Shown one piece after another: positions 1 to 43,511 of a stretch of DNA of 43,511 bases. Numbering within the stretch: position 1 is the stretch's first letter; the number at the start of each line of letters is the position of its first letter. Location: the IMG/VR virus record IMGVR_UViG_3300043178_000071, positions 1 to 43,511 of that record. One strand, written 5' to 3'. The translations under genes were made by a program, and so were the position numbers. The notes under the pieces are model-generated. The model saw only the letters and a list, made by a program, of their open reading frames with translations, was not told the origin of the DNA and ran no database searches. Source of the stretch: a virus.

Positions 1-603
1 TCAGTGGCCGATTGACAAACTGCGGAACGAGACACCCGAGCAGCGGAGGTAGATCGCGTGATTGCGTATCTCGGCAGCGACCAACTGAAGCAGGATTTCC
101 TCGCACAGGTCGCTCTACACGAACAGGCGGATGCGTTCGTCAAGGGCACCTACGGGAAAATGATGGATGGGCAGTTCCGTGGTTGCGCGGTTGGATGCTC
201 GCTGCACAGCCTGAATCTGATGAATGGCAAGCCGCCGCTGTATGACACGTCCGTCCATGCACGATACGAGGCCGAATTGGGGCTGCCCGCATGGCTGGCG
301 TGGCTCCAAGATTACCTCTTCGAGGCGCTGCCTGATGCGGCGGCGGCGACATGGCCGCGGCGATTCGCGGAGGCGGTGCCGGTGGGGGCGGTGATTGATC
401 AGCGGGCGCTGGCGCGGGTGCTGGTGTGGATCTTGACCGATGCCGAGTGGGGCATGGCGCGCACCACGGAGCGGGCGGATGTGCGGGAGTGGTGCCAGAC
501 GATCGCGGCATATATCGCGGCGGACGCGACGGGATCGGCCACGGCCGACCACCGGGAGGCAGCCGCGAGGGCCGCGAGGGCCGCGAGGGCGGCGTGGGAC
601 GCG
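1..603. repeat. Terminal direct repeat, copy 1. The window is one 42,908-bp genome unit plus a 603-bp overlap
   Basis: Bases 1-603 recur at 42909-43511 (offset 42908) in every stretch I compared. ORFs 12..245 and 42920..43153 give identical peptides. Confidence 0.95.
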
Positions 604-798
604 TGGGACGCGTGGGACGCGTGGGACGCGTGGGACGCGAGGGCCGCGTGGGCCGCGAGGGCCACGTGGGCCGCGAGGGCGGCGAGGGCGGCGAGGGCCA
701 CGTGGGACGCGTGGCCCACGTGGGCCGCGAGGGCCGCGTGGATCGTGGCGCTCTCTGAATATGTGCTGACGGTGCTCCGCGAGGCTCCACGCGCATAG
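58..798 (+). CDS. Hypothetical protein: ~168-aa N-terminal domain followed by 20 tripeptide repeats (A/D/P)-(A/T)-(R/W)
   Basis: GTG start and a 246-aa ORF. The C-terminus reads [36 protein letters not shown]... Third codon positions are G/C-rich, like other genes here. Confidence 0.6.
562..741 (+). repeat. Tandem array of 20 x 9 bp (gccgcgagg / gacgcgtgg / gccacgtgg variants), in frame within CDS 58..798
   Basis: Units counted directly from 562. Every unit is three codons. Confidence 0.9.
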
Positions 799-811
799 GG
801 AGGGTAGGACG

Positions 812-1048
812 ATGGCGAGACTCCCCCAATTATCCGAGGCGAGTCGGCAAGCCGTGGAACCGTGGCGGGTGCTGGCGCAGGACGCCGCGCGACGCTGTCG
901 ATACGAGTGGGCGGCGATGCACTGGCGCAAGGCGGCGGCGCTCGCGGATGACGACGACGTGGCGGCGGCGATGCGGGCGAACGCGGCCGAGTGTGAACGG
1001 CAGTTGCTCAATGCGCCGGTGCCGGATGCGACGGGAGACGGCCGATGA
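812..1048 (+). CDS. Hypothetical protein (78 aa)
   Basis: ATG preceded by GGGAGGG at 798-804. The stop overlaps the next ATG (ATGA at 1045). Confidence 0.55.
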
Positions 1049-1143
1049 CGCGGATCTGGACATGCTCCTTCAATCACGACTGCGAACACTGGTGGCGGTG
1101 GACGGCGCGGTTCTGTGCCTGGCGGCGCCGCTGGCGTGGCTAG
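1045..1143 (+). CDS. Possible small Trp/Arg-rich ORF (32 aa)
   Basis: ATGA overlap with the upstream stop. It is below the ORF-track size cutoff and has no other support. Confidence 0.2.
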
Positions 1144-1327
1144 ACAGGCGTCCGTGTATCGCTGCACCTGTGGGCGAAAGGTGCCCGTGGTGAGAGTGAC
1201 ACCATATGAATTCCCCTGGCGCTGCGTGTGTGGTCGGGCCGGAGTGATCGCGTGGGAGACGGCGAATCCCCCGCCGACGTTTAGTGGCGAGATGCAGCCG
1301 AGTTTGTTCCACGTGTTGAGTGAGTGA
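1115..1327 (+). CDS. Small zinc-ribbon-like protein (CxC...CxC)
   Basis: The peptide contains [30 protein letters not shown] starts are possible at 1115 or 1136. The stop overlaps the next gene start. Confidence 0.5.
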
Positions 1328-3567
1328 CGATGACCTCATACAAGGCCTTTCTTGAGACGAAGCATCCGCGATGGTCGGTGCGAGACTCGGCGCCTGACCT
1401 ACCCGTCCCTGATGCTCACCTGTTCGAGTGGCAGCGCGTGATTGTGTCGCGCGTGTTCCGCCTACAGCGCGGCGCGATTTGGGCGGATACCGGACTGGGT
1501 AAGACCGCCATGCAGCTCACATGGGCGCACGGGGCGGCCGTGGTGACGGGGCGGCCGTCTCTGATTCTGACGCCGCTCGCCGTGGGCGCGCAGACCCTGG
1601 CGGAAGCGGCGCGGTTCGGCATTCCGGCAGAGTCGTGCCGGGGGCGCTGGCCTGATGCGCCCGTGCATGTCCTGAACTATGAGCAGCTCGCGCATGTGGA
1701 CGCGGGCCGCTACGGAGCCGTGGTGCTCGATGAGTCCAGTATTCTGAAAGCCTATTCGGGCGTGACCAAACAGCGGTTAATCGAGACATTCGCGGACACG
1801 CCGTATCGGCTGTGCTGCACGGCGACGCCTGCCCCGAATGATCATCTCGAAATTGGAAATCACGCCGAGTTTCTTGGTGTGATGCGGTCACATGAGATGA
1901 TCATGCGCTGGTTCATCAATGACCCGATGGAGGCCGGCGCCTATCGCCTCAAGGGTCATGCGCGGGCGGCATTCTGGGAATGGGTCGCTTCGTGGGCCGT
2001 CGCGCTGCGGACGCCGGCGGATTGGGGCTTCGACGCGTCAGGGTTCACGCTGCCGGAGTTACGCGTGCATCGCGTCTCTGTCGGCAGCGTGGACCTCGAA
2101 CCGGACGATGGTCACCTGTTCGCCCTCAGCAAGTCCTCGGCCACTGGTCTGCATCGGAGCCTACGCGTGTCCAGCGTGGCACGTGCGGAACGTGCCGCGG
2201 CGATCGTCGCGGCTGAGCCTGGGGAATCGTGGCTCGTGTGGTCGCACACCAACTATGACGCCGATGCGTTTCGCGCGGTGTGCCCGGACGCGGTCGAAGT
2301 GCGCGGGAGCGACAGCGAGGCGAAAAAAGAAGAACTCCTGAGCGGGTTCAGTGCGGGTCGCATACGCGTATTGCTGACGAAGCCCTCGATTGCCGGGTTC
2401 GGCCTGAACTGGCAGCACTGCGCCCGCGTCGTGTTCCTGGGGCCGTCGTATTCCTACGAGGAGTGGTATCAGGCGATTCGCCGTGTCTGGCGTTATGGCC
2501 AACAGCGGCCCGTGGAGGTATATGCCGTGAGTGCAGATAACGAGTCAGCGGTCCAGAACGCGATTGTCGCGAAGGCGGCGGCGCACTCGACGCTGCAGGG
2601 GGAACTCATTCGGGCCTCAGCCAAGACGCTGGGGCTGGGCGGCTCGCCCGGACTGATGACACGGACATTGACACGGGACGTGGGCGACGGCTGGGAGCTC
2701 TGGACCGGCGATTGTGTGGAGGGCGTGGCCACGTTGCCGGATGCGTCTATCGACCACTGCGTGTTCTCGCCGCCGTTCGCCAATCTCTACCTCTACTCCG
2801 ATGGCCTCGCGGATATGGGGAACTGCGTGAGTTATGACGAGTTCTGGGAGCACTATGCGTTCCTCGCGAGGGGCCTCCATCGGGTGATGCGTCCGGGTCG
2901 CATCGTGGCCGTGCATTGTAAGGACTTGCCGCGCTACAAAGGGCGCGATGGGTCAGCGGGCCTCTATGACTTCCCTGGGGAATTGATCCGCGTGATGACG
3001 GGGGCCGGGTTCACGTATCACAGCCGCGTCACGATTTGGAAAGACCCTGTCATCGAGATGCAGCGCACAAAGAATCACGGATTGCTCTATAAACAATTGC
3101 GGAAAGACTCGTGCGCCTCCCGTATGGGCATGGCGGATTTCGTCGTGGCGTTTCGGAAGTGGGATGGCTTGGGCACGGACGCAGAAGTCGGCGTGCCTCA
3201 CACGCGGGAGGAGTTCCCCTTAGAGCGGTGGCAGCAGTGGGCATCTCCGGTCTGGGATGACATTCAGCAAACGCGCGTGCTCACGTACATGGACGCGAAG
3301 TCGGACGAGGACGAACGGCATATCTGCCCGTTGCAGCTTGACGTAATCGAGCGATGTCTCACGTTGTGGTCAAATCCAGGGGATGTCGTGCTGTCACCAT
3401 TCGCCGGCATCGGGTCAGAAGGCTACGAATCGATCCGACTGGGGCGGCGGTATATCGGATTCGAGCTCAAGCCGGAGTACGCACAGGTTGCCGTGAAGCA
3501 TCTGCGGGCGGCTGAGCACGCACGGAGGCAGGGGTGTTTGTTCTCCATGACCGGGGCCAGCGCGTGA
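1324..3567 (+). CDS. SNF2-family helicase fused to a beta-class N4/N6 DNA methyltransferase
   Basis: Helicase motifs: ADTGLGKT (I), [10 protein letters not shown] (II), CCTATPAPN (III), GFGLNWQ (V), [11 protein letters not shown] (VI). The MTase half has motif [12 protein letters not shown] before motif [13 protein letters not shown]. The start is GTG 1324 or ATG 1330. Confidence 0.85.
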
Positions 3568-3824
3568 GCCTGACGGATCGGGTCGTCGCGTATTTCCGCG
3601 CGCATCCCGGCGAGTGGATTGACGGCCGCGTGCTGGCGACGGTCGGCGGGGCCTATGCGTGGCGTAGCAGAGTGTCAGATGCACGCCGGCAAGGGTTGGA
3701 CATCGAGAACCGCACGCGGCGGGTGCGGAACGGGCTGACGTCCTGGACGGTGAGCGAGTATCGGTATCGGTCTGGGGCGGTTGAGCAGGCGGCGGCGCCG
3801 CTTGAGGACCAGGCGCCAGCGTGA
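3564..3824 (+). CDS. Small putative winged-helix DNA-binding protein
   Basis: GTG 3564 overlaps the stop of the upstream gene (GTGA). The peptide reads [45 protein letters not shown]. The fold call is a pattern impression only. Confidence 0.55.
   Translation: MSLTDRVVAYFRAHPGEWIDGRVLATVGGAYAWRSRVSDARRQGLDIENRTRRVRNGLTSWTVSEYRYRSGAVEQAAAPLEDQAPA
3797..3814. repeat. 18-bp direct repeat gccgcttgaggaccaggc, copy 1 (3' end of the wHTH gene)
   Basis: The exact 18-mer recurs at 4026..4043, and ttgagc precedes both copies. Confidence 0.9.
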
Positions 3825-4009
3825 AGCCCTACTACGAGCACGGTGGGATCACGATCTATCACGGGGATTGCTTCGAGATCCTCCACGACCTGCGAGATGT
3901 GGGTGCGGTTCTGACTGACCCGCCGTACTCAAGTGGGGGGGCATTTCGTGGAGATCGCATGGTGTCTACACTCAGCAGGAGATCGCATGGTGTCTACACT
4001 CAGCAATGA
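3821..4009 (+). pseudogene. 5' fragment of a DPPY-type (N6A/N4C) DNA methyltransferase gene, truncated after ~46 codons
   Basis: MKPYYEHGGITIYHGDCFEILHDLRDVGAVLTDPPYSSGG is a typical MTase N-terminus with motif IV. The frame then enters a 28-bp tandem duplication and stops. No motif I or C-terminal part lies downstream. Confidence 0.7.
3951..4005. repeat. Tandem duplication, 2 x 27 nt (gagatcgcatggtgtctacactcagca) with a 28-bp period
   Basis: Copies lie at 3951..3977 and 3979..4005, separated by a single g. Confidence 0.9.
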
Positions 4010-4025
4010 AACACCCAAGTGTTGA

Positions 4026-4043
4026 GCCGCTTGAGGACCAGGC
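4026..4043. repeat. 18-bp direct repeat gccgcttgaggaccaggc, copy 2
   Basis: Identical to 3797..3814. The two copies flank the methyltransferase fragment. Confidence 0.9.
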
Positions 4044-4061
4044 ACGATAAGAGATGGTGGG

Positions 4062-4325
4062 ATGGGCATGAGGAAGATTGTCGAGGACGTGAGTGGTGAG
4101 GGGCTGGAGAAACTCCTCGGTGCGCGGGTCACGCTGTTCTGCGTGAACTACATTTACACCGGGAAACTGGTGGGTGTGGGCGCGACGTGCGTGCTCTTGG
4201 ACGACCCGGCCATTGTGTACGACACGGGACCATTCAGCGAGAAGGACTGGAAGAACGCGGAGTCGTTGCCGAACAGCATCTATGTGATGCTATCGGCGGT
4301 GGAAGCGTGCGGAGTGGTCAAGTGA
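4062..4325 (+). CDS. Hypothetical 87-aa protein, possibly a small Sm/Hfq-like beta-barrel
   Basis: Third codon positions are G/C-rich. The segment ARVTLFCVNYIYTGKLVGVGATCVLLDDPAIVY loosely resembles the Hfq Sm1 region ([25 protein letters not shown]...VY). Confidence 0.6.
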   Translation: MGMRKIVEDVSGEGLEKLLGARVTLFCVNYIYTGKLVGVGATCVLLDDPAIVYDTGPFSEKDWKNAESLPNSIYVMLSAVEACGVVK

Positions 4326-4360
4326 TTCGCGGACAACGGCAACGGTGGGCGTGGGTGGAG

Positions 4361-4540
4361 TCGGGGTGGTCGCGGGTGGGGTCGCGGTCGTGGTCGCGGG
4401 CGGGGTCGCGGTTGTGGTCGCGGTCGCGGTCGTGGTCGGGGTCGGGGTCGATGGCGTGGTCGGTGTTGGGGTTGTGGTCGTGGTCGCGGGCGGGGTCGTG
4501 GTCGCGGGCGGGGTCGTGGTCGCGGTCGCGGTCGCGGGCG
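4361..4540. repeat. Microsatellite of ~30 hexamers (N-G-G-T-C-G), almost free of adenine on the + strand
   Basis: Read directly from the sequence. The 18-bp super-unit gtggtcgcgggcggggtc occurs at 4390, 4480 and 4498. Only two A residues (4359, 4451) occur between 4343 and 4545. Confidence 0.9.
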
Positions 4541-4542
4541 TG

Positions 4543-4572
4543 TTGACATCGCGCCCCGCGAACGGGTAAAGT
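4543..4572 (+). promoter_or_regulatory. Sigma70-type promoter: TTGACA, 18-nt spacer, TAAAGT
   Basis: A perfect -35 lies at 4543..4548 and a -10-like TAAAGT at 4567..4572. The site is intergenic, directly after the hexamer array. Confidence 0.55.
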
Positions 4573-4578
4573 GCGGGG

Positions 4579-4965
4579 TGAAAGGTGACGGCCCGCAGGG
4601 ATGGTGAGTCCCTGCCGGTCCATGCGATTCGTGAGGGGAACGAATCAGGTGCAGGCCATTTCCAGGCCGTCGCATCGATTCTACCCTATCTACCCTCCCT
4701 CACACAATCGGTCAACCTGCGCGGGGCGCTGGGAGCCAAGCTGACGCCACTGGGGCGTCCCGTGGTACGGCCATGACCAGGACTGCACCATGGCACCGTG
4801 GAGCCGAAGGGCCAGAGCGGGCAGGGGACGCCGTGCAGCGGCGGACGACAGTCTGGCCCGACCCGTGCCGCGCTGTCACGCGATGCATGGGGCCACGAAC
4901 GGGCGACGGCCACGGGCTGACGACTTCGTTGTGGTCACGGCTGCCCCTCTTTAGGGGAAGCCTGT
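4579..4965 (+). ncRNA. Candidate structured non-coding RNA or long 5' leader (class unknown)
   Basis: It lies downstream of the consensus promoter, and no ORF here has genome-typical codon bias. Several perfect hairpins and a 32-nt G-free CU-rich stretch are present, with a strong terminal hairpin at 4939..4962. The ends are approximate. Confidence 0.35.
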
Positions 4966-5004
4966 GCCTCGTGGGCTCTGGCGCTGGGCTGATAGGGGGA
5001 GGCG

Positions 5005-5385
5005 ATGGGGGGGATAGAGTTCCCGGTACGGGACGGTCAGTGGTGGACGCTCGCGCCGTCGCTGCAGGCGGAGCTGGAGCAGGATTATCCGGCCGTGTCC
5101 GTGGCGGCAGAACTCCGCAAGGCCCGCGCCTGGCTGGTCGCCAATCCTAGGCGTCGCAAGACGGCCCGCGGGATGCCTCGGTTTCTGGTCGGGTGGCTGA
5201 ATCGGGCGAATCGGGCGACGGGGATCCGGCGCGGGGATCGAGCGGTCATCATTGCGCCGCCGACGTGGGCCTGCCCTCACGATCCCTCCTGCCGGGAGGC
5301 GTATCGGTGTGCGCAGCGGCAGGAGCTCGGTGAAGCCCGCTGGCGTGAGCTGTTTCCGAGCTGGTTCACGCAGGCGGGCGGATGA
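5005..5385 (+). CDS. Hypothetical protein (126 aa)
   Basis: ATG preceded by GGGGGAGG at 4995..5002. The peptide contains ELRKARAWLVANPRRRKTARGMPRFLVGWLNRA, a motif style I associate with phage replication-organiser C-termini (unverified). Confidence 0.7.
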   Translation: MGGIEFPVRDGQWWTLAPSLQAELEQDYPAVSVAAELRKARAWLVANPRRRKTARGMPRFLVGWLNRANRATGIRRGDRAVIIAPPTWACPHDPSCREAYRCAQRQELGEARWRELFPSWFTQAGG

Positions 5386-5403
5386 AGCGTCGCAGGCGGG
5401 CGG

Positions 5404-6301
5404 ATGAGCGTCTACTACAACGAGATCGACCAATTCGCGGCGGCGTGGCTGCGGGCACTGATGCGGGCCGGAGAGATTCCCGAGGGCGAGGTCGATGAGC
5501 GGTCAATTGCCGATGTTTCCCCGGACGACGTCCGAGGCTTCCGCCAGTGCCACTGGTTCGCTGGCATTGGCGGGTGGGCCTACGCGCTTCGACTTGCCGG
5601 GTGGGGTGACGAGCCCATCTGGACCGGGTCCTGTCCCTGCCAGCCGTTCACGTTGGCGGGGAAAGGTGACGGCGAAGCCGATCCCCGCGATCTTTGGCCA
5701 GCGTGGGCACAGCTCATCCGCGAGTGCCGCCCTGTCGTCATCGCTGGTGAGCAAGTTGCGGCGGCGGCTCGGGGAATCTGGCTCGACCGTCTTTGTGCAG
5801 ACCTGGAAGGAATTGGCTACGCCGTCGGGGCGGGTGTATTGGGGGCACACAGCGTCGGGGCGCCGCACCTCCGGCAACGGCTCTGGTTCGTGGCGGACGC
5901 CGATGGCGAGCGACACCAGGGGCGCGCGGGTCGATACGCGGACCGGAGCGGACGGGATCCGGGGCGGGGCACACGCTAAATCTGCAGGATTACGTGAGGC
6001 AGGCATGGGTCACACCAATCGCGCGGGACTGGAAGGACAACGCCGGGATGGCCGAAACGGGCACGAACCCGGACGGGTCGGAGCGGACGCGGCTGGATCA
6101 GTTGCCGCGGCAGGCACATGGGGTGATCTCGTCTGGCTCCCCTGCCGAGACGGGAAAGCGCGGCCAACTCAACCCGGCCTTTTCCCGCTGGCTCATGGGG
6201 TATCCGCCCGCATGGGACGACTGTGCGGTTACGGCAATGCTATCGTGCCGCAGGTCGCGGCGGCGTTCCTCCAAGCCTACCGTGACGCGCGAGAGGGCTG
6301 A
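5404..6301 (+). pseudogene. Phage-type DNA cytosine-5 methyltransferase split over three reading frames (at least 2 frame disruptions)
   Basis: The frame of 5404 carries YNEID.., FAGIGG (I), PCQPF (IV), GEQV (VI) and PHLRQRLWFVA (VIII), then stops at 5979. The frame of 5793 carries LNLQDYVRQAWVTPIARDWKD...LNPAFSRWLMGYPPAWDDC. The frame of 5495 carries GYGNAIVPQVAAAFLQAY (X) and stops at 6301. Confidence 0.6.
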
Positions 6302-6306
6302 AACCA

Positions 6307-6561
6307 GTGAAGCGGTGGCTCGTCTCGGCGGTGGGGATGGCCTGTGGGCGGTGCGGGGCGCGGATTCCGCCCGGTCAGGCGGTGCAGGTGATCACGGGAG
6401 AGACGGGATGGCGTCTGGTGCGGTGTCAGGCGTGCGCGGGGCCGGCGCCGGCGGTGGTGGAGGCGGGGCCGCTGATCGAGGCGATCAAGAAGCCGCGGCT
6501 GTCGCTGCCCAGCACGCGGGAACTAGCGCGGGACTGGAAGGCGCAGCAGGCGGGGTGGTGA
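6307..6561 (+). CDS. Small zinc-ribbon protein (CGRC...CQAC)
   Basis: GTG start 6 nt after the MTase frame-C stop. The 84-aa ORF has two CxxC pairs. Confidence 0.55.
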   Translation: MKRWLVSAVGMACGRCGARIPPGQAVQVITGETGWRLVRCQACAGPAPAVVEAGPLIEAIKKPRLSLPSTRELARDWKAQQAGW

Positions 6562-6567
6562 CGTTGG

Positions 6568-6593
6568 CTGGGTCAGGGAGCTGGGTCAGGGAG
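6568..6593. repeat. Tandem direct repeat, 2 x 13 bp (ctgggtcagggag)
   Basis: Exact copies lie at 6568..6580 and 6581..6593, in the convergent intergenic gap. Confidence 0.85.
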
Positions 6594-6622
6594 TGGCCTG
6601 TCCGGGCATAACCTGGGGAGGA

Positions 6623-6856
6623 TCAGGGCGGATGCCATCGGGCGCGGGCGGCGGCGCGGGCACTGGCAATCCGGTCCTCGGGCGTCAGCCGAGCCGCGCG
6701 GGCTCGTCCACCGAGCGCGTGGACGCTGGGTCGCTCGTCCCCATAGGCGACGAGCGCGGCAATAAGCACGTCGCGCAGGTCAGTCCCGTCGCGGGTGGCG
6801 CGGGCCCGAGCCCGGCGCAGGACCGGGCCCGGGATGCCGTGCAGGCGGTAGTCCAT
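6623..6856 (-). CDS. Ribbon-helix-helix-like small DNA-binding protein with a basic C-terminal GG-ARAA-LTP-R..ARW motif
   Basis: The N-terminus MDYRLHGIPGPVLRRARARATRDGTDLRDVLIAALVAY has a strand-helix-helix pattern. The C-terminus reads GGRARAARLTPEDRIASARAAARARW. Confidence 0.6.
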   Translation of the reverse strand: MDYRLHGIPGPVLRRARARATRDGTDLRDVLIAALVAYGDERPSVHALGGRARAARLTPEDRIASARAAARARWHPP

Positions 6857-6867
6857 GCTGGGTCAGC

Positions 6868-7272
6868 TTACACGGCCGGTGCGGCCGGTGCGGCCGGGCG
6901 CGTGAGGAGCCTTGCGCCATCGTAGGATTCACCCGCGTCCATCAGGCGAACCATGGCCCTCACGCGCTCCATCGGCGGATGGGCGTGTCCAGCGGTGCCG
7001 TCGGCCTTGTGCCAGACCATCAGATACTGGCGGTCCCCACACTCCGATACCTCGTAGAGCCCAGGACGGAGGTGATAGGTATACGTCCGCGTGTAGCGCG
7101 CACGCCGGTAGGAGTCGCGCGTCACGGTGTCGGCGGCCACAAACTCGCGGGCGAGGCCGTACTCCTGACTCGATCCCGTGATCGCAGCCACATAGGCGCG
7201 CGCACCGTGCTTGCCGCTGTAGCCGATGCCCTGCTCGATCTGGAGCGTATAGGTGGTCGGCGTCTGCGTCAT
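6868..7272 (-). CDS. Hypothetical protein (134 aa), first gene of the leftward operon
   Basis: ATG preceded by AGGAGG (plus-strand cctcct at 7279..7284). It lies downstream of the consensus leftward promoter. Confidence 0.7.
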   Translation of the reverse strand: MTQTPTTYTLQIEQGIGYSGKHGARAYVAAITGSSQEYGLAREFVAADTVTRDSYRRARYTRTYTYHLRPGLYEVSECGDRQYLMVWHKADGTAGHAHPPMERVRAMVRLMDAGESYDGARLLTRPAAPAAPAV

Positions 7273-7319
7273 CGCATCCTCCTGGGATGGGGGCGGGCGG
7301 ATGCCCGCGATATGAGAGC

Positions 7320-7349
7320 AGTATACGTGCTAGCAGGCATGCGTGTCAA
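7320..7349 (-). promoter_or_regulatory. Leftward sigma70-type promoter: TTGACA, 18-nt spacer, TATACT
   Basis: The minus strand reads TTGACA (7349->7344) and TATACT (7325->7320). The predicted start is ~40 nt upstream of the 6868..7272 ATG, with a GCGGGC/GCCCGC hairpin (7293..7308) in the leader. Confidence 0.65.
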
Positions 7350-7354
7350 GGGAA

Positions 7355-7368
7355 ATCGGCGCGCCGAT
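7355..7368. promoter_or_regulatory. Perfect 14-bp palindrome ATCGGCGCGCCGAT next to the leftward -35 (possible operator)
   Basis: Read directly from the AT-rich divergent intergenic region. Confidence 0.4.
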
Positions 7369-7399
7369 GCAGATTTTTGAAGAAAAAGCGAAAGTGAAA

Positions 7400-7618
7400 A
7401 TGACACCCGCCGTGCGCCGCGTCATCCTGCCCCCCCCACACGTCTGCCGCAGGGGCCACCCCGGGGCCCGGATCATCGAGTCCCGCCCCGTCGCCGGCTA
7501 CATCCGGCGCCGCCTCTCCTGTCCCGTCTGCGGTCTCCGCTGGTCGACCTACGAGACCATCATCCATCCGCGCCGTCTCGTCGTCCGAGACCCATCATCT
7601 ACCGACGGCGGGCGCTAG
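7400..7618 (+). CDS. NrdR/Ogr-like zinc-ribbon protein, possible late-gene transcription factor
   Basis: IESRPVAGYIRRRLSCPVCGLRWSTYETI matches the pattern DSR..(R)RRR.C..C..RF.T.E of the NrdR/Ogr zinc ribbons. The A-rich leader upstream argues against the earlier starts at 7343 and 7367. Confidence 0.55.
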   Translation: MTPAVRRVILPPPHVCRRGHPGARIIESRPVAGYIRRRLSCPVCGLRWSTYETIIHPRRLVVRDPSSTDGGR

Positions 7619-7759
7619 GTATAGTGTGTCGCTGGTGGGCGCCGCTCCATGTGCTAGGTTGACTTCACTGCTAACAGGCAGATTTCGCCGGTCGTGGACC
7701 TCGCCGCGACATAGCGGGAGATTGCGCACGCGGCGCGGGCGAGCGGATAAGGTTCACTC

Positions 7760-8050
7760 ATGCCGTGGCAGAAAGGTCAGTCGGGTAATCCGCGCGGGCG
7801 GAAGACGGCGGGCGAGGCGCTCTGCGAGCAAATCCGCCGCGCCATTACGCCCGAGGACCGGGCGAAGATGTTCGCGCAGCTGCGGCTGCTCGCGTGTGAG
7901 CCGCATGGCGACCCGCACGCCCGGATCAAAGCGGCCGAGTGGATCGCCAAGCACGGCTGGCCCGAGGAAGCCCGCGGCCAGACGACGGTCACGACAGACG
8001 GCCGGACCACCACGGTGACGCACGTCTACATCACCGCCCCGGATGCCTAG
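7760..8050 (+). CDS. terS: Putative terminase small subunit (W-x-K-G-Q-S-G-N-P-x-G-R family)
   Basis: The N-terminus is MPWQKGQSGNPRGRK. It is immediately upstream of, and overlaps, the large terminase gene. Confidence 0.65.
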   Translation: MPWQKGQSGNPRGRKTAGEALCEQIRRAITPEDRAKMFAQLRLLACEPHGDPHARIKAAEWIAKHGWPEEARGQTTVTTDGRTTTVTHVYITAPDA

Positions 8051-9548
8051 TCTCGACGTCGCTGCCGCCCTGGCGACACTACCGCCGCCGAGGGCCGGCG
8101 AACAGCGCATGGTGTGGACCGGCGTCATTGCGCATTTCATGGGGGATCCGACGCGCCTGATCGATTGTGAGGGCGCCTTCCGCGCCGGCAAGACCACCGC
8201 CGCGTTGTGGAAGGTTTTTACGTCTACACAAGATCATCCCGGTATCCATTGGCTCATCTGCCGCTACAGTGATGGCGACACGAAATCGGTGCTCCTGCCT
8301 CAGTGGCGAGCCGTGCTGCGCACGGCCGGCGTGACCCCGACGTGGGACCCGGTCGCACACTGTGATGAGCTGCCGAACGGGAGCCGCGTGTATATCCTCG
8401 GGCTCAAGGCACAGGACCAGGTGAGTCGCTACGCCAAACTGCGCGGGCGGACGCTCGCTGGCGTGTATGTCGATCAGGCCGAAGAATTACCCGCGGACGT
8501 CTACCAAGAGCTCGTCGGGCGACTGTCGCAATCCGGCTATCCCCATCAATTGCTCCTGACGCCGAACCCGCCTGACGAAGGACACTGGCTCGCCCGCGAG
8601 TTCCCCGAGGACAACCGGATCGCGGGGCGCCACTACTATAGTGTCCCGGTCTACGCGAACGCGCACAATCTGCCACCGGAAGCGATCGCGGGACTGGAAG
8701 CCGCGTATCCGCCGGCGCATCCGAAACACCGTAGCGCGGTGTTGGGCCTGCGCGGGCTGAACGTCGTCGGGGAACCGGTGTATGGGCACGCCTTCCGGCG
8801 TGATCTCCATGTCCGACCACTCGTTCCCGATCCCCAGCTCCCGCTGCTCGAATCGATCGACTACGGTAAGCACCACCCGTGTGTCGTGTGGGCCCAATAC
8901 ACCCCGCTCGGGGCGCTGCACGTCCTCGGCGGGATACTTGGACAGGATCTCTATCTAGAAGACTTCGCCCCACTCGTGCTGCAGTATCGGCAGCAGTGGT
9001 TTCCGCGCACGGCGGGCGTGATGACGTGCTGTGACCCGGCCGGGAGCCACGACAATTCGCAGGGCATCCGGCTGAACGGCGTCCAGGTGCTCAAGACACA
9101 TGGGTTGCATCCGCGCTGGCGGGACAATAGCAACGCGCCCGACGTGCGGCTGGCGATGGTCGAACGACTGGCGGCGCTGATGCGGAAGCGCACGGCGGGC
9201 GGGGAAGCCTTTGGCGTGGCGGCGGATGCGCGATGGCTGCGGATCGCCCCGTCGCGCGTGGTGCCGCATGCGTTTGTCGCGGATGCGCTGGAGGCGGGCT
9301 ACGTGTGGGACGAGCACATGGTCTCGGTCGGTAGTAAGCAGGTCCGCCGGCCGAAGAAAGATGGCTGGTTTGAGCACGGCATGAACTGCCTGGAGTATGT
9401 CGAGCTGAACTTCGGCGGAGTGCAGCCGACGCTAGAGCAGGTCGCGCGCCGGGCGACCGCCCAGGAGCGGCTGGCGCTCAGGCGGTCGCAGCAGGATCGC
9501 GACTCATGGCGGTGGCAACCGGTGCGGGTTGGGCGTGGTGGCTACTGA
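8043..9548 (+). CDS. terL: Terminase large subunit
   Basis: Walker A is GAFRAGKTTAALWK and Walker B-like is VYVDQAEEL. At 501 aa it sits between the terS-like gene and the portal. Confidence 0.9.
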   Translation: MPSLDVAAALATLPPPRAGEQRMVWTGVIAHFMGDPTRLIDCEGAFRAGKTTAALWKVFTSTQDHPGIHWLICRYSDGDTKSVLLPQWRAVLRTAGVTPTWDPVAHCDELPNGSRVYILGLKAQDQVSRYAKLRGRTLAGVYVDQAEELPADVYQELVGRLSQSGYPHQLLLTPNPPDEGHWLAREFPEDNRIAGRHYYSVPVYANAHNLPPEAIAGLEAAYPPAHPKHRSAVLGLRGLNVVGEPVYGHAFRRDLHVRPLVPDPQLPLLESIDYGKHHPCVVWAQYTPLGALHVLGGILGQDLYLEDFAPLVLQYRQQWFPRTAGVMTCCDPAGSHDNSQGIRLNGVQVLKTHGLHPRWRDNSNAPDVRLAMVERLAALMRKRTAGGEAFGVAADARWLRIAPSRVVPHAFVADALEAGYVWDEHMVSVGSKQVRRPKKDGWFEHGMNCLEYVELNFGGVQPTLEQVARRATAQERLALRRSQQDRDSWRWQPVRVGRGGY

Positions 9549-9696
9549 CCGCTGTCCGACCTGTGGACGCGGGCTGTCGCCGGTCGAGGCACTCTACCGG
9601 GAGCTGACCAATACGCGCATGACGTGGATTGATGGCGTGTGGTGGGTCTCGGTTGGGATGGCGCTCGGTGGCGCGCTGGTGTGGGGGGTCTCATGA
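9535..9696 (+). CDS. Possible small membrane protein with a CPTC half zinc-ribbon (53 aa)
   Basis: GTG start. The peptide is ..DRCPTCGRGLSPVEALYRELTNTRMTWIDGVWWVSVGMALGGALVWGVS. It is below the ORF-track cutoff. Confidence 0.3.
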   Translation: MVATDRCPTCGRGLSPVEALYRELTNTRMTWIDGVWWVSVGMALGGALVWGVS

Positions 9697-9792
9697 GCCA
9701 GACGACGGGGGTCTTTCCGGCGCTTACAGACGGTGTGCGCAAGTCTCCACGACCGCCGCGGCGACCGCGGCCGACGAAGAAAGGCTGACCGG

Positions 9793-11841
9793 ATGGCGAC
9801 CATGCGCGACCCCTTCGAAGTCCGCCTGAATGACGACCAACGGAAGGTCTTCGGGCTGTGGCTGTGCGACGAGATTCAGCGGGGGATTGACGCGCGAGGC
9901 GCGTCGACGGCTGAATGCGACTACTGGCACCAGCTCTATGAGCAGGCCCGCACGCGGACTCGTGCCCCCTGGCCGGATGCGGCGGACCTCACGAGCTATC
10001 TCGGCTCGGAAAAGGTCGACGCGCTGCAGGCCCGGCTGCTGCGGTCGATCTGGGTCGACCCAGTGTGGACGGTCGAAGGCTGGGGGGATGCAGCCGAACG
10101 AGCGCCGTTTGTCGAGGAATTTCACCAGTGGAAGGCTGAAGAGGAACGGCTGCAGTCCGTATTGGATCGCCTGAGTTTGATTAGCCTCATCGAACCGCGT
10201 GGCCTGCTGGAGATCGCGGAAGGCACGGAGATGCGCCCCGTGCGGAAGTCGGTGCGCGCGAAGGTGGACACCGACCCGGTGACAGGCGGCGTCTACTACG
10301 ACGAGGCGATGCAGCCGCAGCTCGCGATGGGGCTGGATGGGCGCTATGTGGAGGCGCAGGACGGCGAGGCGTATGCCGAGACGGTCATTGACTCCTGGGA
10401 GCGCATCCGCACGGGGCCGGTGTATCGCATCCTGCCGTATCGGGATTCGCTGATTTTGCCGGGGCATGCCCGCGACCAGGACGAGATCTGGGGCTACGGT
10501 AAGCGGTTCTGGCGACCATGGGGTGCGCTCAAGCGCGGGGCCGAGTCAGGCCTGTATGACCGTGACGCGGTCGACCGCATGAGCAGCACGAGCGACCGCG
10601 AGTCCGATCCCGCCCTCGAGCGCGCCGGGCAGGCGGTCGCGCCGAGCGACGACGATCAGGCCGAAAAAGAACTCTGGGAACTGCTCGTGCTCGTCGACCT
10701 CGGGGCGCTGCTGGCGGCGCGCGGGGAACGCGTCCCACGCGGACTTCGGGCGATGGGGCCGCGGTGGTATCTGACCACGGTGCATCTGCAGACTTCGGCC
10801 CTCTTGCGGGTGCAGTATGACGACCTCGAGCGGAGCCGCTTTGTCCCCGTGATCTTGTTCCCGCGCCCGGACCGCTGCACGGAAGGCTATTCGTTCATCG
10901 GCCACAAGCTCGTGACGACGATCGAAGAGCATACCGCTTGGCGAAATATGGCGGCGGACCGAGCGGCGATGGTCGTGCAGGCCCCCATGAAGCGGATGCT
11001 CGGCGCGATCTGGGATCCGCTCGAGCAGCCCTGGGGGCCGAAGGCGGTCATCGACGTGCAGGACATGAACGAAGTGCAGCCGGTGCAGGTGCCGGACTAC
11101 ACGGGGCCGGCGTTCCAGCACCTAGCGATGATGGAGCGCACCGCGGAACGGATCGCCGGGGTGAACGACATCGCGTCGGGGCAGATATCGACCGAACAGC
11201 GGACGCTCGGTGAAGTGCAGATGGCGACCGCGAACAGCGCCGTGCGTATGGATGTCGTGATCCGGCGGTTCCAGGACGCGATGGAGCAGATCGGCGATAT
11301 CCGGCATGCGATCTGGCAACGCACACTGGCGGCGCACCCGGACGGGCTGGAAGCGCCCGCGGCACTGGTCCACAATCTGGAAGGGCGGGGCGTGCCGATT
11401 GACCAGTTCCTGCCGGACAAACGCATCACGGCCAGTCTCTTGCGGGGGGCCTTCCGCTTCAAGCCGCGGGGGAGTGTTGAGACAGCCGATCCACAGCTCA
11501 TGCGACAGGACTTCGTGCTGTTCTTGTCACAAGCCCTGCCGATGTTGGCGCGGACGTTTCCGATGCTGGCGCCAATGTTCGCGACGCCACAGGCGGCGCG
11601 GGCGATGGCGCGGCAGGCGCTACGGTTATTCCGGGTCGAGAACCCGCAGGCGTTTCTGGGGAGTCCGGCGCAGGACCTGGCACAGACGATGCTCACGTCG
11701 CTGCCGGGGATGATGGGCGGGATGCTGGGGCAACCCGGTCTGCCGGGCGCGGGGCCGCCCCTGAACCCATTAGCAGCGGGACAAGCGCCAGATCCGCTGG
11801 GGGCGACGCCGGAACTGTCACCGGGGATGCGGCCGTCATGA
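9793..11841 (+). CDS. Portal protein (682 aa from ATG 9793)
   Basis: Its size and position directly after terL support the call, as does GAAAGG upstream of ATG 9793. The family was not verified. Confidence 0.7.
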   Translation: MATMRDPFEVRLNDDQRKVFGLWLCDEIQRGIDARGASTAECDYWHQLYEQARTRTRAPWPDAADLTSYLGSEKVDALQARLLRSIWVDPVWTVEGWGDAAERAPFVEEFHQWKAEEERLQSVLDRLSLISLIEPRGLLEIAEGTEMRPVRKSVRAKVDTDPVTGGVYYDEAMQPQLAMGLDGRYVEAQDGEAYAETVIDSWERIRTGPVYRILPYRDSLILPGHARDQDEIWGYGKRFWRPWGALKRGAESGLYDRDAVDRMSSTSDRESDPALERAGQAVAPSDDDQAEKELWELLVLVDLGALLAARGERVPRGLRAMGPRWYLTTVHLQTSALLRVQYDDLERSRFVPVILFPRPDRCTEGYSFIGHKLVTTIEEHTAWRNMAADRAAMVVQAPMKRMLGAIWDPLEQPWGPKAVIDVQDMNEVQPVQVPDYTGPAFQHLAMMERTAERIAGVNDIASGQISTEQRTLGEVQMATANSAVRMDVVIRRFQDAMEQIGDIRHAIWQRTLAAHPDGLEAPAALVHNLEGRGVPIDQFLPDKRITASLLRGAFRFKPRGSVETADPQLMRQDFVLFLSQALPMLARTFPMLAPMFATPQAARAMARQALRLFRVENPQAFLGSPAQDLAQTMLTSLPGMMGGMLGQPGLPGAGPPLNPLAAGQAPDPLGATPELSPGMRPS

Positions 11842-11957
11842 CGCGCCGCGAGATGCTAGCGCTCGTGGGGTTCGTGGCCTGGTTTCGGCGTCTGTGGTTT
11901 CGGCGGACGGACCCTGAAGCCGTGCCCAAGCGGCTCGGGGTGTTCGACCGGTCATGA
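11838..11957 (+). CDS. Possible 39-aa ORF coupled on both sides by ATGA overlaps
   Basis: ATGA at 11838 and ATGA at 11954. Confidence 0.35.
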   Translation: MTRREMLALVGFVAWFRRLWFRRTDPEAVPKRLGVFDRS

Positions 11958-12229
11958 CGGATTTGCGCGAGCATCTCGACAATTTGCTGAAATCGCCGGG
12001 CTGGCAGTGGTTGGAGCACGACGTGCTCGACCGGTGGCAGACCGAATTGGTCAATTACGTCGGGCAGGCCGCCGCGCACGAGAACGACGCGATTGCGAGC
12101 CAACGGATTCGCCAGGTGGTGGCCGCGCATAAGGCAGTGCAACAGGTGTTTGCCCGGCCTAAAGAGAAGCTGCGGGAATTGACGACAGTGCCGCCGCCTG
12201 AAACGTGGAGCCGACGAGGCCCGCTGTGA
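11954..12229 (+). CDS. Hypothetical head-module protein (91 aa)
   Basis: The ORF has genome-typical codon bias and coupled starts and stops. Confidence 0.6.
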   Translation: MTDLREHLDNLLKSPGWQWLEHDVLDRWQTELVNYVGQAAAHENDAIASQRIRQVVAAHKAVQQVFARPKEKLRELTTVPPPETWSRRGPL

Positions 12230-12624
12230 GTGACGTGGTCCTGACCCCGCTGGCGGATCGCGTGTTGATTCGGCCAGCCCCGAAGCCGACGGAAACCGCC
12301 TCCGGCCTTGCCCTCGTACAGGACTGGACGCCGGACCAGACCGGCACGGTCGTGGCCATTGGGCGCGCACGGCATCCGTTGCACGATGTCGCGTCGTCAC
12401 TGGCCCACAAATTGCGCACCTACGCCCGCAGCGACGACGACTACGCCGACACCCTGAAGGATGCGGCGCGACTCCTCCTGCAACTCACGGCCTATGAGCC
12501 GAGCGTCCAGGTGGGGGATGAAGTGATCTTCTCCTGGCGTTCCGGGCAGGAACTCGTCCTCAACCAGGGCGAATCCCGGTTCATCCTGCTCAAAGAATCG
12601 GATGTCTTAGCCGTGATGGAGTAA
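12226..12624 (+). CDS. groES: GroES/Cpn10-like co-chaperonin with an internal ~45-aa insertion
   Basis: VLTPLADRVLIRP...TASGLAL...GTVVAIG...VQVGDEVIF...ILLKESDVLAVME aligns by eye with GroES (PLHDRVIVK..SAGGIVL..GEVLAVG..VKVGDIVIF..LIMSESDILAIVE). The GTG 12226 start forms a GTGA overlap. Confidence 0.7.
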   Translation: MSDVVLTPLADRVLIRPAPKPTETASGLALVQDWTPDQTGTVVAIGRARHPLHDVASSLAHKLRTYARSDDDYADTLKDAARLLLQLTAYEPSVQVGDEVIFSWRSGQELVLNQGESRFILLKESDVLAVME

Positions 12625-12630
12625 GCCTGC

Positions 12631-13533
12631 ATGCCTGAACCGTTACAGATCGAAGACACGCATCCCGAACCGGACACGGCACCGACGCCGGCGGCACCAC
12701 CGGCCGCCGAGGCGGCGGCGACCGCCGCCCCACCCGCCGCCACAGAACCCGAGCCCCTGATCGATCCGGACACGGCCGACCTCACCGATGAACGCGTGCG
12801 CACGGGTCTGTTGGGCGAAATCAAGCGGCTACGGCAGGAAAACCGCCTACTGAAGCCCGCCGCGGCCGATGCGGAACAATTGCGCGCCTGGGCGCACGCC
12901 AATCAGCCATATGTGGAGTTCCTCCAGAAGCATCCCGACTTTCTGGCGGCGCGTCCGGCTGCGCCACCCGCGTCCGCGACGCCGACCGAGGATCCGGATG
13001 CCCTGGAAGCGGCCCAGTTGATGGACTTCTACACGGCCGACGGCAAGGCGGATATCGACAAGGGTCGTCGCTGGCTCGCCCTGCAGGACCGGCGCGCCAG
13101 CCGGCTGGCGCAGCAGGCCGTTGAGCCGTTGGCGCAGAGCCGGACGCAGGCCCAGGCCGAGAACAATTATCGGCAGTTGCTGGGACTCAAGCTCCCGGAT
13201 GGCACGCTGGTGCGAAAGGACACCGTGGACGCCTTCTGGCGCCGAGCGGCGGCGGAACCCAATGGGTTACAGACCTTGGCCGATCCACAGAGTCTGGCGG
13301 GGATCGCGCTGATGGTGCTCGGGGCGGAAGCGATGAGTCGACAACAGCCGGTGGCCCCGCCGTCCCGAGAGCCCCTGGTGACCGAACCCTCGGGGGGCAC
13401 ACCGGGGCAGATGCCGCGCCTGTCCGATCTCGAACGGCGCGTCGTCGCGGCGCGGGGCGGGATCTCCGAAAAGGAGTGGACCGAGAAAACGCGGGGCTTC
13501 CAGCCGGGACGCCCAATGATTCTGGAGGACTAG
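12631..13533 (+). CDS. Putative scaffolding protein (300 aa, Pro/Ala/Glu-rich N-terminus, helical)
   Basis: Position and composition only. Confidence 0.4.
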   Translation: MPEPLQIEDTHPEPDTAPTPAAPPAAEAAATAAPPAATEPEPLIDPDTADLTDERVRTGLLGEIKRLRQENRLLKPAAADAEQLRAWAHANQPYVEFLQKHPDFLAARPAAPPASATPTEDPDALEAAQLMDFYTADGKADIDKGRRWLALQDRRASRLAQQAVEPLAQSRTQAQAENNYRQLLGLKLPDGTLVRKDTVDAFWRRAAAEPNGLQTLADPQSLAGIALMVLGAEAMSRQQPVAPPSREPLVTEPSGGTPGQMPRLSDLERRVVAARGGISEKEWTEKTRGFQPGRPMILED

Positions 13534-14058
13534 ATGGCACGCAAGAAAGAGGGCGAGGGCGTCACCGGGCCGCGTCTGCCACGCCCCAGCGTGGAAGTTC
13601 TGGAACGGTCCCTGGCGAATCCGTTCGGGCTCCCGGATGCGGAGGTACGGCTGACGGACCCGTCAGTCCTGACCCACTGGTGCAATACCGGCATCGGGGG
13701 GCATCAGCTCGGGAAGTATCTTGATGCGGGCTATCTGAAGGTCACCCCCGACATGTTGGCCGATCGAGATCGGGTGTCGTTCGTCGCGAGTCCGGAGGGG
13801 TATGTGGTGCGCGGGCATCGCGGCGAGGAAATCCTGCTCTACACGCCGCGGGACTGGTATCGCCGACGGCAGGAGGCGAAGGAAGCCGAGAATCGGGCAG
13901 CGATGGACCCGATGCGGACGAAGCGTCAACTCGTGCAGGCGGCGTCCGAGAAGCTGGGGGACGAAGCCGCGACCTATCTCGACGGGCATGTTGGGCCGAC
14001 GGGCAGTGTGCGGGACAGTTATGAGCGCATCGAAGTGCTGCCCGAGGGTGTGGAGTGA
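13534..14058 (+). CDS. Hypothetical head-module protein (174 aa)
   Basis: An ORF with good codon bias. The ATG follows the stop of the upstream gene directly. Confidence 0.6.
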   Translation: MARKKEGEGVTGPRLPRPSVEVLERSLANPFGLPDAEVRLTDPSVLTHWCNTGIGGHQLGKYLDAGYLKVTPDMLADRDRVSFVASPEGYVVRGHRGEEILLYTPRDWYRRRQEAKEAENRAAMDPMRTKRQLVQAASEKLGDEAATYLDGHVGPTGSVRDSYERIEVLPEGVE

Positions 14059-14465
14059 TCCTGTGTTCGGGGTGCTTTGACGGGCTGCACGCTGGACACG
14101 TCGCGTATCTGCGCCAGGCGGCCGCGGTGGGTCCTGATGATGTGGTCGTGGCGGTGGCGTGCGATGACTACATCCGGGACATCAAACGTCGGGAACCCCG
14201 GTGGACGGTCGCGCAACGGGTGCAGGTTGTGAAGGCGCTCCGCTGGGTGTCGGCCGTCGTGGTCCACGGACCACGTGGGGTGGCACATCTGATCGATGAA
14301 TTGCGGCCCCGGTGGTTTGTGAAAGCGTCCGATTGGACCGGGCCCGCGCTCGAAGCCGAAGGCGTCACCCGCGCCGCCGCCGCGACCGGGACCCAGATCA
14401 TCTTTGTGGATGTCGTCGATGTGCCGCGCTGTGCGGACGTGGTATGGCCTGGCGCTACCCCCTGA
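14055..14465 (+). CDS. HxGH nucleotidyltransferase (cytidylyltransferase-like; TagD / RfaE domain II type)
   Basis: MILCSGCFDGLHAGHVAYLRQAA..VVVAVACDDYIRDIKRREPRWTVAQRVQVVKALRWV matches the G-x-F-D-x-x-H-x-G-H family layout. The start forms a GTGA overlap. Confidence 0.7.
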   Translation: MILCSGCFDGLHAGHVAYLRQAAAVGPDDVVVAVACDDYIRDIKRREPRWTVAQRVQVVKALRWVSAVVVHGPRGVAHLIDELRPRWFVKASDWTGPALEAEGVTRAAAATGTQIIFVDVVDVPRCADVVWPGATP

Positions 14466-15586
14466 CCCATCCGGATGGGGTGACGGCAGAGGCGGTCGCG
14501 GACGCCGTGGCCTGTCTGCAGTCCGGTGCGCATACGATGGGCGCCCGGGTCGAAGCCTTCGAACAGGCGATCGCGGCGGCGGTGAACGCGCGGCACGCGA
14601 TCATGGTCAACAGCGGCTCGAGCGCCAACCTGCTGGCGGTCGAAGCACTCGTGGCGCCGTCATCCGGGCGGGGCGTGTGGCGGGCGGGTGACCGCATTGC
14701 CGTGCCCGCGCTCTGCTGGCCGACGAGCGTGTGGCCGCTGGTGCAGCGGGGCCTCGTTCCCGTGTTTGTCGACATCGAACCGCACACGTTGGGGATTGAC
14801 GCGGACCAGGTGCCCACGTCGATTGCGGGGGTGGTGCTCATTCATGTCATGGGTTGTCCCGCGCAGGCCACACTGCCGTTGCTACGCCGCGGCCTGTTGA
14901 TGCTCGAAGACACCTGCGAATCGTTCGGGGCACGGCTGGCGGGGCAGGCGTGCGGCACCTTCGGTGTCATCGGCACGTATTCACACTACCTGGCCCATCA
15001 GGTGACCAGCATCGAAGGCGGCACGGTCATCGCGAATGCGGATAGCGTGGCGGATGATGTCCGGTCGATGCGGTCGCACGGTTGGACCCGCCAGCGGCAG
15101 GACCGGCAGGACGAGGGGCGCTGGTCGTTCGTGACGACCGGCTACAACGTGCGGCCGGTGGAAGTCACGGCGGCGGTTGGTCTCGCGGAACTGCGGGGGT
15201 TCGAAGCCGTGCGGATTGGCCGTCGGATGCGCGCGGCCCAGATGCGGCGCTGGTTGGCGGCGGCGGGATTGACGGTGCCGTTTCCCGAGGATGACGGTGT
15301 GTCGTCCACGGGGTATCGGCAGAGCCTGATGTATGTGCCAGTACTGGCCTCGTCGGCGGCGCATCAGGCCGCGGCGGTGGCGCATCTGACGGCGTGTGGC
15401 GTCGAGACGCGCCCGATTCTCACCGGCAATTTCCTCGCGCAGCCCGTCATGCGGCAGGCCGGATATGACCCGACGCGGTATCCGGTGACGAATGACGTCG
15501 CGGCGCGGGGCTTTCTGCTCGGGTGTCACCCGGCGACGGATGGGGCGGTGTTGGAGGAGGCGCTCAGCCGTGTCCCTGTGGCCTGA
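14444..15586 (+). CDS. DegT/DnrJ/EryC1-fold PLP-dependent sugar-modifying enzyme (aminotransferase, or ColD-like 3-dehydratase)
   Basis: GARVEAFEQAIA...IMVNSGSSANLLAVEAL...GDRIAVPALCWPTSVWPLVQRGLVPVFVDIEPHTLGID is family-typical. The conserved Lys position reads His in YSHYLAHQVTSIEGG. Confidence 0.8.
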   Translation: MAWRYPLTHPDGVTAEAVADAVACLQSGAHTMGARVEAFEQAIAAAVNARHAIMVNSGSSANLLAVEALVAPSSGRGVWRAGDRIAVPALCWPTSVWPLVQRGLVPVFVDIEPHTLGIDADQVPTSIAGVVLIHVMGCPAQATLPLLRRGLLMLEDTCESFGARLAGQACGTFGVIGTYSHYLAHQVTSIEGGTVIANADSVADDVRSMRSHGWTRQRQDRQDEGRWSFVTTGYNVRPVEVTAAVGLAELRGFEAVRIGRRMRAAQMRRWLAAAGLTVPFPEDDGVSSTGYRQSLMYVPVLASSAAHQAAAVAHLTACGVETRPILTGNFLAQPVMRQAGYDPTRYPVTNDVAARGFLLGCHPATDGAVLEEALSRVPVA

Positions 15587-15704
15587 TGCCGTGCTCGTGC
15601 TCGGATGGTCGCCGGGAGACCTGGTCGTGGCGGCGGTGACGGGCGCACTGGTGGCCTGCGGCCTCGGCGTCCTGGCGGACGGGGTACGGGGGTCGCGACG
15701 GTGA
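15570..15704 (+). CDS. Possible 44-aa membrane peptide
   Basis: GTG start with a hydrophobic core VVAAVTGALVACGLGVLA. The stop overlaps the next GTG. Confidence 0.25.
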   Translation: MSLWPDAVLVLGWSPGDLVVAAVTGALVACGLGVLADGVRGSRR

Positions 15705-16648
15705 TCGGGCCTTATGATGCCATCGTGTCGTATCACACGGACACGCAGGCCTGCGGGACGGCGAAGTTTAACGCTCTGCTCGCGGCGCGGCTCGGCGTGC
15801 CTGTGGTGACGCTGGCAGAGGCGCGCGCGTGTCAGTGTCCGCTCTACTCGATACGCGGCGAGGAAATGGCTGCGGACGGCGTGCGCCGCGTGGACCCGAT
15901 CGCGCCCACCTTCGGTGTGTTCGTGCATGATTGGGTTGAGGGGCTGACCGACCGCCTCGTTCACGCGGCGACCACAGTGTATGCGGCGAACGCGACCTTG
16001 ATGCGTCGCGCCAGCCATCTGCGCGCGGACGTGGTGCCCGTCTGGTGCCCGTCCACCATTACGCCGACGCATCTCGACCAGGCTCCGCGAGCGATTCTCA
16101 CCTTCGGCATGCTGCATAAGTTCGACGCGGACCGGTATCGGCGGTTGAAAGACCTCCTTGATGCGGATGGGGATCCCTACGAGCTGCTCGTGTCGTATTC
16201 GGTCCACCACGGCCAGCCCGCCGACGAGCGGCAACTGATCGAACAATTCGAAGATGTGTTCGGGAGCGGCTATCACGATGCCGGTCGCGCGCGCGTGACC
16301 GTGCTGGGGCAACTTTCGGACACGGCGTTGATCCGCGAACTCCCGCGCGTCGTGGCGGTGGCCGTGTTCTACGATCCGGCCGTGCGCGCCAACAATACGA
16401 CGGCGTGGATGGCGCTCGAGTGGGGGCGGTGTCTCATCACGAATCTGGACGCCGACTCCCCTGCGGCGTTCGTGCATGGCACAACGGTGTATGACGTGAA
16501 CCGCCTCGATGTCTGGCCGACCGATAAGGCACGGGTGGCGCAGGCGGCGCGACGGGTGGCGGCGGACCATTCGTGGGATCGCCTCGTGGAACGGCTATGT
16601 ATCGCAACGGCATCGGCGGCGGCCATAGCAGCAGTCGGGCCCCGGTAG
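15701..16648 (+). CDS. GT-B (GT1/GT4-like) glycosyltransferase candidate
   Basis: PRAILTFGMLHKFDADRYRRLKDLL...YELLVSY and VTVLGQLSD..VAVAVFYDPAVRANNTTAWMALEWGRCLITN resemble the C-terminal domain layout of GT4 enzymes. The match is weak. Confidence 0.45.
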   Translation: MIGPYDAIVSYHTDTQACGTAKFNALLAARLGVPVVTLAEARACQCPLYSIRGEEMAADGVRRVDPIAPTFGVFVHDWVEGLTDRLVHAATTVYAANATLMRRASHLRADVVPVWCPSTITPTHLDQAPRAILTFGMLHKFDADRYRRLKDLLDADGDPYELLVSYSVHHGQPADERQLIEQFEDVFGSGYHDAGRARVTVLGQLSDTALIRELPRVVAVAVFYDPAVRANNTTAWMALEWGRCLITNLDADSPAAFVHGTTVYDVNRLDVWPTDKARVAQAARRVAADHSWDRLVERLCIATASAAAIAAVGPR

Positions 16649-16719
16649 GGGCGGACGCGATTGACGACGGCTTGGGCGAGTGGTGTCGCGGCGATCTGTG
16701 TGTCGGATTTTTCAAAGAG

Positions 16720-17232
16720 ATGTGGTATGCGGGCCGGATTCCTATTCCATTCGGGGCGCGGATCCTCGAAATCGGCGCGGCCGAAGTGGACTGGTCGGCC
16801 CCGTTCAAGGCCCGTCGGCCGGACGTGCAGATCACGGCCCTCGATCAGCGCTTCGTCGAGCGGCCCGCGGCGGATGTCTGGTTGCAGAAGGATTTGCTCG
16901 TCGCGGGACCGGAGCTATTTCCGCGCCAGAGTTTCGATGTCGTGGTCGCCATCAGCGTGATCGAACACGTCGGCATCGGTCGCTACGGGGACCACGTCGA
17001 CCCGGACGGCGATATCACCGTAATGCAATACCTCAAGCGATGGTTGCGCCCGGACGGGGTGATGTATCTCGATGTGCCCTATCGGCCGGACGGCCCTTCG
17101 ACGCCGTTCCGCGCCTACAACGAGGCGGACCTCCAGCAGCGGGTAATTCAGGACTGGCGCGTCATCGACCGGCAGTTTTTCACGTCCACGCATCCCGACG
17201 GGCCCTATATCGCGCTGGTGCTCAGGCCGTAG
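16720..17232 (+). CDS. Class I SAM-dependent methyltransferase-like protein
   Basis: ARILEIGAAE (motif I-like) and FDVVVAISVIEHVG...LKRWLRPDGVMYLDVP are present. The start is uncertain (TTG 16672, ATG 16597 or ATG 16720). Confidence 0.5.
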   Translation: MWYAGRIPIPFGARILEIGAAEVDWSAPFKARRPDVQITALDQRFVERPAADVWLQKDLLVAGPELFPRQSFDVVVAISVIEHVGIGRYGDHVDPDGDITVMQYLKRWLRPDGVMYLDVPYRPDGPSTPFRAYNEADLQQRVIQDWRVIDRQFFTSTHPDGPYIALVLRP

Positions 17233-17234
17233 GC

Positions 17235-18140
17235 ATGCGCGAACTCGTCATTGACCATCGACGGATTGCCGACGACACGCCAGGCTATGTGATTGCCGAA
17301 CTCGGCAACAATCACGGCGGGTCGCTCGACCAGGCGCGCGCGCTGCTGCAGATGGCGGCCGAGGCCGGCGTCGATGCTGTCAAGTTCCAGAAGCGGGAGA
17401 CCGACCGCCTCTATACGTCGGCGCTCCTCGCCGCGCCGTATGACCATGAACACAGCTACGGGCCGACGTATGGGGCGCACCGGCGGGCGCTTGAGCTGTC
17501 CGAAGCCGACCTTGCGTGCCTCTTCGATGAGGCCATCGACCACGGGGTCACCTGCTTCGCCACGGCCTTTGATGAATGGTCCGTGGATGCCCTGATGCGG
17601 ATCGGCGTGCCCGCGATCAAGATTCACTCCGGTGGCATTGCCGATATCCCGCTCTTGACGCACGCGGCTCACCAGGGTGTGCCGCTGATTGTCTCGACGG
17701 GCGGGGCGTCGCTGGACACGATTGACCGCGCGCACGGCCTGCTGGCGGACGCGGGCGCGCCCCATGCGCTCTTGCATTGCACGGCGGCCTATCCGCTGAA
17801 GCCGGCGCAGGCGAATCTGCGGGTGATTGAGACGCTCCGCGCGCGGTATCCTGACACGGTGATCGGCTTTTCGTCGCACGCGACCGGGATCGCGTGGTCG
17901 CTGGTCGCCGCGGCCTTGGGCGCGCGTATCCTTGAACATCATGTGACGCTGGACCGCGGGGGCAAGGGCACGGACCACGGGTTCTCGCTCGAACCGAAAG
18001 GGCTGCGCACGCTCGTGGATGATCTGGCGAAGCTCCACACAGCCCTCGGGGACGGGGTGAAGCGCGTCTATGCGAGCGAAGCGGCGCCGCTCGCCAAGAT
18101 GACGCGGCGCGAGACGCCGGAAGGATGGAAGATTGGCTGA
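17235..18140 (+). CDS. neuB: NeuB-family nonulosonic acid synthase (sialic/legionaminic/pseudaminic acid synthase type), without a SAF domain
   Basis: The peptide contains YVIAELGNNHGGSLDQARALLQMAAEAGVDAVKFQKR and ..IKIHSGGIADIPLL..PLIVSTG..LLHCTAAYP..NLRVI..L. At 301 aa it ends before the usual C-terminal SAF domain. Confidence 0.85.
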   Translation: MRELVIDHRRIADDTPGYVIAELGNNHGGSLDQARALLQMAAEAGVDAVKFQKRETDRLYTSALLAAPYDHEHSYGPTYGAHRRALELSEADLACLFDEAIDHGVTCFATAFDEWSVDALMRIGVPAIKIHSGGIADIPLLTHAAHQGVPLIVSTGGASLDTIDRAHGLLADAGAPHALLHCTAAYPLKPAQANLRVIETLRARYPDTVIGFSSHATGIAWSLVAAALGARILEHHVTLDRGGKGTDHGFSLEPKGLRTLVDDLAKLHTALGDGVKRVYASEAAPLAKMTRRETPEGWKIG

Positions 18141-18558
18141 GCACGACATCCCGATTGCCCCCTACGCGCCGCAGGTGCTCGCGCGACCGTGGGGCGAAGA
18201 AATCTTTATCGCCCAAACGCCGCGCTATCTCGGCAAGCTCCTGCAGATGCGCGCGGGCACGGCGGGCGGCCTGCAATACCATGTTGAGAAGGACGAGACG
18301 TTTTACCTGCTGTCCGGGTCGGCTCTCGTGGACTCGGTGATTGGGGGCACACTGGTGCGGCAGCCAATGGGCGCCGGGCAGGCCTTTCACATTCCGCCGG
18401 GGGCGGTGCATCGGGTGACCGCCGTCACCGACTGTGTGTTTGTGGAAACCTCGACTCCCCACTATGACGATCGTGTCCGCGTCGAAGCCGCGTTCGGGGA
18501 GCCAGACACCGGGGGCTTGCCCACGACATGGCCAACGACTGGCGCGCCGTCGCGCTGA
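18133..18558 (+). CDS. Cupin-fold protein (mannose-6-phosphate isomerase type II C-terminal-like)
   Basis: RPWGEEIFIAQTPRYLGKLLQMRAGTAGGLQYHVEKDETFYLLSGSA..HIPPGAVHR. The TTG start overlaps the neuB stop. Confidence 0.6.
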   Translation: MAEHDIPIAPYAPQVLARPWGEEIFIAQTPRYLGKLLQMRAGTAGGLQYHVEKDETFYLLSGSALVDSVIGGTLVRQPMGAGQAFHIPPGAVHRVTAVTDCVFVETSTPHYDDRVRVEAAFGEPDTGGLPTTWPTTGAPSR

Positions 18559-19265
18559 TTCCCGCGCGCGGCGGGTCGCAACGCTGCCCCGGGAAGAATC
18601 TGCGGCGGCTCAATGGTCATCCGCTGGTCGCGCACGCGATCGCGGCCGCCCAGCAATCGGGCCTGTTTGCGGGGGTGTATGTGTCGTCCGAGGATGAGGA
18701 CACCTTGCGCGTGGCGAGCGCTTATGGCGCGACGGCGCTCGCGCGGGCGGCCGACTTGGCCCGCCACGACACGCCGGACTATCCCTGGGTCCGCGACGTG
18801 ATCGTCCGCCTCCACCCGCGCCCGCACATCTTTGCCATTGTGCGCCCGACGAATCCGTTCCGCACGGGCGCGACGATGCGGCGCGCGTGGCGCATCTTCC
18901 GTGAACCGGACGCGACCTGTGACAGCGTGCGGGCCGTGCAGCCCGTGACCGAACATCCCGGGAAGATGTGGACGTGGGCGGGGCCGGGGTATCCCCTACG
19001 GCCCTATGTGGACCGGACCCATCCGGATGGAACGCCGTGGCATTCGTCCCCCACGCAAGCGCTCCCACCAGTCTACGTCCAGAATGCGGCCCTGGACCTC
19101 GCGTGGTCCGCGAACGTGTTCGAGCACGGCACCATTGCCGGGCGGAAAGTGGCGCCGTTGTTCACCGAAGGACTGGAAGGCGTGAACATTGACACCGAGG
19201 AGGATTGGGAGCGGGCCGTGCGCCTGGCGGCGGCGCATCCGGAGGCGTTGTGTCTGACCTCGTGA
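18528..19265 (+). CDS. neuA: NeuA-type acylneuraminate (CMP-nonulosonate) cytidylyltransferase
   Basis: AVALIPARGGSQRCPGKNLRRLNGHPLVAHAIAAAQQSGLFAGVYVSSEDE matches the IPARxGSKxxxxKN..L.G.PL family signature. Confidence 0.8.
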   Translation: MANDWRAVALIPARGGSQRCPGKNLRRLNGHPLVAHAIAAAQQSGLFAGVYVSSEDEDTLRVASAYGATALARAADLARHDTPDYPWVRDVIVRLHPRPHIFAIVRPTNPFRTGATMRRAWRIFREPDATCDSVRAVQPVTEHPGKMWTWAGPGYPLRPYVDRTHPDGTPWHSSPTQALPPVYVQNAALDLAWSANVFEHGTIAGRKVAPLFTEGLEGVNIDTEEDWERAVRLAAAHPEALCLTS

Positions 19266-20389
19266 TTCCGAGGATTCCGATGGACCCGCCCTCGAGCGGC
19301 GCGGCCGCGCCCGCGGTCTCGGCGGCGCCGCCGGGGCCCACGCCGTGGCCGCGGGTCGTGCGTCTCCGGCGGGCGCTGTGGCCGGCCTATGCGCGGTCTC
19401 TCGCGTCGACGTCGGCACCAATTCTTGTCGGCCCCTGGCGGGGCGAACTCGGCTATGAAGCCTTCTACTGGCAACCGTGGATCGCGCAGTGGATGAAGCG
19501 GTGGCGGATTGATCCCGCGCGGGTCATTCCGATCGCGCGGGGCGGGACGGGAGTCCTCTATGGCTGTCCGCGAGGGGTAGAACTCTACGGTCTGCGGACG
19601 CCAGACGAAGTCGCGGTTCAGGTGCGCCTGGACCAGCGGCGCACGGGCTGGGCGAAGCAGTTGACGGTCACGCCGTTTGATCGGCAGGTGCTGCGGGATG
19701 TGGCCCGGACGCTTGGCCTCCGGCGGTATCGCGTCCTGCATCCCGCGTGGATGTATGCGGACCTGGAGCCGTTCATTCAGACCGAACGGGGGCTGCGCTG
19801 GGTGCTGCGCCGGATGGACCTTGGCCGGGTGGCGCCGCCCCCGCTCCCGGACGGGCTGACACTGCCCGAACCGTATGTGGCCGTGCGCTTCTATGCGCGG
19901 GCGACCTATCCGGTCCTGCCGGTGACGACCGATTTCGCGCGCGAAGCTATTCGGCAGATGGCCCGGCAGTTTCACGTTGTCATCCTCAATGCGGACAGTC
20001 CTGACGAGCATGTCGACTACCACCCAGAACGGTCGGATCGGGTCATTTATCTGTCGGACCGCGTGCGCCTGACGCCAGACACGGTGCTTGGCACGCAGGC
20101 GGCCGTGATGGCGCGGGCGCTGGGATTCGTCGGGACCTATGGCGGGCTGGCCCATCTTGCCCTTCGCCTCGGCACACCCTCGATCGGGTTCTATTGGGAC
20201 TGGCATGGCACCACGCCAGCTAACCGGCATCTGACGGCGCATCTGTCACTGGTTTCTGGGCAACCCGGTCTCGTCATGGGGCTCGCGGATCTGGCCGTGC
20301 TACAACAAGTGGTGCCCGTGTTGCAATTACGGATGAAATCTGCTAGCGTCGGTTCGTCGTCGGTGGTCGCCGCGCCGACGACGCCATAA
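19262..20389 (+). CDS. Hypothetical 376-aa protein, possible GT-B-fold (GT9-like) glycosyltransferase
   Basis: It is the last gene of the sugar module, starting with a GTGA overlap. ILVGPWRGELGYEAFYWQPW and FVGTYGGLAHLALRLGTPSIGFY resemble GT9-type donor-site motifs, weakly. Confidence 0.4.
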   Translation: MIPRIPMDPPSSGAAAPAVSAAPPGPTPWPRVVRLRRALWPAYARSLASTSAPILVGPWRGELGYEAFYWQPWIAQWMKRWRIDPARVIPIARGGTGVLYGCPRGVELYGLRTPDEVAVQVRLDQRRTGWAKQLTVTPFDRQVLRDVARTLGLRRYRVLHPAWMYADLEPFIQTERGLRWVLRRMDLGRVAPPPLPDGLTLPEPYVAVRFYARATYPVLPVTTDFAREAIRQMARQFHVVILNADSPDEHVDYHPERSDRVIYLSDRVRLTPDTVLGTQAAVMARALGFVGTYGGLAHLALRLGTPSIGFYWDWHGTTPANRHLTAHLSLVSGQPGLVMGLADLAVLQQVVPVLQLRMKSASVGSSSVVAAPTTP

Positions 20390-20413
20390 CGCGCACGGGC
20401 GTTGTGTCGACGC

Positions 20414-20439
20414 CGGCGGGAGTCCTCCCTCTCCCGCCG
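20414..20439 (+). terminator. Hairpin CGGCGGGAG-(8 nt)-CTCCCGCCG after the sugar module
   Basis: A perfect 9-bp stem lies 25 nt after the stop at 20389. There is no U-tract. Confidence 0.4.
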
Positions 20440-20463
20440 TAGTCGTATCCGTCGCAGGGACGG

Positions 20464-20486
20464 GCCGGGTCGCCGCCGGCATTTTC
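20464..20486 (+). terminator. Hairpin GCCGG-(7 nt)-CCGGC followed by ATTTTC
   Basis: A 5-bp GC stem plus a short T-run. Confidence 0.3.
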
Positions 20487-20640
20487 ACCGGGCGTTCGTC
20501 TCGCGGGTCGCCACCGCGTCGATCTGGGCGTGATTCGGGTTCGGCTGGTGAACGGAAGACCAGCGGGACCGGCTTCGCATCTTCCTCCAACACCACGGTA
20601 GTGCTCGGGTGGCCTGTCGCCAGCCGAGGGGAGATCACGC

Positions 20641-21201
20641 ATGGCCCAGATTACCCTGTCGTCAGGGTCCTACTGCCGGCCGTATCGGAGTCCGTGGGGG
20701 AGCTTCCCCACCCGCGGGATGCCGATTTCGACCGGCGTGTCAACCACGACCATTCACGTCGGCGGGCTGGTCAAACTGGATGACCGCACATCGACCTGTC
20801 AACACCGGATCTTTCAGTCCACCGGCGCGGCGGCCATCATTGCGGAAGACCTCATCGTCGGCATTGCCGCGGAACGCATCAGCGGCTCGACGGCGACGGT
20901 CGACACGACCATTCCCGTGTGGGAAGCGAATCCCCATGTGGAGTTCCGCGCGGCGACCAAGGGCGCGGCCCTCGCCGGCAGCAACGTCGGATCGGCCTTT
21001 TCGCTCGGCTGGGACTCGACGCTGAATATTGTCTACGTGGACCTGGCTGATTCCACGGCGACGAATCAGCGGGTCGTCGTCACGGAACTGTTGGGCTCGG
21101 TTGGCGATTCCAACGCCGATGTCGCGTTCAAGTTCCTCGCCACCGATCGCGCGAGCACCAACAACAGTTCGATCGCGTACCTCGCGTTCTACAGCCGTTA
21201 A
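20641..21201 (+). CDS. Structural protein upstream of the capsid gene (possible decoration/accessory head protein)
   Basis: GGGGAG lies upstream of the ATG. The 186-aa protein is Ser/Thr/Ala-rich and immediately precedes the MCP. Confidence 0.5.
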   Translation: MAQITLSSGSYCRPYRSPWGSFPTRGMPISTGVSTTTIHVGGLVKLDDRTSTCQHRIFQSTGAAAIIAEDLIVGIAAERISGSTATVDTTIPVWEANPHVEFRAATKGAALAGSNVGSAFSLGWDSTLNIVYVDLADSTATNQRVVVTELLGSVGDSNADVAFKFLATDRASTNNSSIAYLAFYSR

Positions 21202-21213
21202 AGGAGACTTTCA

Positions 21214-22134
21214 ATGGCCCAGACACGAGGCACGTTTGACGCGCTGTACGACAATGTTGACAAGACCGTCGCCGGGATCATGAAGGCGCAGCTCGATGAG
21301 CTGCCCCGGATTTACCCGTCGATCTACAACATCAAGACCTCGGATCGGAAGTTCGAGCGGGTGGTCACCTATGTGCCGTTCTCGCAGACGGCCACGAAGC
21401 CGGAAGGCCAGCCGTATGCCTTCGAGAACATCCGGCAGGGGTTCACCAAGGACTTCACGCATACCGAGAATGGGCTCGGGTTCGAGGTAACCCAGACGGC
21501 CCTCGAGGACGATCCCGAGAACCTGCTGACGAAGGCCGGCCAGTGGCTGGCGTTCTCGGCCCGGTATCTGGAGGAACAGCGGGCGGCGAATCCGTTCAAC
21601 AACGGGTTCGGCAGCGAAACCACGCCGGATGGGGTGTCGCTGTTCAACACCGCGCATCTGCTGGCTGGCGGGGGCACGGCCCGCAACACGCTGGCGACCG
21701 CGGCCGACTTGTCGGCCACGTCCCTGACCACGGCGTTGATTGACCTCCAGACCCAGACGGTCGATGAAGCGGGGCATCTTGCCGCGCCGCTGAAGTCGAT
21801 CATTCTCTACGTGCCCCCGGCGCTGGAGTTCCTGGCGCACCGGCTCGTCAAGAGCGAACTGATGCCGGGATCGGCGGACAATGACCTGAACACGATCCGC
21901 ACACAGCGGACGTGGCGGGTGGTCGTCAATCCGCACCTGTCGGATAGCGACGCGTGGTTCCTCGTGTCGGGCACCAAGTCCATGCATGCCCTGACGTTCT
22001 ACCGGCGCACGCCGATCACGCTCGAACCGATGGACAAGGACGCGCGGACGGGGAATCGCATCTGGAAAGTGCGACACCGGTTCAGCGTCGGCGCGTGGGC
22101 GTGGCAGAACACCTACGGGTCGCCGGGCGCGTAG
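21214..22134 (+). CDS. Major capsid protein (HK97-fold type expected)
   Basis: It has the strongest SD in the window (AAAGGAG). At 306 aa it is followed by a strong hairpin, and its position and size are typical for an MCP. Confidence 0.8.
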   Translation: MAQTRGTFDALYDNVDKTVAGIMKAQLDELPRIYPSIYNIKTSDRKFERVVTYVPFSQTATKPEGQPYAFENIRQGFTKDFTHTENGLGFEVTQTALEDDPENLLTKAGQWLAFSARYLEEQRAANPFNNGFGSETTPDGVSLFNTAHLLAGGGTARNTLATAADLSATSLTTALIDLQTQTVDEAGHLAAPLKSIILYVPPALEFLAHRLVKSELMPGSADNDLNTIRTQRTWRVVVNPHLSDSDAWFLVSGTKSMHALTFYRRTPITLEPMDKDARTGNRIWKVRHRFSVGAWAWQNTYGSPGA

Positions 22135-22147
22135 GACGGCGCAGAAC

Positions 22148-22206
22148 GGGGTCGGGGTGCCTTCGGGTGGCCGCTCGCGTCACGGCTGCCCCGACCCACT
22201 TCTTGT
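22148..22206 (+). terminator. Compound stem-loop after the capsid gene (GGGTCGGGG...CCCCGACCC) followed by ACTTCTT
   Basis: A 9-bp outer stem (22149..22157 with 22189..22197) encloses a CC-UUCG-GG and a GCCG/CGGC hairpin. Confidence 0.5.
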
Positions 22207-22223
22207 GACGCGGAGACACGTTC

Positions 22224-22673
22224 ATGGGCAAGACAGCATTCTCGGGACCTCTCTATGGAGCGAAGTCCCTGCTCTGGCACGCGCATCGCGACAACCAACT
22301 GCCGGCCGCCAATGACACGACCACGGTGACCGTCGCATCGATCCGGGTCCCGGCCTACGAACAGTGGCTCATCACCGAGTTCAAGGGGTTTCGGGGCTCG
22401 TCCGGGTCCACGGGCGTGACGACGACGTGGAACCTGACCGATGACTCGGCGGTGATCGCGTCACTGGCCACGACCTCAAGCGCGGCGGGCGTGATGTTGT
22501 CGACGACACCGACGCCAACAGCCGGGGAATACGAGGGCGTACTGGTGGACGCCAATTCGACGCTGGCCTGGACGATCGGGCACGGCGGGTCCTCGGCGGC
22601 CGTGTCGAGCGATGTCAGCATGTGGGCCTACGGCTATATCCGGTTCCTGAGTTCGACGCGAGCGGAAGCCTAA
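22224..22673 (+). CDS. Hypothetical virion protein (149 aa, Ser/Thr-rich)
   Basis: An ORF with good codon bias in the structural block. Confidence 0.6.
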   Translation: MGKTAFSGPLYGAKSLLWHAHRDNQLPAANDTTTVTVASIRVPAYEQWLITEFKGFRGSSGSTGVTTTWNLTDDSAVIASLATTSSAAGVMLSTTPTPTAGEYEGVLVDANSTLAWTIGHGGSSAAVSSDVSMWAYGYIRFLSSTRAEA

Positions 22674-22685
22674 CGGTGGAGGGCC

Positions 22686-23111
22686 ATGGCGATGTCCTGG
22701 TTTGACTGGGGCGACAAGCCCATTACCTCCTATGACGCCTTCTCGTCGGGGGCGGGGTCGGCGGTCATCTCCAACCCCGCGTCGACGACGCTCTTGGCCG
22801 AGATTGACTCCACCAAGTTACATGCGGGGCTCTATCCGGGCAGTCCGTCGACGACGGCGCACCGGACGTTTCAGGTGACGTGGAAGGTCGGCGCGTCGTC
22901 CAACGGGTCGTTTCTGCTCGAAGCCGCGCCGTCCACGGCGCTTGGATCGACGGCGGTGCGCCGGCGGGTGATCGTGTTTTCGCCGCCCAATCAGACGGCG
23001 CAGTATACCGATTATTGGACCCTGCAGGCGGGCGACCGCCTGCGGGTGCTCGTCGCGTCCACGTTCACCGGCAATACGTTCGCCGAAATTAGCTGTGTGC
23101 CGTTGACCTAA
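22686..23111 (+). CDS. Hypothetical virion protein (141 aa)
   Basis: An ORF with good codon bias in the structural block. Confidence 0.6.
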   Translation: MAMSWFDWGDKPITSYDAFSSGAGSAVISNPASTTLLAEIDSTKLHAGLYPGSPSTTAHRTFQVTWKVGASSNGSFLLEAAPSTALGSTAVRRRVIVFSPPNQTAQYTDYWTLQAGDRLRVLVASTFTGNTFAEISCVPLT

Positions 23112-23116
23112 CGTAC

Positions 23117-23287
23117 ATGGCCCTGCCATGGACCACCAATCGGCAATTCGTCGCGCCCGCCGCGGCGAATGGGGTCAGCGTCACGCCGAGTTCGGTCGCG
23201 TTCGACAACTCGGCGTGGGTCGACGTGCCGTCATCGGTCGCCGTCTGGGGACGCCGCGCCGACCCGACGATCAGTGGAGGCTGTTGA
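23117..23287 (+). CDS. Possible 56-aa ORF
   Basis: It runs from ATG 23117 to a stop directly abutting ATG 23288. It is below the track cutoff. Confidence 0.35.
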   Translation: MALPWTTNRQFVAPAAANGVSVTPSSVAFDNSAWVDVPSSVAVWGRRADPTISGGC

Positions 23288-23860
23288 ATGTCTCCCGTCA
23301 TCGGTGAATTTCACGGCCACTATTGGAATCTGAGCGACAGCTACGCCGCACCGGTCGCGCCTGCCGGCCGCGGTGGGTATCCGGCCTGGCAGTCCGCGGT
23401 CACGTCGATGATCGTATTTGGTCCGCCGCTCGATGTGATGCGGGATCTGTGGCGCCGGCTGCGCTGGCTCGTCCGGCTCCTGGTCTGGGGCTGGCGGGTC
23501 CCCCACGAAGAGCGGGACTGGGCGCTCCTGACGCTCCGCCAGGTCCGGGCGCTCGGACGCGAGGAACGGGCCGTGGTGGGGCAGGCACTGACCCTCATGG
23601 CCTCGCCGACCTGGCCGACGGCCCGGGTCATTGTGCGGACCACGGCACAGACGCTCGGGTTTAACCGTCCGGAAGCGTGGCTCCCCTATGCGCGGGCCCT
23701 CAAGGCCGAACCGGGGCAGGCGGAGAACACCTTCCGACACCTCAAGTCGGTGCATGATCTCAAGGCCCAGGCCCAGGCGGCGAGTTCCACGGTGACGAAT
23801 CCGCAGGCGCACTTTCTGATCGAATTGGCCTATCAGGGCTTTGCGGCGATGGGGCGGTAG
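23288..23860 (+). CDS. Hypothetical protein (190 aa)
   Basis: An ORF in the structural block. Confidence 0.6.
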   Translation: MSPVIGEFHGHYWNLSDSYAAPVAPAGRGGYPAWQSAVTSMIVFGPPLDVMRDLWRRLRWLVRLLVWGWRVPHEERDWALLTLRQVRALGREERAVVGQALTLMASPTWPTARVIVRTTAQTLGFNRPEAWLPYARALKAEPGQAENTFRHLKSVHDLKAQAQAASSTVTNPQAHFLIELAYQGFAAMGR

Positions 23861-23863
23861 ACG

Positions 23864-25198
23864 ATGGCCTTCAGTAACATCGCCGGGGCAGAACCCAGCA
23901 CGGTCACCTTCCGGGTCGGGACGGTCGTCATTGACCGCGGGTCGACGACGGAACATCAGGAAATCCTCGTCCTCGGTGACCCCAACACGTCAAACGCGCA
24001 GGCGGCCGTGCTCAATACGGCACCGGCCTCGACGGCATGGGGTGTGATCGCGCGCATCGCTGGCGATGTGCGGGCGGTGCCCCCTTCGACCGCGGCGGAT
24101 AACCCGGTCGTCGCGTCACAGACCGGCACCTGGACCGTGAACCTCGGGGCGCAGGTGCTGTCGAGTGCGACGCCGGCCGGGAACTCCTCCGCCGTGGTGG
24201 TCCGGGTCGCAGGCGGCCCGTCGTCGGCCGTCGATTTGGTGATGCGGCCCGTGTTTTCGTCGACGGGGACGGATAACCCCGTCAGTGCGGCGCAAGCGTC
24301 GACCGTCTGGGCCGTGCAGGCGGCCCCCATAAACATCGCGACTCCCGTGTCATCGGCCGCGCCGGCCTCTGGGTCGTCGGCCGTCGTTGTGCGGCAGGTC
24401 GGGATGACCTTCGACAGCAGTAACGCGCTGCAGGTCAACGTCGTGGACGGCACGATTACGGCCTCCACGACGGCTGGGGTTCATTCGTCACTGGTCTCGA
24501 TTGCGGGGGCCTATCTGTCCAGCGCGGCGGTCGCGGCGAATTCGTCGGCACTCAATGTGCGAGTCGTCGGCGGGGCATCGTCGGGCGCGGACTTCCCGGT
24601 CAGCGGGACCGTGATCGCGCGTCCGGGTGATACCAATTGGGCCTCATCGGCCGGATTCCACTTCGACAGCTCGGGGGCGCTCCAGATTACCGGGGCGTCG
24701 AATTCGACGATGGTCACGGTGCGTCAGTCAACCGCGGCCGACTTGCAGGCGACCGTCACGCCAGCCTCGACGACCTGGGCGGTGCAGGCGGCGATCACGC
24801 AGCCGATCTCGACCGCCACCCCGGCGCATGGGTCGTCGGCCGTTCTCGTGCGGCAAGTGATCAGCAGCCTGCAGTCGGCGACGGTGGAAGTCACGTCGTC
24901 GAATTCGACGGCGCTCTATACCGTGCTGAGTTCGGCGGCGGTCGCGCAACGGGTGTTTGCGTTCAGTATCACGAGCACCGCGGCGGTGCCTTCGACGCTC
25001 CTCTTCATGACCGCTTCCACGACACATCTCTGGGGCGTAGGTTTTGGCAGTGGGTCGTCGGGTGTGACGGGCGCGAATCTCGCGGTCGCGCCGCCGGGCT
25101 TTCTGTTCGCGGCGGCGGCGGGGGAAGCGTTGCAGTGTGTCATTCAGGCGGCCTCGACTGGGCAGAGCGCTCGGATTTCGGTGAGCTGGTTGACGTAA
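23864..25198 (+). CDS. Ser/Thr/Ala/Val-rich repeat-containing virion protein (444 aa)
   Basis: The motif SSA-x-x-VR-x-V occurs five times (aa 108, 171, 227, 281, 324), and ST(V/T)WAVQAA occurs twice. Confidence 0.65.
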   Translation: MAFSNIAGAEPSTVTFRVGTVVIDRGSTTEHQEILVLGDPNTSNAQAAVLNTAPASTAWGVIARIAGDVRAVPPSTAADNPVVASQTGTWTVNLGAQVLSSATPAGNSSAVVVRVAGGPSSAVDLVMRPVFSSTGTDNPVSAAQASTVWAVQAAPINIATPVSSAAPASGSSAVVVRQVGMTFDSSNALQVNVVDGTITASTTAGVHSSLVSIAGAYLSSAAVAANSSALNVRVVGGASSGADFPVSGTVIARPGDTNWASSAGFHFDSSGALQITGASNSTMVTVRQSTAADLQATVTPASTTWAVQAAITQPISTATPAHGSSAVLVRQVISSLQSATVEVTSSNSTALYTVLSSAAVAQRVFAFSITSTAAVPSTLLFMTASTTHLWGVGFGSGSSGVTGANLAVAPPGFLFAAAAGEALQCVIQAASTGQSARISVSWLT

Positions 25199-25202
25199 GG
25201 CG

Positions 25203-25985
25203 ATGGCCACCTTCTCGACGCTCACCGGACGCCTGCTCGACCAGGAACTCGGCACCGATGACAGCACGGTGCTGTTCACGTCCGCTCGACGGGAGGCTGG
25301 GGTGAACGACGGCCAGCGCGAGTTCGCGCGCCTCACCGAATGCCTCAGGATCCGGTCTTCGATCACGCTGACCGGCGGGACAGCGGAATATGACCTGAAC
25401 TCCACGACCGTGCTCCCTTCACTGCGTTTTCAGCAGTGGACTGCGGTCCCGGTCGAGTTCCGCTATACCGATGCGTCCTCGGCGGTGACCGTCCTGGCGG
25501 GCGACGACTTGCCCCGGCGGACCGTGGACTGGCTACATCGTTATGAACCGGGCTGGACGGACTCTACCTTTACGAGCGGCAGTCCGCAGGTGCCGACCGT
25601 CTGGTATGAACGCTGGAACGGACCGCAGCGGCTGCTCGGCTTCTATCCCACGCCTTCCTCGGGTTCGTCGGCGCTGATGGAAGCCCGGGTGACCTATATC
25701 GGCCAGCCCGACGACTTGAGTTCGACCGGGGCTGAGCCGTTTACCATCAACTCGTCGGTGCGCTACGACTTGCGCCCCTATCATCAAGCGCTCGTGCATT
25801 ATGCGGCGCACCAGCTCGAAAAACTGCGCCGGGACGACCAGGCGTCGGATCGGCAACTGCAGAAATTCCTCGGATATGTGGCGCAGTATTGGCGCGATCA
25901 TCGCGTCCGTGGGGGGACGCATCTGGCCCCCGCCCGTCAGTATTTCCGTCGCGGGAGTGACCGCGGCACGGACCCGCGTACATGA
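25203..25985 (+). CDS. Possible head-tail adaptor / tail tubular A-like protein (260 aa)
   Basis: Based on position before the nozzle-sized gene, and on size only. Confidence 0.35.
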   Translation: MATFSTLTGRLLDQELGTDDSTVLFTSARREAGVNDGQREFARLTECLRIRSSITLTGGTAEYDLNSTTVLPSLRFQQWTAVPVEFRYTDASSAVTVLAGDDLPRRTVDWLHRYEPGWTDSTFTSGSPQVPTVWYERWNGPQRLLGFYPTPSSGSSALMEARVTYIGQPDDLSSTGAEPFTINSSVRYDLRPYHQALVHYAAHQLEKLRRDDQASDRQLQKFLGYVAQYWRDHRVRGGTHLAPARQYFRRGSDRGTDPRT

Positions 25986-26206
25986 CGGTCGGGTGGGCCT
26001 GTGGACATCGGGCATCGATGGACACGGCTGTCCAGGCCTATCCGCGGTGTCCCGTGTGCGGGAGTGACCGGGTGACGCGCGTCGACGCACCGGCCCCACG
26101 TTTTACGGGGGTGGCGCAGGGGCCGTCGGTGACACCCGACGCCTTGCCCGCGATCGCCGTGGACCTGGCCCCTGGCGGGGCCTTGCGGATCAAGGAGACA
26201 CGCTGA
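25982..26206 (+). CDS. Small zinc-ribbon-like protein (74 aa)
   Basis: ATGA overlap at the start. The peptide contains CGH...CPVCGSDRV. Confidence 0.5.
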   Translation: MTVGWACGHRASMDTAVQAYPRCPVCGSDRVTRVDAPAPRFTGVAQGPSVTPDALPAIAVDLAPGGALRIKETR

Positions 26207-26703
26207 TGCCGATCGGAATGACGTTTGCGCCTACGCAGCACGGGCCCGGCCAGATGGCCGGTCAGCGGGACGACCAGGCCCGTGGCCCGTCGCCCATTCA
26301 GCAGGCCATCAAGGTCCTGAACTTGCGCCTGCCCACGGTGCATGGGGCCCGGGGAATTGCGCCGGCTCCGCTCTTGGCGGCGCCGGGGTCGGCCGGCGTA
26401 CCAGGTGTGCCTGGGGCGCTGGGGCTCGAGCAGATGCTCGCCTTGTTGTTCGGGGCGCTGCGGCAGCAGGGCGGGGGGGTGGCCCAGCCGGGGGTCGCGC
26501 CGATGCCGGTCAGTCCGAGCGGACAGGTGTCCGTGCCGGGCCTGCAGGTGCCGGTGCCGAGCGCCGCGCCGCCGCCGAGCGCCGCGCCGCCGCCGAAGAT
26601 TACGCCGGGGATCCAGGCCCCGGCTCCGGCTCCGACGACATCGCCCACGCAGCCCTTGACGACGGCGACGTTTAACCGGCCGTCGATTTTCCGGCGAGGG
26701 TAA
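26206..26703 (+). CDS. Pro/Ala/Gly-rich protein (165 aa)
   Basis: The ATG overlaps the upstream stop. The sequence is low-complexity (APPPSAAPPP). Confidence 0.5.
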   Translation: MPIGMTFAPTQHGPGQMAGQRDDQARGPSPIQQAIKVLNLRLPTVHGARGIAPAPLLAAPGSAGVPGVPGALGLEQMLALLFGALRQQGGGVAQPGVAPMPVSPSGQVSVPGLQVPVPSAAPPPSAAPPPKITPGIQAPAPAPTTSPTQPLTTATFNRPSIFRRG

Positions 26704-26706
26704 GGG

Positions 26707-28626
26707 GTGCCGACGTCCGCCAAGACCGTTCCCGCACGGGTGGGCAAAGCCTACCAACTGCTGCCGGTCATTGGACCGTCGGCCGGGGTCGATCTGCGGA
26801 CGTCCCCGACGCTGTTGCACCCCGAGCAGGCCCGCGAGTTAGTGAACTTCTCGCTGACCGAACCGGGGGCCCTGGTCGTGCGGCCGGGCTGGCAGGTGTT
26901 TTCCACGTCCGTGTTGGGGTCCGGTCGGCCGCAAGGCGCGGTGCGCGTCTACCTCAATACGGCCATTCCGGCGGCCGCCTCGACGCAGTTCACGCTGCTC
27001 GGCTGGCATGGTGGCCTCTATCTGCAAACGGATTCGGGCGGCTGGGCGTCGACCACGCCCGTTCTGTCGGGCCTCAGCACGTCGGCCGTGTTCTCTTTCC
27101 CCTATGACCGCGACCTCGTGGGACTCATGGACGGCAGCAACACGCCGTTCAAGTCGACGAACGGCTCGAGCTGGACGAAGCTCGGGATCGCGGCCAGTTC
27201 GACCGGGCCCACGCTGTCGTCACTCTCGACGGGGGGCCTGTCCAGCGGGGATTATGAAGTGACGTGGACGTATAAGGACCGCGACCTGTCACATGAGTCG
27301 AACGGCGCGACGGCCTCCACGATCACCCTCTCGGCGAGCAGCGGCGCGATCAAGGTCGTCGTCGACAATTCGACCGATCCCCAAGTCGACGCGCTTGTGT
27401 TCTATGCGCGGAAGGTGTCGGCGGGCGAAACCATCCTCCGGAAGATTTCGAGTCAGGCCCAGTCCGCCGGGGCGACGTCCACCGCGATCATTACGTCCAC
27501 GACCTGGACCACGAATGACGAAGTGCCGATAGACCATGATGCGCCGCCCGTGCTGTCGTTCGGGGTGGTCTGGAAGAATCGCTGGTGGGCACGCAGCGCG
27601 ACAGTTACCAACCGCCTGCACTTCACCCAGCTCTTTCAGCCGCAATCGTGGCCGGGGCTGTTCTACATCGACATGCCGTTCGAACGCGGGGATGCCATTG
27701 TTGCGCTCGTGCCGTTGGGCGATACGCTGCTCGTGTTCGGGCATACGAAGATTTTCGTCATTCTCGGGCAAACTTCACTCGATTTCGAAGTGCGGCCGAC
27801 TCTCGCGAGTGAAGATGGCGCGTTGGGACAGAACGCCGTCGTGCCGATTGAAAACGGGGTGGTGCATGCCGGCGCGACCGGAATCTACATCTTCGACGGC
27901 GCGACGGACCGCCTGCTGTCGTTCGATATCGAACCGGCATGGCAGGACTACATTGCCCAGGCGAGCGCGACCGAACTGGCCACCACGCCGATGGTCTATC
28001 ACCAAAACGAAAAGGAACTCCGGATTGCCGTCAGTCGGCGGTATCCCAGCGGGACGCGCGGCGAGTGGGTCATGGACCTGAACCGCACGCGGACGACCGA
28101 ACGCCCGGCCTGGACGGCCACGGATCGCACCGTGGGCGGCTATTGCCTCTGGAACGGCCCGGAGCCGACGGTGGGCAACCGGCAACGTCTGTTTTCGTAT
28201 CACTCATCGCAGGCCCAACTGGTCGAAGAAGCCACGGGCACGACGGCGAACGGCGGGCATATGACGGCGACCTATGAAGGGCCGGGTCTGACGCTCGGGA
28301 CGCATCGCGGGCGCTGGGTCGATCTGCGGGGGGAGTATGAGCCACATGCGGGCGCGTGCTCCATTGAGCCGGTCGTCGATGGGGTGTCGCAAGGCACACA
28401 AAGTGTTGCCATCGGGACGGGCCTGGCGGCCTATGGCAGCGGGACGTATGGGTCCGCGACGTATGCCGGGACGGGGCGGCGGCAGTTTCATCGCATGTTG
28501 CCGCTCGGCGCGGACGGGCGGACGTTCGTCCTGAAACTAACCTACACCGGCCAAGAAGCCTTCCGGCTCTATTCCTACCATCCTGGGCTGGTGCCGGAAA
28601 CGGCCAGCCGGGCGTTTTCGGAGTAA
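26707..28626 (+). CDS. Large tail protein (639 aa; nozzle / tail tubular B-like by position)
   Basis: GTG start. The call rests on size and position in a podovirus-like order. Confidence 0.4.
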   Translation: MPTSAKTVPARVGKAYQLLPVIGPSAGVDLRTSPTLLHPEQARELVNFSLTEPGALVVRPGWQVFSTSVLGSGRPQGAVRVYLNTAIPAAASTQFTLLGWHGGLYLQTDSGGWASTTPVLSGLSTSAVFSFPYDRDLVGLMDGSNTPFKSTNGSSWTKLGIAASSTGPTLSSLSTGGLSSGDYEVTWTYKDRDLSHESNGATASTITLSASSGAIKVVVDNSTDPQVDALVFYARKVSAGETILRKISSQAQSAGATSTAIITSTTWTTNDEVPIDHDAPPVLSFGVVWKNRWWARSATVTNRLHFTQLFQPQSWPGLFYIDMPFERGDAIVALVPLGDTLLVFGHTKIFVILGQTSLDFEVRPTLASEDGALGQNAVVPIENGVVHAGATGIYIFDGATDRLLSFDIEPAWQDYIAQASATELATTPMVYHQNEKELRIAVSRRYPSGTRGEWVMDLNRTRTTERPAWTATDRTVGGYCLWNGPEPTVGNRQRLFSYHSSQAQLVEEATGTTANGGHMTATYEGPGLTLGTHRGRWVDLRGEYEPHAGACSIEPVVDGVSQGTQSVAIGTGLAAYGSGTYGSATYAGTGRRQFHRMLPLGADGRTFVLKLTYTGQEAFRLYSYHPGLVPETASRAFSE

Positions 28627-28629
28627 CCC

Positions 28630-29148
28630 ATGGCGGCCAGTTATCCCGGTGCGGTCAAGACCTTTAGTAATCGGGCCAGTGGGCATACGATTGAAGCCGC
28701 GCACATCAACGATCTGCAGGATGAAGTCACCGCGATCGAAGACGGGCTCCTGAATGGCACCGCGCCGCTCACCAGCAGCAATGCCAGCGTGGCGCTGCTC
28801 ACGGCCCGGCGGCTCACGCTGTCGAGCGCCGCGCCCGCCACGCCTGCCGCGCAAACCGTCTACACTAATTCGATCATCAAGGCCTGGGCTCAGGTCTCCT
28901 CGGCGGGCCCCTTGCTGGATTCCTTCAATATGTCCAGCGTCACGCATCCGTCATCGGGGCTCTATCAATTGCAATTCGCGACGGCCCTGCAAAGCAGCGC
29001 CTTTGCGGTGGTCGCCACGCCGCGGACGAGCGCGGTGTCGATCAGTCTAGCCGTGGTCAGCCAGGCATCCACAGGCATTCAGGTCCAGGTGTCGTCGGGC
29101 ACGGTCCCCGATGACGTGCCGTTTAGCGTCATGGTCGTCGGACTCTAA
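28630..29148 (+). CDS. Tail fibre protein (conserved fibre N-terminal motif)
   Basis: YPGAVKTFSNRASGHTIEAAHINDLQDEVTAIEDGL is the widespread fibre/hyaluronidase-type N-terminal motif (..I.A.H.N.LQDE..AIE..LG). Confidence 0.6.
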   Translation: MAASYPGAVKTFSNRASGHTIEAAHINDLQDEVTAIEDGLLNGTAPLTSSNASVALLTARRLTLSSAAPATPAAQTVYTNSIIKAWAQVSSAGPLLDSFNMSSVTHPSSGLYQLQFATALQSSAFAVVATPRTSAVSISLAVVSQASTGIQVQVSSGTVPDDVPFSVMVVGL

Positions 29149-29151
29149 CGC

Positions 29152-29508
29152 ATGGCTTCGAAGGGCTACATCGCCACGCTCTTGAACCGGCTGGACCCGG
29201 AAGTCAAGCAAACGCTAATCCCCGCGTTCGACCATCTGCTCGACACCTGGAAACTCGGCACGGGGGTCAAGGCCGCCAATGCCGCGTGGTATCGGTTCAG
29301 TAGCACGACGGCCGCCGACGCGAACACGGAGTTTTCGATTGAACATGGGCTCAATCAAGTGCCGACGCAGGTCGTGCCGTTTCTCGATTTGTCGCAGGTC
29401 AATAGTGCCCTGCCGAGTTTGACCGTGAGCCGCGCGCCGGACACGCGGCGGATCTATCTGTCGAGTCCTAGCACGTCGGTCGTCTTTAGCGTGTTTGTGG
29501 AGGTGTGA
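29152..29508 (+). CDS. Hypothetical tail-associated protein (118 aa)
   Basis: An ORF in the tail block. Confidence 0.55.
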   Translation: MASKGYIATLLNRLDPEVKQTLIPAFDHLLDTWKLGTGVKAANAAWYRFSSTTAADANTEFSIEHGLNQVPTQVVPFLDLSQVNSALPSLTVSRAPDTRRIYLSSPSTSVVFSVFVEV

Positions 29509-30344
29509 TGACCAAAGCGGCGATCATCGGCACGGCCCCGTCCTGGAAACTGACACCGTGGGCGGACCAGGACCGGCTGCTGGTGTCCCTCAATGACGCC
29601 TATCGGATGGACGGCTTTGTCCGCGCGGATCGCTGGTATGACTTGCATCCGCTTGACAAGTTCGTGAGCGTGCCGCCCAAGGCGCTGGTTTACCCGCACC
29701 AAGTGCCCCCGGGACATTACGTGCGCCCTGCCGACCATCTGCAGTGGCTGTCTCGGCAGGCCATCCCCGTGTATCTACATCCGGGTCATGGCGTGCAGTG
29801 CCCCGCATCGGCCACCTGGCCGACCGCGCGGGCCTTTCCGCGGGACGCCATTGTCGAGCACTTCGGGCGGTACTTCACTTCATCACCGGCTTGGATGCTG
29901 GCGCATCTGCTGATGGAGGGGTATACGGACATCCGCATTTACGGGATTCATCTCGCCACGCAACATGAATATCTTGAGCAACGGCCACAGTTCGAGTTCT
30001 TGATCGGGCGCGCGCTCGGGGCGGGAAAGCTGACCGAGACGGTCGCGGATGGGATGCGGTATTACGAGACTTCGCAGGCGGTCATTGGGTTGCCGCAGGC
30101 CTCCCCAGTCCTGACGAGCGACTTCCAATATGCCTTCGAACCCCGGCCGCAGTCATTTCTCGCGGGGCTCGAATGGGACTTGCACCGCTATACGGTCAAG
30201 CGGGATCGGGCGGTCGCGCAGCTCGCCACGCGGCCCTGGTGGCAGACGCCAGTCACGGTGCAGCGGGAATTAGCACTGTGGGATGCCTACATCGGGCACA
30301 CCCGCGACCGGCTGAACCGCGCGACCACGACGTGGCGGGGGTGA
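29505..30344 (+). CDS. Hypothetical 279-aa protein, weak resemblance to Maf/DUF115-type (nonulosonate) glycosyltransferases
   Basis: KAAIIGTAPSW can be compared with the (I/V)-x-G-x-G-PS-L motif, and SSPAWMLAHLLMEGYTDIRIYGIHL with the ..A..lG...I.l.G.D. motif. This is a pattern impression only. Confidence 0.3.
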   Translation: MMTKAAIIGTAPSWKLTPWADQDRLLVSLNDAYRMDGFVRADRWYDLHPLDKFVSVPPKALVYPHQVPPGHYVRPADHLQWLSRQAIPVYLHPGHGVQCPASATWPTARAFPRDAIVEHFGRYFTSSPAWMLAHLLMEGYTDIRIYGIHLATQHEYLEQRPQFEFLIGRALGAGKLTETVADGMRYYETSQAVIGLPQASPVLTSDFQYAFEPRPQSFLAGLEWDLHRYTVKRDRAVAQLATRPWWQTPVTVQRELALWDAYIGHTRDRLNRATTTWRG

Positions 30345-30348
30345 CACA

Positions 30349-31044
30349 ATGGCGAAAGATCTTAGCGGTGATCTCGCACGACAAATCAATACCCTGATTG
30401 CCAGCGACCCGGAACTCCAGCGGTTAGCGCAGGCCGTGAACGCCACGGGTGTGTTTTCCGCAGACGGCCAACGGGCGCGGATCGCGTTCTTCGAGGCCAT
30501 GGCGGCGCGGGGTATCCGGTTGCCCGAGGACTATAACTGGCGCTTCGATCCGTCGCTCGGCACGTCCGTGGACATTACCCGCGACAATTTTTTTGAACGG
30601 AACAAGGACTGGATTCTGCCCGTGGCCGTGGGGAGCGTGACGGGTCTGGGCCTGGCGGGCGTCGGGGGCGGGGCGACCGGAACCGCCTCGGCCATGAATC
30701 TGGGCCCGACACTAGCGGGCGGCGGTGCGGTGACGCCTCCCGCGCCGCCCGCCGGTCTGACCGTGCCGACCACCGGGGCCGCGAGTGGGGGTATCGGTGG
30801 TGCGCTGGCGAGTCTGCCGTCATGGCTGGGCCCGGCCATCACGGCAGCTACACCGGTCATCGGCCGCGCCGTGATGGGTGGGGGCCCGGCCTCCGGGCCG
30901 ACGACCGGAGCGGTCGGCGTGCCCCCGGAACTCTCCGAATTGTTACAGGACGCGATGCGGCGGATGCGGTCGCAGGAGCCGCTCTTTCAGGCCACGACTC
31001 GGCAAGCCTTTGCTGGGCTGCCGGATTATGTGAAGCGAGGCTGA
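30349..31044 (+). CDS. Gly/Ala/Pro-rich internal virion-like protein (231 aa)
   Basis: Position and composition. Confidence 0.45.
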   Translation: MAKDLSGDLARQINTLIASDPELQRLAQAVNATGVFSADGQRARIAFFEAMAARGIRLPEDYNWRFDPSLGTSVDITRDNFFERNKDWILPVAVGSVTGLGLAGVGGGATGTASAMNLGPTLAGGGAVTPPAPPAGLTVPTTGAASGGIGGALASLPSWLGPAITAATPVIGRAVMGGGPASGPTTGAVGVPPELSELLQDAMRRMRSQEPLFQATTRQAFAGLPDYVKRG

Positions 31045-31048
31045 GCCC

Positions 31049-32161
31049 ATGTCCCTCTTTGCGCTCGCCCATCGTTCGACCATGACGCAACCCGTCGCGG
31101 ACTCGCCGCTGGTCAGGCCCAATCATGCGGGCACGCCGATCACTGAGACGACCGCAACGCGGACGACGCCGATCAGTATCTGGCCCCGGCCAACGGTGAC
31201 TCCCACGACGCCCACCCCGGCCGAGAGTGCGCCGCCCACAGCCCCCAGTACGCCGATCTGGGATTACACCCAACTGCCGGGGTCGCTGCAGGACGCGGTG
31301 ACCTACGCCAATCAGATTGCCTATGAGGGCCAGCCGCACAACACGGCGGACTATTGGGCATCGCACTGGGCGACAGACCCTCATTACACCTGGCAACGCA
31401 TGCTCGGGTATCTGGCGGGCGGGTCCGATGTGGCGCGCGGCGGGCCCTATGCCGGGCAGGACTTCGGGACGCAGGGCTATGGGTCTGGCGGCGGCAGTGC
31501 TGACGCGGGGTCGATGTTCTCGGGGCTCGCGTCCGCCTCCGGCGGCGGGACCAGCGGTGGCAGTCAACCTTCCGGACTGGCTCGTGGGTTCTCGGGCACC
31601 GGCACTGTGTTCTCCGACCCGGCCACGATGGACTGGGAGGCCCTACTGCGGCAGGTCACAGGGCAACTAACCACGCCGCGCCCACTGGGCTACACGCCGA
31701 GTCAGTTGGAACTGTTCCAGACGCAGCAGCTCGACCCGCTGACCCGCGCACGCGACGCGCAGAAGCAACGCGCCATCGAACAGTATGCGGCGATGGGCCA
31801 TACGATGACCTCGGGCCCGCTCCAGGCGGCCCTGCTGGAGATTGATCGGCAGTTTGCAGAGTTGATGACTCAGGCGCAGGCCGGGATTGCGCGGGGAGCG
31901 GTTGGCCTCGAAGATGAACGGTTCGCCGGCAATGAGCAACGGGCACTGCAGGCGGTGAACCTGATGGGGCAGATTCCGGCGTTGGCGGATAGCCGACTCG
32001 CCGCGGCGAATCAAACCCTGATCCCGTCGAATCCGCTGCAACTCCTCAATTTGCAACAGCAGTTTCAGCAACAAGCGTTGGCGCAAGCGAACATGCAGCG
32101 TCAACAGGACGCGCAATTCTGGGCCATGCTGGCGAGTCTGCTCGGGGAGATTTTCGCGTGA
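31049..32161 (+). CDS. Internal virion / ejection-like protein (370 aa)
   Basis: Based on position, with a Gln-rich helical C-terminus. Confidence 0.45.
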   Translation: MSLFALAHRSTMTQPVADSPLVRPNHAGTPITETTATRTTPISIWPRPTVTPTTPTPAESAPPTAPSTPIWDYTQLPGSLQDAVTYANQIAYEGQPHNTADYWASHWATDPHYTWQRMLGYLAGGSDVARGGPYAGQDFGTQGYGSGGGSADAGSMFSGLASASGGGTSGGSQPSGLARGFSGTGTVFSDPATMDWEALLRQVTGQLTTPRPLGYTPSQLELFQTQQLDPLTRARDAQKQRAIEQYAAMGHTMTSGPLQAALLEIDRQFAELMTQAQAGIARGAVGLEDERFAGNEQRALQAVNLMGQIPALADSRLAAANQTLIPSNPLQLLNLQQQFQQQALAQANMQRQQDAQFWAMLASLLGEIFA

Positions 32162-33678
32162 GCGTGCAAGACTTCTATGACGGGTTGCCGCCCCCGGCGC
32201 TGGACGATGAAGCGCTCGGGGTGCCCCCGCTCGCCGTGACGCCACCCGTTCCGCCCGCGATGGTGCCCGGGCCGGACGAGACGAAGCGGCGGAAGATCCT
32301 CGCGGCGGCCACGTTGATTGGGGCGGCGCTCGGGGGCCGGCCGACCTACGGCTTCGGCCAGGGGATGCTCGGCCACTTCGCCGAGCAGGACCGCCAGCGC
32401 GACCTCGACCAACAGCAACAGCAGCGACAGTATGAAGTCGCGGCGGACCAGTATCAGGCGGCGGCATCTGAACGACAGCGACAGGTCGCGGCGCGGGGCC
32501 AACTGTATGCGGAGACGCTGACGGAGTTTGCCGCGGCCGCCGCCGCCCGGCCTGATGCCTATGAGGGGCTGTTGCAGGCCTACACCACACGATTGCAGCA
32601 GCTCGGATATCGGGTGGACCCCAATAGCCTCCGGCGGGTCGTGCCGAAAGTGCGGCCGAATGTCGAGGCAAAGGCCAAGGAAGTCTTCTCCGACTGGCTG
32701 AGTGCCAACCGCAAGGCCTACGAAGAAAATCCCGACGGGGCGACCAAGGGTGTGATCCTCTTTGACCGGGACGGGGACGGGATTCCCGAGCGGGTCCCGG
32801 TGTGGCAGGTGGGCGCGCTGGCGGGCCTGATCGGGACGGACGCGGATGGGGCCCCGATCTTTGCGCCGAAGGGCGTGCTCGCCAAAGAGTACAAGGCGGG
32901 CATCGAGGGACGGTTAGAAGCCCTCCAGGCGCAAGCGATTGCCGAGGGGAAGGAACTCACGCCCGCGCTCGTCATGGCCTTGCAGGACGAGGCGGAAGCG
33001 TGGTGGCGCGCACAGTTAGCCAAGCGGCACGCAGCTCAACGCGACCAGCCGGCCCCCGCAGGGACAGGTGCCTCGGGAGAGTCTCCGCTTATTCCGGTGA
33101 TTCTTGACAATCCCGCGCTGTTCGATCGCCTGACCCCCACCATGAAGGAAAGCCTCATTCCTGGGTTGGCCGCGCGAGGATTTGACTTCACGGGTGCGCA
33201 CGAGGCCACGCCCAGCATGCGCGCCGGCATCACACGGTTGACGACATCACTGACGATGTTAGAGGCGTTGGACCGCGACTTGACCCAGCGAACCGGTATT
33301 GCCGGGCGCGTCGCGGGGCGCGGACAAGAATGGTGGGCCGCGTTGACTGGGGAAGACACGCCAGCCACGCTCTACAAGGCGGTCTCAGACAGTCTGCTCC
33401 CGGCGCTCGCACGGTCATCAGGGGAAGTGGGCAATCTGGCTGAGCGTGAACAGACGCGCTATGCGCGCCTGGCCCCTCGCGTCACCGATCCGCTCAATAT
33501 TCGGCAGGCGAAGTATGCGGCCATCCGGTACATCATTGATGCGGCCAACAAAGGCGCGCGCGCGGATGAGCTGGCCTCGTTTCTGGACTATACACAATTC
33601 GTGTCTGAGGCCGTGCCCTCGCGCGCCGAGCCGCGCTCCGGCACCATCGGTCCCTATACCTTCCGTGAGGTCAAGTAG
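32158..33678 (+). CDS. Internal virion / ejection-like protein (506 aa)
   Basis: GTGA overlap at the start. The protein is long and helical, with a Q/R-rich stretch. Confidence 0.45.
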   Translation: MSVQDFYDGLPPPALDDEALGVPPLAVTPPVPPAMVPGPDETKRRKILAAATLIGAALGGRPTYGFGQGMLGHFAEQDRQRDLDQQQQQRQYEVAADQYQAAASERQRQVAARGQLYAETLTEFAAAAAARPDAYEGLLQAYTTRLQQLGYRVDPNSLRRVVPKVRPNVEAKAKEVFSDWLSANRKAYEENPDGATKGVILFDRDGDGIPERVPVWQVGALAGLIGTDADGAPIFAPKGVLAKEYKAGIEGRLEALQAQAIAEGKELTPALVMALQDEAEAWWRAQLAKRHAAQRDQPAPAGTGASGESPLIPVILDNPALFDRLTPTMKESLIPGLAARGFDFTGAHEATPSMRAGITRLTTSLTMLEALDRDLTQRTGIAGRVAGRGQEWWAALTGEDTPATLYKAVSDSLLPALARSSGEVGNLAEREQTRYARLAPRVTDPLNIRQAKYAAIRYIIDAANKGARADELASFLDYTQFVSEAVPSRAEPRSGTIGPYTFREVK

Positions 33679-33680
33679 CC

Positions 33681-35195
33681 GTGCCGGTCTATCGCATCAC
33701 AGACCCCACGACTGGGCGCACGATCGAGATAGAGGGACCCAGTCCGCCCCCGGAACGGGTCGTGCGACAGCTATTCGCGCAACTCTACGCGCAGGACCCA
33801 CCAGAGACCCGCGAACCCCCGCCAGCGACACCGACGGCGCTGCCCGATGCCGGGCTGTCTCCGTTCGGCCAGACGCTCTCCGGGGTGGCCGATATCGTGA
33901 GGGGTGTCGGAAAGGAAGCGTTGCGGCGAGTCACGAATCTGGGCACACTCGCCAGGACGCATGTGCCCGGCGTGGCGGCGCTTGACGAGATCGTCCCGCC
34001 CCTGGAGCTGGCACCGTCGGCCGTGACGCCAGCGAATCGGGGCGAACGGGTCGGCGCCTTCCTCGAACAATTAGGCGAGTTTACGATCCCCGGGCCCGGG
34101 GGTCTCTTGGGGCAGGCCGCGAAAGCCGGTGTAACGGGGGCCCTGCAAGCGGCCACGCCTGAGGCGTCCGGGCGTGATGTGGCCGCGACCGGACTGGTTT
34201 CGGCGGCCATGCCCGCGGTGGCGCGTGGTGTCACGTCCGGTATCCGGGCTGGTGCGCGTGGCCTCGTGCGCGGGTTTCTCAAGCCGTCGCTGGCGAGCAA
34301 GAATATCCGCGAGGCGCGGACCATTGTTGACACCGTGATCCGGGAAGGACTTCCTGTCTCGCCGACCGGTGCGGCCTACAATGAGACAGGGCAGCTCACG
34401 GGTAAAGCGGGCCGGTTGATCACCGCGCTCAAGGCGGAAGCCACTCGGTTACTCGCGCAGCATCCGGCCGGGCGTGTCGATTTGAAGGCCGTGGCGGACG
34501 GGCTCCGAGCGTGGGGCCGTAAAACCTATTACAAGCCGGGCGTGGACCTGTCGGATTATGAGGCCGTGCTGCGCGTGGCCGACCGCATCGATGCGCATCC
34601 GTCGCTCGGCATCCCGCCCGGCATTCGCCCGACGGCCGTGCGCGTGCCGCTCCCGGCGGCCGAAGACGTCAAGCGCGGCCTTCAAGCGTCCGCCCGCGCG
34701 AGCTATGGTGCGCCGAACGCCGCCGCCACCGAAGCGGCCGAGAAGCAGGGTGCATTCCTTGCGCGCACCGCGATTGAAGGCCAAGCAGGCGGAGCGACCG
34801 CGCCCTATGCGCTCGTCAACGCCCGCGAAGCCAAGCTCATCCCGGCCGCGAAGGCGGTCGTTCAGGCCGTCGAGCGGGAGGCGAATCAATACAAGTTCCA
34901 CGGGTGGAAAAATGTCACATCCGGGATGCTCCTCGGCGGCGGGATCGCCGCTGGCCAGAATCCCGAGGACTCCGCTCTCATGGCCCTGGCGTTCCGGGCA
35001 GGCCTGAGCCCAGCACTCATGAGCCGCGTGGCGATCTATGCGGATCGGATTGCGAAGGCGCTCGGGGTTAGCGCCGGGGTGGCAGGCCGACTGGCGGTGC
35101 ATCTGCTCTCGACGGCCCCACCGGACCTCCCCGAGCCGGAGGCGCCGGCGCCGCCCACGGTCACGTTGGGCCCACGACCTCCGGGGGTGCGGTGA
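33681..35195 (+). CDS. Internal virion / ejection-like protein (504 aa)
   Basis: GTG start. The call rests on position. Confidence 0.45.
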   Translation: MPVYRITDPTTGRTIEIEGPSPPPERVVRQLFAQLYAQDPPETREPPPATPTALPDAGLSPFGQTLSGVADIVRGVGKEALRRVTNLGTLARTHVPGVAALDEIVPPLELAPSAVTPANRGERVGAFLEQLGEFTIPGPGGLLGQAAKAGVTGALQAATPEASGRDVAATGLVSAAMPAVARGVTSGIRAGARGLVRGFLKPSLASKNIREARTIVDTVIREGLPVSPTGAAYNETGQLTGKAGRLITALKAEATRLLAQHPAGRVDLKAVADGLRAWGRKTYYKPGVDLSDYEAVLRVADRIDAHPSLGIPPGIRPTAVRVPLPAAEDVKRGLQASARASYGAPNAAATEAAEKQGAFLARTAIEGQAGGATAPYALVNAREAKLIPAAKAVVQAVEREANQYKFHGWKNVTSGMLLGGGIAAGQNPEDSALMALAFRAGLSPALMSRVAIYADRIAKALGVSAGVAGRLAVHLLSTAPPDLPEPEAPAPPTVTLGPRPPGVR

Positions 35196-35302
35196 TGCGG
35201 CGCTGGATCTCAACGGACCCACTTGGGGCGCTCCTGATCCTGCTGACGGCCGGGTGGCTCCTGAACTTGGCGCAAGTGATTGTGGTGCTCAGTGCGCGAT
35301 GA
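35195..35302 (+). CDS. Possible 35-aa single-TM peptide
   Basis: MRRWISTDPLGALLILLTAGWLLNLAQVIVVLSAR. It overlaps its neighbours at both ends. Confidence 0.35.
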   Translation: MRRWISTDPLGALLILLTAGWLLNLAQVIVVLSAR

Positions 35303-35649
35303 CCGCCGACACCGTCTATCTGTGGTTTCAGATCGTCCAGACCGCCGTCATGGGGTTGGTCGGTGTGCTCCTAGTCGCCATGCGAGCGGGGATGTGGAGT
35401 GGGCAGAAACTGACCGACCTCGACGACCTGGCGAAGCGCATCGCCGCCATCGAAGGGCGGCTGGATCGCGCGGGGCAAGCCATGAGTGACCTGGGCGATC
35501 AAATCCAGAAGATTCCGGAGGCCTTGCGCGGGATCTTTGTCGCGAGGGACGGGGCTGAGCTCGCGCGCTTGGCGACCCAGATCGAACATCAGAGTAAGCA
35601 GACCGCGGAATTGTGGCTGCACGTCAACGAACTGAAGCGACGGCCATGA
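35299..35649 (+). CDS. N-terminal TM plus coiled-coil protein (116 aa; holin/spanin-like lysis accessory)
   Basis: The TM segment is VYLWFQIVQTAVMGLVGVLLVA, followed by a helical heptad-like region. It is immediately upstream of the endolysin. Confidence 0.45.
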   Translation: MTADTVYLWFQIVQTAVMGLVGVLLVAMRAGMWSGQKLTDLDDLAKRIAAIEGRLDRAGQAMSDLGDQIQKIPEALRGIFVARDGAELARLATQIEHQSKQTAELWLHVNELKRRP

Positions 35650-35972
35650 GTTTTGTGAAAGTGAAAGGTGGGGTGACGCCGAAGTCGCTGACGATTCTCG
35701 CGGCCGTGGCGAACGTCGCGCAGCGGTGGACGGACCCGGCGGACATCGTGATCACGTCAGGGGAAGACGGGCGACACAAGACGACGAGCAAGCACTACGA
35801 AGGCGCGGCGCTCGATATCCGCAGCCGGACGTTCCCGAGCCCGCAGAGCAAACGGGACTTTTTGGACCATCTGCGGCAACGGCTAGGGGAAGGCTACGAC
35901 CTACTGCTCGAGGATGAGGGCGGGCCGCACGAACATTTCCACGTCGAGTATGACCCGCGGGATGCCGGCTAA
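35646..35972 (+). CDS. Endolysin, LAS-family zinc peptidase (peptidase M15 type)
   Basis: SKHYEGAALD (S-x-H-x-x-G-x-A-x-D) and EHFHVEY (H-x-H) are present. The protein is 108 aa. Confidence 0.7.
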   Translation: MSFVKVKGGVTPKSLTILAAVANVAQRWTDPADIVITSGEDGRHKTTSKHYEGAALDIRSRTFPSPQSKRDFLDHLRQRLGEGYDLLLEDEGGPHEHFHVEYDPRDAG

Positions 35973-37065
35973 CGTCATGGGGCTCCTGTCGATCCTGCGG
36001 CGGCTGCGACGGGCGATGTCGATGCGCCCAAAGCCCATGCCACCGATCGTTGTGCCTCCTGTGGTCCCTGCGCCGCCGCCCGTGCCTGCGCCGCCGGCCT
36101 GGGTGCCGTCACGAACGGCGCGACTCGATATTCAGACGGACTTCTGCTCGCTGCGGGATTCGCGGGACCGCGCCATCTTCACGCCGGCGATCGGCGGCCT
36201 CCCGACGGCCGAACAGGACGAGTGGATCGATCGACTCGTCGGCATCGGGGCGACGCATTGCGCGGTGGCCGTCGAGGCGGGCTATCGGGACCTCTATCCG
36301 CGCCGGGATTTCTACGCGGCAGGCGAGATGGATGTGTTCGCCGCGCTCTGTCGGACGCTGCTCGGTCGCCGGCTGATACCGATCGTGTTCCTGACAAGTG
36401 GCGACCACGGTGACGTGAACCTGCCGCGGATTGCGCCGTTGTGTCAGTGGGCGGTTGATGCGGGGCTCGTGTCGTCATGCGTCTGGGTCTGCGGATTCGA
36501 GGCCGTCAAGGGCGGCTGGACGACGCGGCAATTCGATGCGGCGGCGCTGACCATGCGGCAGATCCTCGGGCCGGATGCGGTCATCGCGTGTCACCTGAGC
36601 CCGACGCGGTTGTCGTTCGTCAGCAACCCGCATGAGGACGATGATCCGTATAGCAGTGACATCAACTGCTGGTTCGAGCGCGGGGGCGCGGAGTTTGACG
36701 TCTTCCTCCTGCAACTGCCGTCGACGGGCCGTGACGACCGGGACGCGTTCGGCCAGCCCGCGTGGATGGAAGTGGCGATTGAAGCGGCGGATCGCTTTCT
36801 GGCGCTCGGGACGCCGATGCTGGCGGCGGATGGTTGGCAGACGCGCGATCACGGCGGGCCGGTGGTGACGCATGGCCCCGTGGCGCAGGGGCCGGACTGG
36901 TTCGCGCGGCCACGGGAGCGGGGACGGCCGGGGCTGTGCCTGTTCGAGACGGTCGCGTATCACGCGATCAATGATCCGGCTGCGATCGACGCCGAGTATG
37001 TGCGGTCGATTGCGACTGGAGCCCACGGGATGGGCTTCCGGTCGTTCGGGAACGGGTTACCATGA
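35962..37065 (+). CDS. Hypothetical 367-aa protein (possibly TIM-barrel hydrolase-like)
   Basis: Start at ATG 35962 or 35977. It has a Pro-rich linker (PPIVVPPVVPAPPPVPAPP) followed by a globular domain. No catalytic motif was recognised. Confidence 0.55.
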   Translation: MPANVMGLLSILRRLRRAMSMRPKPMPPIVVPPVVPAPPPVPAPPAWVPSRTARLDIQTDFCSLRDSRDRAIFTPAIGGLPTAEQDEWIDRLVGIGATHCAVAVEAGYRDLYPRRDFYAAGEMDVFAALCRTLLGRRLIPIVFLTSGDHGDVNLPRIAPLCQWAVDAGLVSSCVWVCGFEAVKGGWTTRQFDAAALTMRQILGPDAVIACHLSPTRLSFVSNPHEDDDPYSSDINCWFERGGAEFDVFLLQLPSTGRDDRDAFGQPAWMEVAIEAADRFLALGTPMLAADGWQTRDHGGPVVTHGPVAQGPDWFARPRERGRPGLCLFETVAYHAINDPAAIDAEYVRSIATGAHGMGFRSFGNGLP

Positions 37066-37961
37066 CGCTCGGCGTGAATGCGGGGTTTCGGCATCTGCTC
37101 GACGCGAGTGCGCTAGCGGCGTTGCAGTACATGCGCGTCTCGGTGATTCGCCGGGGCGCCGACCCGGACATGGCGCCCGACCTTCGGCAGGCCGCTCTCC
37201 GACAGTGTGCGGAGTCTGGGCTCCGGCCGGTGGTGCTCCTCGGGATCGAGCGACACGCCTACACGGCGGCTCAGGCTACGGCCCACGCGGTCACGGTGTG
37301 GCGGGAGTGCCAAGACGCTGGCGTGGCGCTGACGGCGCTAGAGCTCGGCAACGAACCGGATCTTGCCCCGTCGTGGCAGACACGGGCGTCGGATTACGGG
37401 CGCCTGACGCGGGCCGTGGTGGGCGCACTCCGGGACGCCGGCTGTCCCGAGGCGATCATCGTCGGCTCCGTGAGTCAGACGTTGGCGCGGGGCTGGCGCT
37501 ACTGGCAGGCGATGGACTGCCAGGCGTGGACGCGTGCGGACGCGGTCCTGCTTGGTGTCCACCGCTACATCCATCGCCTCGACGCGGGGCTCGCGCCCGC
37601 ACCGCACACGTCTCGCTCGCAGGAGCTTCGACGGTGGATCGCGGAGGGTCTGCCGCTCGCCATCACCGAAACCGGCGTGCATACCGCCGACCAGTCGTGG
37701 GGCGGGCTGTTCGGGCTGCGGTGGCTGTTTGGCACCACACGCCGGTTGACCGATGACCAGGCGGCCCAGGAGCTGGCGCATGATTGGGCCTTCTGGCAGT
37801 CGGTGCCGGAGGTCGTGCTGGTCTGTCACTATCAGCTCAATGATGGCATTCCGCGGGACCGGCCCGTGGAAGGGCAGGATCGCTTCGGGCTGCGAGACGT
37901 CGAGGGACGCATCAAGCCGCAGGGGGACGCGCTGCGGCGCTGGCAGGAGGCACACGCATGA
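37062..37961 (+). CDS. Clan GH-A-like glycoside hydrolase (GH5-like TIM barrel)
   Basis: LELGNEPD (acid/base N-E-P motif) and LAITETG (nucleophile Glu motif) occur at the expected spacing. Confidence 0.55.
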   Translation: MTLGVNAGFRHLLDASALAALQYMRVSVIRRGADPDMAPDLRQAALRQCAESGLRPVVLLGIERHAYTAAQATAHAVTVWRECQDAGVALTALELGNEPDLAPSWQTRASDYGRLTRAVVGALRDAGCPEAIIVGSVSQTLARGWRYWQAMDCQAWTRADAVLLGVHRYIHRLDAGLAPAPHTSRSQELRRWIAEGLPLAITETGVHTADQSWGGLFGLRWLFGTTRRLTDDQAAQELAHDWAFWQSVPEVVLVCHYQLNDGIPRDRPVEGQDRFGLRDVEGRIKPQGDALRRWQEAHA

Positions 37962-38176
37962 CGCGCACCACGCAGGGCTGGTTTTCGGTGCTGGCGGCGG
38001 TCGGGATGACGATGGCACTCATTGGTGCGGAAGTGGCAAACTTGTCGAGCTGGGACCCGGTGACGACGCCGGCGTTCGTCGGCAAGGCGTTTGTCCATCT
38101 CGCGGCGGTCATTGCCGCATTCGTCGGCGGGCAGCTCGTGCCGACGGCGGAACGGTGGCGGGATAAGGAGGGATGA
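37958..38176 (+). CDS. Two-TM holin-like protein (72 aa)
   Basis: The two TM segments are WFSVLAAVGMTMALIGA and FVHLAAVIAAFVGG. The start forms an ATGA overlap. Confidence 0.5.
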   Translation: MTRTTQGWFSVLAAVGMTMALIGAEVANLSSWDPVTTPAFVGKAFVHLAAVIAAFVGGQLVPTAERWRDKEG

Positions 38177-38177
38177 G

Positions 38178-38561
38178 ATGATGCGGACGATTCGCTACCG
38201 ACGCCTGACGGCTACGGTTGGGCTCATCCTGGGCCTGGCGCTGGCCGCCTGTGCCCCGAACATTGCCCCAGACGCGCAGCCCGCGTATCGGCAACTGCAG
38301 GCCGTGCGGATCGTGAATGACGTGTCGTCCGCAGCTATCGCGGCGAACCGGGCCGGCACGCTCTCGGACCCGGACACCGCCCAGGTACTCACGGTCACGT
38401 GGCAGGTGCGCGACTTCATCGAGCGCAATCCGGCCACCACGACGCAGCGGATCATTGCTGCGGTGCAGGAAGGCCGTGACGCCCTGCCGGCGGATGTGCG
38501 GGGGCGAGTGGACCGCTATCTCGCCGCGGGGATCGCGGCGCTTGAGGAGCTCCTCAAATGA
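38178..38561 (+). CDS. Lipoprotein (127 aa; spanin-like or exclusion lipoprotein)
   Basis: The signal peptide carries a lipobox: LILGLALAAC. Confidence 0.55.
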   Translation: MMRTIRYRRLTATVGLILGLALAACAPNIAPDAQPAYRQLQAVRIVNDVSSAAIAANRAGTLSDPDTAQVLTVTWQVRDFIERNPATTTQRIIAAVQEGRDALPADVRGRVDRYLAAGIAALEELLK

Positions 38562-38731
38562 ACGGACTGACCGCGCTCATTGCGTTGATTCTGGAGATCG
38601 TCGAGCGGCACGGGCCGACGCCGATCACCAAAACGGAACTTGAAACCGCCGTGCTCGCGGAAATCACGAGCGGCCGGCACCAGGAGATCGCGTGGTTCGT
38701 GTCCAAGGGACTCGAACCGCCACAGGACTAG
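38558..38731 (+). CDS. Possible 57-aa ORF
   Basis: ATGA overlap at the start. The stop lies 9 nt before the next ATG. Confidence 0.4.
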   Translation: MNGLTALIALILEIVERHGPTPITKTELETAVLAEITSGRHQEIAWFVSKGLEPPQD

Positions 38732-38740
38732 GAGAGCGAC

Positions 38741-39241
38741 ATGGCATTGACGGCACAGCAGCAGACGACGCTCAAGGCGCACATTGACGCCTCAGGCGAT
38801 CTCAACATCTTTCCGAACACGTCGGATGGGGCCTTTGCGATTGCGGCGCTCCTGAATCAGCCGGCCGACCCGGATTTCTGGGTGTGGCGCACGTCGGTGA
38901 CGGAAGCGGAGATCATGCAGAACGGCTTCGACTGGGTCCGTGTGGACAATTTGAGTGTGGGCAAGGCCCGGATCATGGATTGGATGTTTCGATCCACCGG
39001 GACGATCAATCCGTCCCGCGCAAATATCCGCGCTGGTATCATCGAGTGCTGGAAGGGCACGCAGGCGGATCTCGCGGTGCAAGCCGCGATCTTCGGACGC
39101 TGTCAGCGTCTGGCCACACGGTTCGAGAAACTCTTTGCGAGCGGGGCGGGAACGTCCGTGGTCAATGGGGTGGGTCCAGCCACGATGGCCGTGGAAGGCA
39201 GCGTGTCATATCAGGACGTGCAGGACGCAAGGAATAGCTAA
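38741..39241 (+). CDS. Hypothetical late protein (166 aa)
   Basis: GGAGAG lies upstream and codon bias is good. Confidence 0.6.
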   Translation: MALTAQQQTTLKAHIDASGDLNIFPNTSDGAFAIAALLNQPADPDFWVWRTSVTEAEIMQNGFDWVRVDNLSVGKARIMDWMFRSTGTINPSRANIRAGIIECWKGTQADLAVQAAIFGRCQRLATRFEKLFASGAGTSVVNGVGPATMAVEGSVSYQDVQDARNS

Positions 39242-39747
39242 TGGCCACCGGTGATATCAAGCGGGTTTACGCCTCGTCGTCGAATCTCACGGTCACGAAT
39301 CTCGCGGGGCTGTCGAGTTCCGCGACATGGGTCGCAGGCTGGGAGTCAGACGCGATTGACAATACGTCGAACCTCTATCAGGACTACAGCATCGACGCCA
39401 AGATCACCGTCGAATCCTCCGGGCTGAGCGCGGGGGAAATCCGGCTGTATCTCGTCAAGATGCTGGACGATTCGACCTGGCCGGATGTCTTCGACGGCAC
39501 GGAGAGCACGGAGACGGTGACGGACACCGAGATCCGGGACGCGATCTGCCTGCCGGGGGCGATGACGGTCACGGACACGACGGCCAGCCGGGTGTATTAC
39601 CTGACCGTGCCCAGCGTAGCAGCGGTGTTCGGCGGGAACCTGCCGCATAAGTTCGTGGTCTTCATTACGCAGTCCACCGGCACGACGCTGGAGACGAGCG
39701 GGCAGCAGGTGACCGTGAAAGGCAGCTACTTTAATGTCGCCCAGTAG
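39241..39747 (+). CDS. Hypothetical late protein (168 aa, beta-rich, Ser/Thr-rich)
   Basis: The ATG overlaps the upstream stop (TAATG). Confidence 0.6.
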   Translation: MATGDIKRVYASSSNLTVTNLAGLSSSATWVAGWESDAIDNTSNLYQDYSIDAKITVESSGLSAGEIRLYLVKMLDDSTWPDVFDGTESTETVTDTEIRDAICLPGAMTVTDTTASRVYYLTVPSVAAVFGGNLPHKFVVFITQSTGTTLETSGQQVTVKGSYFNVAQ

Positions 39748-39801
39748 CGACGCCACGCCCATGAGCGCGTGGCACGCCGTCGTATCGGCGTGGCAGCGTA
39801 G

Positions 39802-40617
39802 ATGATCATCGCACCAGGATCGGCATGCGGGTGGTCGCGACGCCCGAACGGGCTCGCGCGGCTGAATCGCGAGAGCTGGCAAGCCTCAGGGCTCAAGGTC
39901 TGGTGGACAGGAGCGCCTGGAGCCATCCGGAACATCATCGCCGCCGATCCGGTCACGAACATCTCATCCGCGACGAGTTTTGCGCCAACCATTTACGGAC
40001 AAGGATGGACGCATACCGCCAATGAAGGGCCGGGCCTGACACGGGCGGATTATAGCGACGGCGCGCCGGTGGCCACACTGGATCAGCCATTCACGCTCCG
40101 TGTGGTGCTCTATCCGACCAACCTGAGCATCGGTACAGAATATTTTTGGGGCTTTGGGAATGTTGCGGCCAAGCGCGGCCACAACATCTATTACACTCCG
40201 GATGGCGACACGGGCTGGATGGGTGCATTTGTCACGAGCCCGCCACACGCGTGGTACGACGTGTGTGTGACAGGAACCGGAACCACGCGGCGTAAATACC
40301 TGAATGGCGTACTGATCCAATCTGAGTCCTATACCGCTGACACCAACGCTGTGGACCGCTATGGGTCAGGATATCAGTTTGCCGGGGAAAATTGGGGTTT
40401 CACGGGTCTCAGAGCGATGGCACGATTCATTGAGGCGCGCATCTATGACTACGCGCTGAGTGACACGCAGGTCTGGTCCCTCTACGACCCCCGCACCCGC
40501 TGGGATCTGTATGCAGTCCCGACGCGGCGGGCGTCTGTCTTTCTAGGGGCGGCGGGTGGTGGCCCAACCGGGCTCCTGCGCCCGGCCGTGCGGATGCGGA
40601 TGGGGACCGGACGTTAG
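39802..40617 (+). CDS. LamG / concanavalin-A-like lectin-fold protein (possible receptor-binding protein)
   Basis: FTGLRAMARFIEARIYDYALSDTQVWSLY matches the F-x-G-x-(I/L)-D-E-x-R-I-Y-x-x-A-L-S signature of Laminin_G_3-type domains. Confidence 0.55.
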   Translation: MIIAPGSACGWSRRPNGLARLNRESWQASGLKVWWTGAPGAIRNIIAADPVTNISSATSFAPTIYGQGWTHTANEGPGLTRADYSDGAPVATLDQPFTLRVVLYPTNLSIGTEYFWGFGNVAAKRGHNIYYTPDGDTGWMGAFVTSPPHAWYDVCVTGTGTTRRKYLNGVLIQSESYTADTNAVDRYGSGYQFAGENWGFTGLRAMARFIEARIYDYALSDTQVWSLYDPRTRWDLYAVPTRRASVFLGAAGGGPTGLLRPAVRMRMGTGR

Positions 40618-40794
40618 CGCGCGGTGCCCTTTCCGTTTCGCCGCAGACGCACGGCTGGCCTTGCGTGCGATCCGTCGCCGCTGCGCCGGCGTGAGTTTCG
40701 CCGCTCGCGCCAATCCCCCGGCGCGTCCCATTTCTTGCCGCAGCATCCGCCGTAAGGCGTCCAAGCTCAGCGTGTCTCGGTCCTCAGTGTGCAT
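40543..40794 (-). CDS. Small basic regulator candidate (83 aa) carrying a GG-ARAAKLTP-QRR-IARKA motif
   Basis: It begins MHTEDRDTLSLDALRRMLRQEMGRAGGLARAAKLTPAQRRRIARKASRASAAKRKG. The ATG at 40794 lies ~10 nt below a TATCCT -10. The 3' end overlaps the LamG gene by 75 nt. Confidence 0.5.
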   Translation of the reverse strand: MHTEDRDTLSLDALRRMLRQEMGRAGGLARAAKLTPAQRRRIARKASRASAAKRKGHRALTSGPHPHPHGRAQEPGWATTRRP

Positions 40795-40804
40795 GGTCCG
40801 GGCT

Positions 40805-40833
40805 AGGATACCCGACTGGGGCCCTAGCTGCAA
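40805..40833 (-). promoter_or_regulatory. Leftward promoter candidate: TTGCAG, 17-nt spacer, TATCCT (near-leaderless transcript)
   Basis: The minus strand reads TTGCAG (40833->40828) and TATCCT (40810->40805). Confidence 0.4.
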
Positions 40834-40843
40834 GCCGTTCGAG

Positions 40844-40858
40844 AGGCTTGACAAGCCT
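40844..40858. promoter_or_regulatory. 15-bp palindrome AGGCTTG-a-CAAGCCT overlapping the rightward -35 (operator candidate)
   Basis: Perfect 7+1+7 dyad read directly from the sequence. Confidence 0.5.
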
Positions 40859-40876
40859 AGCGGCAAGGTGTAGTCT
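40848..40876 (+). promoter_or_regulatory. Rightward (early) promoter candidate: TTGACA, 17-nt spacer, TAGTCT
   Basis: A perfect -35 lies at 40848..40853 and a -10 at 40871..40876, 24 nt before the ATG at 40900. Confidence 0.55.
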
Positions 40877-40899
40877 CTGGGTCATGGAGGACCACGGTC

Positions 40900-41154
40900 A
40901 TGACGACTGACTTCGCGATGATCCTCGGGAGCTGGGTCGCTCTGCTGGTGGGTGTGGCGGCGATCGAGTGGCGCCGGGCGTATCTCCGGCGACGGGCGCA
41001 ACGGCAGCGGACGTTGTGGCGGCTGGATCAGGTCACCGCTGAGCGGCGCGCACGGCTGATCGCGATGCAGCCGCGGCACCCGCTCAGTCATGAGATGCGG
41101 CGGCGCGCGGCCCTGCGGGACAAGCTGCGCGGGCCATGGCAGGACGGGATCTGA
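40900..41154 (+). CDS. Small membrane-anchored basic protein (84 aa), first early gene
   Basis: A TM segment (ILGSWVALLVGVAAI) is followed by an Arg-rich helix. Confidence 0.55.
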   Translation: MTTDFAMILGSWVALLVGVAAIEWRRAYLRRRAQRQRTLWRLDQVTAERRARLIAMQPRHPLSHEMRRRAALRDKLRGPWQDGI

Positions 41155-41251
41155 GGACCGGCCCACGGCCATCAGGAGTAGCCGGAGAAGCCGTGTGGTC
41201 CCGAGCGGTGGGCCTCTGTCGGGACGAGTGTCAATGGTAGGGAGGAGTGCG

Positions 41252-42148
41252 ATGCATTCGACGGCAGTGGCAGAACACCCCGTGTCGGGCATAGCCGTGA
41301 CGACGGAGCAACTGGAACTCGTGCGGCGCACCGTGGCGAGCGGCGCGTCCGCGGATGAACTGAAGCTATATCTCTACGACTGCCAGCGGCAGGGCGTGCA
41401 TCCGCTCGACAAGTTGATCCACTTCACGAAGCGCGGCGGCAAGTACACGCCGATCACGTCGATTGACTTCATGCGGACGCGGGCGGCGGATACCGGCGAG
41501 TATGCCGGGTCCGATGACGCCGTGTTCGCGGCGGCGCCGTCGGGGTCCTACCCCGAGAGTGCGACAGTGACGGTCTGGCGACTGGTGCAGGGGCAGCGCT
41601 GCGCCTTCACGGCCACGGCACGGTGGGCGGAGTACTACCCGAGCGATGCGGGTGGATCGATGTGGCGCAAGATGCCGCACACCATGCTGGCGAAGTGCGC
41701 CGAAGCCCTCGCGCTCCGGAAGGGCTTCCCGCGGCAGCTGGCTGGGCTCTACGCGAAGGAAGAACTCGATCAGGCAGGCACGGGAGACGCGCCAGCCTAC
41801 GTCGTGACCGGCCCCGCTCCCATCATCAAGACCGAGCCCGTGCAGGGCATCGCCGCGGCACTACCCGGTGTCCACGTCCCGCACGGCGCGGTGCTCCTGG
41901 CCGCAGTCACACCGAAGGTGAAGGGCGCCGAAGCCGAACTGACCGCGAGCACGGGCGAGAGCTGGCTGACTTACAAGCCGCAGATCGCGGTGATTGCCGA
42001 GCAGGCGTGTCAGGCGGGCCTCCCGGTCACGCTCGAGACGCGCACGAGCAAGAGCGGCAACACCTACGTCGTCGGGATCGAGCGCGTGAATGCCAGCGAT
42101 GACGTACCGGAGCTGCCAGCCATGACGGAGGACGACGTTGCCTTCTAG
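41252..42148 (+). CDS. recT: Bet/RecT-family single-strand annealing protein with a ~120-aa C-terminal extension ending EDDVAF
   Basis: GGGAGGAG lies upstream of ATG 41252. Family-typical segments: TEQLELVRRT..GASADELKLYLYDCQRQGVHPLDKLIHF, ..SIDFMRTRAADTGEY.. and ..MWRKMPHTMLAKCAEALALRKGFPRQLAGLYAKEE. Confidence 0.8.
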   Translation: MHSTAVAEHPVSGIAVTTEQLELVRRTVASGASADELKLYLYDCQRQGVHPLDKLIHFTKRGGKYTPITSIDFMRTRAADTGEYAGSDDAVFAAAPSGSYPESATVTVWRLVQGQRCAFTATARWAEYYPSDAGGSMWRKMPHTMLAKCAEALALRKGFPRQLAGLYAKEELDQAGTGDAPAYVVTGPAPIIKTEPVQGIAAALPGVHVPHGAVLLAAVTPKVKGAEAELTASTGESWLTYKPQIAVIAEQACQAGLPVTLETRTSKSGNTYVVGIERVNASDDVPELPAMTEDDVAF

Positions 42149-42368
42149 CGACTACTTCGAGATTGCGGCGGCGGAAGCGCGGGCGGCGCGGACGCGGGTG
42201 CCGGTGACGCATTGGCAGCGGGCGGATGCGCCGCGCTACGGCCACCGGATGCAGCGGGCGGTGTGCGGGGAACTCGTGGCCGACGCACACATTACCCCCG
42301 AGCCGACGTGCCCACTCTGTCAGCAGTGGATGCGCGAGGACGATGCGGCGCTGGCGAGTCTGCTATGA
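42138..42368 (+). CDS. Small protein with a C...CPLC motif (76 aa)
   Basis: The TTG start overlaps the recT end, and the stop overlaps the next ATG. Confidence 0.45.
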   Translation: MPSSDYFEIAAAEARAARTRVPVTHWQRADAPRYGHRMQRAVCGELVADAHITPEPTCPLCQQWMREDDAALASLL

Positions 42369-42790
42369 ATATTGCCGGCGCGGGTGGCACGGCTGGGATG
42401 ATGCGCGTTTCGGAGAAAGTCGAGCAAGCGCACATCGTGCAGTTGGCGCGAGCGCTTGGGGCGTCGGTGTATGTGCTCGGCACACGGCGTCGGCGGGGGG
42501 ACTATCCGGGCACGATGCAGACGCCGGGGATCCCGGACCTGTGGATCTGGTGGCCGGCACGCCCGGCGCACTACCATCCCGCGATGGGGCTCTGGTGGGA
42601 AGTGAAGGCCGCCGACGGGTGCCGGACGGACGCGCAAGAGCAGTTCGCGGCCGAGTGTGAGGCCGCGCGCGTCCCCTATGGGTGTGGGACGTGTGACGAG
42701 TTCATCCGGTTACTGGTGTCGTGGGGGCGCGTGCGACCTGACCAAGTGAACGCGGAGCGACTCGCGCGCGCGGGGGTGCAGAGTCGATGA
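42365..42790 (+). CDS. VRR-NUC domain nuclease (PD-(D/E)xK)
   Basis: EKVEQAHIVQLARALGASVYV...GIPDLWIWW...WWEVKAADGCRTDAQEQF gives the E...PD...E-x-K...Q layout. Confidence 0.7.
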   Translation: MNIAGAGGTAGMMRVSEKVEQAHIVQLARALGASVYVLGTRRRRGDYPGTMQTPGIPDLWIWWPARPAHYHPAMGLWWEVKAADGCRTDAQEQFAAECEAARVPYGCGTCDEFIRLLVSWGRVRPDQVNAERLARAGVQSR

Positions 42791-42960
42791 CGTGGCTCCG
42801 TCGGCTCTGGCGCTGGTTGGTGGGCTCCCCGGCGGACGTGGTGAGCCCTGGGTGGGTGCGCGACCACGCGCGGCGGTCAGGCACGGTGGGCCTCGACGGG
42901 CCATCGATTCAGTGGCCGATTGACAAACTGCGGAACGAGACACCCGAGCAGCGGAGGTAG
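42787..42960 (+). CDS. Possible 57-aa ORF spanning the start of the terminal repeat
   Basis: ATGA overlap with the VRR-NUC stop. Its 3' end is duplicated at 1..52. Confidence 0.35.
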   Translation: MTWLRRLWRWLVGSPADVVSPGWVRDHARRSGTVGLDGPSIQWPIDKLRNETPEQRR

Positions 42961-43511
42961 ATCGCGTGATTGCGTATCTCGGCAGCGACCAACTGAAGCA
43001 GGATTTCCTCGCACAGGTCGCTCTACACGAACAGGCGGATGCGTTCGTCAAGGGCACCTACGGGAAAATGATGGATGGGCAGTTCCGTGGTTGCGCGGTT
43101 GGATGCTCGCTGCACAGCCTGAATCTGATGAATGGCAAGCCGCCGCTGTATGACACGTCCGTCCATGCACGATACGAGGCCGAATTGGGGCTGCCCGCAT
43201 GGCTGGCGTGGCTCCAAGATTACCTCTTCGAGGCGCTGCCTGATGCGGCGGCGGCGACATGGCCGCGGCGATTCGCGGAGGCGGTGCCGGTGGGGGCGGT
43301 GATTGATCAGCGGGCGCTGGCGCGGGTGCTGGTGTGGATCTTGACCGATGCCGAGTGGGGCATGGCGCGCACCACGGAGCGGGCGGATGTGCGGGAGTGG
43401 TGCCAGACGATCGCGGCATATATCGCGGCGGACGCGACGGGATCGGCCACGGCCGACCACCGGGAGGCAGCCGCGAGGGCCGCGAGGGCCGCGAGGGCGG
43501 CGTGGGACGCG
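42909..43511. repeat. Terminal direct repeat, copy 2 (same as 1..603)
   Basis: Same as copy 1. It ends at the window edge inside the 9-bp tandem array. Confidence 0.95.
42966..43511 (+). CDS. Duplicate 5' part of the tripeptide-repeat gene (same as 58..603), cut by the window end
   Basis: It lies inside the terminal overlap. Confidence 0.6.
   Translation, partial: MIAYLGSDQLKQDFLAQVALHEQADAFVKGTYGKMMDGQFRGCAVGCSLHSLNLMNGKPPLYDTSVHARYEAELGLPAWLAWLQDYLFEALPDAAAATWPRRFAEAVPVGAVIDQRALARVLVWILTDAEWGMARTTERADVREWCQTIAAYIAADATGSATADHREAAARAARAARAAWDA

Follow-up and report, generated by a model that had tools for sequence, protein, structure and literature searches.

What does a phage gain from a single protein that joins a DNA-moving ATPase to a DNA methyltransferase? 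The question is raised by one gene of an uncultivated phage, whose 43 kb record (IMG/VR IMGVR_UViG_3300043178_000071) was analyzed over its full length of 43,511 nucleotides, hereafter termed the window. The original prediction, made from the letters of the DNA, described a SNF2 helicase and a beta-class methyltransferase in a single polypeptide. The open reading frame agrees with this description, running uninterrupted through 747 codons with zero internal stops (Table 1). Its product comprises 747 aa when translation starts at GTG 1324, or 745 aa from ATG 1330, and the latter start fits an independent 745-aa gene call (P0002) in a protein collection. Furthermore, the profile phrog_16 covers both halves continuously, aligning residues 33–744 with profile positions 273–926 of 986 (E 1.2e-66). 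An AlphaFold2 model of the fusion protein, obtained with a pLDDT of 90.8 and a pTM of 0.86, leaves no part unassigned once the motor's pair of RecA lobes, the linker helix, and the methyltransferase are placed. The window protein is one intact polypeptide uniting a Snf2-type motor with a DNA methyltransferase.

Table 1. Features of the fusion gene and its surroundings, in window coordinates
Feature	Residues	Position	Strand	Basis or remark
70-aa ORF, CxCG-x17-CxCG pattern		1115..1327	+	TGA stop overlaps GTG 1324 (GTGA)
SNF2-like motor and beta-class DNA methyltransferase fusion gene		1324..3567	+	no internal stop; gene call; phrog_16 match
Predicted Snf2-type ATPase half	1-404	1324..2535	+	motif conservation; Helicase_C; Foldseek
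Helicase motif I, DTGLGKT	55-61	1486-1506	+	
Helicase motif II, LDESS	135-139	1726-1740	+	identical in 105/120 best homologs
Helicase motif III, TATPA	166-170	1819-1833	+	identical in 108/120 best homologs
Helicase motif V region	353-364	2380-2415	+	
Helicase motif VI	383-393	2470-2502	+	
Linker helix, motor to methyltransferase	405-436	2536..2631	+	AlphaFold2 helix H405-436; split points of relatives
Beta-class amino-methyltransferase half	~447-735	2662..3528	+	PF01555; TTHA0409 by sequence and fold
Motif IV, FSPPF (catalytic)	481-485	2764-2778	+	xSPPF in 119/120 homologs
Motif I, FAGIGSEG (SAM-binding)	693-700	3400-3423	+	
Predicted 86-aa winged-helix protein gene		3564..3824	+	GTG start overlaps fusion stop (GTGA)
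Broken methylase, 62-aa DPPY stump		3821..4009		
Broken C5-methylase		5404..6301		spread across three reading frames

Motif conservation was scored against the 120 best homologs of the fusion protein. The SNF2 motifs I, II, III, V, and VI that had been read in the N-terminal half are all present and conserved among these homologs. Pfam Helicase_C matches residues 297–392 above its cut-off (E 3e-7). Two profiles had been named at the outset for a domain search; the N6_N4_Mtase profile matches above its cut-off, whereas the SNF2-related profile, SNF2-rel_dom (PF00176), remains below, scoring 17.2 bits against a gathering cut-off of 24.9 bits and covering residues 126–186 only. Precomputed PF00176 matches are present in many of the homologs. 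The model of the motor half contains two alpha/beta lobes, and the helices spanning residues 175–222 and 273–296 sit at the positions expected for the Snf2 helical inserts. The top PDB matches of this half in Foldseek are CSB, Mot1, BRG1, Chd1, ISWI, INO80, and Rad54, with E values of 1e-17 to 1e-14 and a probability of 1.00 over about 490–540 columns; CSB, Mot1, BRG1, Chd1, and Rad54 fall at 1e-17 to 1e-15. Judged by its predicted structure, the N-terminal half has a Snf2-type ATPase fold.

The C-terminal half matches Pfam N6_N4_Mtase (PF01555) at residues 476–724 (E 1.9e-16, 61.1 bits against a cut-off of 26.7), and the match spans profile positions 1–220 of 221. Motif IV (SPPF, residues 482–485) precedes motif I (FAGIGS, residues 693–698), which is the beta-class order claimed originally. 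Ser482 is invariant across a 70-sequence alignment, and the SPPF context is kept both among the best homologs (Table 1) and in all but one of the 133 fused loci described below. The closest solved structure to this half is TTHA0409 of Thermus thermophilus (PDB 2zie), which resembles it by sequence (E 2e-19 over residues 459–726, about 23% identity) and by fold (Foldseek TM 0.78–0.80). Unlike the fused window protein, TTHA0409 stands alone without a helicase, carries SPPY, and is itself only a "putative" methylase. The initial assignment of SPPF to the N4-cytosine type follows the usual literature rule, by which an SPPY/F motif IV usually marks N4-cytosine enzymes (PMC8885841, PMC6712171). This rule is a tendency, not proof; going by the motif, the modified base is most likely N4-methylcytosine.

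The fusion is not new, and the rarity implied by its first description does not hold. Both halves were found by tblastn in 306 public phage records, and a word-filtered protein search returned at least 7,997 relatives, of which the best 120 are all fused. Within the phage "DNA helicase/methylase" family (PHROG 16), the window protein is a typical representative; some records of its relatives carry this name and many just "DNA helicase". Examples include Synechococcus phages S-LBS1 and S-CBS3, Arthrobacter phages Faja and BenchScraper, Mycobacterium phages Cerasum and DosHalletts, and Flavobacterium phage FCV-1; the records of Faja and Cerasum are among those that use the double name. Their proteins share with that of the window an identical end-to-end layout of about 750 aa, with the motor followed by the SPPF methylase, and tblastn identities are 28–50% over 90–100% of the length. 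There is no difference in kind between the window and these phages; the neighbouring genes differ. The protein on record nearest to the window fusion has at most 68% identity, the closest homologs lying at 63–68%; the other collections searched gave no homolog closer than about 53%. A 12-kb megablast query found no near-identical phage among public phage records. Members of the family number in the thousands and come from many bacterial phyla as well as some archaea; for them, the literature searched gives no measured activity, target site, or motor role, and contains comparative-genomics statements only, with no biochemical assay of any family member. The cultured relatives from mycobacteriophages, Arthrobacter phages, and cyanophages would be better test subjects than the uncultivated phage.

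The arrangement of the two halves differs among relatives. Among the 221 complete related loci, the halves form one fused gene in 133 and two adjacent genes in 88, and no record in a 60-entry spread sample of 392 phage records matched the helicase half alone. Across the loci examined, the motor and the SPPF methylase are always fused or adjacent. Switches between these states on the family tree number at least 9 to 11, compared with a shuffled mean of 66. Linkage kept through at least nine fusion or fission events speaks for cooperation between the two activities. The gene junction in the 88 split relatives falls near query residues 410–460, at or just past the linker helix. In 36 related loci, one in-frame stop separates the halves, and the tblastn alignment runs straight through it. 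Programmed read-through was considered for these loci and rejected: the stops (28 TAA, 5 TGA, and 3 TAG) are nearly all followed by an ATG, usually within 1–6 codons, so the halves are ordinary adjacent genes. Nor was the constant −1 frame relation at about 50 other split loci accepted as special evidence for a programmed frameshift, since 4-nt ATGA/GTGA start-stop overlaps produce it.

Alternatively, the Snf2 motor could serve mainly phage replication, recombination, or repair, for example by remodelling forks or joints together with a RecT-like annealing protein, the methyltransferase being an add-on. The fusion is the sole Helicase_C match in the phage, which has no DnaB_C or DNA_pol_A match and carries, at the right end of the record, a RecT-like gene (41090..42148). 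A role in replication or recombination is conceivable because no other helicase was found in this phage, whose genome is devoid of DnaB- and PolA-type genes and possesses RecT, and the plain "DNA helicase" label on many phage records points the same way. Nevertheless, helicases of this subfamily are always fused to, or directly before, an SPPF methylase in the loci examined, and the persistence of this linkage through repeated fusion and fission speaks against the methyltransferase being an accessory. Furthermore, Snf2 ATPases translocate on duplex DNA and do not unwind forks (cited in PMC5512222). We consider a primary function in replication, recombination, or repair unlikely.

In the reading that we favor, the motor would assist methylation of the phage's own DNA, probably yielding N4-methylcytosine, as a defence against host restriction. 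Drawn from sequence, this reading has in our estimate a probability of about 0.6. A single protein composed of a Snf2-type dsDNA translocase, one long helix, and a beta-class SPPF amino-methyltransferase would be expressed from an early operon, presumably extending from about position 58 to 4009. The ATP-driven motor would move the enzyme along the phage DNA, or would clear or remodel that DNA. The methyltransferase, probably dimeric as beta-class methyltransferases generally are, would thereby mark its target sites quickly, most likely with N4-methylcytosine. Progeny genomes would then be resistant to host restriction enzymes. The original prediction had already put forward a translocating anti-restriction methylase, in agreement with the motor-assisted anti-restriction methylation proposed for methylase-helicase dyads (Iyer et al. 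2017, PMC5512222).

The accompanying comparison with P1 DarB stands for the pairing of a methylase with an SF2 motor; class and domain order differ, and it is an analogy only. Like the window protein, the DarB-type dyad of polyvalent proteins belongs to a mobile element and pairs a methyltransferase with an SF2 motor related to SWI2/SNF2; it has been proposed to guard the element's DNA against restriction (PMC5512222). In DarB, however, LPD36 is followed by a gamma-class (EcoKI/TaqI-like) NPP(Y/F) adenine methylase that lies N-terminal to the helicase (PMC5512222), whereas the window protein begins with the helicase and ends in a beta-class methylase with SPPF. DarB is also very large and packaged in the virion, while the window protein has 747 aa and is the product of an early-region gene. 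Since the fusion gene sits in the early region and not in the head module, the incoming genome would probably be unprotected before expression; such protection, unlike that by DarB, is probably impossible.

Type III enzymes provide a second comparison. EcoP15I Mod2-Res, like the window protein, combines a beta-class methyltransferase, dimeric in Type III, with a DNA-moving SF2 ATPase. In contrast, an endonuclease domain is found on Type III Res, and its Mod partner is an adenine methylase with DPPY, while the window protein unites a Snf2-like motor and SPPF in one polypeptide without a nuclease. The shared layout of a beta-class Mod and an SF2 helicase, together with ResIII (PF04851) matches in some homologs, raises the idea that the fusion supplies modification and motor to a Type III-like or BREX/DISARM-like system whose nuclease or effector went unrecognized. 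No nuclease family occurs among the Pfam, NCBIfam, and PADLOC matches of the fusion, whose whole model is accounted for by other parts, and no VRR-NUC or HNH match in the phage points to a nuclease partner. The best 25 of 57 PADLOC matches comprise Type II/orphan methylase models and two weak DpdE helicase matches, with no BREX/DISARM components (PglX, BrxC, DrmA/B/D, and others) among them. The genes around the fusion are not conserved either, and membership in such a system appears very improbable.

It is possible, albeit doubtful, that the whole family constitutes a nuclease-free Type III-like "motor-methylase" class, in which ATP-driven Snf2 translocation would confer processivity on a dimeric N4-cytosine methyltransferase. 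Enzymes of this kind could densely and rapidly mark phage DNA or, alternatively, could clear away host proteins or restriction enzymes bound to the DNA before it is methylated. On that view, the window offers just an ordinary case of the class.

A conserved gene neighbourhood was sought and rejected: none of the 24 window genes around the fusion recurs beside it in 80 IMG/VR loci. The upstream 70-aa ORF has no family match and is not conserved in related loci. The downstream gene had been described as GTGA-coupled and wHTH-like, and both points are upheld, as the overlap at 3564–3567 is real and the 86-aa product is predicted to fold as a winged helix. This protein has 16 homologs and no Pfam family, and Foldseek gave no match at E ≤ 0.001. 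The winged-helix reading follows from the H-S-H-H-hairpin topology of its AlphaFold2 model (pLDDT 86.8), from VIA-align matches at Z 6–8 that are mostly winged-helix DNA-binding domains, and from Atlas neighbours that carry HTH_39.

The predicted fold, the GTGA overlap of the two genes, and the finding of no promoter-like or terminator-like site between them would suit a compact epigenetic switch or exclusion module formed by the fusion and the winged-helix protein, as had been suggested. The two genes are not co-conserved, however. The winged-helix gene is missing from all 80 IMG/VR loci that hold the helicase-methylase, and of 25 loci with a winged-helix homolog, one (L253) contains the helicase and SPPF methylase, 1.45 kb downstream and in the opposite gene order. 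The winged-helix gene is a neighbour, not a conserved partner, of the fusion, and a joint module of this kind is highly unlikely.

With regard to annotation, the label phage helicase/DNA-methyltransferase (PHROG 16), of probable anti-restriction function, can be given confidently to the fusion gene. Two other methylase genes in the window are degraded, as had been noted from the sequence: one persists as the DPPY stump and the other as the C5-methylase frames (Table 1). Provided that the assembly is correct here, the stump contains a 28-bp duplication at 3951–4005, and frameshifts interrupt the C5-methylase at 5404–6301. The suggestion made at the outset that the fusion replaced these genes functionally is conjectural. 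Palindrome counts, taken as a possible clue to the target site of the methylase but not identifying it, show a depletion of GTAC (29 occurrences, 71 expected) and an enrichment of TCGA (282 occurrences, 229 expected).

The fusion of a Snf2-type motor to a beta-class methyltransferase is confirmed, since the reading frame, the Pfam matches, the motif conservation, and the predicted fold agree. The gene is one open frame, and its 745-aa call in the protein collection (P0002) fits a start at ATG 1330. N6_N4_Mtase (aa 476–724, E 1.9e-16) and Helicase_C (aa 297–392, E 3e-7) both match above their Pfam cut-offs. SNF2-rel_dom scores 17.2 bits, under its cut-off of 24.9 bits, a shortfall that is offset by the Snf2 fold of the predicted structure. 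The motifs named in the original prediction are all present and conserved among the 120 best homologs. They comprise GxGKT, the motif V and VI regions, and FxGIGS, together with DESS (kept in 105 of the 120), TATPA (108), and xSPPF (119). S482, P484, and F485 do not vary across an alignment of 70 sequences, and motif IV precedes motif I, which is the beta-class order. The AlphaFold2 model built on this alignment is confident throughout (pLDDT 90.8, pTM 0.86). Its top Foldseek matches in the PDB are the Snf2 ATPases CSB, Mot1, BRG1, Chd1, ISWI, INO80, and Rad54 (E 1e-17 to 1e-14, approximately 500 columns). The C-terminal half matches TTHA0409 (TM 0.78–0.80), a stand-alone putative DNA methylase of Thermus thermophilus that is also the best PDB sequence match (E 2e-19) and has SPPY where the fusion, once aligned, has SPPF.

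Features of the fusion gene, its product (aa numbered from GTG 1324), and other genes of the window
Feature	Position	Strand	Details
70-aa ORF	1115-1327		CxCG-x17-CxCG pattern; its stop and the fusion gene's GTG 1324 overlap as GTGA
Fusion gene	1324..3567	+	single open frame, 747 codons
Fusion protein, two alpha/beta lobes	aa 1-404		helical insertions; AlphaFold2 model
Fusion protein, one long helix	aa 405-436		AlphaFold2 model; followed by the methyltransferase domain
86-aa gene	3564..3824		GTG start overlaps the fusion gene's TGA
DPPY beta-class methylase, 62-aa N-terminal stump	3821..4009		phrog_67, E 4e-10
C5-cytosine methylase	5404-6301		over three reading frames
C5-methylase piece	frame of 5404		phrog_363 positions 10-225
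C5-methylase piece	frame of 5495		positions 208-316
C5-methylase piece	frame of 5793		phrog_1008 positions 157-293
RecT-like single-strand annealing protein gene	41090-42148

By profile match, the protein is a further member of a known phage family, PHROG 16: the phrog_16 'DNA helicase' profile covers aa 33–744 in one stretch (E 1.2e-66). A tblastn search of 50,697 phage records matched 392, in 306 of which a single place covered at least 80% of the query. The matched records are mainly Mycobacterium, Flavobacterium, Burkholderia, Arthrobacter, and Pseudomonas phages, with annotations such as 'DNA helicase/methylase', 'DNA helicase/methyltransferase', and 'DNA methylase N-4'. Among 8,000 candidates scored from a collection of 5.8 billion proteins, at least 7,997 are relatives, the closest non-self proteins sharing 63–68% identity, with 68% for the best of them. 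The top 120 are all approximately 730–880 aa long, each with a precomputed N6_N4_Mtase match and most with a helicase-domain match as well. An exhaustive search of cluster representatives yielded 12,838 matches at E <= 0.001 and 1,129 at E <= 1e-30, including helicase-only (~465 aa), methylase-only (~325 aa), and longer forms (1,060–1,430 aa). Proteins in the last size range (P0122, P0138, P0159, and P0205) have 200–450 extra residues N-terminal to the helicase. Relatives were also found in at least 600 IMG/VR stretches, at least 595 metagenome stretches, and 171 stretches of species-representative genomes; of the latter, the best 80 span many phyla, including a euryarchaeote.

We sorted 240 fetched loci by fused or split state. 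Both halves lie in one ORF in 133 loci and in two genes in 88, and a contig end cuts the other 19. All but one of the fused ORFs contain xSPPF. In 36 split loci, the genes are in frame with one stop between them (28 TAA, 5 TGA, and 3 TAG). Read-through was rejected for these loci, since an ATG follows the stop in nearly all of them, usually 1–6 codons on, as in ordinary adjacent genes. Most other split loci have the second gene in the -1 frame, as from ATGA-type overlaps. Placing the fused and split states on a FastTree tree (205 distinct rows) requires at least 11 changes, compared with an average of 66 for shuffled labels, and nine changes are forced by well-supported branches. The covalent link has therefore been made and broken repeatedly, while adjacency was kept. 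This adjacency, maintained despite repeated fusion and fission, argues that the motor and methylase activities work together. Among 60 rows sampled across the phage search, no record had the helicase half but lacked the methylase half.

Motors of the Snf2 type move along double-stranded DNA but do not unwind it. We propose, with a probability of roughly 0.6, that the fusion protein is made early, translocates along the phage DNA, and would place a protective mark, probably N4-methylcytosine, onto progeny genomes. Motif IV is SPPY/F in most N4-cytosine enzymes and DPPY in adenine enzymes (PMC8885841, PMC6712171), and the dimer is generally the active form of beta-class methyltransferases (PMC7544214). 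Phages and plasmids widely combine SWI2/SNF2 ATPases with DNA methylases, in one polypeptide or in neighbouring genes, and anti-restriction by motor-assisted methylation of the element's DNA was proposed for such pairs by analogy with Type III enzymes (Iyer et al. 2017, PMC5512222). No assay of any helicase/methylase family member was found in the literature searched. The protein would work similarly to the dyad typified by DarB, the anti-restriction methylase-helicase of P1, yet it is no member of that type: DarB is packaged in the virion, and its helicase is preceded by LPD36 and a gamma-class NPP(Y/F) methylase. It likewise resembles Type III Mod-Res minus the nuclease. A role in a restriction-like system is unlikely, given that the protein has no nuclease domain, the phage has no VRR-NUC or HNH match, and the PADLOC matches are mainly to methylase models.

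The phage has no match to DnaB_C or DNA_pol_A (DnaB-type helicase and family A polymerase) and encodes a RecT-like protein; its replication therefore probably depends on the host replisome together with recombination. These features, and the fusion protein being its sole helicase, would suit a motor acting mainly in phage replication or recombination, but the persistent linkage of helicase and methylase makes this improbable as its main role.

The interpretation in the original prediction is supported in part. As an alternative to its anti-restriction reading, it offered a possible module formed by the fusion and the wHTH-like 86-aa gene. For this gene, the wHTH-like reading holds at the level of fold. 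Its product has 16 relatives, belongs to no Pfam family, and gives an AlphaFold2 model (pLDDT 86.8) whose elements run helix-strand-helix-helix-hairpin, as in a winged helix. In VIA-align, comparison with 48,161 chains gave Z of 6–8, mostly with winged-helix DNA-binding domains (including BirA-N, PurR-N, OmpR-C, MarR, ScpB, and TFE); Foldseek alone gave nothing significant. The Atlas neighbours are phage clusters with HTH_39 in 10–49% of members. The module itself is unlikely, because the two genes are not co-conserved: the 86-aa gene occurs in none of 80 IMG/VR helicase-methylase loci, and only one of the 25 IMG/VR loci holding its relative has a helicase and SPPF methylase (L253, 1.45 kb downstream and in a different order). 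Judged by these neighbourhoods, it is no partner of the fusion. In three IMG/VR phage contigs (L243, L250, and L252), a RecT-like gene is found at most a few kb from its relative, which suggests a shared early-gene set rather than a methylase module. The upstream 70-aa ORF, possibly a zinc ribbon, has no family match and is not conserved beside the fusion elsewhere.

No gene of the phage other than the fusion matches PF01555, and the two other methylase genes are broken; the fusion was therefore correctly described earlier as the only intact methylase beside two degraded ones, which it might, as the original prediction suggests, have replaced functionally. The DPPY stump gene overlaps the winged-helix gene as GTGA, and a ~28-bp unit is tandemly duplicated at its end. 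Within 3797–4043, the 18-mer at 3797–3814 recurs at 4025–4042, a repeat that resembles the scar of a deletion or rearrangement. The C5-methylase frameshifts may reflect genuine decay or an error of assembly; the stretch given for this gene is also 5404–6611. The sequence from 1 to 4543 showed no promoter-like or terminator-like site, consistent with a single operon from about 58 to 4009.

The window, 43,511 bp long and ~66% G+C, is a complete IMG/VR virus record that has direct terminal repeats, and most ORFs of strongest third-position G+C bias lie on the + strand. Its first 12 kb have no megablast match among public phage records; by this measure, the uncultivated phage is therefore without a close sequenced relative. 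Across the whole window, GTAC shows strong depletion, with 29 sites observed versus 71 expected (z -5), CAGCTG (2 versus 11) and GTGCAC (0 versus 6.7) are low, and TCGA is enriched (282 versus 229).

Follow-up and report, generated by a model that had tools for sequence, protein, structure and literature searches.

The window analysed here (i.e., the whole stretch of 43,511 nucleotides of IMG/VR virus record IMGVR_UViG_3300043178_000071) represents a circularly assembled phage genome, in which positions 1..603 recur as 42909..43511, with a unit of 42,908 bp and a GC content of 66%. Its genes include a terminase (8043..9548), an SU10-type portal (9733..11841), a helicase-methyltransferase fusion (1324..3567), a truncated N6/N4 methyltransferase fragment (from 3821) and a split C5 methyltransferase (from 5404), and the hexamer array considered below is located in the accessory, DNA-modification region. 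Two small genes on the + strand make up the array locus. The first (4062..4325) was recognized from its GC3 coding signal, its homologues and AlphaFold2 (AF2) modeling, and encodes an acidic partner protein of 87 aa (subfamily A, with the motif NYIYTGKL) with a predicted Sm/LSm-like fold. The second (4322..4546) is unannotated, was delineated by translation and homology, and encodes a 74-aa (R/G/W)-Ser repeat peptide that ends at a TGA stop codon (4544..4546).

The GTG start codon of the peptide gene at 4322, which was assigned by homology, overlaps the TGA stop codon of the partner gene (GTGA), and a GGAG Shine-Dalgarno-like motif (4311..4314, + strand) could be read from the sequence 7 nt 5′ of this start, within the end of the partner gene. 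The peptide starts with a leader, MIRGQRQRW (4322..4348, + strand), that conforms to the pattern M-[IR]-R-[GS]-x-[KR]-Q-[KR]-[YW] obtained from the leaders of 67 distinct peptides, while its repeat core coincides with the hexamer array (4358..4540, + strand) in both sequence and translation. The array is therefore a coding tandem repeat, its 6-nt unit being situated inside an ORF that runs from GTG 4322 to TGA 4546. A preliminary description of this DNA had held that no annotated gene explains the array, which has to be corrected in that the W-S-R-S frame contains an ORF with start and stop that spans the array as a whole. The predicted product (MIRGQRQRWAWVESGWSRVGSRSWSRAGSRLWSRSRSWSGSGSMAWSVLGLWSWSRAGSWSRAGSWSRSRSRAC) is 74 aa long, with a pI of 12 and a charge of +12.5, and from W16 onwards contains 29 X-Ser codon pairs, 27 of which have R, G or W as X. 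The Ser position of these pairs is occupied by S (20 times), A (5), L (3) or V (1), with the A and L codons being one base off TCG. The copy in the window is thus somewhat degenerate, with A, L or V at 9 of its 29 Ser positions.

At the DNA level, the hexamer array reported in the preliminary description proved real. Of the 31 hexamers counted from position 4361, 20 conform to [CGT]GGTCG, the others being one-base variants (CGGGCG, NGGTTG and similar), and Tandem Repeats Finder (TRF) returned a period of 6 with 28.3 copies, next to periods of 12 and 24. Recounting also reproduced the 18-mer GTGGTCGCGGGCGGGGTC at 4390, 4480 and 4498, the lack of stop codons in all six frames over 4361..4540, and the TTGACA hexamer at 4543 (4543..4548). 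The region 4343..4545 indeed contains two A residues (4359 and 4451), against 117 G, 45 T and 39 C, and is the longest stretch of the window with at most two A (the next independent stretch being 113 nt long). Given the window A frequency of 0.166, the binomial probability of at most two A per 203 nt amounts to 9e-14 per position. The TTGACA hexamer opens a sigma-70-like promoter consensus (TTGACA-N18-TAAAGT; 4543..4572, + strand) that agrees with the canonical sequence at 10/12 positions and overlaps the peptide stop codon, the TGA being contained within TTGACA. A promoter site was found after the array in 4/56 related loci, compared to 2.5% of background windows, and a post-array promoter was consequently rejected as a feature of the family. 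The adjacency of the array to a –35 box, which the preliminary description had noted, is hence local to the window genome and falls outside the module.

Relatives of the locus were gathered via the 87-aa partner protein, without reference to the array, which yielded 75 IMG/VR loci with GC contents of 33–64%, all of them from uncultured metagenomic contigs. Nearly all of these loci displayed a period-6 array directly 3′ of the partner gene. More specifically, looking for the array in related genomes, as the preliminary description had proposed, showed 69 of the 75 loci to have it in that position, with varying copy number, and in each of these 69 loci the partner gene was followed by an ORF in the X-Ser frame, consisting of a leader and 10–40 (R/G/W)-Ser pairs. 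In most loci with a missing or shortened peptide ORF, the sequence ends there.

The 67 distinct peptides from these loci measure 19–91 aa (median 63), and their repeat parts are composed chiefly of S (1500 residues), G (600), R (487) and W (456). The serines are encoded by TCG (669), TCT (416), AGC (210), TCA (182), AGT (18) and TCC (5), and among 62 arrays the predominant unit was GGTCG in 27, GGTCT in 17, GGAGC in 9 and GGTCA in 8. The TCG, TCT and TCA classes broadly follow genome GC, with NGG-AGC constituting a fourth class. Since TCN and AGY are unconnected Ser codon families, it is the serine that is conserved rather than the DNA. In line with this, when the 62 arrays were compared in all six frames, one identical residue (i.e., Ser) was retained in 62/62 for the X-Ser frame only, and a conserved start and leader were likewise confined to this frame. 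Among relatives, the leader reads M-[IR]-R-[GS]-x-K-Q-K-[YW], with K changing to R in GC-rich genomes, and these K-to-R and Y-to-W changes indicate that the leader is conserved at the protein level. The adenine-free and G-rich character of the array in the window can in turn be ascribed to X being encoded by NGG codons and Ser by TCG in a genome of 66% GC.

For the junction between both genes, 61 distinct sequences were inspected. The peptide start overlaps the upstream stop in 39 of them (as ATGA/GTGA 30 times and by 1 nt 9 times), and in a further 21 it lies within 30 nt of the partner stop, with the overlap of start and stop being an arrangement that is typical of translational coupling. 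Several loci carry peptide genes in tandem, in two or three copies that each have their own start. A programmed frameshift or readthrough fusion of both ORFs was also considered and was rejected as a general explanation, given that the reading-frame offsets were distributed as 44, 8 and 9 over the 61 junctions and that the extra copies have their own starts.

None of nine peptides in the true frame, nor one ORF in a wrong frame, was present as an exact sequence in a collection of 15 billion proteins, and a protein search with the peptide delivered 1,999 candidates of which none was significant, owing to its low complexity. Family libraries provided no real match to the peptides, their matches to SD repeats being compositional only. 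When the peptide alone was modeled with AF2 (single sequence), three long beta strands were obtained at low confidence (pLDDT 66, pTM 0.28).

The partner protein has at least 187 close homologues, none of which is named or has a precomputed Pfam domain, and a search of 1.84 billion cluster representatives assigned 527 clusters at 50% identity to its family. Its AF2 model, based on a 40-sequence alignment, reached a pLDDT of 84 and features a helix (residues 14–18) followed by six short bent strands, where the canonical Sm fold has five. A Foldseek search of the PDB with this model placed only Sm/LSm chains and LSm-type domains among its 50 best matches, with E values starting at 5e-4 and TM scores of about 0.6, and matches in BFVD were uncharacterised small phage proteins. 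The partner is therefore predicted to be an Sm-fold protein, by fold only. Sm1/Sm2 motifs or a Pfam LSM/Hfq domain were not detected, as the partner in the window had no Pfam match and the match of one homologue to LSM14 stayed below threshold (E 0.13), and a sequence search of PDB chains revealed no Sm or Hfq match either. Pfam, PHROGs and NCBIfam hold no entry for the partner family, a match in PADLOC was at chance level (E 0.033), and family libraries gave no real match for either of the two partner subfamilies. Tandem Sm-Sm fusion proteins occur within the family, as would be expected for ring formers, and constitute the one hint of a ring. The partners are acidic (median pI 4.8) and the peptides basic (median charge +9.5). 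RNA binding does not necessarily follow for an Sm-like protein that is acidic.

IMG/VR was also scanned for the DNA pattern (GGTCNN)7GGTC, which returned at least 120 stretches. Among the 120 matches listed, 74 had a homologous small ORF just 5′ of the array, part of which belonged to a second partner subfamily (motifs FIRTVT...AAWIADTGRF...EVEP). Profile–profile comparison with hhalign identified both subfamilies as homologous (probability 97%, E 1.8e-11). Loci of the second subfamily encode the same (R/G/W)-Ser repeats behind another leader, commonly MNAAxLRxG[FY][DE], and the leader type therefore tracks the partner subfamily. Such tracking would fit recognition between leader and partner, and shared descent could explain it as well. 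In neither locus set was a third conserved gene found within 3–4.5 kb (RHH, wHTH and enzyme genes included), so that the Sm-fold gene 5′ of the array is the only gene travelling with it. The cassette travels among early regions of phages that are otherwise unrelated.

Taken together, the array is very probably the body of a small protein gene, namely the second gene of a two-gene cassette in which it follows the gene for the Sm-fold partner. As deduced from translation, its product is a polycation with a strict alternation of Ser and Arg/Gly/Trp. Owing to this alternation, the chain would tend to be extended or beta-structured, with serines on one side and cationic-aromatic residues on the other. 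The leader of the peptide might dock on its acidic partner. The latter may assemble into a ring, thereby presenting several Arg/Trp-rich tails, and might at the same time keep the peptide soluble or harmless. The tails would then bind nucleic acid or condense it, with RNA as the most likely target, and the complex could act as an early accessory in host takeover or counter-defence. Arg and Trp residues among Gly/Ser spacers are a composition of nucleic-acid-binding or condensate regions, which points to a function of this kind. Nevertheless, the idea of an acidic partner and polycationic tails that bind or condense nucleic acid, as an early accessory, is put forward here tentatively, as a possible rather than a probable function. 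If true, such a role would amount to a new kind of phage tool for host takeover or counter-defence, in which Arg/Trp "stickers" and Gly/Ser "spacers" in strict alternation are encoded beside the gene of an Sm-fold protein.

The codon usage of the arrays shows a further regularity. Codon statistics were taken from the protein-anchored set only, because the pattern-scan set is biased towards GGTC arrays. In the arrays, 94% of X codons are NGG. Gly is encoded by GGG in 88–93% of array codons, versus 15–26% in long ORFs of the same loci, and Arg by AGG or CGG in 92–95% of array codons, versus 28–34% in long ORFs, at every GC level. In the leaders of the same genes, NGG accounts for 31% of Arg and Gly codons. 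For Ser, TCC and AGT are almost never used in the arrays. The excess of NGG in arrays compared to leaders therefore suggests that a constraint beyond the amino acids keeps GG at every 6 nt, and a role at the level of the nucleic acid may coexist with coding.

For this invariant GG, the account we prefer is one of unit turnover combined with the single Trp codon. Array units would duplicate and get lost, and after each sweep the diversity at X would be regenerated via first-position changes; NGG units alone would then allow Trp, Arg and Gly to be reached by a single first-position change without ever creating a stop codon. Turnover of the array is apparent from contig pairs with 100% identical flanks, in 4/9 of which the array is the sole difference (6, 48, 48 and 90 nt). 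Judging from these pairs, the array grows and shrinks in multiples of 6 nt, and collapse during short-read assembly could contribute in part to the differences in length. A role of the GG at the RNA level is possible too, i.e., as a ligand for the Sm-like protein, in G4 formation or in slow decoding. The NGG-only rule thus raises the puzzle of how repeat turnover, a single Trp codon and possible RNA-level selection shape a coding microsatellite.

Among the alternatives to the array serving purely as coding sequence, the one that survives best is dual use, in which the translated array would also be an RNA element, either as a TRAP-like autoregulation ligand for the Sm-like protein or as a G4/R-loop tract. 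The excess of GGG for Gly and of AGG/CGG for Arg over long ORFs, its restriction to the arrays as opposed to the leaders, the 6-nt (dipeptide) register that is unbroken in 60/67 arrays, and a partner with a predicted fold of an RNA-binding type all speak for it. However, the RNA of the array in the window does not fold more stably than shuffled sequences (z –1.0, with ViennaRNA as run, which did not score G4), the partner is acidic, and the NGG pattern has another possible explanation in unit turnover and the single Trp codon, which makes dual use rather unlikely. With GG or longer runs every 6 nt and 58% G, the array does qualify as a G4/R-loop motif; these runs are due to the NGG codons and represent a sequence motif only. 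Even less probable, to the point of being distinctly unlikely, is an elaborated version in which the cassette would be a phage ribonucleoprotein system, with an Sm-like ring that docks the leaders and reads (NGGNNN)n RNA, yielding a tailed particle that condenses or sequesters host or phage RNA early on. The array would then be coding sequence and RNA ligand at once.

Dual use brings to mind TRAP and HutP, two ring-shaped proteins whose RNA targets are triplets at even spacing. If the array is indeed an RNA ligand, both situations would share a small oligomeric protein beside RNA that carries a motif at a fixed spacing of 5–7 nt. Unlike in TRAP and HutP, whose fold is unrelated, the periodic tract itself is coding here and the binding is putative.

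Searches for further RNA or DNA elements were negative in the window. Across the window, Rfam had no match at gathering score, relaxing the cut-off to E 10 for 3800..5200 brought up none either, a tRNA/tmRNA scan found none, and the 430-nt tract downstream of the array folds little better than its shuffles (z about –1.8). Comparison of the region with GenBank phages by megablast and blastn disclosed no DNA similarity.

A non-coding DNA platform, one of the candidates of the preliminary description, would make the array an operator, centromere or iteron array for the RHH (6623..6856) or wHTH (3564..3824) protein, or else a replication origin. Some 30 regularly spaced short repeats that adjoin a promoter-like site are what such a platform could look like, but among relatives the repeat DNA varies (with GGTCG, GGTCT, GGTCA or GGAGC as the unit) while its translation is conserved, and the promoter adjacency is not shared. 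Moreover, the Sm-fold gene alone co-occurs with the array and the RHH and wHTH genes do not, the 6-bp period mismatches the DNA helical repeat, and the GC skew does not switch at the array. Rather than an iteron, operator or centromere array, what was found is an array inside a conserved ORF with a unit that differs between relatives, and a DNA platform is therefore very improbable. The two other roles suggested at the time at the nucleic acid level, i.e., a replication origin or G4/R-loop-prone element and a Chi-like decoy, received no specific support: the G-richness follows from the NGG and Ser codons, and a conserved DNA motif of the kind expected for a decoy is absent.

It is just as improbable that the array is a neutral, slippage-prone microsatellite or an assembly artefact. 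Its length does vary between near-identical contigs and assemblies often break within it, but it occupies the same position in 69/75 relatives across their GC range of 33–64%, in frame and with a leader, start and stop, and its dipeptide register is near-perfect. In addition, an independent Logan assembly matches the window base for base from the end of the partner gene up to the first ~85 nt of the array, where it ends. Many public contigs end inside the array as well.

The weakest candidate is a 74-aa Val/Gly/Ala peptide from the frame 4345..4569, which is open and has G at every first codon position; however, the corresponding frame reads Val-x in 53 and Glu-x in 9 of the 62 arrays of relatives, contains stops in 24/62, and offers no conserved start or leader, and the alternative-frame products that were called as genes are inconsistent between loci, so that this peptide is almost certainly not the product. 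The preliminary description was accordingly right in proposing a translated peptide and mistaken as to its frame, the X-Ser frame alone keeping the Ser, the start and the leader.

Several known systems resemble the cassette in part. The SD repeats of the staphylococcal Clf/Sdr adhesins are encoded by 18-bp repeats (GAY TCN GAY TCN GAY AGY), and just like the array they specify X-Ser dipeptides through hexamer and 18-mer DNA repeats, use both Ser codon families and change in copy number by slippage. Yet SD repeats form an acidic, glycosylated stalk in large cell-wall-anchored bacterial proteins, whereas the phage peptide is free-standing, basic, 20–90 aa long, has R, G or W at X, and is paired with an Sm-fold gene. 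The Sm/LSm proteins SmB, SmD1, SmD3 and LSm4 have Arg/Gly-rich C-terminal tails and Hfq has a disordered C-terminal tail. These proteins likewise combine an Sm-fold core (predicted in our case) with a low-complexity, Arg-rich tail, which in their case modulates RNA binding and assembly. In the phage cassette, in contrast, a coupled gene supplies the tail as a polypeptide of its own, which is built of X-Ser with abundant Trp and goes with an acidic core that lacks detectable Sm1/Sm2 motifs.

Precursors of ribosomally synthesized and post-translationally modified peptides (RiPPs) pair with a small, leader-binding RRE protein. The peptide gene is comparable to such precursors in having a short conserved leader and a hypervariable, repetitive core and in sometimes occurring in tandem, and the cassette is comparable to the pair in that a small partner is encoded next door and its subfamily tracks the leader type. 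Unlike in RiPP loci, a conserved modifying enzyme is not present nearby (cf. the lack of any third conserved gene), and the partner is Sm-like and not a PqqD-like winged helix, so what was found is not a RiPP precursor with its RRE.

Outside prokaryotes, the RS domains of SR factors and the products of the C9orf72 GGGGCC repeat are Arg-rich polycations of disordered or extended structure, with RNA and low-complexity proteins as their binding partners (PMC2133142, PMC10275993, PMC10637751). As in the phage cassette, Arg-containing dipeptide repeats arise from G-rich hexanucleotide repeats in these cases (PMC2133142, PMC10275993, PMC10637751). Both are eukaryotic, however, and the C9orf72 products are pathological and made without a normal start, whereas the phage gene has a conserved start, leader and stop, and its peptide alternates Trp and Gly with Arg. 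In archaeal Borg elements, tandem repeats create new disordered protein regions, and share with the arrays that they are fast-evolving, perfectly phased coding tandem repeats of a mobile genome that yield low-complexity segments (PMC9879509). Borg repeats nevertheless arose independently in many unrelated genes, in contrast to the one conserved family with a fixed partner described here (PMC9879509). A search of full-text literature, which included peptide strings, did not find the family or the gene pair described.

Uncultured phage contigs that carry the module number well over a hundred. GenBank phages contributed one uncultured record per subfamily, the GTDB contributed 12 matches that were all located on contigs of metagenome-assembled genomes (MAGs), and no match was obtained among plasmids. 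GenBank record MW202825 carries no annotation for the partner gene or the first peptide copy, and lists the second copy as a hypothetical protein in the X-Ser frame. More generally, gene callers systematically miss or mis-frame the small peptide gene, a Glu-rich frame having been picked in one contig. Because the gene is missed by callers and the partner family is without entries, a widespread mobile cassette of phage early regions has gone unnoticed. Its arrays furthermore break short-read assemblies and resemble non-coding repeats to a reader. The neighbours of the cassette in relatives are early or accessory genes, and in one locus (L099) it is adjoined by an Acb2/Tad1-like gene.

Among related loci in other contigs, the unannotated gene encoding the (Arg/Gly/Trp)-Ser repeat peptide was not confined to a single copy, as two to three tandem peptide genes, each with its own start, were located behind one Sm-like gene in L007, L010, L030, L073 and L112. 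In L112 (GenBank MW202825) these tandem genes span 4256..4616, of which the GenBank annotation includes only the second peptide copy, and the Sm-like gene is unannotated as well. Moreover, a second subfamily of the Sm-like partner, homologous to the first, ca. 90–120 aa long and with the motifs FIRTVT...AAWIADTGRF...EVEP, was found in L118–L237 (e.g., L136, L148 and L202), and the peptides paired with it have MNAAxLRxG[FY][DE] as their leader. Another leader type, the third, reads MIKKSIYK[KR]NIGS. Neither this second partner subfamily nor these two leader types were present in Pfam or PHROGs.

Public contigs often end ca. 60–170 nt past the Sm-like gene, i.e., within the hexamer array that forms the body of the peptide gene (L004, L008, L019, L026, L031, L033, L036, L041, L068, L075 and L113). 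The hexamer repeats are assembly breakpoints, and copy numbers from short-read assemblies therefore need care.

Another tandem array within coding sequence (GCCGCGWGG x20, with periods of 9 and 18) was identified at 562..741 of the window, where it gives rise to repeated AAR/AAW/DAW tripeptides close to the C-terminal end of ORF 58..798 (246 aa), for which Pfam and PADLOC searches returned no match. In this array Arg is encoded by AGG and Trp by TGG, so that both residues differ by the first codon base only, as in the hexamer array. The array recurs at 43470..43511 owing to an exact 603-bp terminal overlap of the window (1..603 equals 42909..43511), and the contig is either a closed circle or a terminally redundant phage genome of 42,908 bp.

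Immediately 5′ of the Sm-like gene (4062..4325), the region 3797..4043 resembles a scar left by a rearrangement or an insertion: it harbors a perfect 28-bp tandem duplication (3950..4005), exactly at which the homology of an N6/N4 methyltransferase-like ORF (3821..4009) stops after ca. 44 aa, and the 18-mer GCCGCTTGAGGACCAGGC is located at both 3797 and 4026. Further downstream, the homology to C5 cytosine methyltransferases is divided between two reading frames that overlap (5404..5979 and 5793..6611), and the 5404..6611 locus is either a pseudogene with a frameshift or the product of an error in the sequence. The stretch of ca. 430 nt that follows the promoter-like site (4575..5004) lacked a GC signal by codon position, had no match in Rfam (E up to 10), contains a 32-nt G-free tract (4678..4709), and had a folding z of ca. 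–1.8 on either strand; it may represent a long 5′UTR or an RNA not yet described. Elsewhere in the window, a 94-nt T-free stretch (12664..12757) lies in ORF 12631..13533, where it codes for an N-terminal segment rich in Pro, Ala, Glu and Thr.

Finally, in one relative (L099, 7330..8004) the Sm-like gene is directly preceded by a gene that encodes an Acb2/Tad1 hairpin domain, which is that of anti-CBASS and anti-Thoeris sponges. This single neighbor hints that the cassette of Sm-like and peptide genes may be located in counter-defence neighborhoods.

Follow-up and report, generated by a model that had tools for sequence, protein, structure and literature searches.

A non-coding spacer between two genes of an uncultivated phage: a candidate lineage-specific 5' leader

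Introduction

Leaders that sequester the Shine-Dalgarno (SD) sequence, such as translational operators, RNA thermometers and riboswitch expression platforms, set a pyrimidine-rich anti-SD stretch against the SD sequence and initiation codon of the downstream gene. A comparable arrangement occurs in the DNA described here, IMG/VR record IMGVR_UViG_3300043178_000071, whose full 43,511 nt were analysed and are called the window: upstream of a gene at 5005..5385 (gene 5005), a CU-rich tract in a non-coding gap faces the SD sequence and start codon, and the predicted fold pairs them. In contrast to the described leaders, the two partners are separated by 290 nt, no recognisable ligand-binding or sensor domain is present, and no anti-anti-SD helix was identified; Rfam did not assign the gap to any named SD-sequestering family.

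Rho-dependent attenuators (rut sites) likewise comprise long untranslated RNA with a C-rich, G-poor segment and many YC dinucleotides, a composition that Rho prefers. The gap holds such a segment (C/G ratio 2.31), a likeness of composition alone, whereas the structure predicted for its flanks would disfavour the loading of Rho. The cis-acting antitermination RNAs of the HK022 put type, which we take to be compact multi-hairpin domains directly downstream of an early-region promoter, are placed similarly; they presumably consist of two adjacent stem-loops, whereas the fold predicted here is a three-way junction. Phage proteins that combine an N-terminal DUF1376, DUF6291 or HTH_36 domain with a C-terminal domain containing RKTARGMPRF bear on the locus through gene 5005, which encodes the C-terminal domain. 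The gap corresponds to the N-terminal half of these proteins in position, rough length and frame, but has four in-frame stops and no detectable N-terminal similarity.

An initial annotation had read the region as a highly structured, ORF-poor transcript, either a stand-alone RNA or a leader that gates translation of gene 5005. All its coordinates and sequences held when positions 4200..5500 were re-read and the helices were checked by script. As a candidate, the gap is an ordinary cis-acting leader, confined to one uncultivated phage.

Results

Extent and coding potential of the gap

The gap and its borders are defined by the following features.

4062..4325, plus strand: gene whose 87-aa product is predicted to adopt an Sm/LSm fold, the first of a conserved gene pair
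4322..4546, plus strand: gene for a 74-aa Ser-[Gly/Arg/Trp] repeat protein, its DNA being a period-6 tandem array
4543..4572, plus strand: sigma-70-type promoter-like site with -35 hexamer TTGACA at 4543..4548 (6/6 matches), an 18-nt spacer and -10 hexamer TAAAGT at 4567..4572 (4/6 matches)
5005..5385, plus strand: gene for a 126-aa protein whose residues 3-72 correspond to a domain at the C-terminus of larger phage proteins

Because the TGA stop of the repeat gene falls inside the -35 hexamer, the non-coding stretch runs from 4547 to 5004 (458 nt), with a real gene on either side. Its GC content is 0.68, in a genome of 66% GC. ORFs in the gap had been described as poorer in third-position G/C than genes, and this was reproduced (0.64-0.73 versus 0.67-0.87 for the training genes, mostly at least 0.77). 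Their codon log-likelihood did not exceed 0.08 per codon, compared with 0.38 +/- 0.15 for genes. The highest score in the gap (+0.08) belonged to ORF 4585..4776, encoding 63 aa, whose stop overlaps the ATG at 4773 (ATGA); ORF 4773..5150, which starts there, scored -0.34 and overlaps gene 5005 out of frame. A search of 1.84 billion representative proteins with the 63-aa product returned no real homolog, its two matches being translations of eukaryotic satellite DNA. Pfam and PHROG searches with the ORFs and frames of the gap were empty, and six-frame tblastn and phmmer comparisons of the gap with related loci gave nothing beyond chance. A second, independent assembly of the same phage is identical across the region, and its gene caller leaves the gap empty. 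By every test run, 4547..5004 is non-coding.

ORF 4585..4776 and gene 5005 lie in one shared reading frame, in which the 267 codons from 4585 to 5385 include four stops. Across 4585..5004 this frame had the best codon score (-0.01, against a shuffle null of -0.23 +/- 0.10), corresponding to P = 0.008 for the one frame and to about 0.05 after correction for six frames. A minus-strand ORF at 4280..4675, encoding a proline/arginine repeat, was considered as a gene and rejected (codon score -0.66, frame not conserved). The gap was also considered as a mobile element or duplicated sequence; neither further copies in the window nor terminal repeats were found, and this reading was dropped as well. 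Other ORF-poor stretches, of 400-650 nt, occur in the genome.

Architecture of the homologs of gene 5005

The protein of gene 5005 carries the RKTARGMPRF core within its first ~70 residues, followed by a CPHxPxC motif. It was modelled by AlphaFold2 with a pLDDT of 81.5; the model had no match in a PDB fold search, and the protein has no family annotation. Among 20 related viral loci, 18 have this domain as the C-terminal end of an ORF of 188-405 aa, with about 110-270 residues in front of it; identity to the 5005 protein is 36-71%. These N-terminal parts differ in type, with individual matches to DUF1376, DUF6291 and HTH_36-type winged helices. Proteins with DUF1376 or winged-helix domains presumably resemble prophage replication proteins and, we assume, are located where prophages encode replication-organizer proteins.

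Since the 5005 protein matches the C-terminal domain only, the gap is at the position of the relatives' N-terminal domain and linker. Position, length (about 140 codons) and frame (that of gene 5005) are those expected of a pseudogene of this half. Residual amino-acid similarity to the N-terminal domains was not found: in phmmer comparisons of 20 relatives with the six-frame translation of the gap no score exceeded 1.7 bits, and Pfam revealed no remnant of an N-terminal domain in the plus-strand frames. As to whether conservation is RNA-like (covariation) or codon-like, the available comparison points away from an RNA: the equivalent position in relatives is the N-terminal coding half of the same gene.

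Relatives of gene 5005 that stand alone vary in what precedes them. In locus L002 an ORF-poor stretch of about 400 nt (folding z = -2.2) lies upstream, with a 10-bp helix adjoining the SD sequence; in L187 there is a 305-nt upstream stretch without a called gene, and L186 and L188 have no long upstream gap. Gene decay is visible near the gap. ORF 3821..4009, which ends in a tandem duplication of 28 bp, is an N-terminal fragment of a DPPY methylase; the coding sequence of a C5 methylase is divided between two frames, whereas a relative (L192) has an intact ORF of 393 aa.

A promoter-like site at the upstream edge

The initial annotation had placed a consensus-type promoter at the 5' edge of the stretch. 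Sites were assessed as sigma-70-type by their -35 and -10 hexamers at a spacing of 16-18 nt, and 4543..4572 passed with 10 of 12 consensus matches and a perfect -35 hexamer. On both strands of the 43.5 kb, two sites reached 10 or more of the 12 matches, versus 0.7 expected, both outside confident coding sequence; the second, at 7349..7320 on the minus strand, precedes two genes of that strand, 6868..7272 and 6623..6856. A weak -10 hexamer and the 18-nt spacer count against the 4543..4572 promoter, which is plausible and would start transcription near 4580.

Two relatives (L035 and L094) have promoters with 12 of 12 matches at the same spot, after the repeat gene. No general enrichment of promoters after the repeat gene was seen among the relatives, and in most of them the next gene follows it directly. 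Promoter and gap are both traits of this lineage.

Predicted structure of the transcript

Downstream of the promoter-like site, the gap was divided into the following parts.

4585..4673, plus strand: 5' domain, a predicted three-way junction closed by helix 4585-4593/4665-4673 in the minimum free energy (MFE) fold
4678..4709, plus strand: G-free, CU-rich tract of 32 nt with a duplicated CUACCCU, containing CCUCC
4710..4859, plus strand: middle part with hairpins 4743-4759 and 4809-4859, folding at chance
4860..4970, plus strand: 3' domain of three adjacent hairpins, z = -2.5 to -3.2
4995..5002, plus strand: SD sequence of gene 5005, GGGGGAGG, whose partner in the MFE fold is 4694..4701

All the helices listed in the initial annotation as perfect are fully Watson-Crick except 4939-4948/4953-4962, in which 9 of 10 positions pair and one is a G.A mismatch. 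The arm at 4573-4577 is upstream of the predicted start (~4580) and would therefore be absent from a transcript of the 4543..4572 promoter. A junction closed by AUGC/GCAU had also been proposed; its helices exist, but the MFE fold omits both AUGC/GCAU and the GGCC hairpin. Within the closing helix of the 5' domain it forms hairpins 4595-4615 and 4617-4657, the latter with GAUUCG/CGAAUC as inner stem.

The description of the transcript as highly structured applies to its first ~95 nt and its last ~110 nt; the middle folds at chance, and the opposite strand does equally well. The 5' domain (MFE -46.3 kcal/mol) had z = -3.3, determined over 4579..4680, and z = -3.2 on the opposite strand. Two pieces of 4710..4865 gave z = +0.3 and -0.7. 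The whole 432 nt gave z = -2.0 on the plus strand and -2.15 as the reverse complement. Of arbitrary 102-nt segments of the genome, 0.3% reach z = -3, a comparison that flatters the target segments because they were picked knowing the structure.

The last hairpin of the 3' domain, 4939-4962, has 9 of 10 base pairs and the loop CUUU, and is directly followed by UGUGCCUCG without a U tract. Small RNAs usually end at an intrinsic terminator, a GC-rich hairpin followed by a U tract. A terminator scan across 4543..5004 found no site, so that a defined 3' end of this type was not seen. The proposal of a stand-alone RNA of ~390 nt was not upheld, as there is no terminator-like end and hairpin 4939-4962 lacks a U tract.

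Complementarity of the CU tract to the ribosome site

Re-reading confirmed the 32-nt G-free stretch at 4678..4709, which is the longest G-free run in the window (runner-up, 21 nt). As had been noted, CCUCCCUC at 4694..4701 can pair with GGGGGAGG at 4995..5002 through seven Watson-Crick pairs and one G-U pair. The complementarity extends further than initially described: CCCUAUC (4684..4690) pairs in addition with GAUGGGG (5004..5010), giving a duplex of 15 bp in total across the SD sequence and AUG of gene 5005. This duplex is present in the MFE fold despite the 290 nt between its partners, and its energy of -26.8 kcal/mol corresponds to P = 0.04 against dinucleotide-shuffled upstream sequence and to P = 0.01 against other segments of the genome, which is marginal.

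Occlusion of the ribosome site was compared among 42 genes, each folded with 426 nt of upstream sequence. The site of gene 5005 had a mean pairing probability of 0.78 and ranked fourth, indicating that predicted occlusion is common in a genome of 66% GC; for long-range pairing it ranked first, with several genes close behind. Of the claim that the leader gates translation of gene 5005, the complementarity between CU tract and ribosome site thus stands, while the predicted occlusion is unexceptional.

In addition, the G-free tract forms the core of a 78-nt segment (4643..4720) that is rich in C and poor in G and has the second-highest C/G ratio among all 78-nt segments of the strand. The tract itself contains 11 YC dinucleotides. 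In composition, 4643..4720 therefore qualifies as a candidate rut site, being C-rich, G-poor and part of a predicted untranslated RNA.

Searches for RNA families and for homologs of the gap

The initial annotation had found no riboswitch or RNA family to match, and this was borne out by an Rfam scan of the whole window, which gave no match at gathering thresholds. A permissive scan of 4300..5100 (up to E = 10) returned only a chance microRNA match at E = 8.8, and ARAGORN found no tRNA or tmRNA. Compared with GenBank phages, the gap had no match, only the downstream methylase being in common. Searches of up to 202 related loci (1.3 Mb) by blastn, nhmmer and six-frame comparison yielded matches at chance level, exact-pattern scans of metagenome and viral contig collections, including IMG/VR, yielded nothing, and a covariance model of the 5' domain found only itself in 633 kb of related loci. 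The gap is thus known from this one phage, no homolog having turned up in the scanned collections or among the related loci (1.3 Mb).

None of the relatives in the collections is near enough to carry the gap. The nearest identities are 47% for the 5005 protein (best at comparable coverage), 75% for the Sm-like protein, about 50% for the SNF2 protein and, for the large terminase, 68% among viral contigs and 55% among genomes. Evidence for a functional RNA is weak, and the searches run supported neither a new RNA class nor selection on structure.

The upstream gene pair

The 87-aa protein encoded at 4062..4325 has 187 homologs at 60-75% identity, which carry no family annotation. Its AlphaFold2 model (pLDDT 89.5) found only Sm/LSm structures among its top 50 PDB matches, and an Sm/LSm fold is predicted with confidence.

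The gene behind it, 4322..4546, has a GTG start overlapping the Sm-like gene's stop codon; at the DNA level, its tandem repeat extends over 4345..4545. A strictly strand-specific period-6 array directly follows the Sm-like gene in 76 of 80 loci, at GC contents of 32% to 66%. The array DNA is of class GGTCNN in 62 loci and of class GGAGCN in 11; either class reads in one frame as Ser-NGG, that is, TCN or AGC followed by a codon for Gly, Arg or Trp. The start codon of the repeat ORF overlaps the stop of the gene before it (ATGA, GTGA or TAATG), and the ORF is conserved in about 70 related loci together with a basic N-terminal motif, xIRGxKQKW/Y. On this comparative reading the upstream "repeat array" is a real gene, with a codon score of 0.14. 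We also considered the array as iterons, as an operator or as RNA repeats bound by the Sm-like protein; both classes encode Ser-NGG and the N-terminal motif is conserved, and these readings were rejected. At the DNA level the repeat gene resembles a tandem repeat, and it breaks assemblies.

Discussion

The reading that we prefer, tentatively, is that the gap acts as a 5' leader, specific to this lineage, for gene 5005 and the methylase genes that follow it, is transcribed from an internal promoter and probably derives from a lost N-terminal half. A spacer that is confined to one phage and located where relatives have the front half of a gene is most likely an ordinary lineage-specific leader and not a new RNA class. 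As it takes the place of the relatives' N-terminal DNA-binding domain and linker, it is most likely what remained after loss or decay of that half. An internal promoter of the sigma-70 type, situated on the stop codon of the preceding gene, would transcribe the spacer, which may itself have arisen by gene decay. Any regulation would probably be simple and in cis. Pairing of the CU tract at 4684..4701 with the SD sequence and AUG could reduce translation of gene 5005; an RNA that is long, untranslated, C-rich and G-poor would also offer the termination factor Rho a natural place to load, with a possible effect on termination. The leader thus possibly exerts a modest effect by occluding the ribosome site or by loading Rho, as far as base pairing and composition suggest.

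It is possible, if doubtful, that the gap has no function at all, being a decayed N-terminal gene half or filler DNA that is transcribed by read-through from the upstream operon, with helices and complementarity of the kind usual at 66% GC. A z of only -2 for the whole region, with the opposite strand alike, a middle third that folds at chance and a pairing probability at the ribosome site similar to that of many genes all fit such a remnant, as do the lack of a gap homolog in the collections searched, the faint codon bias in the frame of gene 5005, the visibly decayed neighbouring genes and the further ORF-poor stretches of 400-650 nt in the genome. It does not account as readily for a perfect -35 hexamer exactly at the gene end, for the fact that the longest G-free run of the window lies here and is complementary to a ribosome site 290 nt away, or for two terminal domains that fold better than 99% of genome windows. 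The same promoter-like site, now at the 5' end of a small RNA of ~380 nt extending from ~4580 to hairpin 4939-4962, and the structured 5' and 3' domains flanking an unpaired G-free tract with CCUCC, would suit an RNA whose CU tract imitates the 16S rRNA 3' end and, acting in trans, base-pairs with phage or host SD sequences. We regard this as unlikely: the intrinsic-terminator signature is absent (no U tract, and an empty terminator scan), there is no Rfam match and no homolog in the collections searched, and the best complementary target is the ribosome site of the adjacent gene itself, which fits action in cis. Still less probable is an undescribed structured phage RNA in which the junction and the 3' hairpins would present the G-free tract as a mimic of the 16S tail and, on a signal or through a phage protein, would either switch translation of gene 5005, presumably linked to replication, or titrate SD sequences in trans.

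Two further readings do not involve a regulatory RNA. We give little credence to one or more orphan genes for small proteins, the main candidate being the 63-aa ORF 4585..4776. Its codon score is the highest in the gap, and the neighbouring repeat gene, which is real, reaches just 0.14; its ATGA overlap at 4773 is of a type typical of coupled genes. Against this, it has no true homolog among the 1.84 billion representative proteins and no Pfam or PHROG match, its GTG start, 5 nt away from where transcription is predicted to begin, has no usable SD sequence in that transcript, and its partner 4773..5150 has a negative codon score and overlaps gene 5005 out of frame. A DNA-level element, for example a replication origin beside the remains of a replication-organizer-like gene, is the most improbable of the readings considered. 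Origins are often in or beside initiator genes, the homologs of gene 5005 have N-terminal domains of the winged-helix or DUF1376 type, and the region is non-coding; yet it has no iterons and no AT-rich stretch (GC 0.68), just short two-copy repeats, and the cumulative GC skew shows no inflection at the gap.

If the leader that we tentatively favour is functional, a single uncultivated phage would supply a further example of a long 5' leader by which translation of an early gene is damped. The locus also carries a caution, in that many perfect helices and an anti-SD match are readily found in GC-rich genomes, and it illustrates how an "ORF-poor gap" can be explained as the lost half of a gene once the homologs of a flanking gene are compared in their architecture. 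More noteworthy than the gap is the pair of Sm-like and Ser-X repeat proteins beside it: the Sm-like protein is highly conserved and without annotation and, as the overlapping reading frames suggest, is translationally coupled to the repeat protein.

Genome ends and repeats

Positions 1..603 of the window are repeated exactly at 42909..43511; because the same 603 bases stand at both ends, the contig represents a 42,908-bp genome that is either closed into a circle or terminally redundant. Several features of this genome are listed below.

Features of the window
562..741: 9-bp repeat in 20 copies, inside ORF 58..798
3821..4009: DPPY-motif DNA methylase, N-terminal fragment only, 62-aa ORF
4062..4546, plus strand: gene pair encoding an Sm-like and a Ser-X repeat protein, conserved in phages but unannotated; also in related loci L022-L096 and L179-L185
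5404..6301: C5 cytosine methylase, split over two reading frames
7349..7320, minus strand: promoter-like site TTGACA-18-TATACT, 11 of 12 matches

Near the left end, the 9-bp repeat encodes the tripeptide repeats AAR/AAW/DAW.

Promoter-like sites and folded stretches

Besides 4543..4572, the site at 7349..7320 is the sole strong promoter-like site in the window. It lies in the region that separates the leftward gene block from the rightward one, likely a regulatory switch region, and is directed toward the minus-strand genes 6868..7272 and 6623..6856. The strongest folding in a genome-wide sample of 102-nt windows was found at 22051..22152 (z = -3.2), which takes in the final part of ORF 21214..22134 together with the first bases of the 89-nt intergenic spacer preceding ORF 22224.

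Among the stand-alone homologs of gene 5005, the one in the related locus L002 gave the longest match to the query. Upstream of it, too, about 400 nt are poor in ORFs (L002 2607..3003; folding z = -2.2); they contain a 10-bp helix, CCGACACCTT/AAGGTGTCGG, whose end adjoins the Shine-Dalgarno sequence. No sequence similarity was found between L002 2607..3003 and the non-coding gap upstream of gene 5005 in the window.

Methylase fragments flanking the gap region

At the end of the truncated DPPY methylase ORF, 28 bp are perfectly duplicated in tandem (3950..4005). The truncation reflects decay of the gene or else an artefact of assembly. The C5 methylase comprises an N-terminal part at 5404..5979 and a C-terminal motif, GNAIVP, within 6005..6301; in the relative L192 it is a single intact ORF of 393 aa. 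The split means that the gene is frameshifted, is a pseudogene or carries a sequencing error.

A conserved Sm-like and Ser-X repeat gene pair

The first gene of the pair encodes a protein of 85-87 aa, confidently predicted to adopt an Sm/LSm fold, with 60-75% identity between phages spanning 32-66% GC. The Ser-X repeat gene is translationally coupled to the Sm-like gene, its start codon lying on the stop codon of the latter. The Ser-X product (40-90 aa) opens with a basic motif, xIRGxKQKW/Y, and continues as (Ser-[Gly/Arg/Trp])n. At the DNA level its gene resembles a strand-specific tandem array of period 6, of which there are two classes, GGTCNN and GGAGCN, with Ser-NGG read from both. Neither protein had a match in Pfam, PHROG or NCBIfam, and the Sm-like gene is present, unannotated, in only one of 50,697 GenBank phage records.

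Many metagenomic contigs end inside the Ser-X repeat gene (L025, L029, L040, L047, L054, L062, L096, L178 and others), as do the Logan assemblies of the window's own phage. The array appears to break short-read assemblies, and the Ser-X repeat gene is therefore likely to be under-represented in assemblies.

Follow-up and report, generated by a model that had tools for sequence, protein, structure and literature searches.

A putative nonulosonate cassette in the head operon of an uncultivated phage clade, with the virion as a possible acceptor

Why would a phage carry genes for making and transferring sugars among the genes for its head, and on what would those sugars be placed? The question is raised by eight close-packed, same-strand genes at 14055-20389 (+ strand) of the window, by which we mean the whole stretch of DNA analysed (43,511 nucleotides of an IMG/VR virus record), a complete, circular genome of 42.9 kb. 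All eight ORFs (O1 to O8) described in the initial annotation of this DNA were found on the + strand at the positions first assigned to them, with a coding-like GC3 of about 0.74-0.83. Their GC content (0.65-0.69) is the same as that of the rest of the genome, and the insertion is therefore not recent. No integrase was found in the complete circular genome, which argues against lysogenic conversion.

The cassette forms part of the late head operon. Of the three GTGA overlaps originally described, two are real: the TGA stop of the upstream gene scaf2 overlaps the GTG start of O1 (14055), and the stop of O7 overlaps the start of O8 (19262). The third, at 15701, does not involve the gene before it, since O2 already ends at 15586; the TGA at 15702-15704 terminates a 70-aa ORF that is probably spurious, and the O3 start at 15701 (giving 315 aa) is backed by the JGI gene call. 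Inside the gene run, searches gave 0 promoter and 0 terminator matches. The proposed position in the late head operon, with translational coupling to the upstream gene, is thus supported by the sequence, and because the cassette genes would be co-translated with the scaffold genes, they are probably produced late in infection.

The flanking genes are less evenly characterised. The major capsid protein (21214-22134, +), of HK97 fold and Phage_capsid_4 type, was confirmed by a match to PHROG 371 (major head protein; 7.4e-14) and by tblastn to the capsid genes of Pelagibacter phage HTVC027P and Roseobacter phage CRP-902 (32-38% identity). The names "scaffold" and "decoration" given to the other neighbours are guesses from position. 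The scaffold-like gene scaf1 (12631-13533, +) encodes an acidic protein (pI 4.96) with no match in family searches; its homologues are syntenic, and the order portal-GroES-scaf1-scaf2 is common to all relatives. In at least 12 relatives, a homologue of scaf2, the second small head-operon gene (13534-14058, +), stands immediately 5' of the cassette. Likewise, the putative head-decoration protein (186 aa; 20641-21201, +) had no match in family searches; throughout the clade its gene is the immediate 5' neighbour of the major capsid gene.

A 251-nt spacer (20390-20640, +) separates the cassette from the decoration and capsid genes. Hairpins had been proposed to close the gene run at 20414-20486, and a 9-bp GC hairpin is indeed present at about 20413-20441, along with a further hairpin, in which a base change is compensated, and blocks that are conserved in an alignment of the spacer. 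Searches turned up neither a sigma-70 promoter nor a convincing intrinsic terminator; terminator-like matches numbered 4 against 5.0 expected from shuffles (0 of them in the spacer), and the fold of the spacer is unexceptional (z = -1.48). The window has just two copies of a bipartite motif, GCC[AG]CCG-N8-13-GGGCGT, at 20472 and 20510 (0.27 expected). In its strict form the motif is also present in 5 of the 15 relatives scanned, in the same spacer except at L025:19590, with no match in the other 10. The spacer is a candidate for a late promoter or for a leader with a regulatory role.

What does the cassette encode? As family assignments, we hold its enzymology with high confidence on structural matches and on profile matches much stronger than chance would give, with the limit that no equivalog-level cut-off is reached. 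The module of a NeuB synthase and a CMP-nonulosonate synthetase, with tailoring enzymes and two GT-B proteins, is genuine, and by profile both O5 and O7 fall inside the families first proposed for them. O5 (301 aa; 17235-18140, +) matches PF03102 (NeuB) over the full model (1.3e-67) as its sole Pfam match, and consists of the TIM barrel only, ending before the SAF domain as first described. It scores 234.5 bits against TIGR03569 and 186.9 bits against TIGR03586, both under the equivalog cut-offs, and its PDB matches include SpsE (1vli, 5e-46), the Leptospira enzyme 6ncs, likewise without SAF (5e-41), and NmNeuB (6e-30). The His residues of its SSH and EHH motifs, which we take to be metal ligands, align with those of SpsE. 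O5 is 57-68% identical to at least 120 homologues about 300 aa long; its close homologues are all of this length and all without SAF. Cellular homologues are NeuB+SAF proteins. O7 (245 aa; 18528-19265, +) is a CMP-nonulosonate cytidylyltransferase of NeuA/PseF type, with matches to PF02348 (CTP_transf_3, 2.4e-16) and PseF TIGR03584 (4e-27, under cut-off) and a full-length alignment to N. meningitidis CMP-NeuAc synthetase (1eyr, 1.7e-15); KdsB structures match less well (5e-8 or worse). Between them, O6 (141 aa; 18133-18558, +) is, as proposed, a cupin, small and metal-binding (Cupin_2 2.7e-9; GMP_PMI TIGR01479 2e-5; MannoseP_isomer PF01050 4.1e-5, just above cut-off). All of 15 homologues keep its motif Q48-x-H50-x4-E55...H93 unchanged, and a PDB profile search gave generic cupin matches only. 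O6 is a candidate sugar isomerase/epimerase, either PMI-type-II-like or a nonulosonate-tailoring enzyme.

The remaining three enzymes also agree with their first descriptions. O1 (136 aa; 14055-14465, +) is an HxGH nucleotidyltransferase by its matches to PF01467 (CTP_transf_like, 1.9e-14), TIGR02199 (rfaE_dom_II, 9e-21, under equivalog cut-off), PHROG 7878 (annotated heptose kinase/adenylyltransferase, 1.2e-15) and, in the PDB, ethanolamine-P cytidylyltransferase (3elb, 5.7e-15), HldC (5x9q, 2e-7) and TagD (2b7l, 6e-7); its predicted role is to turn a phospho-sugar or phospho-alcohol into an activated NDP derivative. O2 (14444-15586, +; 380 aa from ATG 14444) has the DegT fold (PF01041 1.6e-58; RfbH NF011936 2.5e-53, under cut-off), and its best PDB match is ColD (2gms, 1.5e-47). 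Aligning O2 SHYLAHQVTSIEGG to ColD SFYSHHIATMEGG places a His, matching the catalytic His188, at the Schiff-base Lys position. In the same column 3b8x has N and 2r0t has K; both are presumably H188 point mutants of ColD. This alignment supports the earlier reading of the Lys-to-His change as marking a ColD/E1-type, PMP-dependent sugar 3-dehydratase. A ColD-type gene was found in only 2 genomes, the other being L030 (the only other phage homologue of O2 found; 48% identity, His kept), and other relatives have a second methyltransferase in that slot. Within the cassette, O2 is accessory. O4 (16573-17232, +, with an uncertain start and an alternative ATG at 16597) is a class-I SAM methyltransferase (PF03269, DUF268, 1.4e-12; PF13489, Methyltransf_23, 6e-7). 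Its orthologue (41-62% identity) lies directly 3' of the portal gene in most relatives and within the cassette in L028; in L065 and L066 the post-portal slot holds an FkbM-type methyltransferase.

The two GT-B-like proteins of the initial annotation do adopt GT-B folds in their AlphaFold2 models. O3 (315 aa; 15701-16648, +; pLDDT 85.5) had no match in Pfam, NCBIfam or PHROG, and the top PDB folds for its model are GT4-type GT-B proteins (Asp1, SenB, VldE, TreT and BshA; TMq 0.5-0.66). With 469 representatives among 1.84e9 proteins, its family is small and represents a new GT-B family. GT4 catalytic motifs were not recognisable in an alignment inspected by eye. Some family members carry CTP_transf_like fusions, one weakly matches Glycos_transf_1, and homologues lie immediately 5' of NeuB+SAF in Vicinamibacterales chromosomal loci. 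O3 may act as a glycosyltransferase, or it may hydrolyse an NDP-sugar to feed NeuB. O8 (375 aa; 19262-20389, +; pLDDT 89.1), the last cassette gene, encodes a probable GT9-like glycosyltransferase, with a marginal match to PF01075 (Glyco_transf_9; 1.5e-5, residues 231-312). In the PDB its model comes closest to the GT9 enzymes 3tov, WaaC and TibC, at low TM-scores of about 0.35-0.39, followed by UDP-GlcNAc 2-epimerases and KpsC; among BFVD entries it most resembles phage GT9 and Aah/TibC-like proteins. We counted these low scores, and the lack of GT4 motifs in O3, against our best explanation of the cassette.

How might these proteins work together? The genes fall into two biosynthetic branches, alongside two soluble GT-B transferase candidates. 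In the first branch, O5 would condense PEP and an aldose to a 3-deoxy-2-ulosonic (nonulosonic) acid, with O6 acting beside it, and O7 would activate the acid to a CMP-sugar. In the second, O1 would yield an NDP-activated sugar or alcohol, tailored by O2 and O4; most relatives have, instead of O2, a methyltransferase fused to O1. As first observed, a 4,6-dehydratase, an N-acetyltransferase and a canonical 2-epimerase are all missing from the genome, and the host would supply the absent precursors, among them a hexose or hexose-phosphate for O5 and, for O2, the product of a 4,6-dehydratase; the missing partner of O2 was also counted against our best explanation. C3 of the hexose becomes C6 of the nonulosonate, the ring oxygen position. 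The earlier proposal of a deoxy nine-carbon sugar made through the ColD-like enzyme is therefore chemically awkward, and O2 more likely acts in the second branch. For the sugar, we would guess at an acid of Kdn type, without amino groups: there are no amino-sugar enzymes and the cupin site is PMI-like (Gln-His-Glu-His). Alternatively to being a transferase, O3 may be the NDP-sugar hydrolase that provides NeuB with its free sugar, the role of PseG and LegG, which would leave O8 as the sole transferase. Functional linkage within the cassette is suggested by fusions of O1 to a Methyltransf_23 domain (L002, L005, L015, L031, L065 and L066) and, elsewhere, of O1-type to O3-family domains (P0431, P0436 and P0466).

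The cassette is not peculiar to one phage, although none of the GenBank phage records carries it, in keeping with the original impression of novelty. It occupies the same position in about 15 of 32 IMG/VR contigs, both flanks being visible in 11. The order portal-(methyltransferase)-GroES-scaf1-scaf2-O1-...-O3-NeuB-cupin-CMP-T-O8-deco-MCP is fully visible in 11 contigs and partly in about 10; at least twenty relatives thus have a cassette of this kind in the head operon. A cassette in the head operon is the standard layout of this uncultivated clade. In contigs with this gene order, the capsid protein is 66-74% identical to that of the window, and O8 only 38-51%. In more distant relatives the cassette lies in the late region just upstream of terminase; in the L001-L004 subclade it adjoins DNA methylases and terminase, away from the capsid genes, an arrangement that we counted against a virion acceptor. 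The nucleotidyltransferase and two GT-B proteins are present in nearly all relatives, while NeuB, cupin, CMP-synthetase and ColD are optional or swapped. L065 has an SDR in place of the cupin, L002 lacks both cupin and CMP-synthetase, and the L066 cassette has only a nucleotidyltransferase-methyltransferase fusion and the two GT-B proteins; NeuB and NeuA are hence not the constant, defining pair they were taken for. Cassette homologues also occur in chromosomal nonulosonate/polysaccharide loci of Vicinamibacterales.

On what, then, would the sugars be placed? We tentatively favour, at somewhat short of even chances, the phage's own structural proteins, glycosylated by a cassette made late in infection. 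O3 and/or O8 would transfer activated sugars in the cytoplasm, most plausibly onto the decoration protein (23% Ser+Thr, with a conserved core and variable Ser/Thr-rich loops in its alignment), the capsid protein, or two small Ser/Thr-rich proteins encoded at 22224-23111; the neighbouring candidates have 23-26% Ser+Thr. This would give the progeny a coat of methylated glycan with an acidic sugar. There is a precedent in mycobacteriophages: a phage-encoded O-methyltransferase and glycosyltransferases are described as modifying proteins of the capsid and the tail tube (Freeman et al. 2023, as summarised in PMC11600133). We counted the conserved place in the head operon and the Ser/Thr-rich neighbours toward this reading, gene position being circumstantial for the choice of acceptor.

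O8 itself is compatible with other acceptors. It is strongly basic (pI 10.4, net charge +15; family median pI 9.45), which also fits an anionic lipid, and Kdo-lipid A is the classical acceptor of GT9 enzymes. Remodelling of the host envelope is nevertheless less likely than modification of the virion, with no flippase, polymerase, Und-P transferase or Gtr-type protein found. Nor was a clear transmembrane segment seen, and the predicted machinery would be cytoplasmic and soluble, which favours modification of the virion. A DNA acceptor would also suit the charge of O8, and in L035 an O8-like gene lies between C5 and N6/N4 DNA methylases with no sugar-synthesis genes nearby; even so, TET and ThyS were looked for and neither was found, and we regard DNA glycosylation as the least probable of the three. 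T4 DNA glucosyltransferases are absent from the top 50 BFVD matches of O8. O8 is nearly phage-restricted, and the 251 homologues found lie mostly on 41-54 kb contigs. An O8-like gene occurs in an unrelated HK97-type phage (L038) among protease-capsid, portal, collagen-repeat and methyltransferase genes, a setting that we counted in favour of a virion acceptor.

Here, we regard the run of eight plus-strand genes at 14055-20389 (O1 to O8), lying between scaffold-like and decoration/major-capsid genes, as a solid and testable lead; its key claim, a nonulosonate on the virion, is a proposal. The cassette encodes a predicted enzyme for condensing PEP with an aldose and a predicted enzyme for activating the resulting ulosonic acid with CMP, and with these a second nucleotidyltransferase that is accompanied by tailoring enzymes, plus a pair of soluble GT-B proteins. 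All of the parts fall into known superfamilies (NeuB, CTP_transf_3, DegT/ColD, HxGH nucleotidyltransferases, cupins and GT-B). We consider fold and reaction type to be securely predicted, which does not extend to the substrates; every cassette gene misses equivalog-level cut-offs. The run itself, as first read in the initial annotation, is real and its boundaries stand. Two of the GTGA overlaps reported there (14055 and 19262) are true stop/start overlaps, but the third, at 15701, does not overlap O2, which ends at 15586.

The phage genome has a GC content of 66%, and that of the cassette equals that of the remaining genome. The last 603 bases (42909-43511) are identical to positions 1-603, so the window is a complete genome, closed or terminally redundant, with 42,908 unique bp; its sequence is also identical to a JGI metagenome contig of 43,511 bp. 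All on the plus strand, the terminase (8043-9548) is followed by an SU10-type portal (9733-11841), a GroES (Cpn10)-like co-chaperonin (12205-12624), two unannotated head-operon genes (12631-14058; called scaf1 and scaf2 from their position), the cassette, a 251-nt spacer (20390-20640), a small Ser/Thr-rich gene termed decoration-like, again from its position (20641-21201), and the major capsid gene (21214-22134). The capsid protein shares 32-38% identity with its nearest deposited relatives, including Pelagibacter phage HTVC027P and Roseobacter phage CRP-902. Pfam scans covering every substantial ORF of the complete genome found no integrase, and neither tRNAs nor Rfam families were found in the window. 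The GroES-like gene keeps its position, after the portal and before the scaffold-like genes, in all relatives, and its product may help to fold the capsid, as T4 gp31 does.

Is the arrangement peculiar to this phage? The initial annotation was aware of no described phage with such a module at this position, which holds for deposited records: against 50,697 phage records, megablast of the cassette and tblastn of O8 gave no match, and tblastn of NeuB gave only three weak, unrelated matches (at most 33% identity). It does not hold for environmental genomes, however, as the layout recurs in at least 11 from IMG/VR rather than in one phage. Scanning IMG/VR with the O8 family yielded 32 loci, with the layout taken from a tblastn map; both flanks are visible in 11 contigs, and about 10 more show a truncated form of the same layout. 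The common order is portal, methyltransferase, GroES, scaf1, scaf2, O1, a variable slot, O3, NeuB, cupin, CMP-synthetase, O8, decoration and capsid. In these relatives the capsid is 66-74% identical to that of the window and O8 only 38-51%, indicating that the arrangement is old and maintained. A distant subclade from Hainich groundwater (capsid identity 53%) has the same genes directly upstream of the terminase.

The cassette appears to diversify as an O-antigen locus does, with cupin exchanged for SDR, methyltransferase for a ColD-type enzyme, and NeuB present or absent. The slot after O1 is usually taken by a Methyltransf_23 enzyme, often fused to O1, and holds a ColD-type gene only in the window and in one relative, L030. 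Another relative (L065) has an SDR in place of the cupin, a second (L002) is without cupin and CMP-synthetase, and a third (L066) retains only an O1-methyltransferase, O3 and O8, with NeuB and CMP-synthetase absent. These compositions point to a recurring core of nucleotidyltransferase, methylation and two GT-B proteins, the O1 and O8 pair being constant; the nonulosonate branch is frequent but optional among relatives. As for O4 (16573-17232, +), a class-I SAM methyltransferase by profile match, genes of its type (DUF268/Methyltransf_23) usually lie directly after the portal, with FkbM/Methyltransf_21 instead in L065 and L066. A post-portal methyltransferase is always present in the relatives, its family varying at a fixed position (L012:3230-3835, L065:3213-3803, L066:5417-6034), which looks like non-orthologous replacement; the window O4 is that methyltransferase, moved into the cassette.

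The nonulosonate branch begins with O5 (17235-18140, +), a NeuB-type synthase of 301 aa whose match to PF03102 (1.3e-67; 228.2 bits against a cut-off of 22.1) covers positions 2-241 of the 241 in the model, placing it within the NeuB family as had been claimed. Its GFSSH and LEHH align with GFSDH and IEKH of SpsE (1vli), and its DHGFSLEP with DHSFALNP; the aligned O5 His residues we take to be metal ligands, the residue roles being those of the N. meningitidis NeuB literature. The earlier observation that the synthase stops before the SAF domain is borne out, O5 having no PF08666 match and the phage homologues all being of about 300 aa with PF03102 only, whereas the cellular neighbours in chromosomal loci carry NeuB plus SAF. 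There is a SAF-less precedent in the PDB, the Leptospira enzyme 6ncs, and this and B. subtilis SpsE are the nearest solved structures. Specificity for Neu5Ac or Pse was not assigned by equivalog, O5 scoring 234.5 with TIGR03569 (cut-off 399.65) and 186.9 with TIGR03586 (cut-off 340.25).

Also confirmed as a member of its proposed family, the CMP-nonulosonate synthetases, is O7 (18528-19265, +; PF02348 60.7 bits, cut-off 22.6), which aligns over its full length with N. meningitidis CMP-NeuAc synthetase 1eyr (residues 7-233). Its N-terminal Arg/Lys CTP-binding motif, PARGGSQRCPGKN, aligns with LARQNSKGLPLKN of 1eyr, and it scores nearer NeuA and PseF than KdsB; the PseF equivalog TIGR03584 gives 95.3 against a cut-off of 205.7, over the N-terminal half only. 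Between the two lies the cupin O6 (18133-18558, +), whose Gln-x-His-x4-Glu...His site is invariant and whose match to a type-II phosphomannose-isomerase (PMI) domain is borderline. A single-sequence PDB search with O6 found nothing, and because a PDB profile search returned generic cupins only (oxalate decarboxylase, KdgF and, at E of about 0.01-0.02, PGI and PMI), the PMI assignment is tentative.

The module contains no 4,6-dehydratase, acetyltransferase or canonical hydrolysing epimerase, in agreement with the first reading, and also no Lys-bearing aminotransferase, which suggests that host precursors would be used. Alternatively, the product could be a non-aminated acid such as Kdn, which would require a mannose-type substrate only. 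The PMI-like cupin is compatible with Kdn, and the SDR found in its place in L065 fits post-condensation tailoring equally. Expression of the cassette would be late, together with the head proteins, as suggested by the stop/start coupling of O1 to scaf2 and by the lack of promoter or terminator signals within the cassette.

Upstream of this branch, O1 (14055-14465, +; PF01467 1.9e-14) is an HxGH nucleotidyltransferase. Among NCBIfam models it matches HldE domain II best (9e-21), well under the equivalog cut-off, and it also matches a PHROG annotated as heptose kinase/adenylyltransferase; its best PDB match is an ethanolamine-phosphate cytidylyltransferase, above HldC and TagD. The next gene, O2 (14444-15586, +; PF01041 1.6e-58), is a DegT-fold enzyme of the ColD/E1 type, with ColD (2gms, 1.5e-47) as its closest solved structure. 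A His had been read at its Schiff-base Lys position, and the alignment agrees: the column holds H in wild-type ColD, N in 3b8x and K in 2r0t, entries which we take to be the H188N and H188K mutants. The L030 homologue has the same His. As to a partner NDP-hexose 4,6-dehydratase, no window ORF has an Epimerase, GDP_Man_Dehyd or Polysacc_synt_2 domain, so that the host would have to supply the dehydratase and reductase partners of O2. We did not adopt one linear pathway including O2, since loss of the hexose C3 hydroxyl is loss of the ring-oxygen position (C6) of the future nonulosonate; for the same reason O2 probably serves a second sugar branch.

The remaining two genes, O3 and O8, define families without annotation, and PDB sequence-profile searches with both families gave nothing significant. 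Both had been called GT-B-like, and the AlphaFold2 models agree with this, predicting a GT-B fold for O3 (15701-16648, +; no family match; pLDDT 85.5), with GT4-type enzymes nearest, and for O8 (19262-20389, +; pLDDT 89.1). The top PDB folds for O8 are the GT9 enzymes 3tov, WaaC and TibC, at TM-scores of only 0.35-0.39, and its top BFVD matches are phage GT9 and Aah/TibC-like proteins. Its Pfam match is marginal (PF01075, 24.9 bits against a cut-off of 22, residues 231-312 only), and the stretch FVGTYGGLAHLALRLGTP resembles the GT9 C-terminal nucleotide-sugar motif by eye. O8 is also strikingly basic (pI 10.4; family median 9.45). The O3 family has few members (469 representatives among 1.84 billion proteins), and in three proteins its domains are fused to CTP_transf_like domains, linking O1 and O3 functionally.

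O3 could be either a transferase or a PseG/LegG-like hydrolase feeding NeuB. That it adjoins NeuB in cellular and phage loci alike speaks for the hydrolase, and the fusion to O1-type domains fits both. We did not adopt O3 as a canonical NeuC or PseG, neither being among its best 50 fold matches, though it may be a functional analogue. In Vicinamibacterales chromosomes, an O3 homologue lies immediately upstream of NeuB plus SAF, in loci that include a 4,6-dehydratase, aminotransferases, acetyltransferases, a CTP_transf_3 gene, an O1-like and methyltransferase pair, and an initiating sugar transferase. In two chromosomal contigs of this order (L006:1-20924 and L008:1-20924) the O3-family gene and NeuB plus SAF are accompanied by an SDR, an aldehyde dehydrogenase, a transketolase and a HAD hydrolase, and no canonical NeuC or PseG was found in these nonulosonate/polysaccharide loci; O3 may be a missing nonulosonate pathway enzyme in Acidobacteriota. 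The clustering of O3, O5 and O7 homologues there makes Vicinamibacterales a host lead. A capsid-profile scan of one genome per species found short binned MAG contigs only (71% identity in 'Pseudomonadota', 53% in Vicinamibacterales), and the host is probably not an actinobacterium.

The position of O3 directly 5' of NeuB in cellular and phage loci, the usual place of NDP-sugar hydrolases of the PseG/LegG/NeuC type, with no canonical NeuC or PseG seen in the cellular loci, speaks for a reading in which the cassette has no phage-specific acceptor. As auxiliary metabolic genes, O1 to O8 would boost or redirect host nonulosonate and sugar-nucleotide pools, for example by sustaining host surface-glycan synthesis or draining precursors, and the GT-B proteins would be hydrolases or epimerases; UDP-GlcNAc 2-epimerases, including NeuC 5xvs, do occur among the fold matches of O8. 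We consider this very improbable. The O8 family is almost restricted to phage-sized contigs, its best folds and Pfam match are GT9, and an activated donor without a transferase would be of no obvious benefit late in the lytic cycle. In addition, a pure pathway-booster role is unlikely given that L066 keeps its O1-methyltransferase, O3 and O8 without NeuB or CMP-synthetase.

What, then, might the acceptor be? We favour virion proteins, a reading to which we give slightly less than an even chance. It is supported by the cassette being kept inside the head operon across a diverged clade, by all of its components being cytoplasmic and soluble (no convincing transmembrane segment was found in O1-O8), by no integrase or lysogeny-type expression being apparent, and by an O8-like gene lying amid protease-capsid, portal, collagen-repeat and methyltransferase genes in an unrelated phage (L038). 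We also count in its support the Ser/Thr content of 23-26% in the decoration-like protein and two small downstream proteins; the decoration-like family has variable Ser/Thr loops (alignment A7). Mycobacteriophages, in which a methyltransferase and glycosyltransferases modify capsid and tail proteins, provide a precedent. More doubtful is the full version, in which a widespread clade of small environmental phages makes a CMP-nonulosonate that O3 and O8 attach covalently to head decoration/capsid proteins, where the acid may be of Kdn type and methylated or paired with a heptose-like sugar as in the LPS inner core.

In its GT9 resemblance and high pI, O8 is like typical peripheral-membrane LPS-core transferases, which would suit host-envelope remodelling, with O8, alone or with O3, adding the nonulosonate and a second activated sugar to the LPS core or to lipid-linked polysaccharide intermediates on the cytoplasmic membrane face. 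A late surface change of this kind could mask receptors, sparing progeny loss on infected cells and debris, or block superinfection. Homologues of O1, O3, O5, O7 and, weakly, O8 occur together in the Vicinamibacterales nonulosonate/polysaccharide loci, which include an initiating phosphoglycosyl transferase, and there are precedents in phage-borne ulosonic-acid enzymes with a CTP_transf_3 domain, namely the nonulosonate-modifying EpaA/EpaB of an A. baumannii prophage (PMC12053666) and the cyanophage 'cell-wall modification' genes KdsA/KdsB (PMC12801897), whose known or proposed target is the host surface polysaccharide. Unlike the window cassette, these sets are without a NeuB-type synthase and dedicated GT-B proteins and reside in temperate prophages or large myovirus accessory regions rather than in a head operon. 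Membrane, flippase and polymerase components were none of them found in the window. Moreover, a host-directed function would not predict the conserved place within head genes, nor does a late structural operon in a phage without detectable integrase resemble a lysogeny-expressed moron; lysogenic-conversion cassettes differ likewise from this one, with its translational coupling and no clear transmembrane segments. With an O8-like gene also adjoining a collagen-like structural gene in the unrelated phage, we judge envelope remodelling to be unlikely.

A third possible acceptor is DNA, with O8 moving activated sugars onto modified bases of the phage genome as a defence against host nucleases, much as in phage clusters that place hexose, heptose or Kdo on 5-hydroxymethylcytosine (5hmC). 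Transfer of heptose to 5hmC by a cytidylyltransferase and a GT-B enzyme has been shown, as has installation of a Kdo-like acid, and the metagenomic phage clusters in question, which use acidic ulosonic (Kdo-like) and heptose sugars, combine cytidylyltransferase-like and GT-B genes as the window does and are sometimes near structural genes (Pyle et al. 2023/2024; bioRxiv 10.1101/2023.12.21.572611). The very basic O8 would suit such a substrate. In addition, an O8-like gene in L035 is flanked by C5 and N6/N4 DNA methylases and a radical-SAM-like gene, the L003 cassette contains a weak C5-methylase-like gene, and among the window's own genes are a C5 methylase and a helicase-N6/N4 methylase fusion. 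Those clusters are defined, however, by an adjacent 5mYOX/TET or ThyS gene providing a hydroxymethyl handle, and Pfam searches of all substantial ORFs in the complete genome recognised no TET/JBP dioxygenase or thymidylate-synthase-like hydroxymethylase. The window C5 methylase is broken over three frames, and the scaffold-capsid placement implies very late expression. The Pyle et al. GT-B enzymes resemble T4 beta-GT, whereas O8 resembles GT9, TibC and WaaC; T4 alpha- and beta-glucosyltransferases are absent from the best 50 PDB or BFVD matches of O8 and from the best 50 PDB matches of O3. Glycan hypermodification of DNA is thus quite unlikely in our estimation, and virion proteins remain the acceptor we prefer.

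By analogy, the system would work as virus-encoded glycosylation does in mycobacteriophages and giant viruses, joined to a bacterial nonulosonate pathway. Virion glycosylation by viral enzymes has so far been demonstrated, to our knowledge, for mycobacteriophages among phages and for giant viruses among the others, and the mycobacteriophages concerned rely on host nucleotide sugars and are not known to carry a nonulosonate pathway. Che8, Corndog/cluster O and Myrna are described as glycosylating their own capsid/tail proteins (Freeman et al. 2023, Cell Host Microbe, cited through PMC11600133), and the phage methyltransferase and tandem glycosyltransferases described there are soluble, cytoplasmic and nucleotide-sugar-using, as in the window. 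The window adds NeuB, a CMP-synthetase, a nucleotidyltransferase and a ColD-type enzyme, and its candidate transferases (O3, O8) belong to other families. Predicted glycosyltransferase genes, with or without a methyltransferase, are found beside or within structural genes here too, the scaffold-like/capsid placement occurring in at least 11 genomes; glycans on the particles of this clade would be the predicted counterpart. Megavirinae fibril glycosylation also involves virus-made rare bacterial-type sugars of clade-specific composition, synthesised de novo and transferred to virion surface proteins (PMC10117803, PMC9614988), but by eukaryotic giant viruses with other sugars and enzymes rather than by a 43-kb tailed phage.

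As in the bacterial NulO pathways (NeuC-NeuB-NeuA, PseB-I/F, LegB-I/F and B. subtilis Sps), NeuB-type condensation would be followed by CMP activation by a CTP_transf_3 enzyme, a GT-B-fold protein adjoins NeuB, and the best structural homologue of O5 is SpsE; the window differs in its synthase without SAF and in having no dehydratase/aminotransferase/acetyltransferase trio and no canonical NeuC, PseG or LegG. In bacterial NulO O-glycosylation (Maf/FlmG on flagellins), transfer is cytoplasmic and to Ser/Thr of abundant self-assembling proteins; the cassette, by contrast, is phage-borne and has no Maf/FlmG-type transferase. ADP-heptose and GT9 systems (HldE/HldC, WaaC/WaaF; TibC/Aah) are approached by O1, nearest HldE domain II, and by O8, nearest GT9 including the protein-O-heptosyltransferase TibC, but O1 scores as well or better against ethanolamine-P/glycerol-P cytidylyltransferases, and no heptose kinase, isomerase or phosphatase accompanies it. 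The present system stands apart in that it encodes the synthesis of its acidic sugar, keeps a fixed place within the head operon of a phage of only 43 kb and diversifies in a cassette-like manner.

If the virion reading is true, the glycan would be the first of sialic-acid-like type to be shown on a phage particle, meaning that phage particles can bear self-made 'bacterial sialic acids', with a bearing on adsorption, aggregation, grazing/immune recognition and particle stability. A function could then be assigned to two orphan GT-B families, and a biological role to SAF-less NeuB enzymes. Even under the rival explanations, the cassette would be a compact, diversifying glycan-engineering module; with the complete genome sequence available, gene synthesis offers a direct way to test it.

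Downstream of O8 and 5' of the decoration and capsid genes lies a spacer (20390-20640) that the relatives conserve. The hairpins here had been taken to close the cassette; no terminator was found, and the fold z-score of the spacer is -1.48, so the intrinsic terminator idea is dropped. The motif GCC[AG]CCG-N8-13-GGGCGT occurs at 20472 and 20510, its sole matches in the 43.5-kb genome (0.27 expected). Of 15 relatives scanned with the strict motif, 5 have one to three copies in the same spacer and 10 have no match; one further copy is at L025:19590. One possibility is that the spacer acts as a tandem late promoter or as a leader bound by a regulator. The hairpin following the motif shows compensatory change, GGTCAG..CTGACC in relatives being GGAAGA..TCTTCC in the window.

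In the decoration-like family (A7), GDSGG is nearly invariant near the C-terminus, where the window has GDSNAD, and DSTL is invariant; a trypsin-like protease role seems unlikely since no His is conserved. In the unrelated HK97-type phage (L038:1999-11525), a protease-capsid fusion, a portal and a collagen-triple-helix repeat protein stand in a row with glycan-type genes, among them a weak MptE/Maf-like protein, two FkbM methyltransferases, the O8-like GT-B gene and another methyltransferase, an apparent second case, independent of the first, of a 'structural gene plus glycan' layout.

Elsewhere in the window, the early region encodes an SNF2-type helicase fused to an N6/N4 DNA methyltransferase (1324-3567; 747 aa), and a RecT recombinase is at 41090-42148. 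The split C5-cytosine DNA methyltransferase (5404-6350) has motifs I-VIII in 5404-5979 and motif X-like segments downstream in two other frames; it is either a pseudogene or the product of assembly frameshifts. The first ORF (58-798) has a low-complexity tandem run in which the 603-bp terminal overlap of the assembly ends, and this repeat may have limited the assembly.
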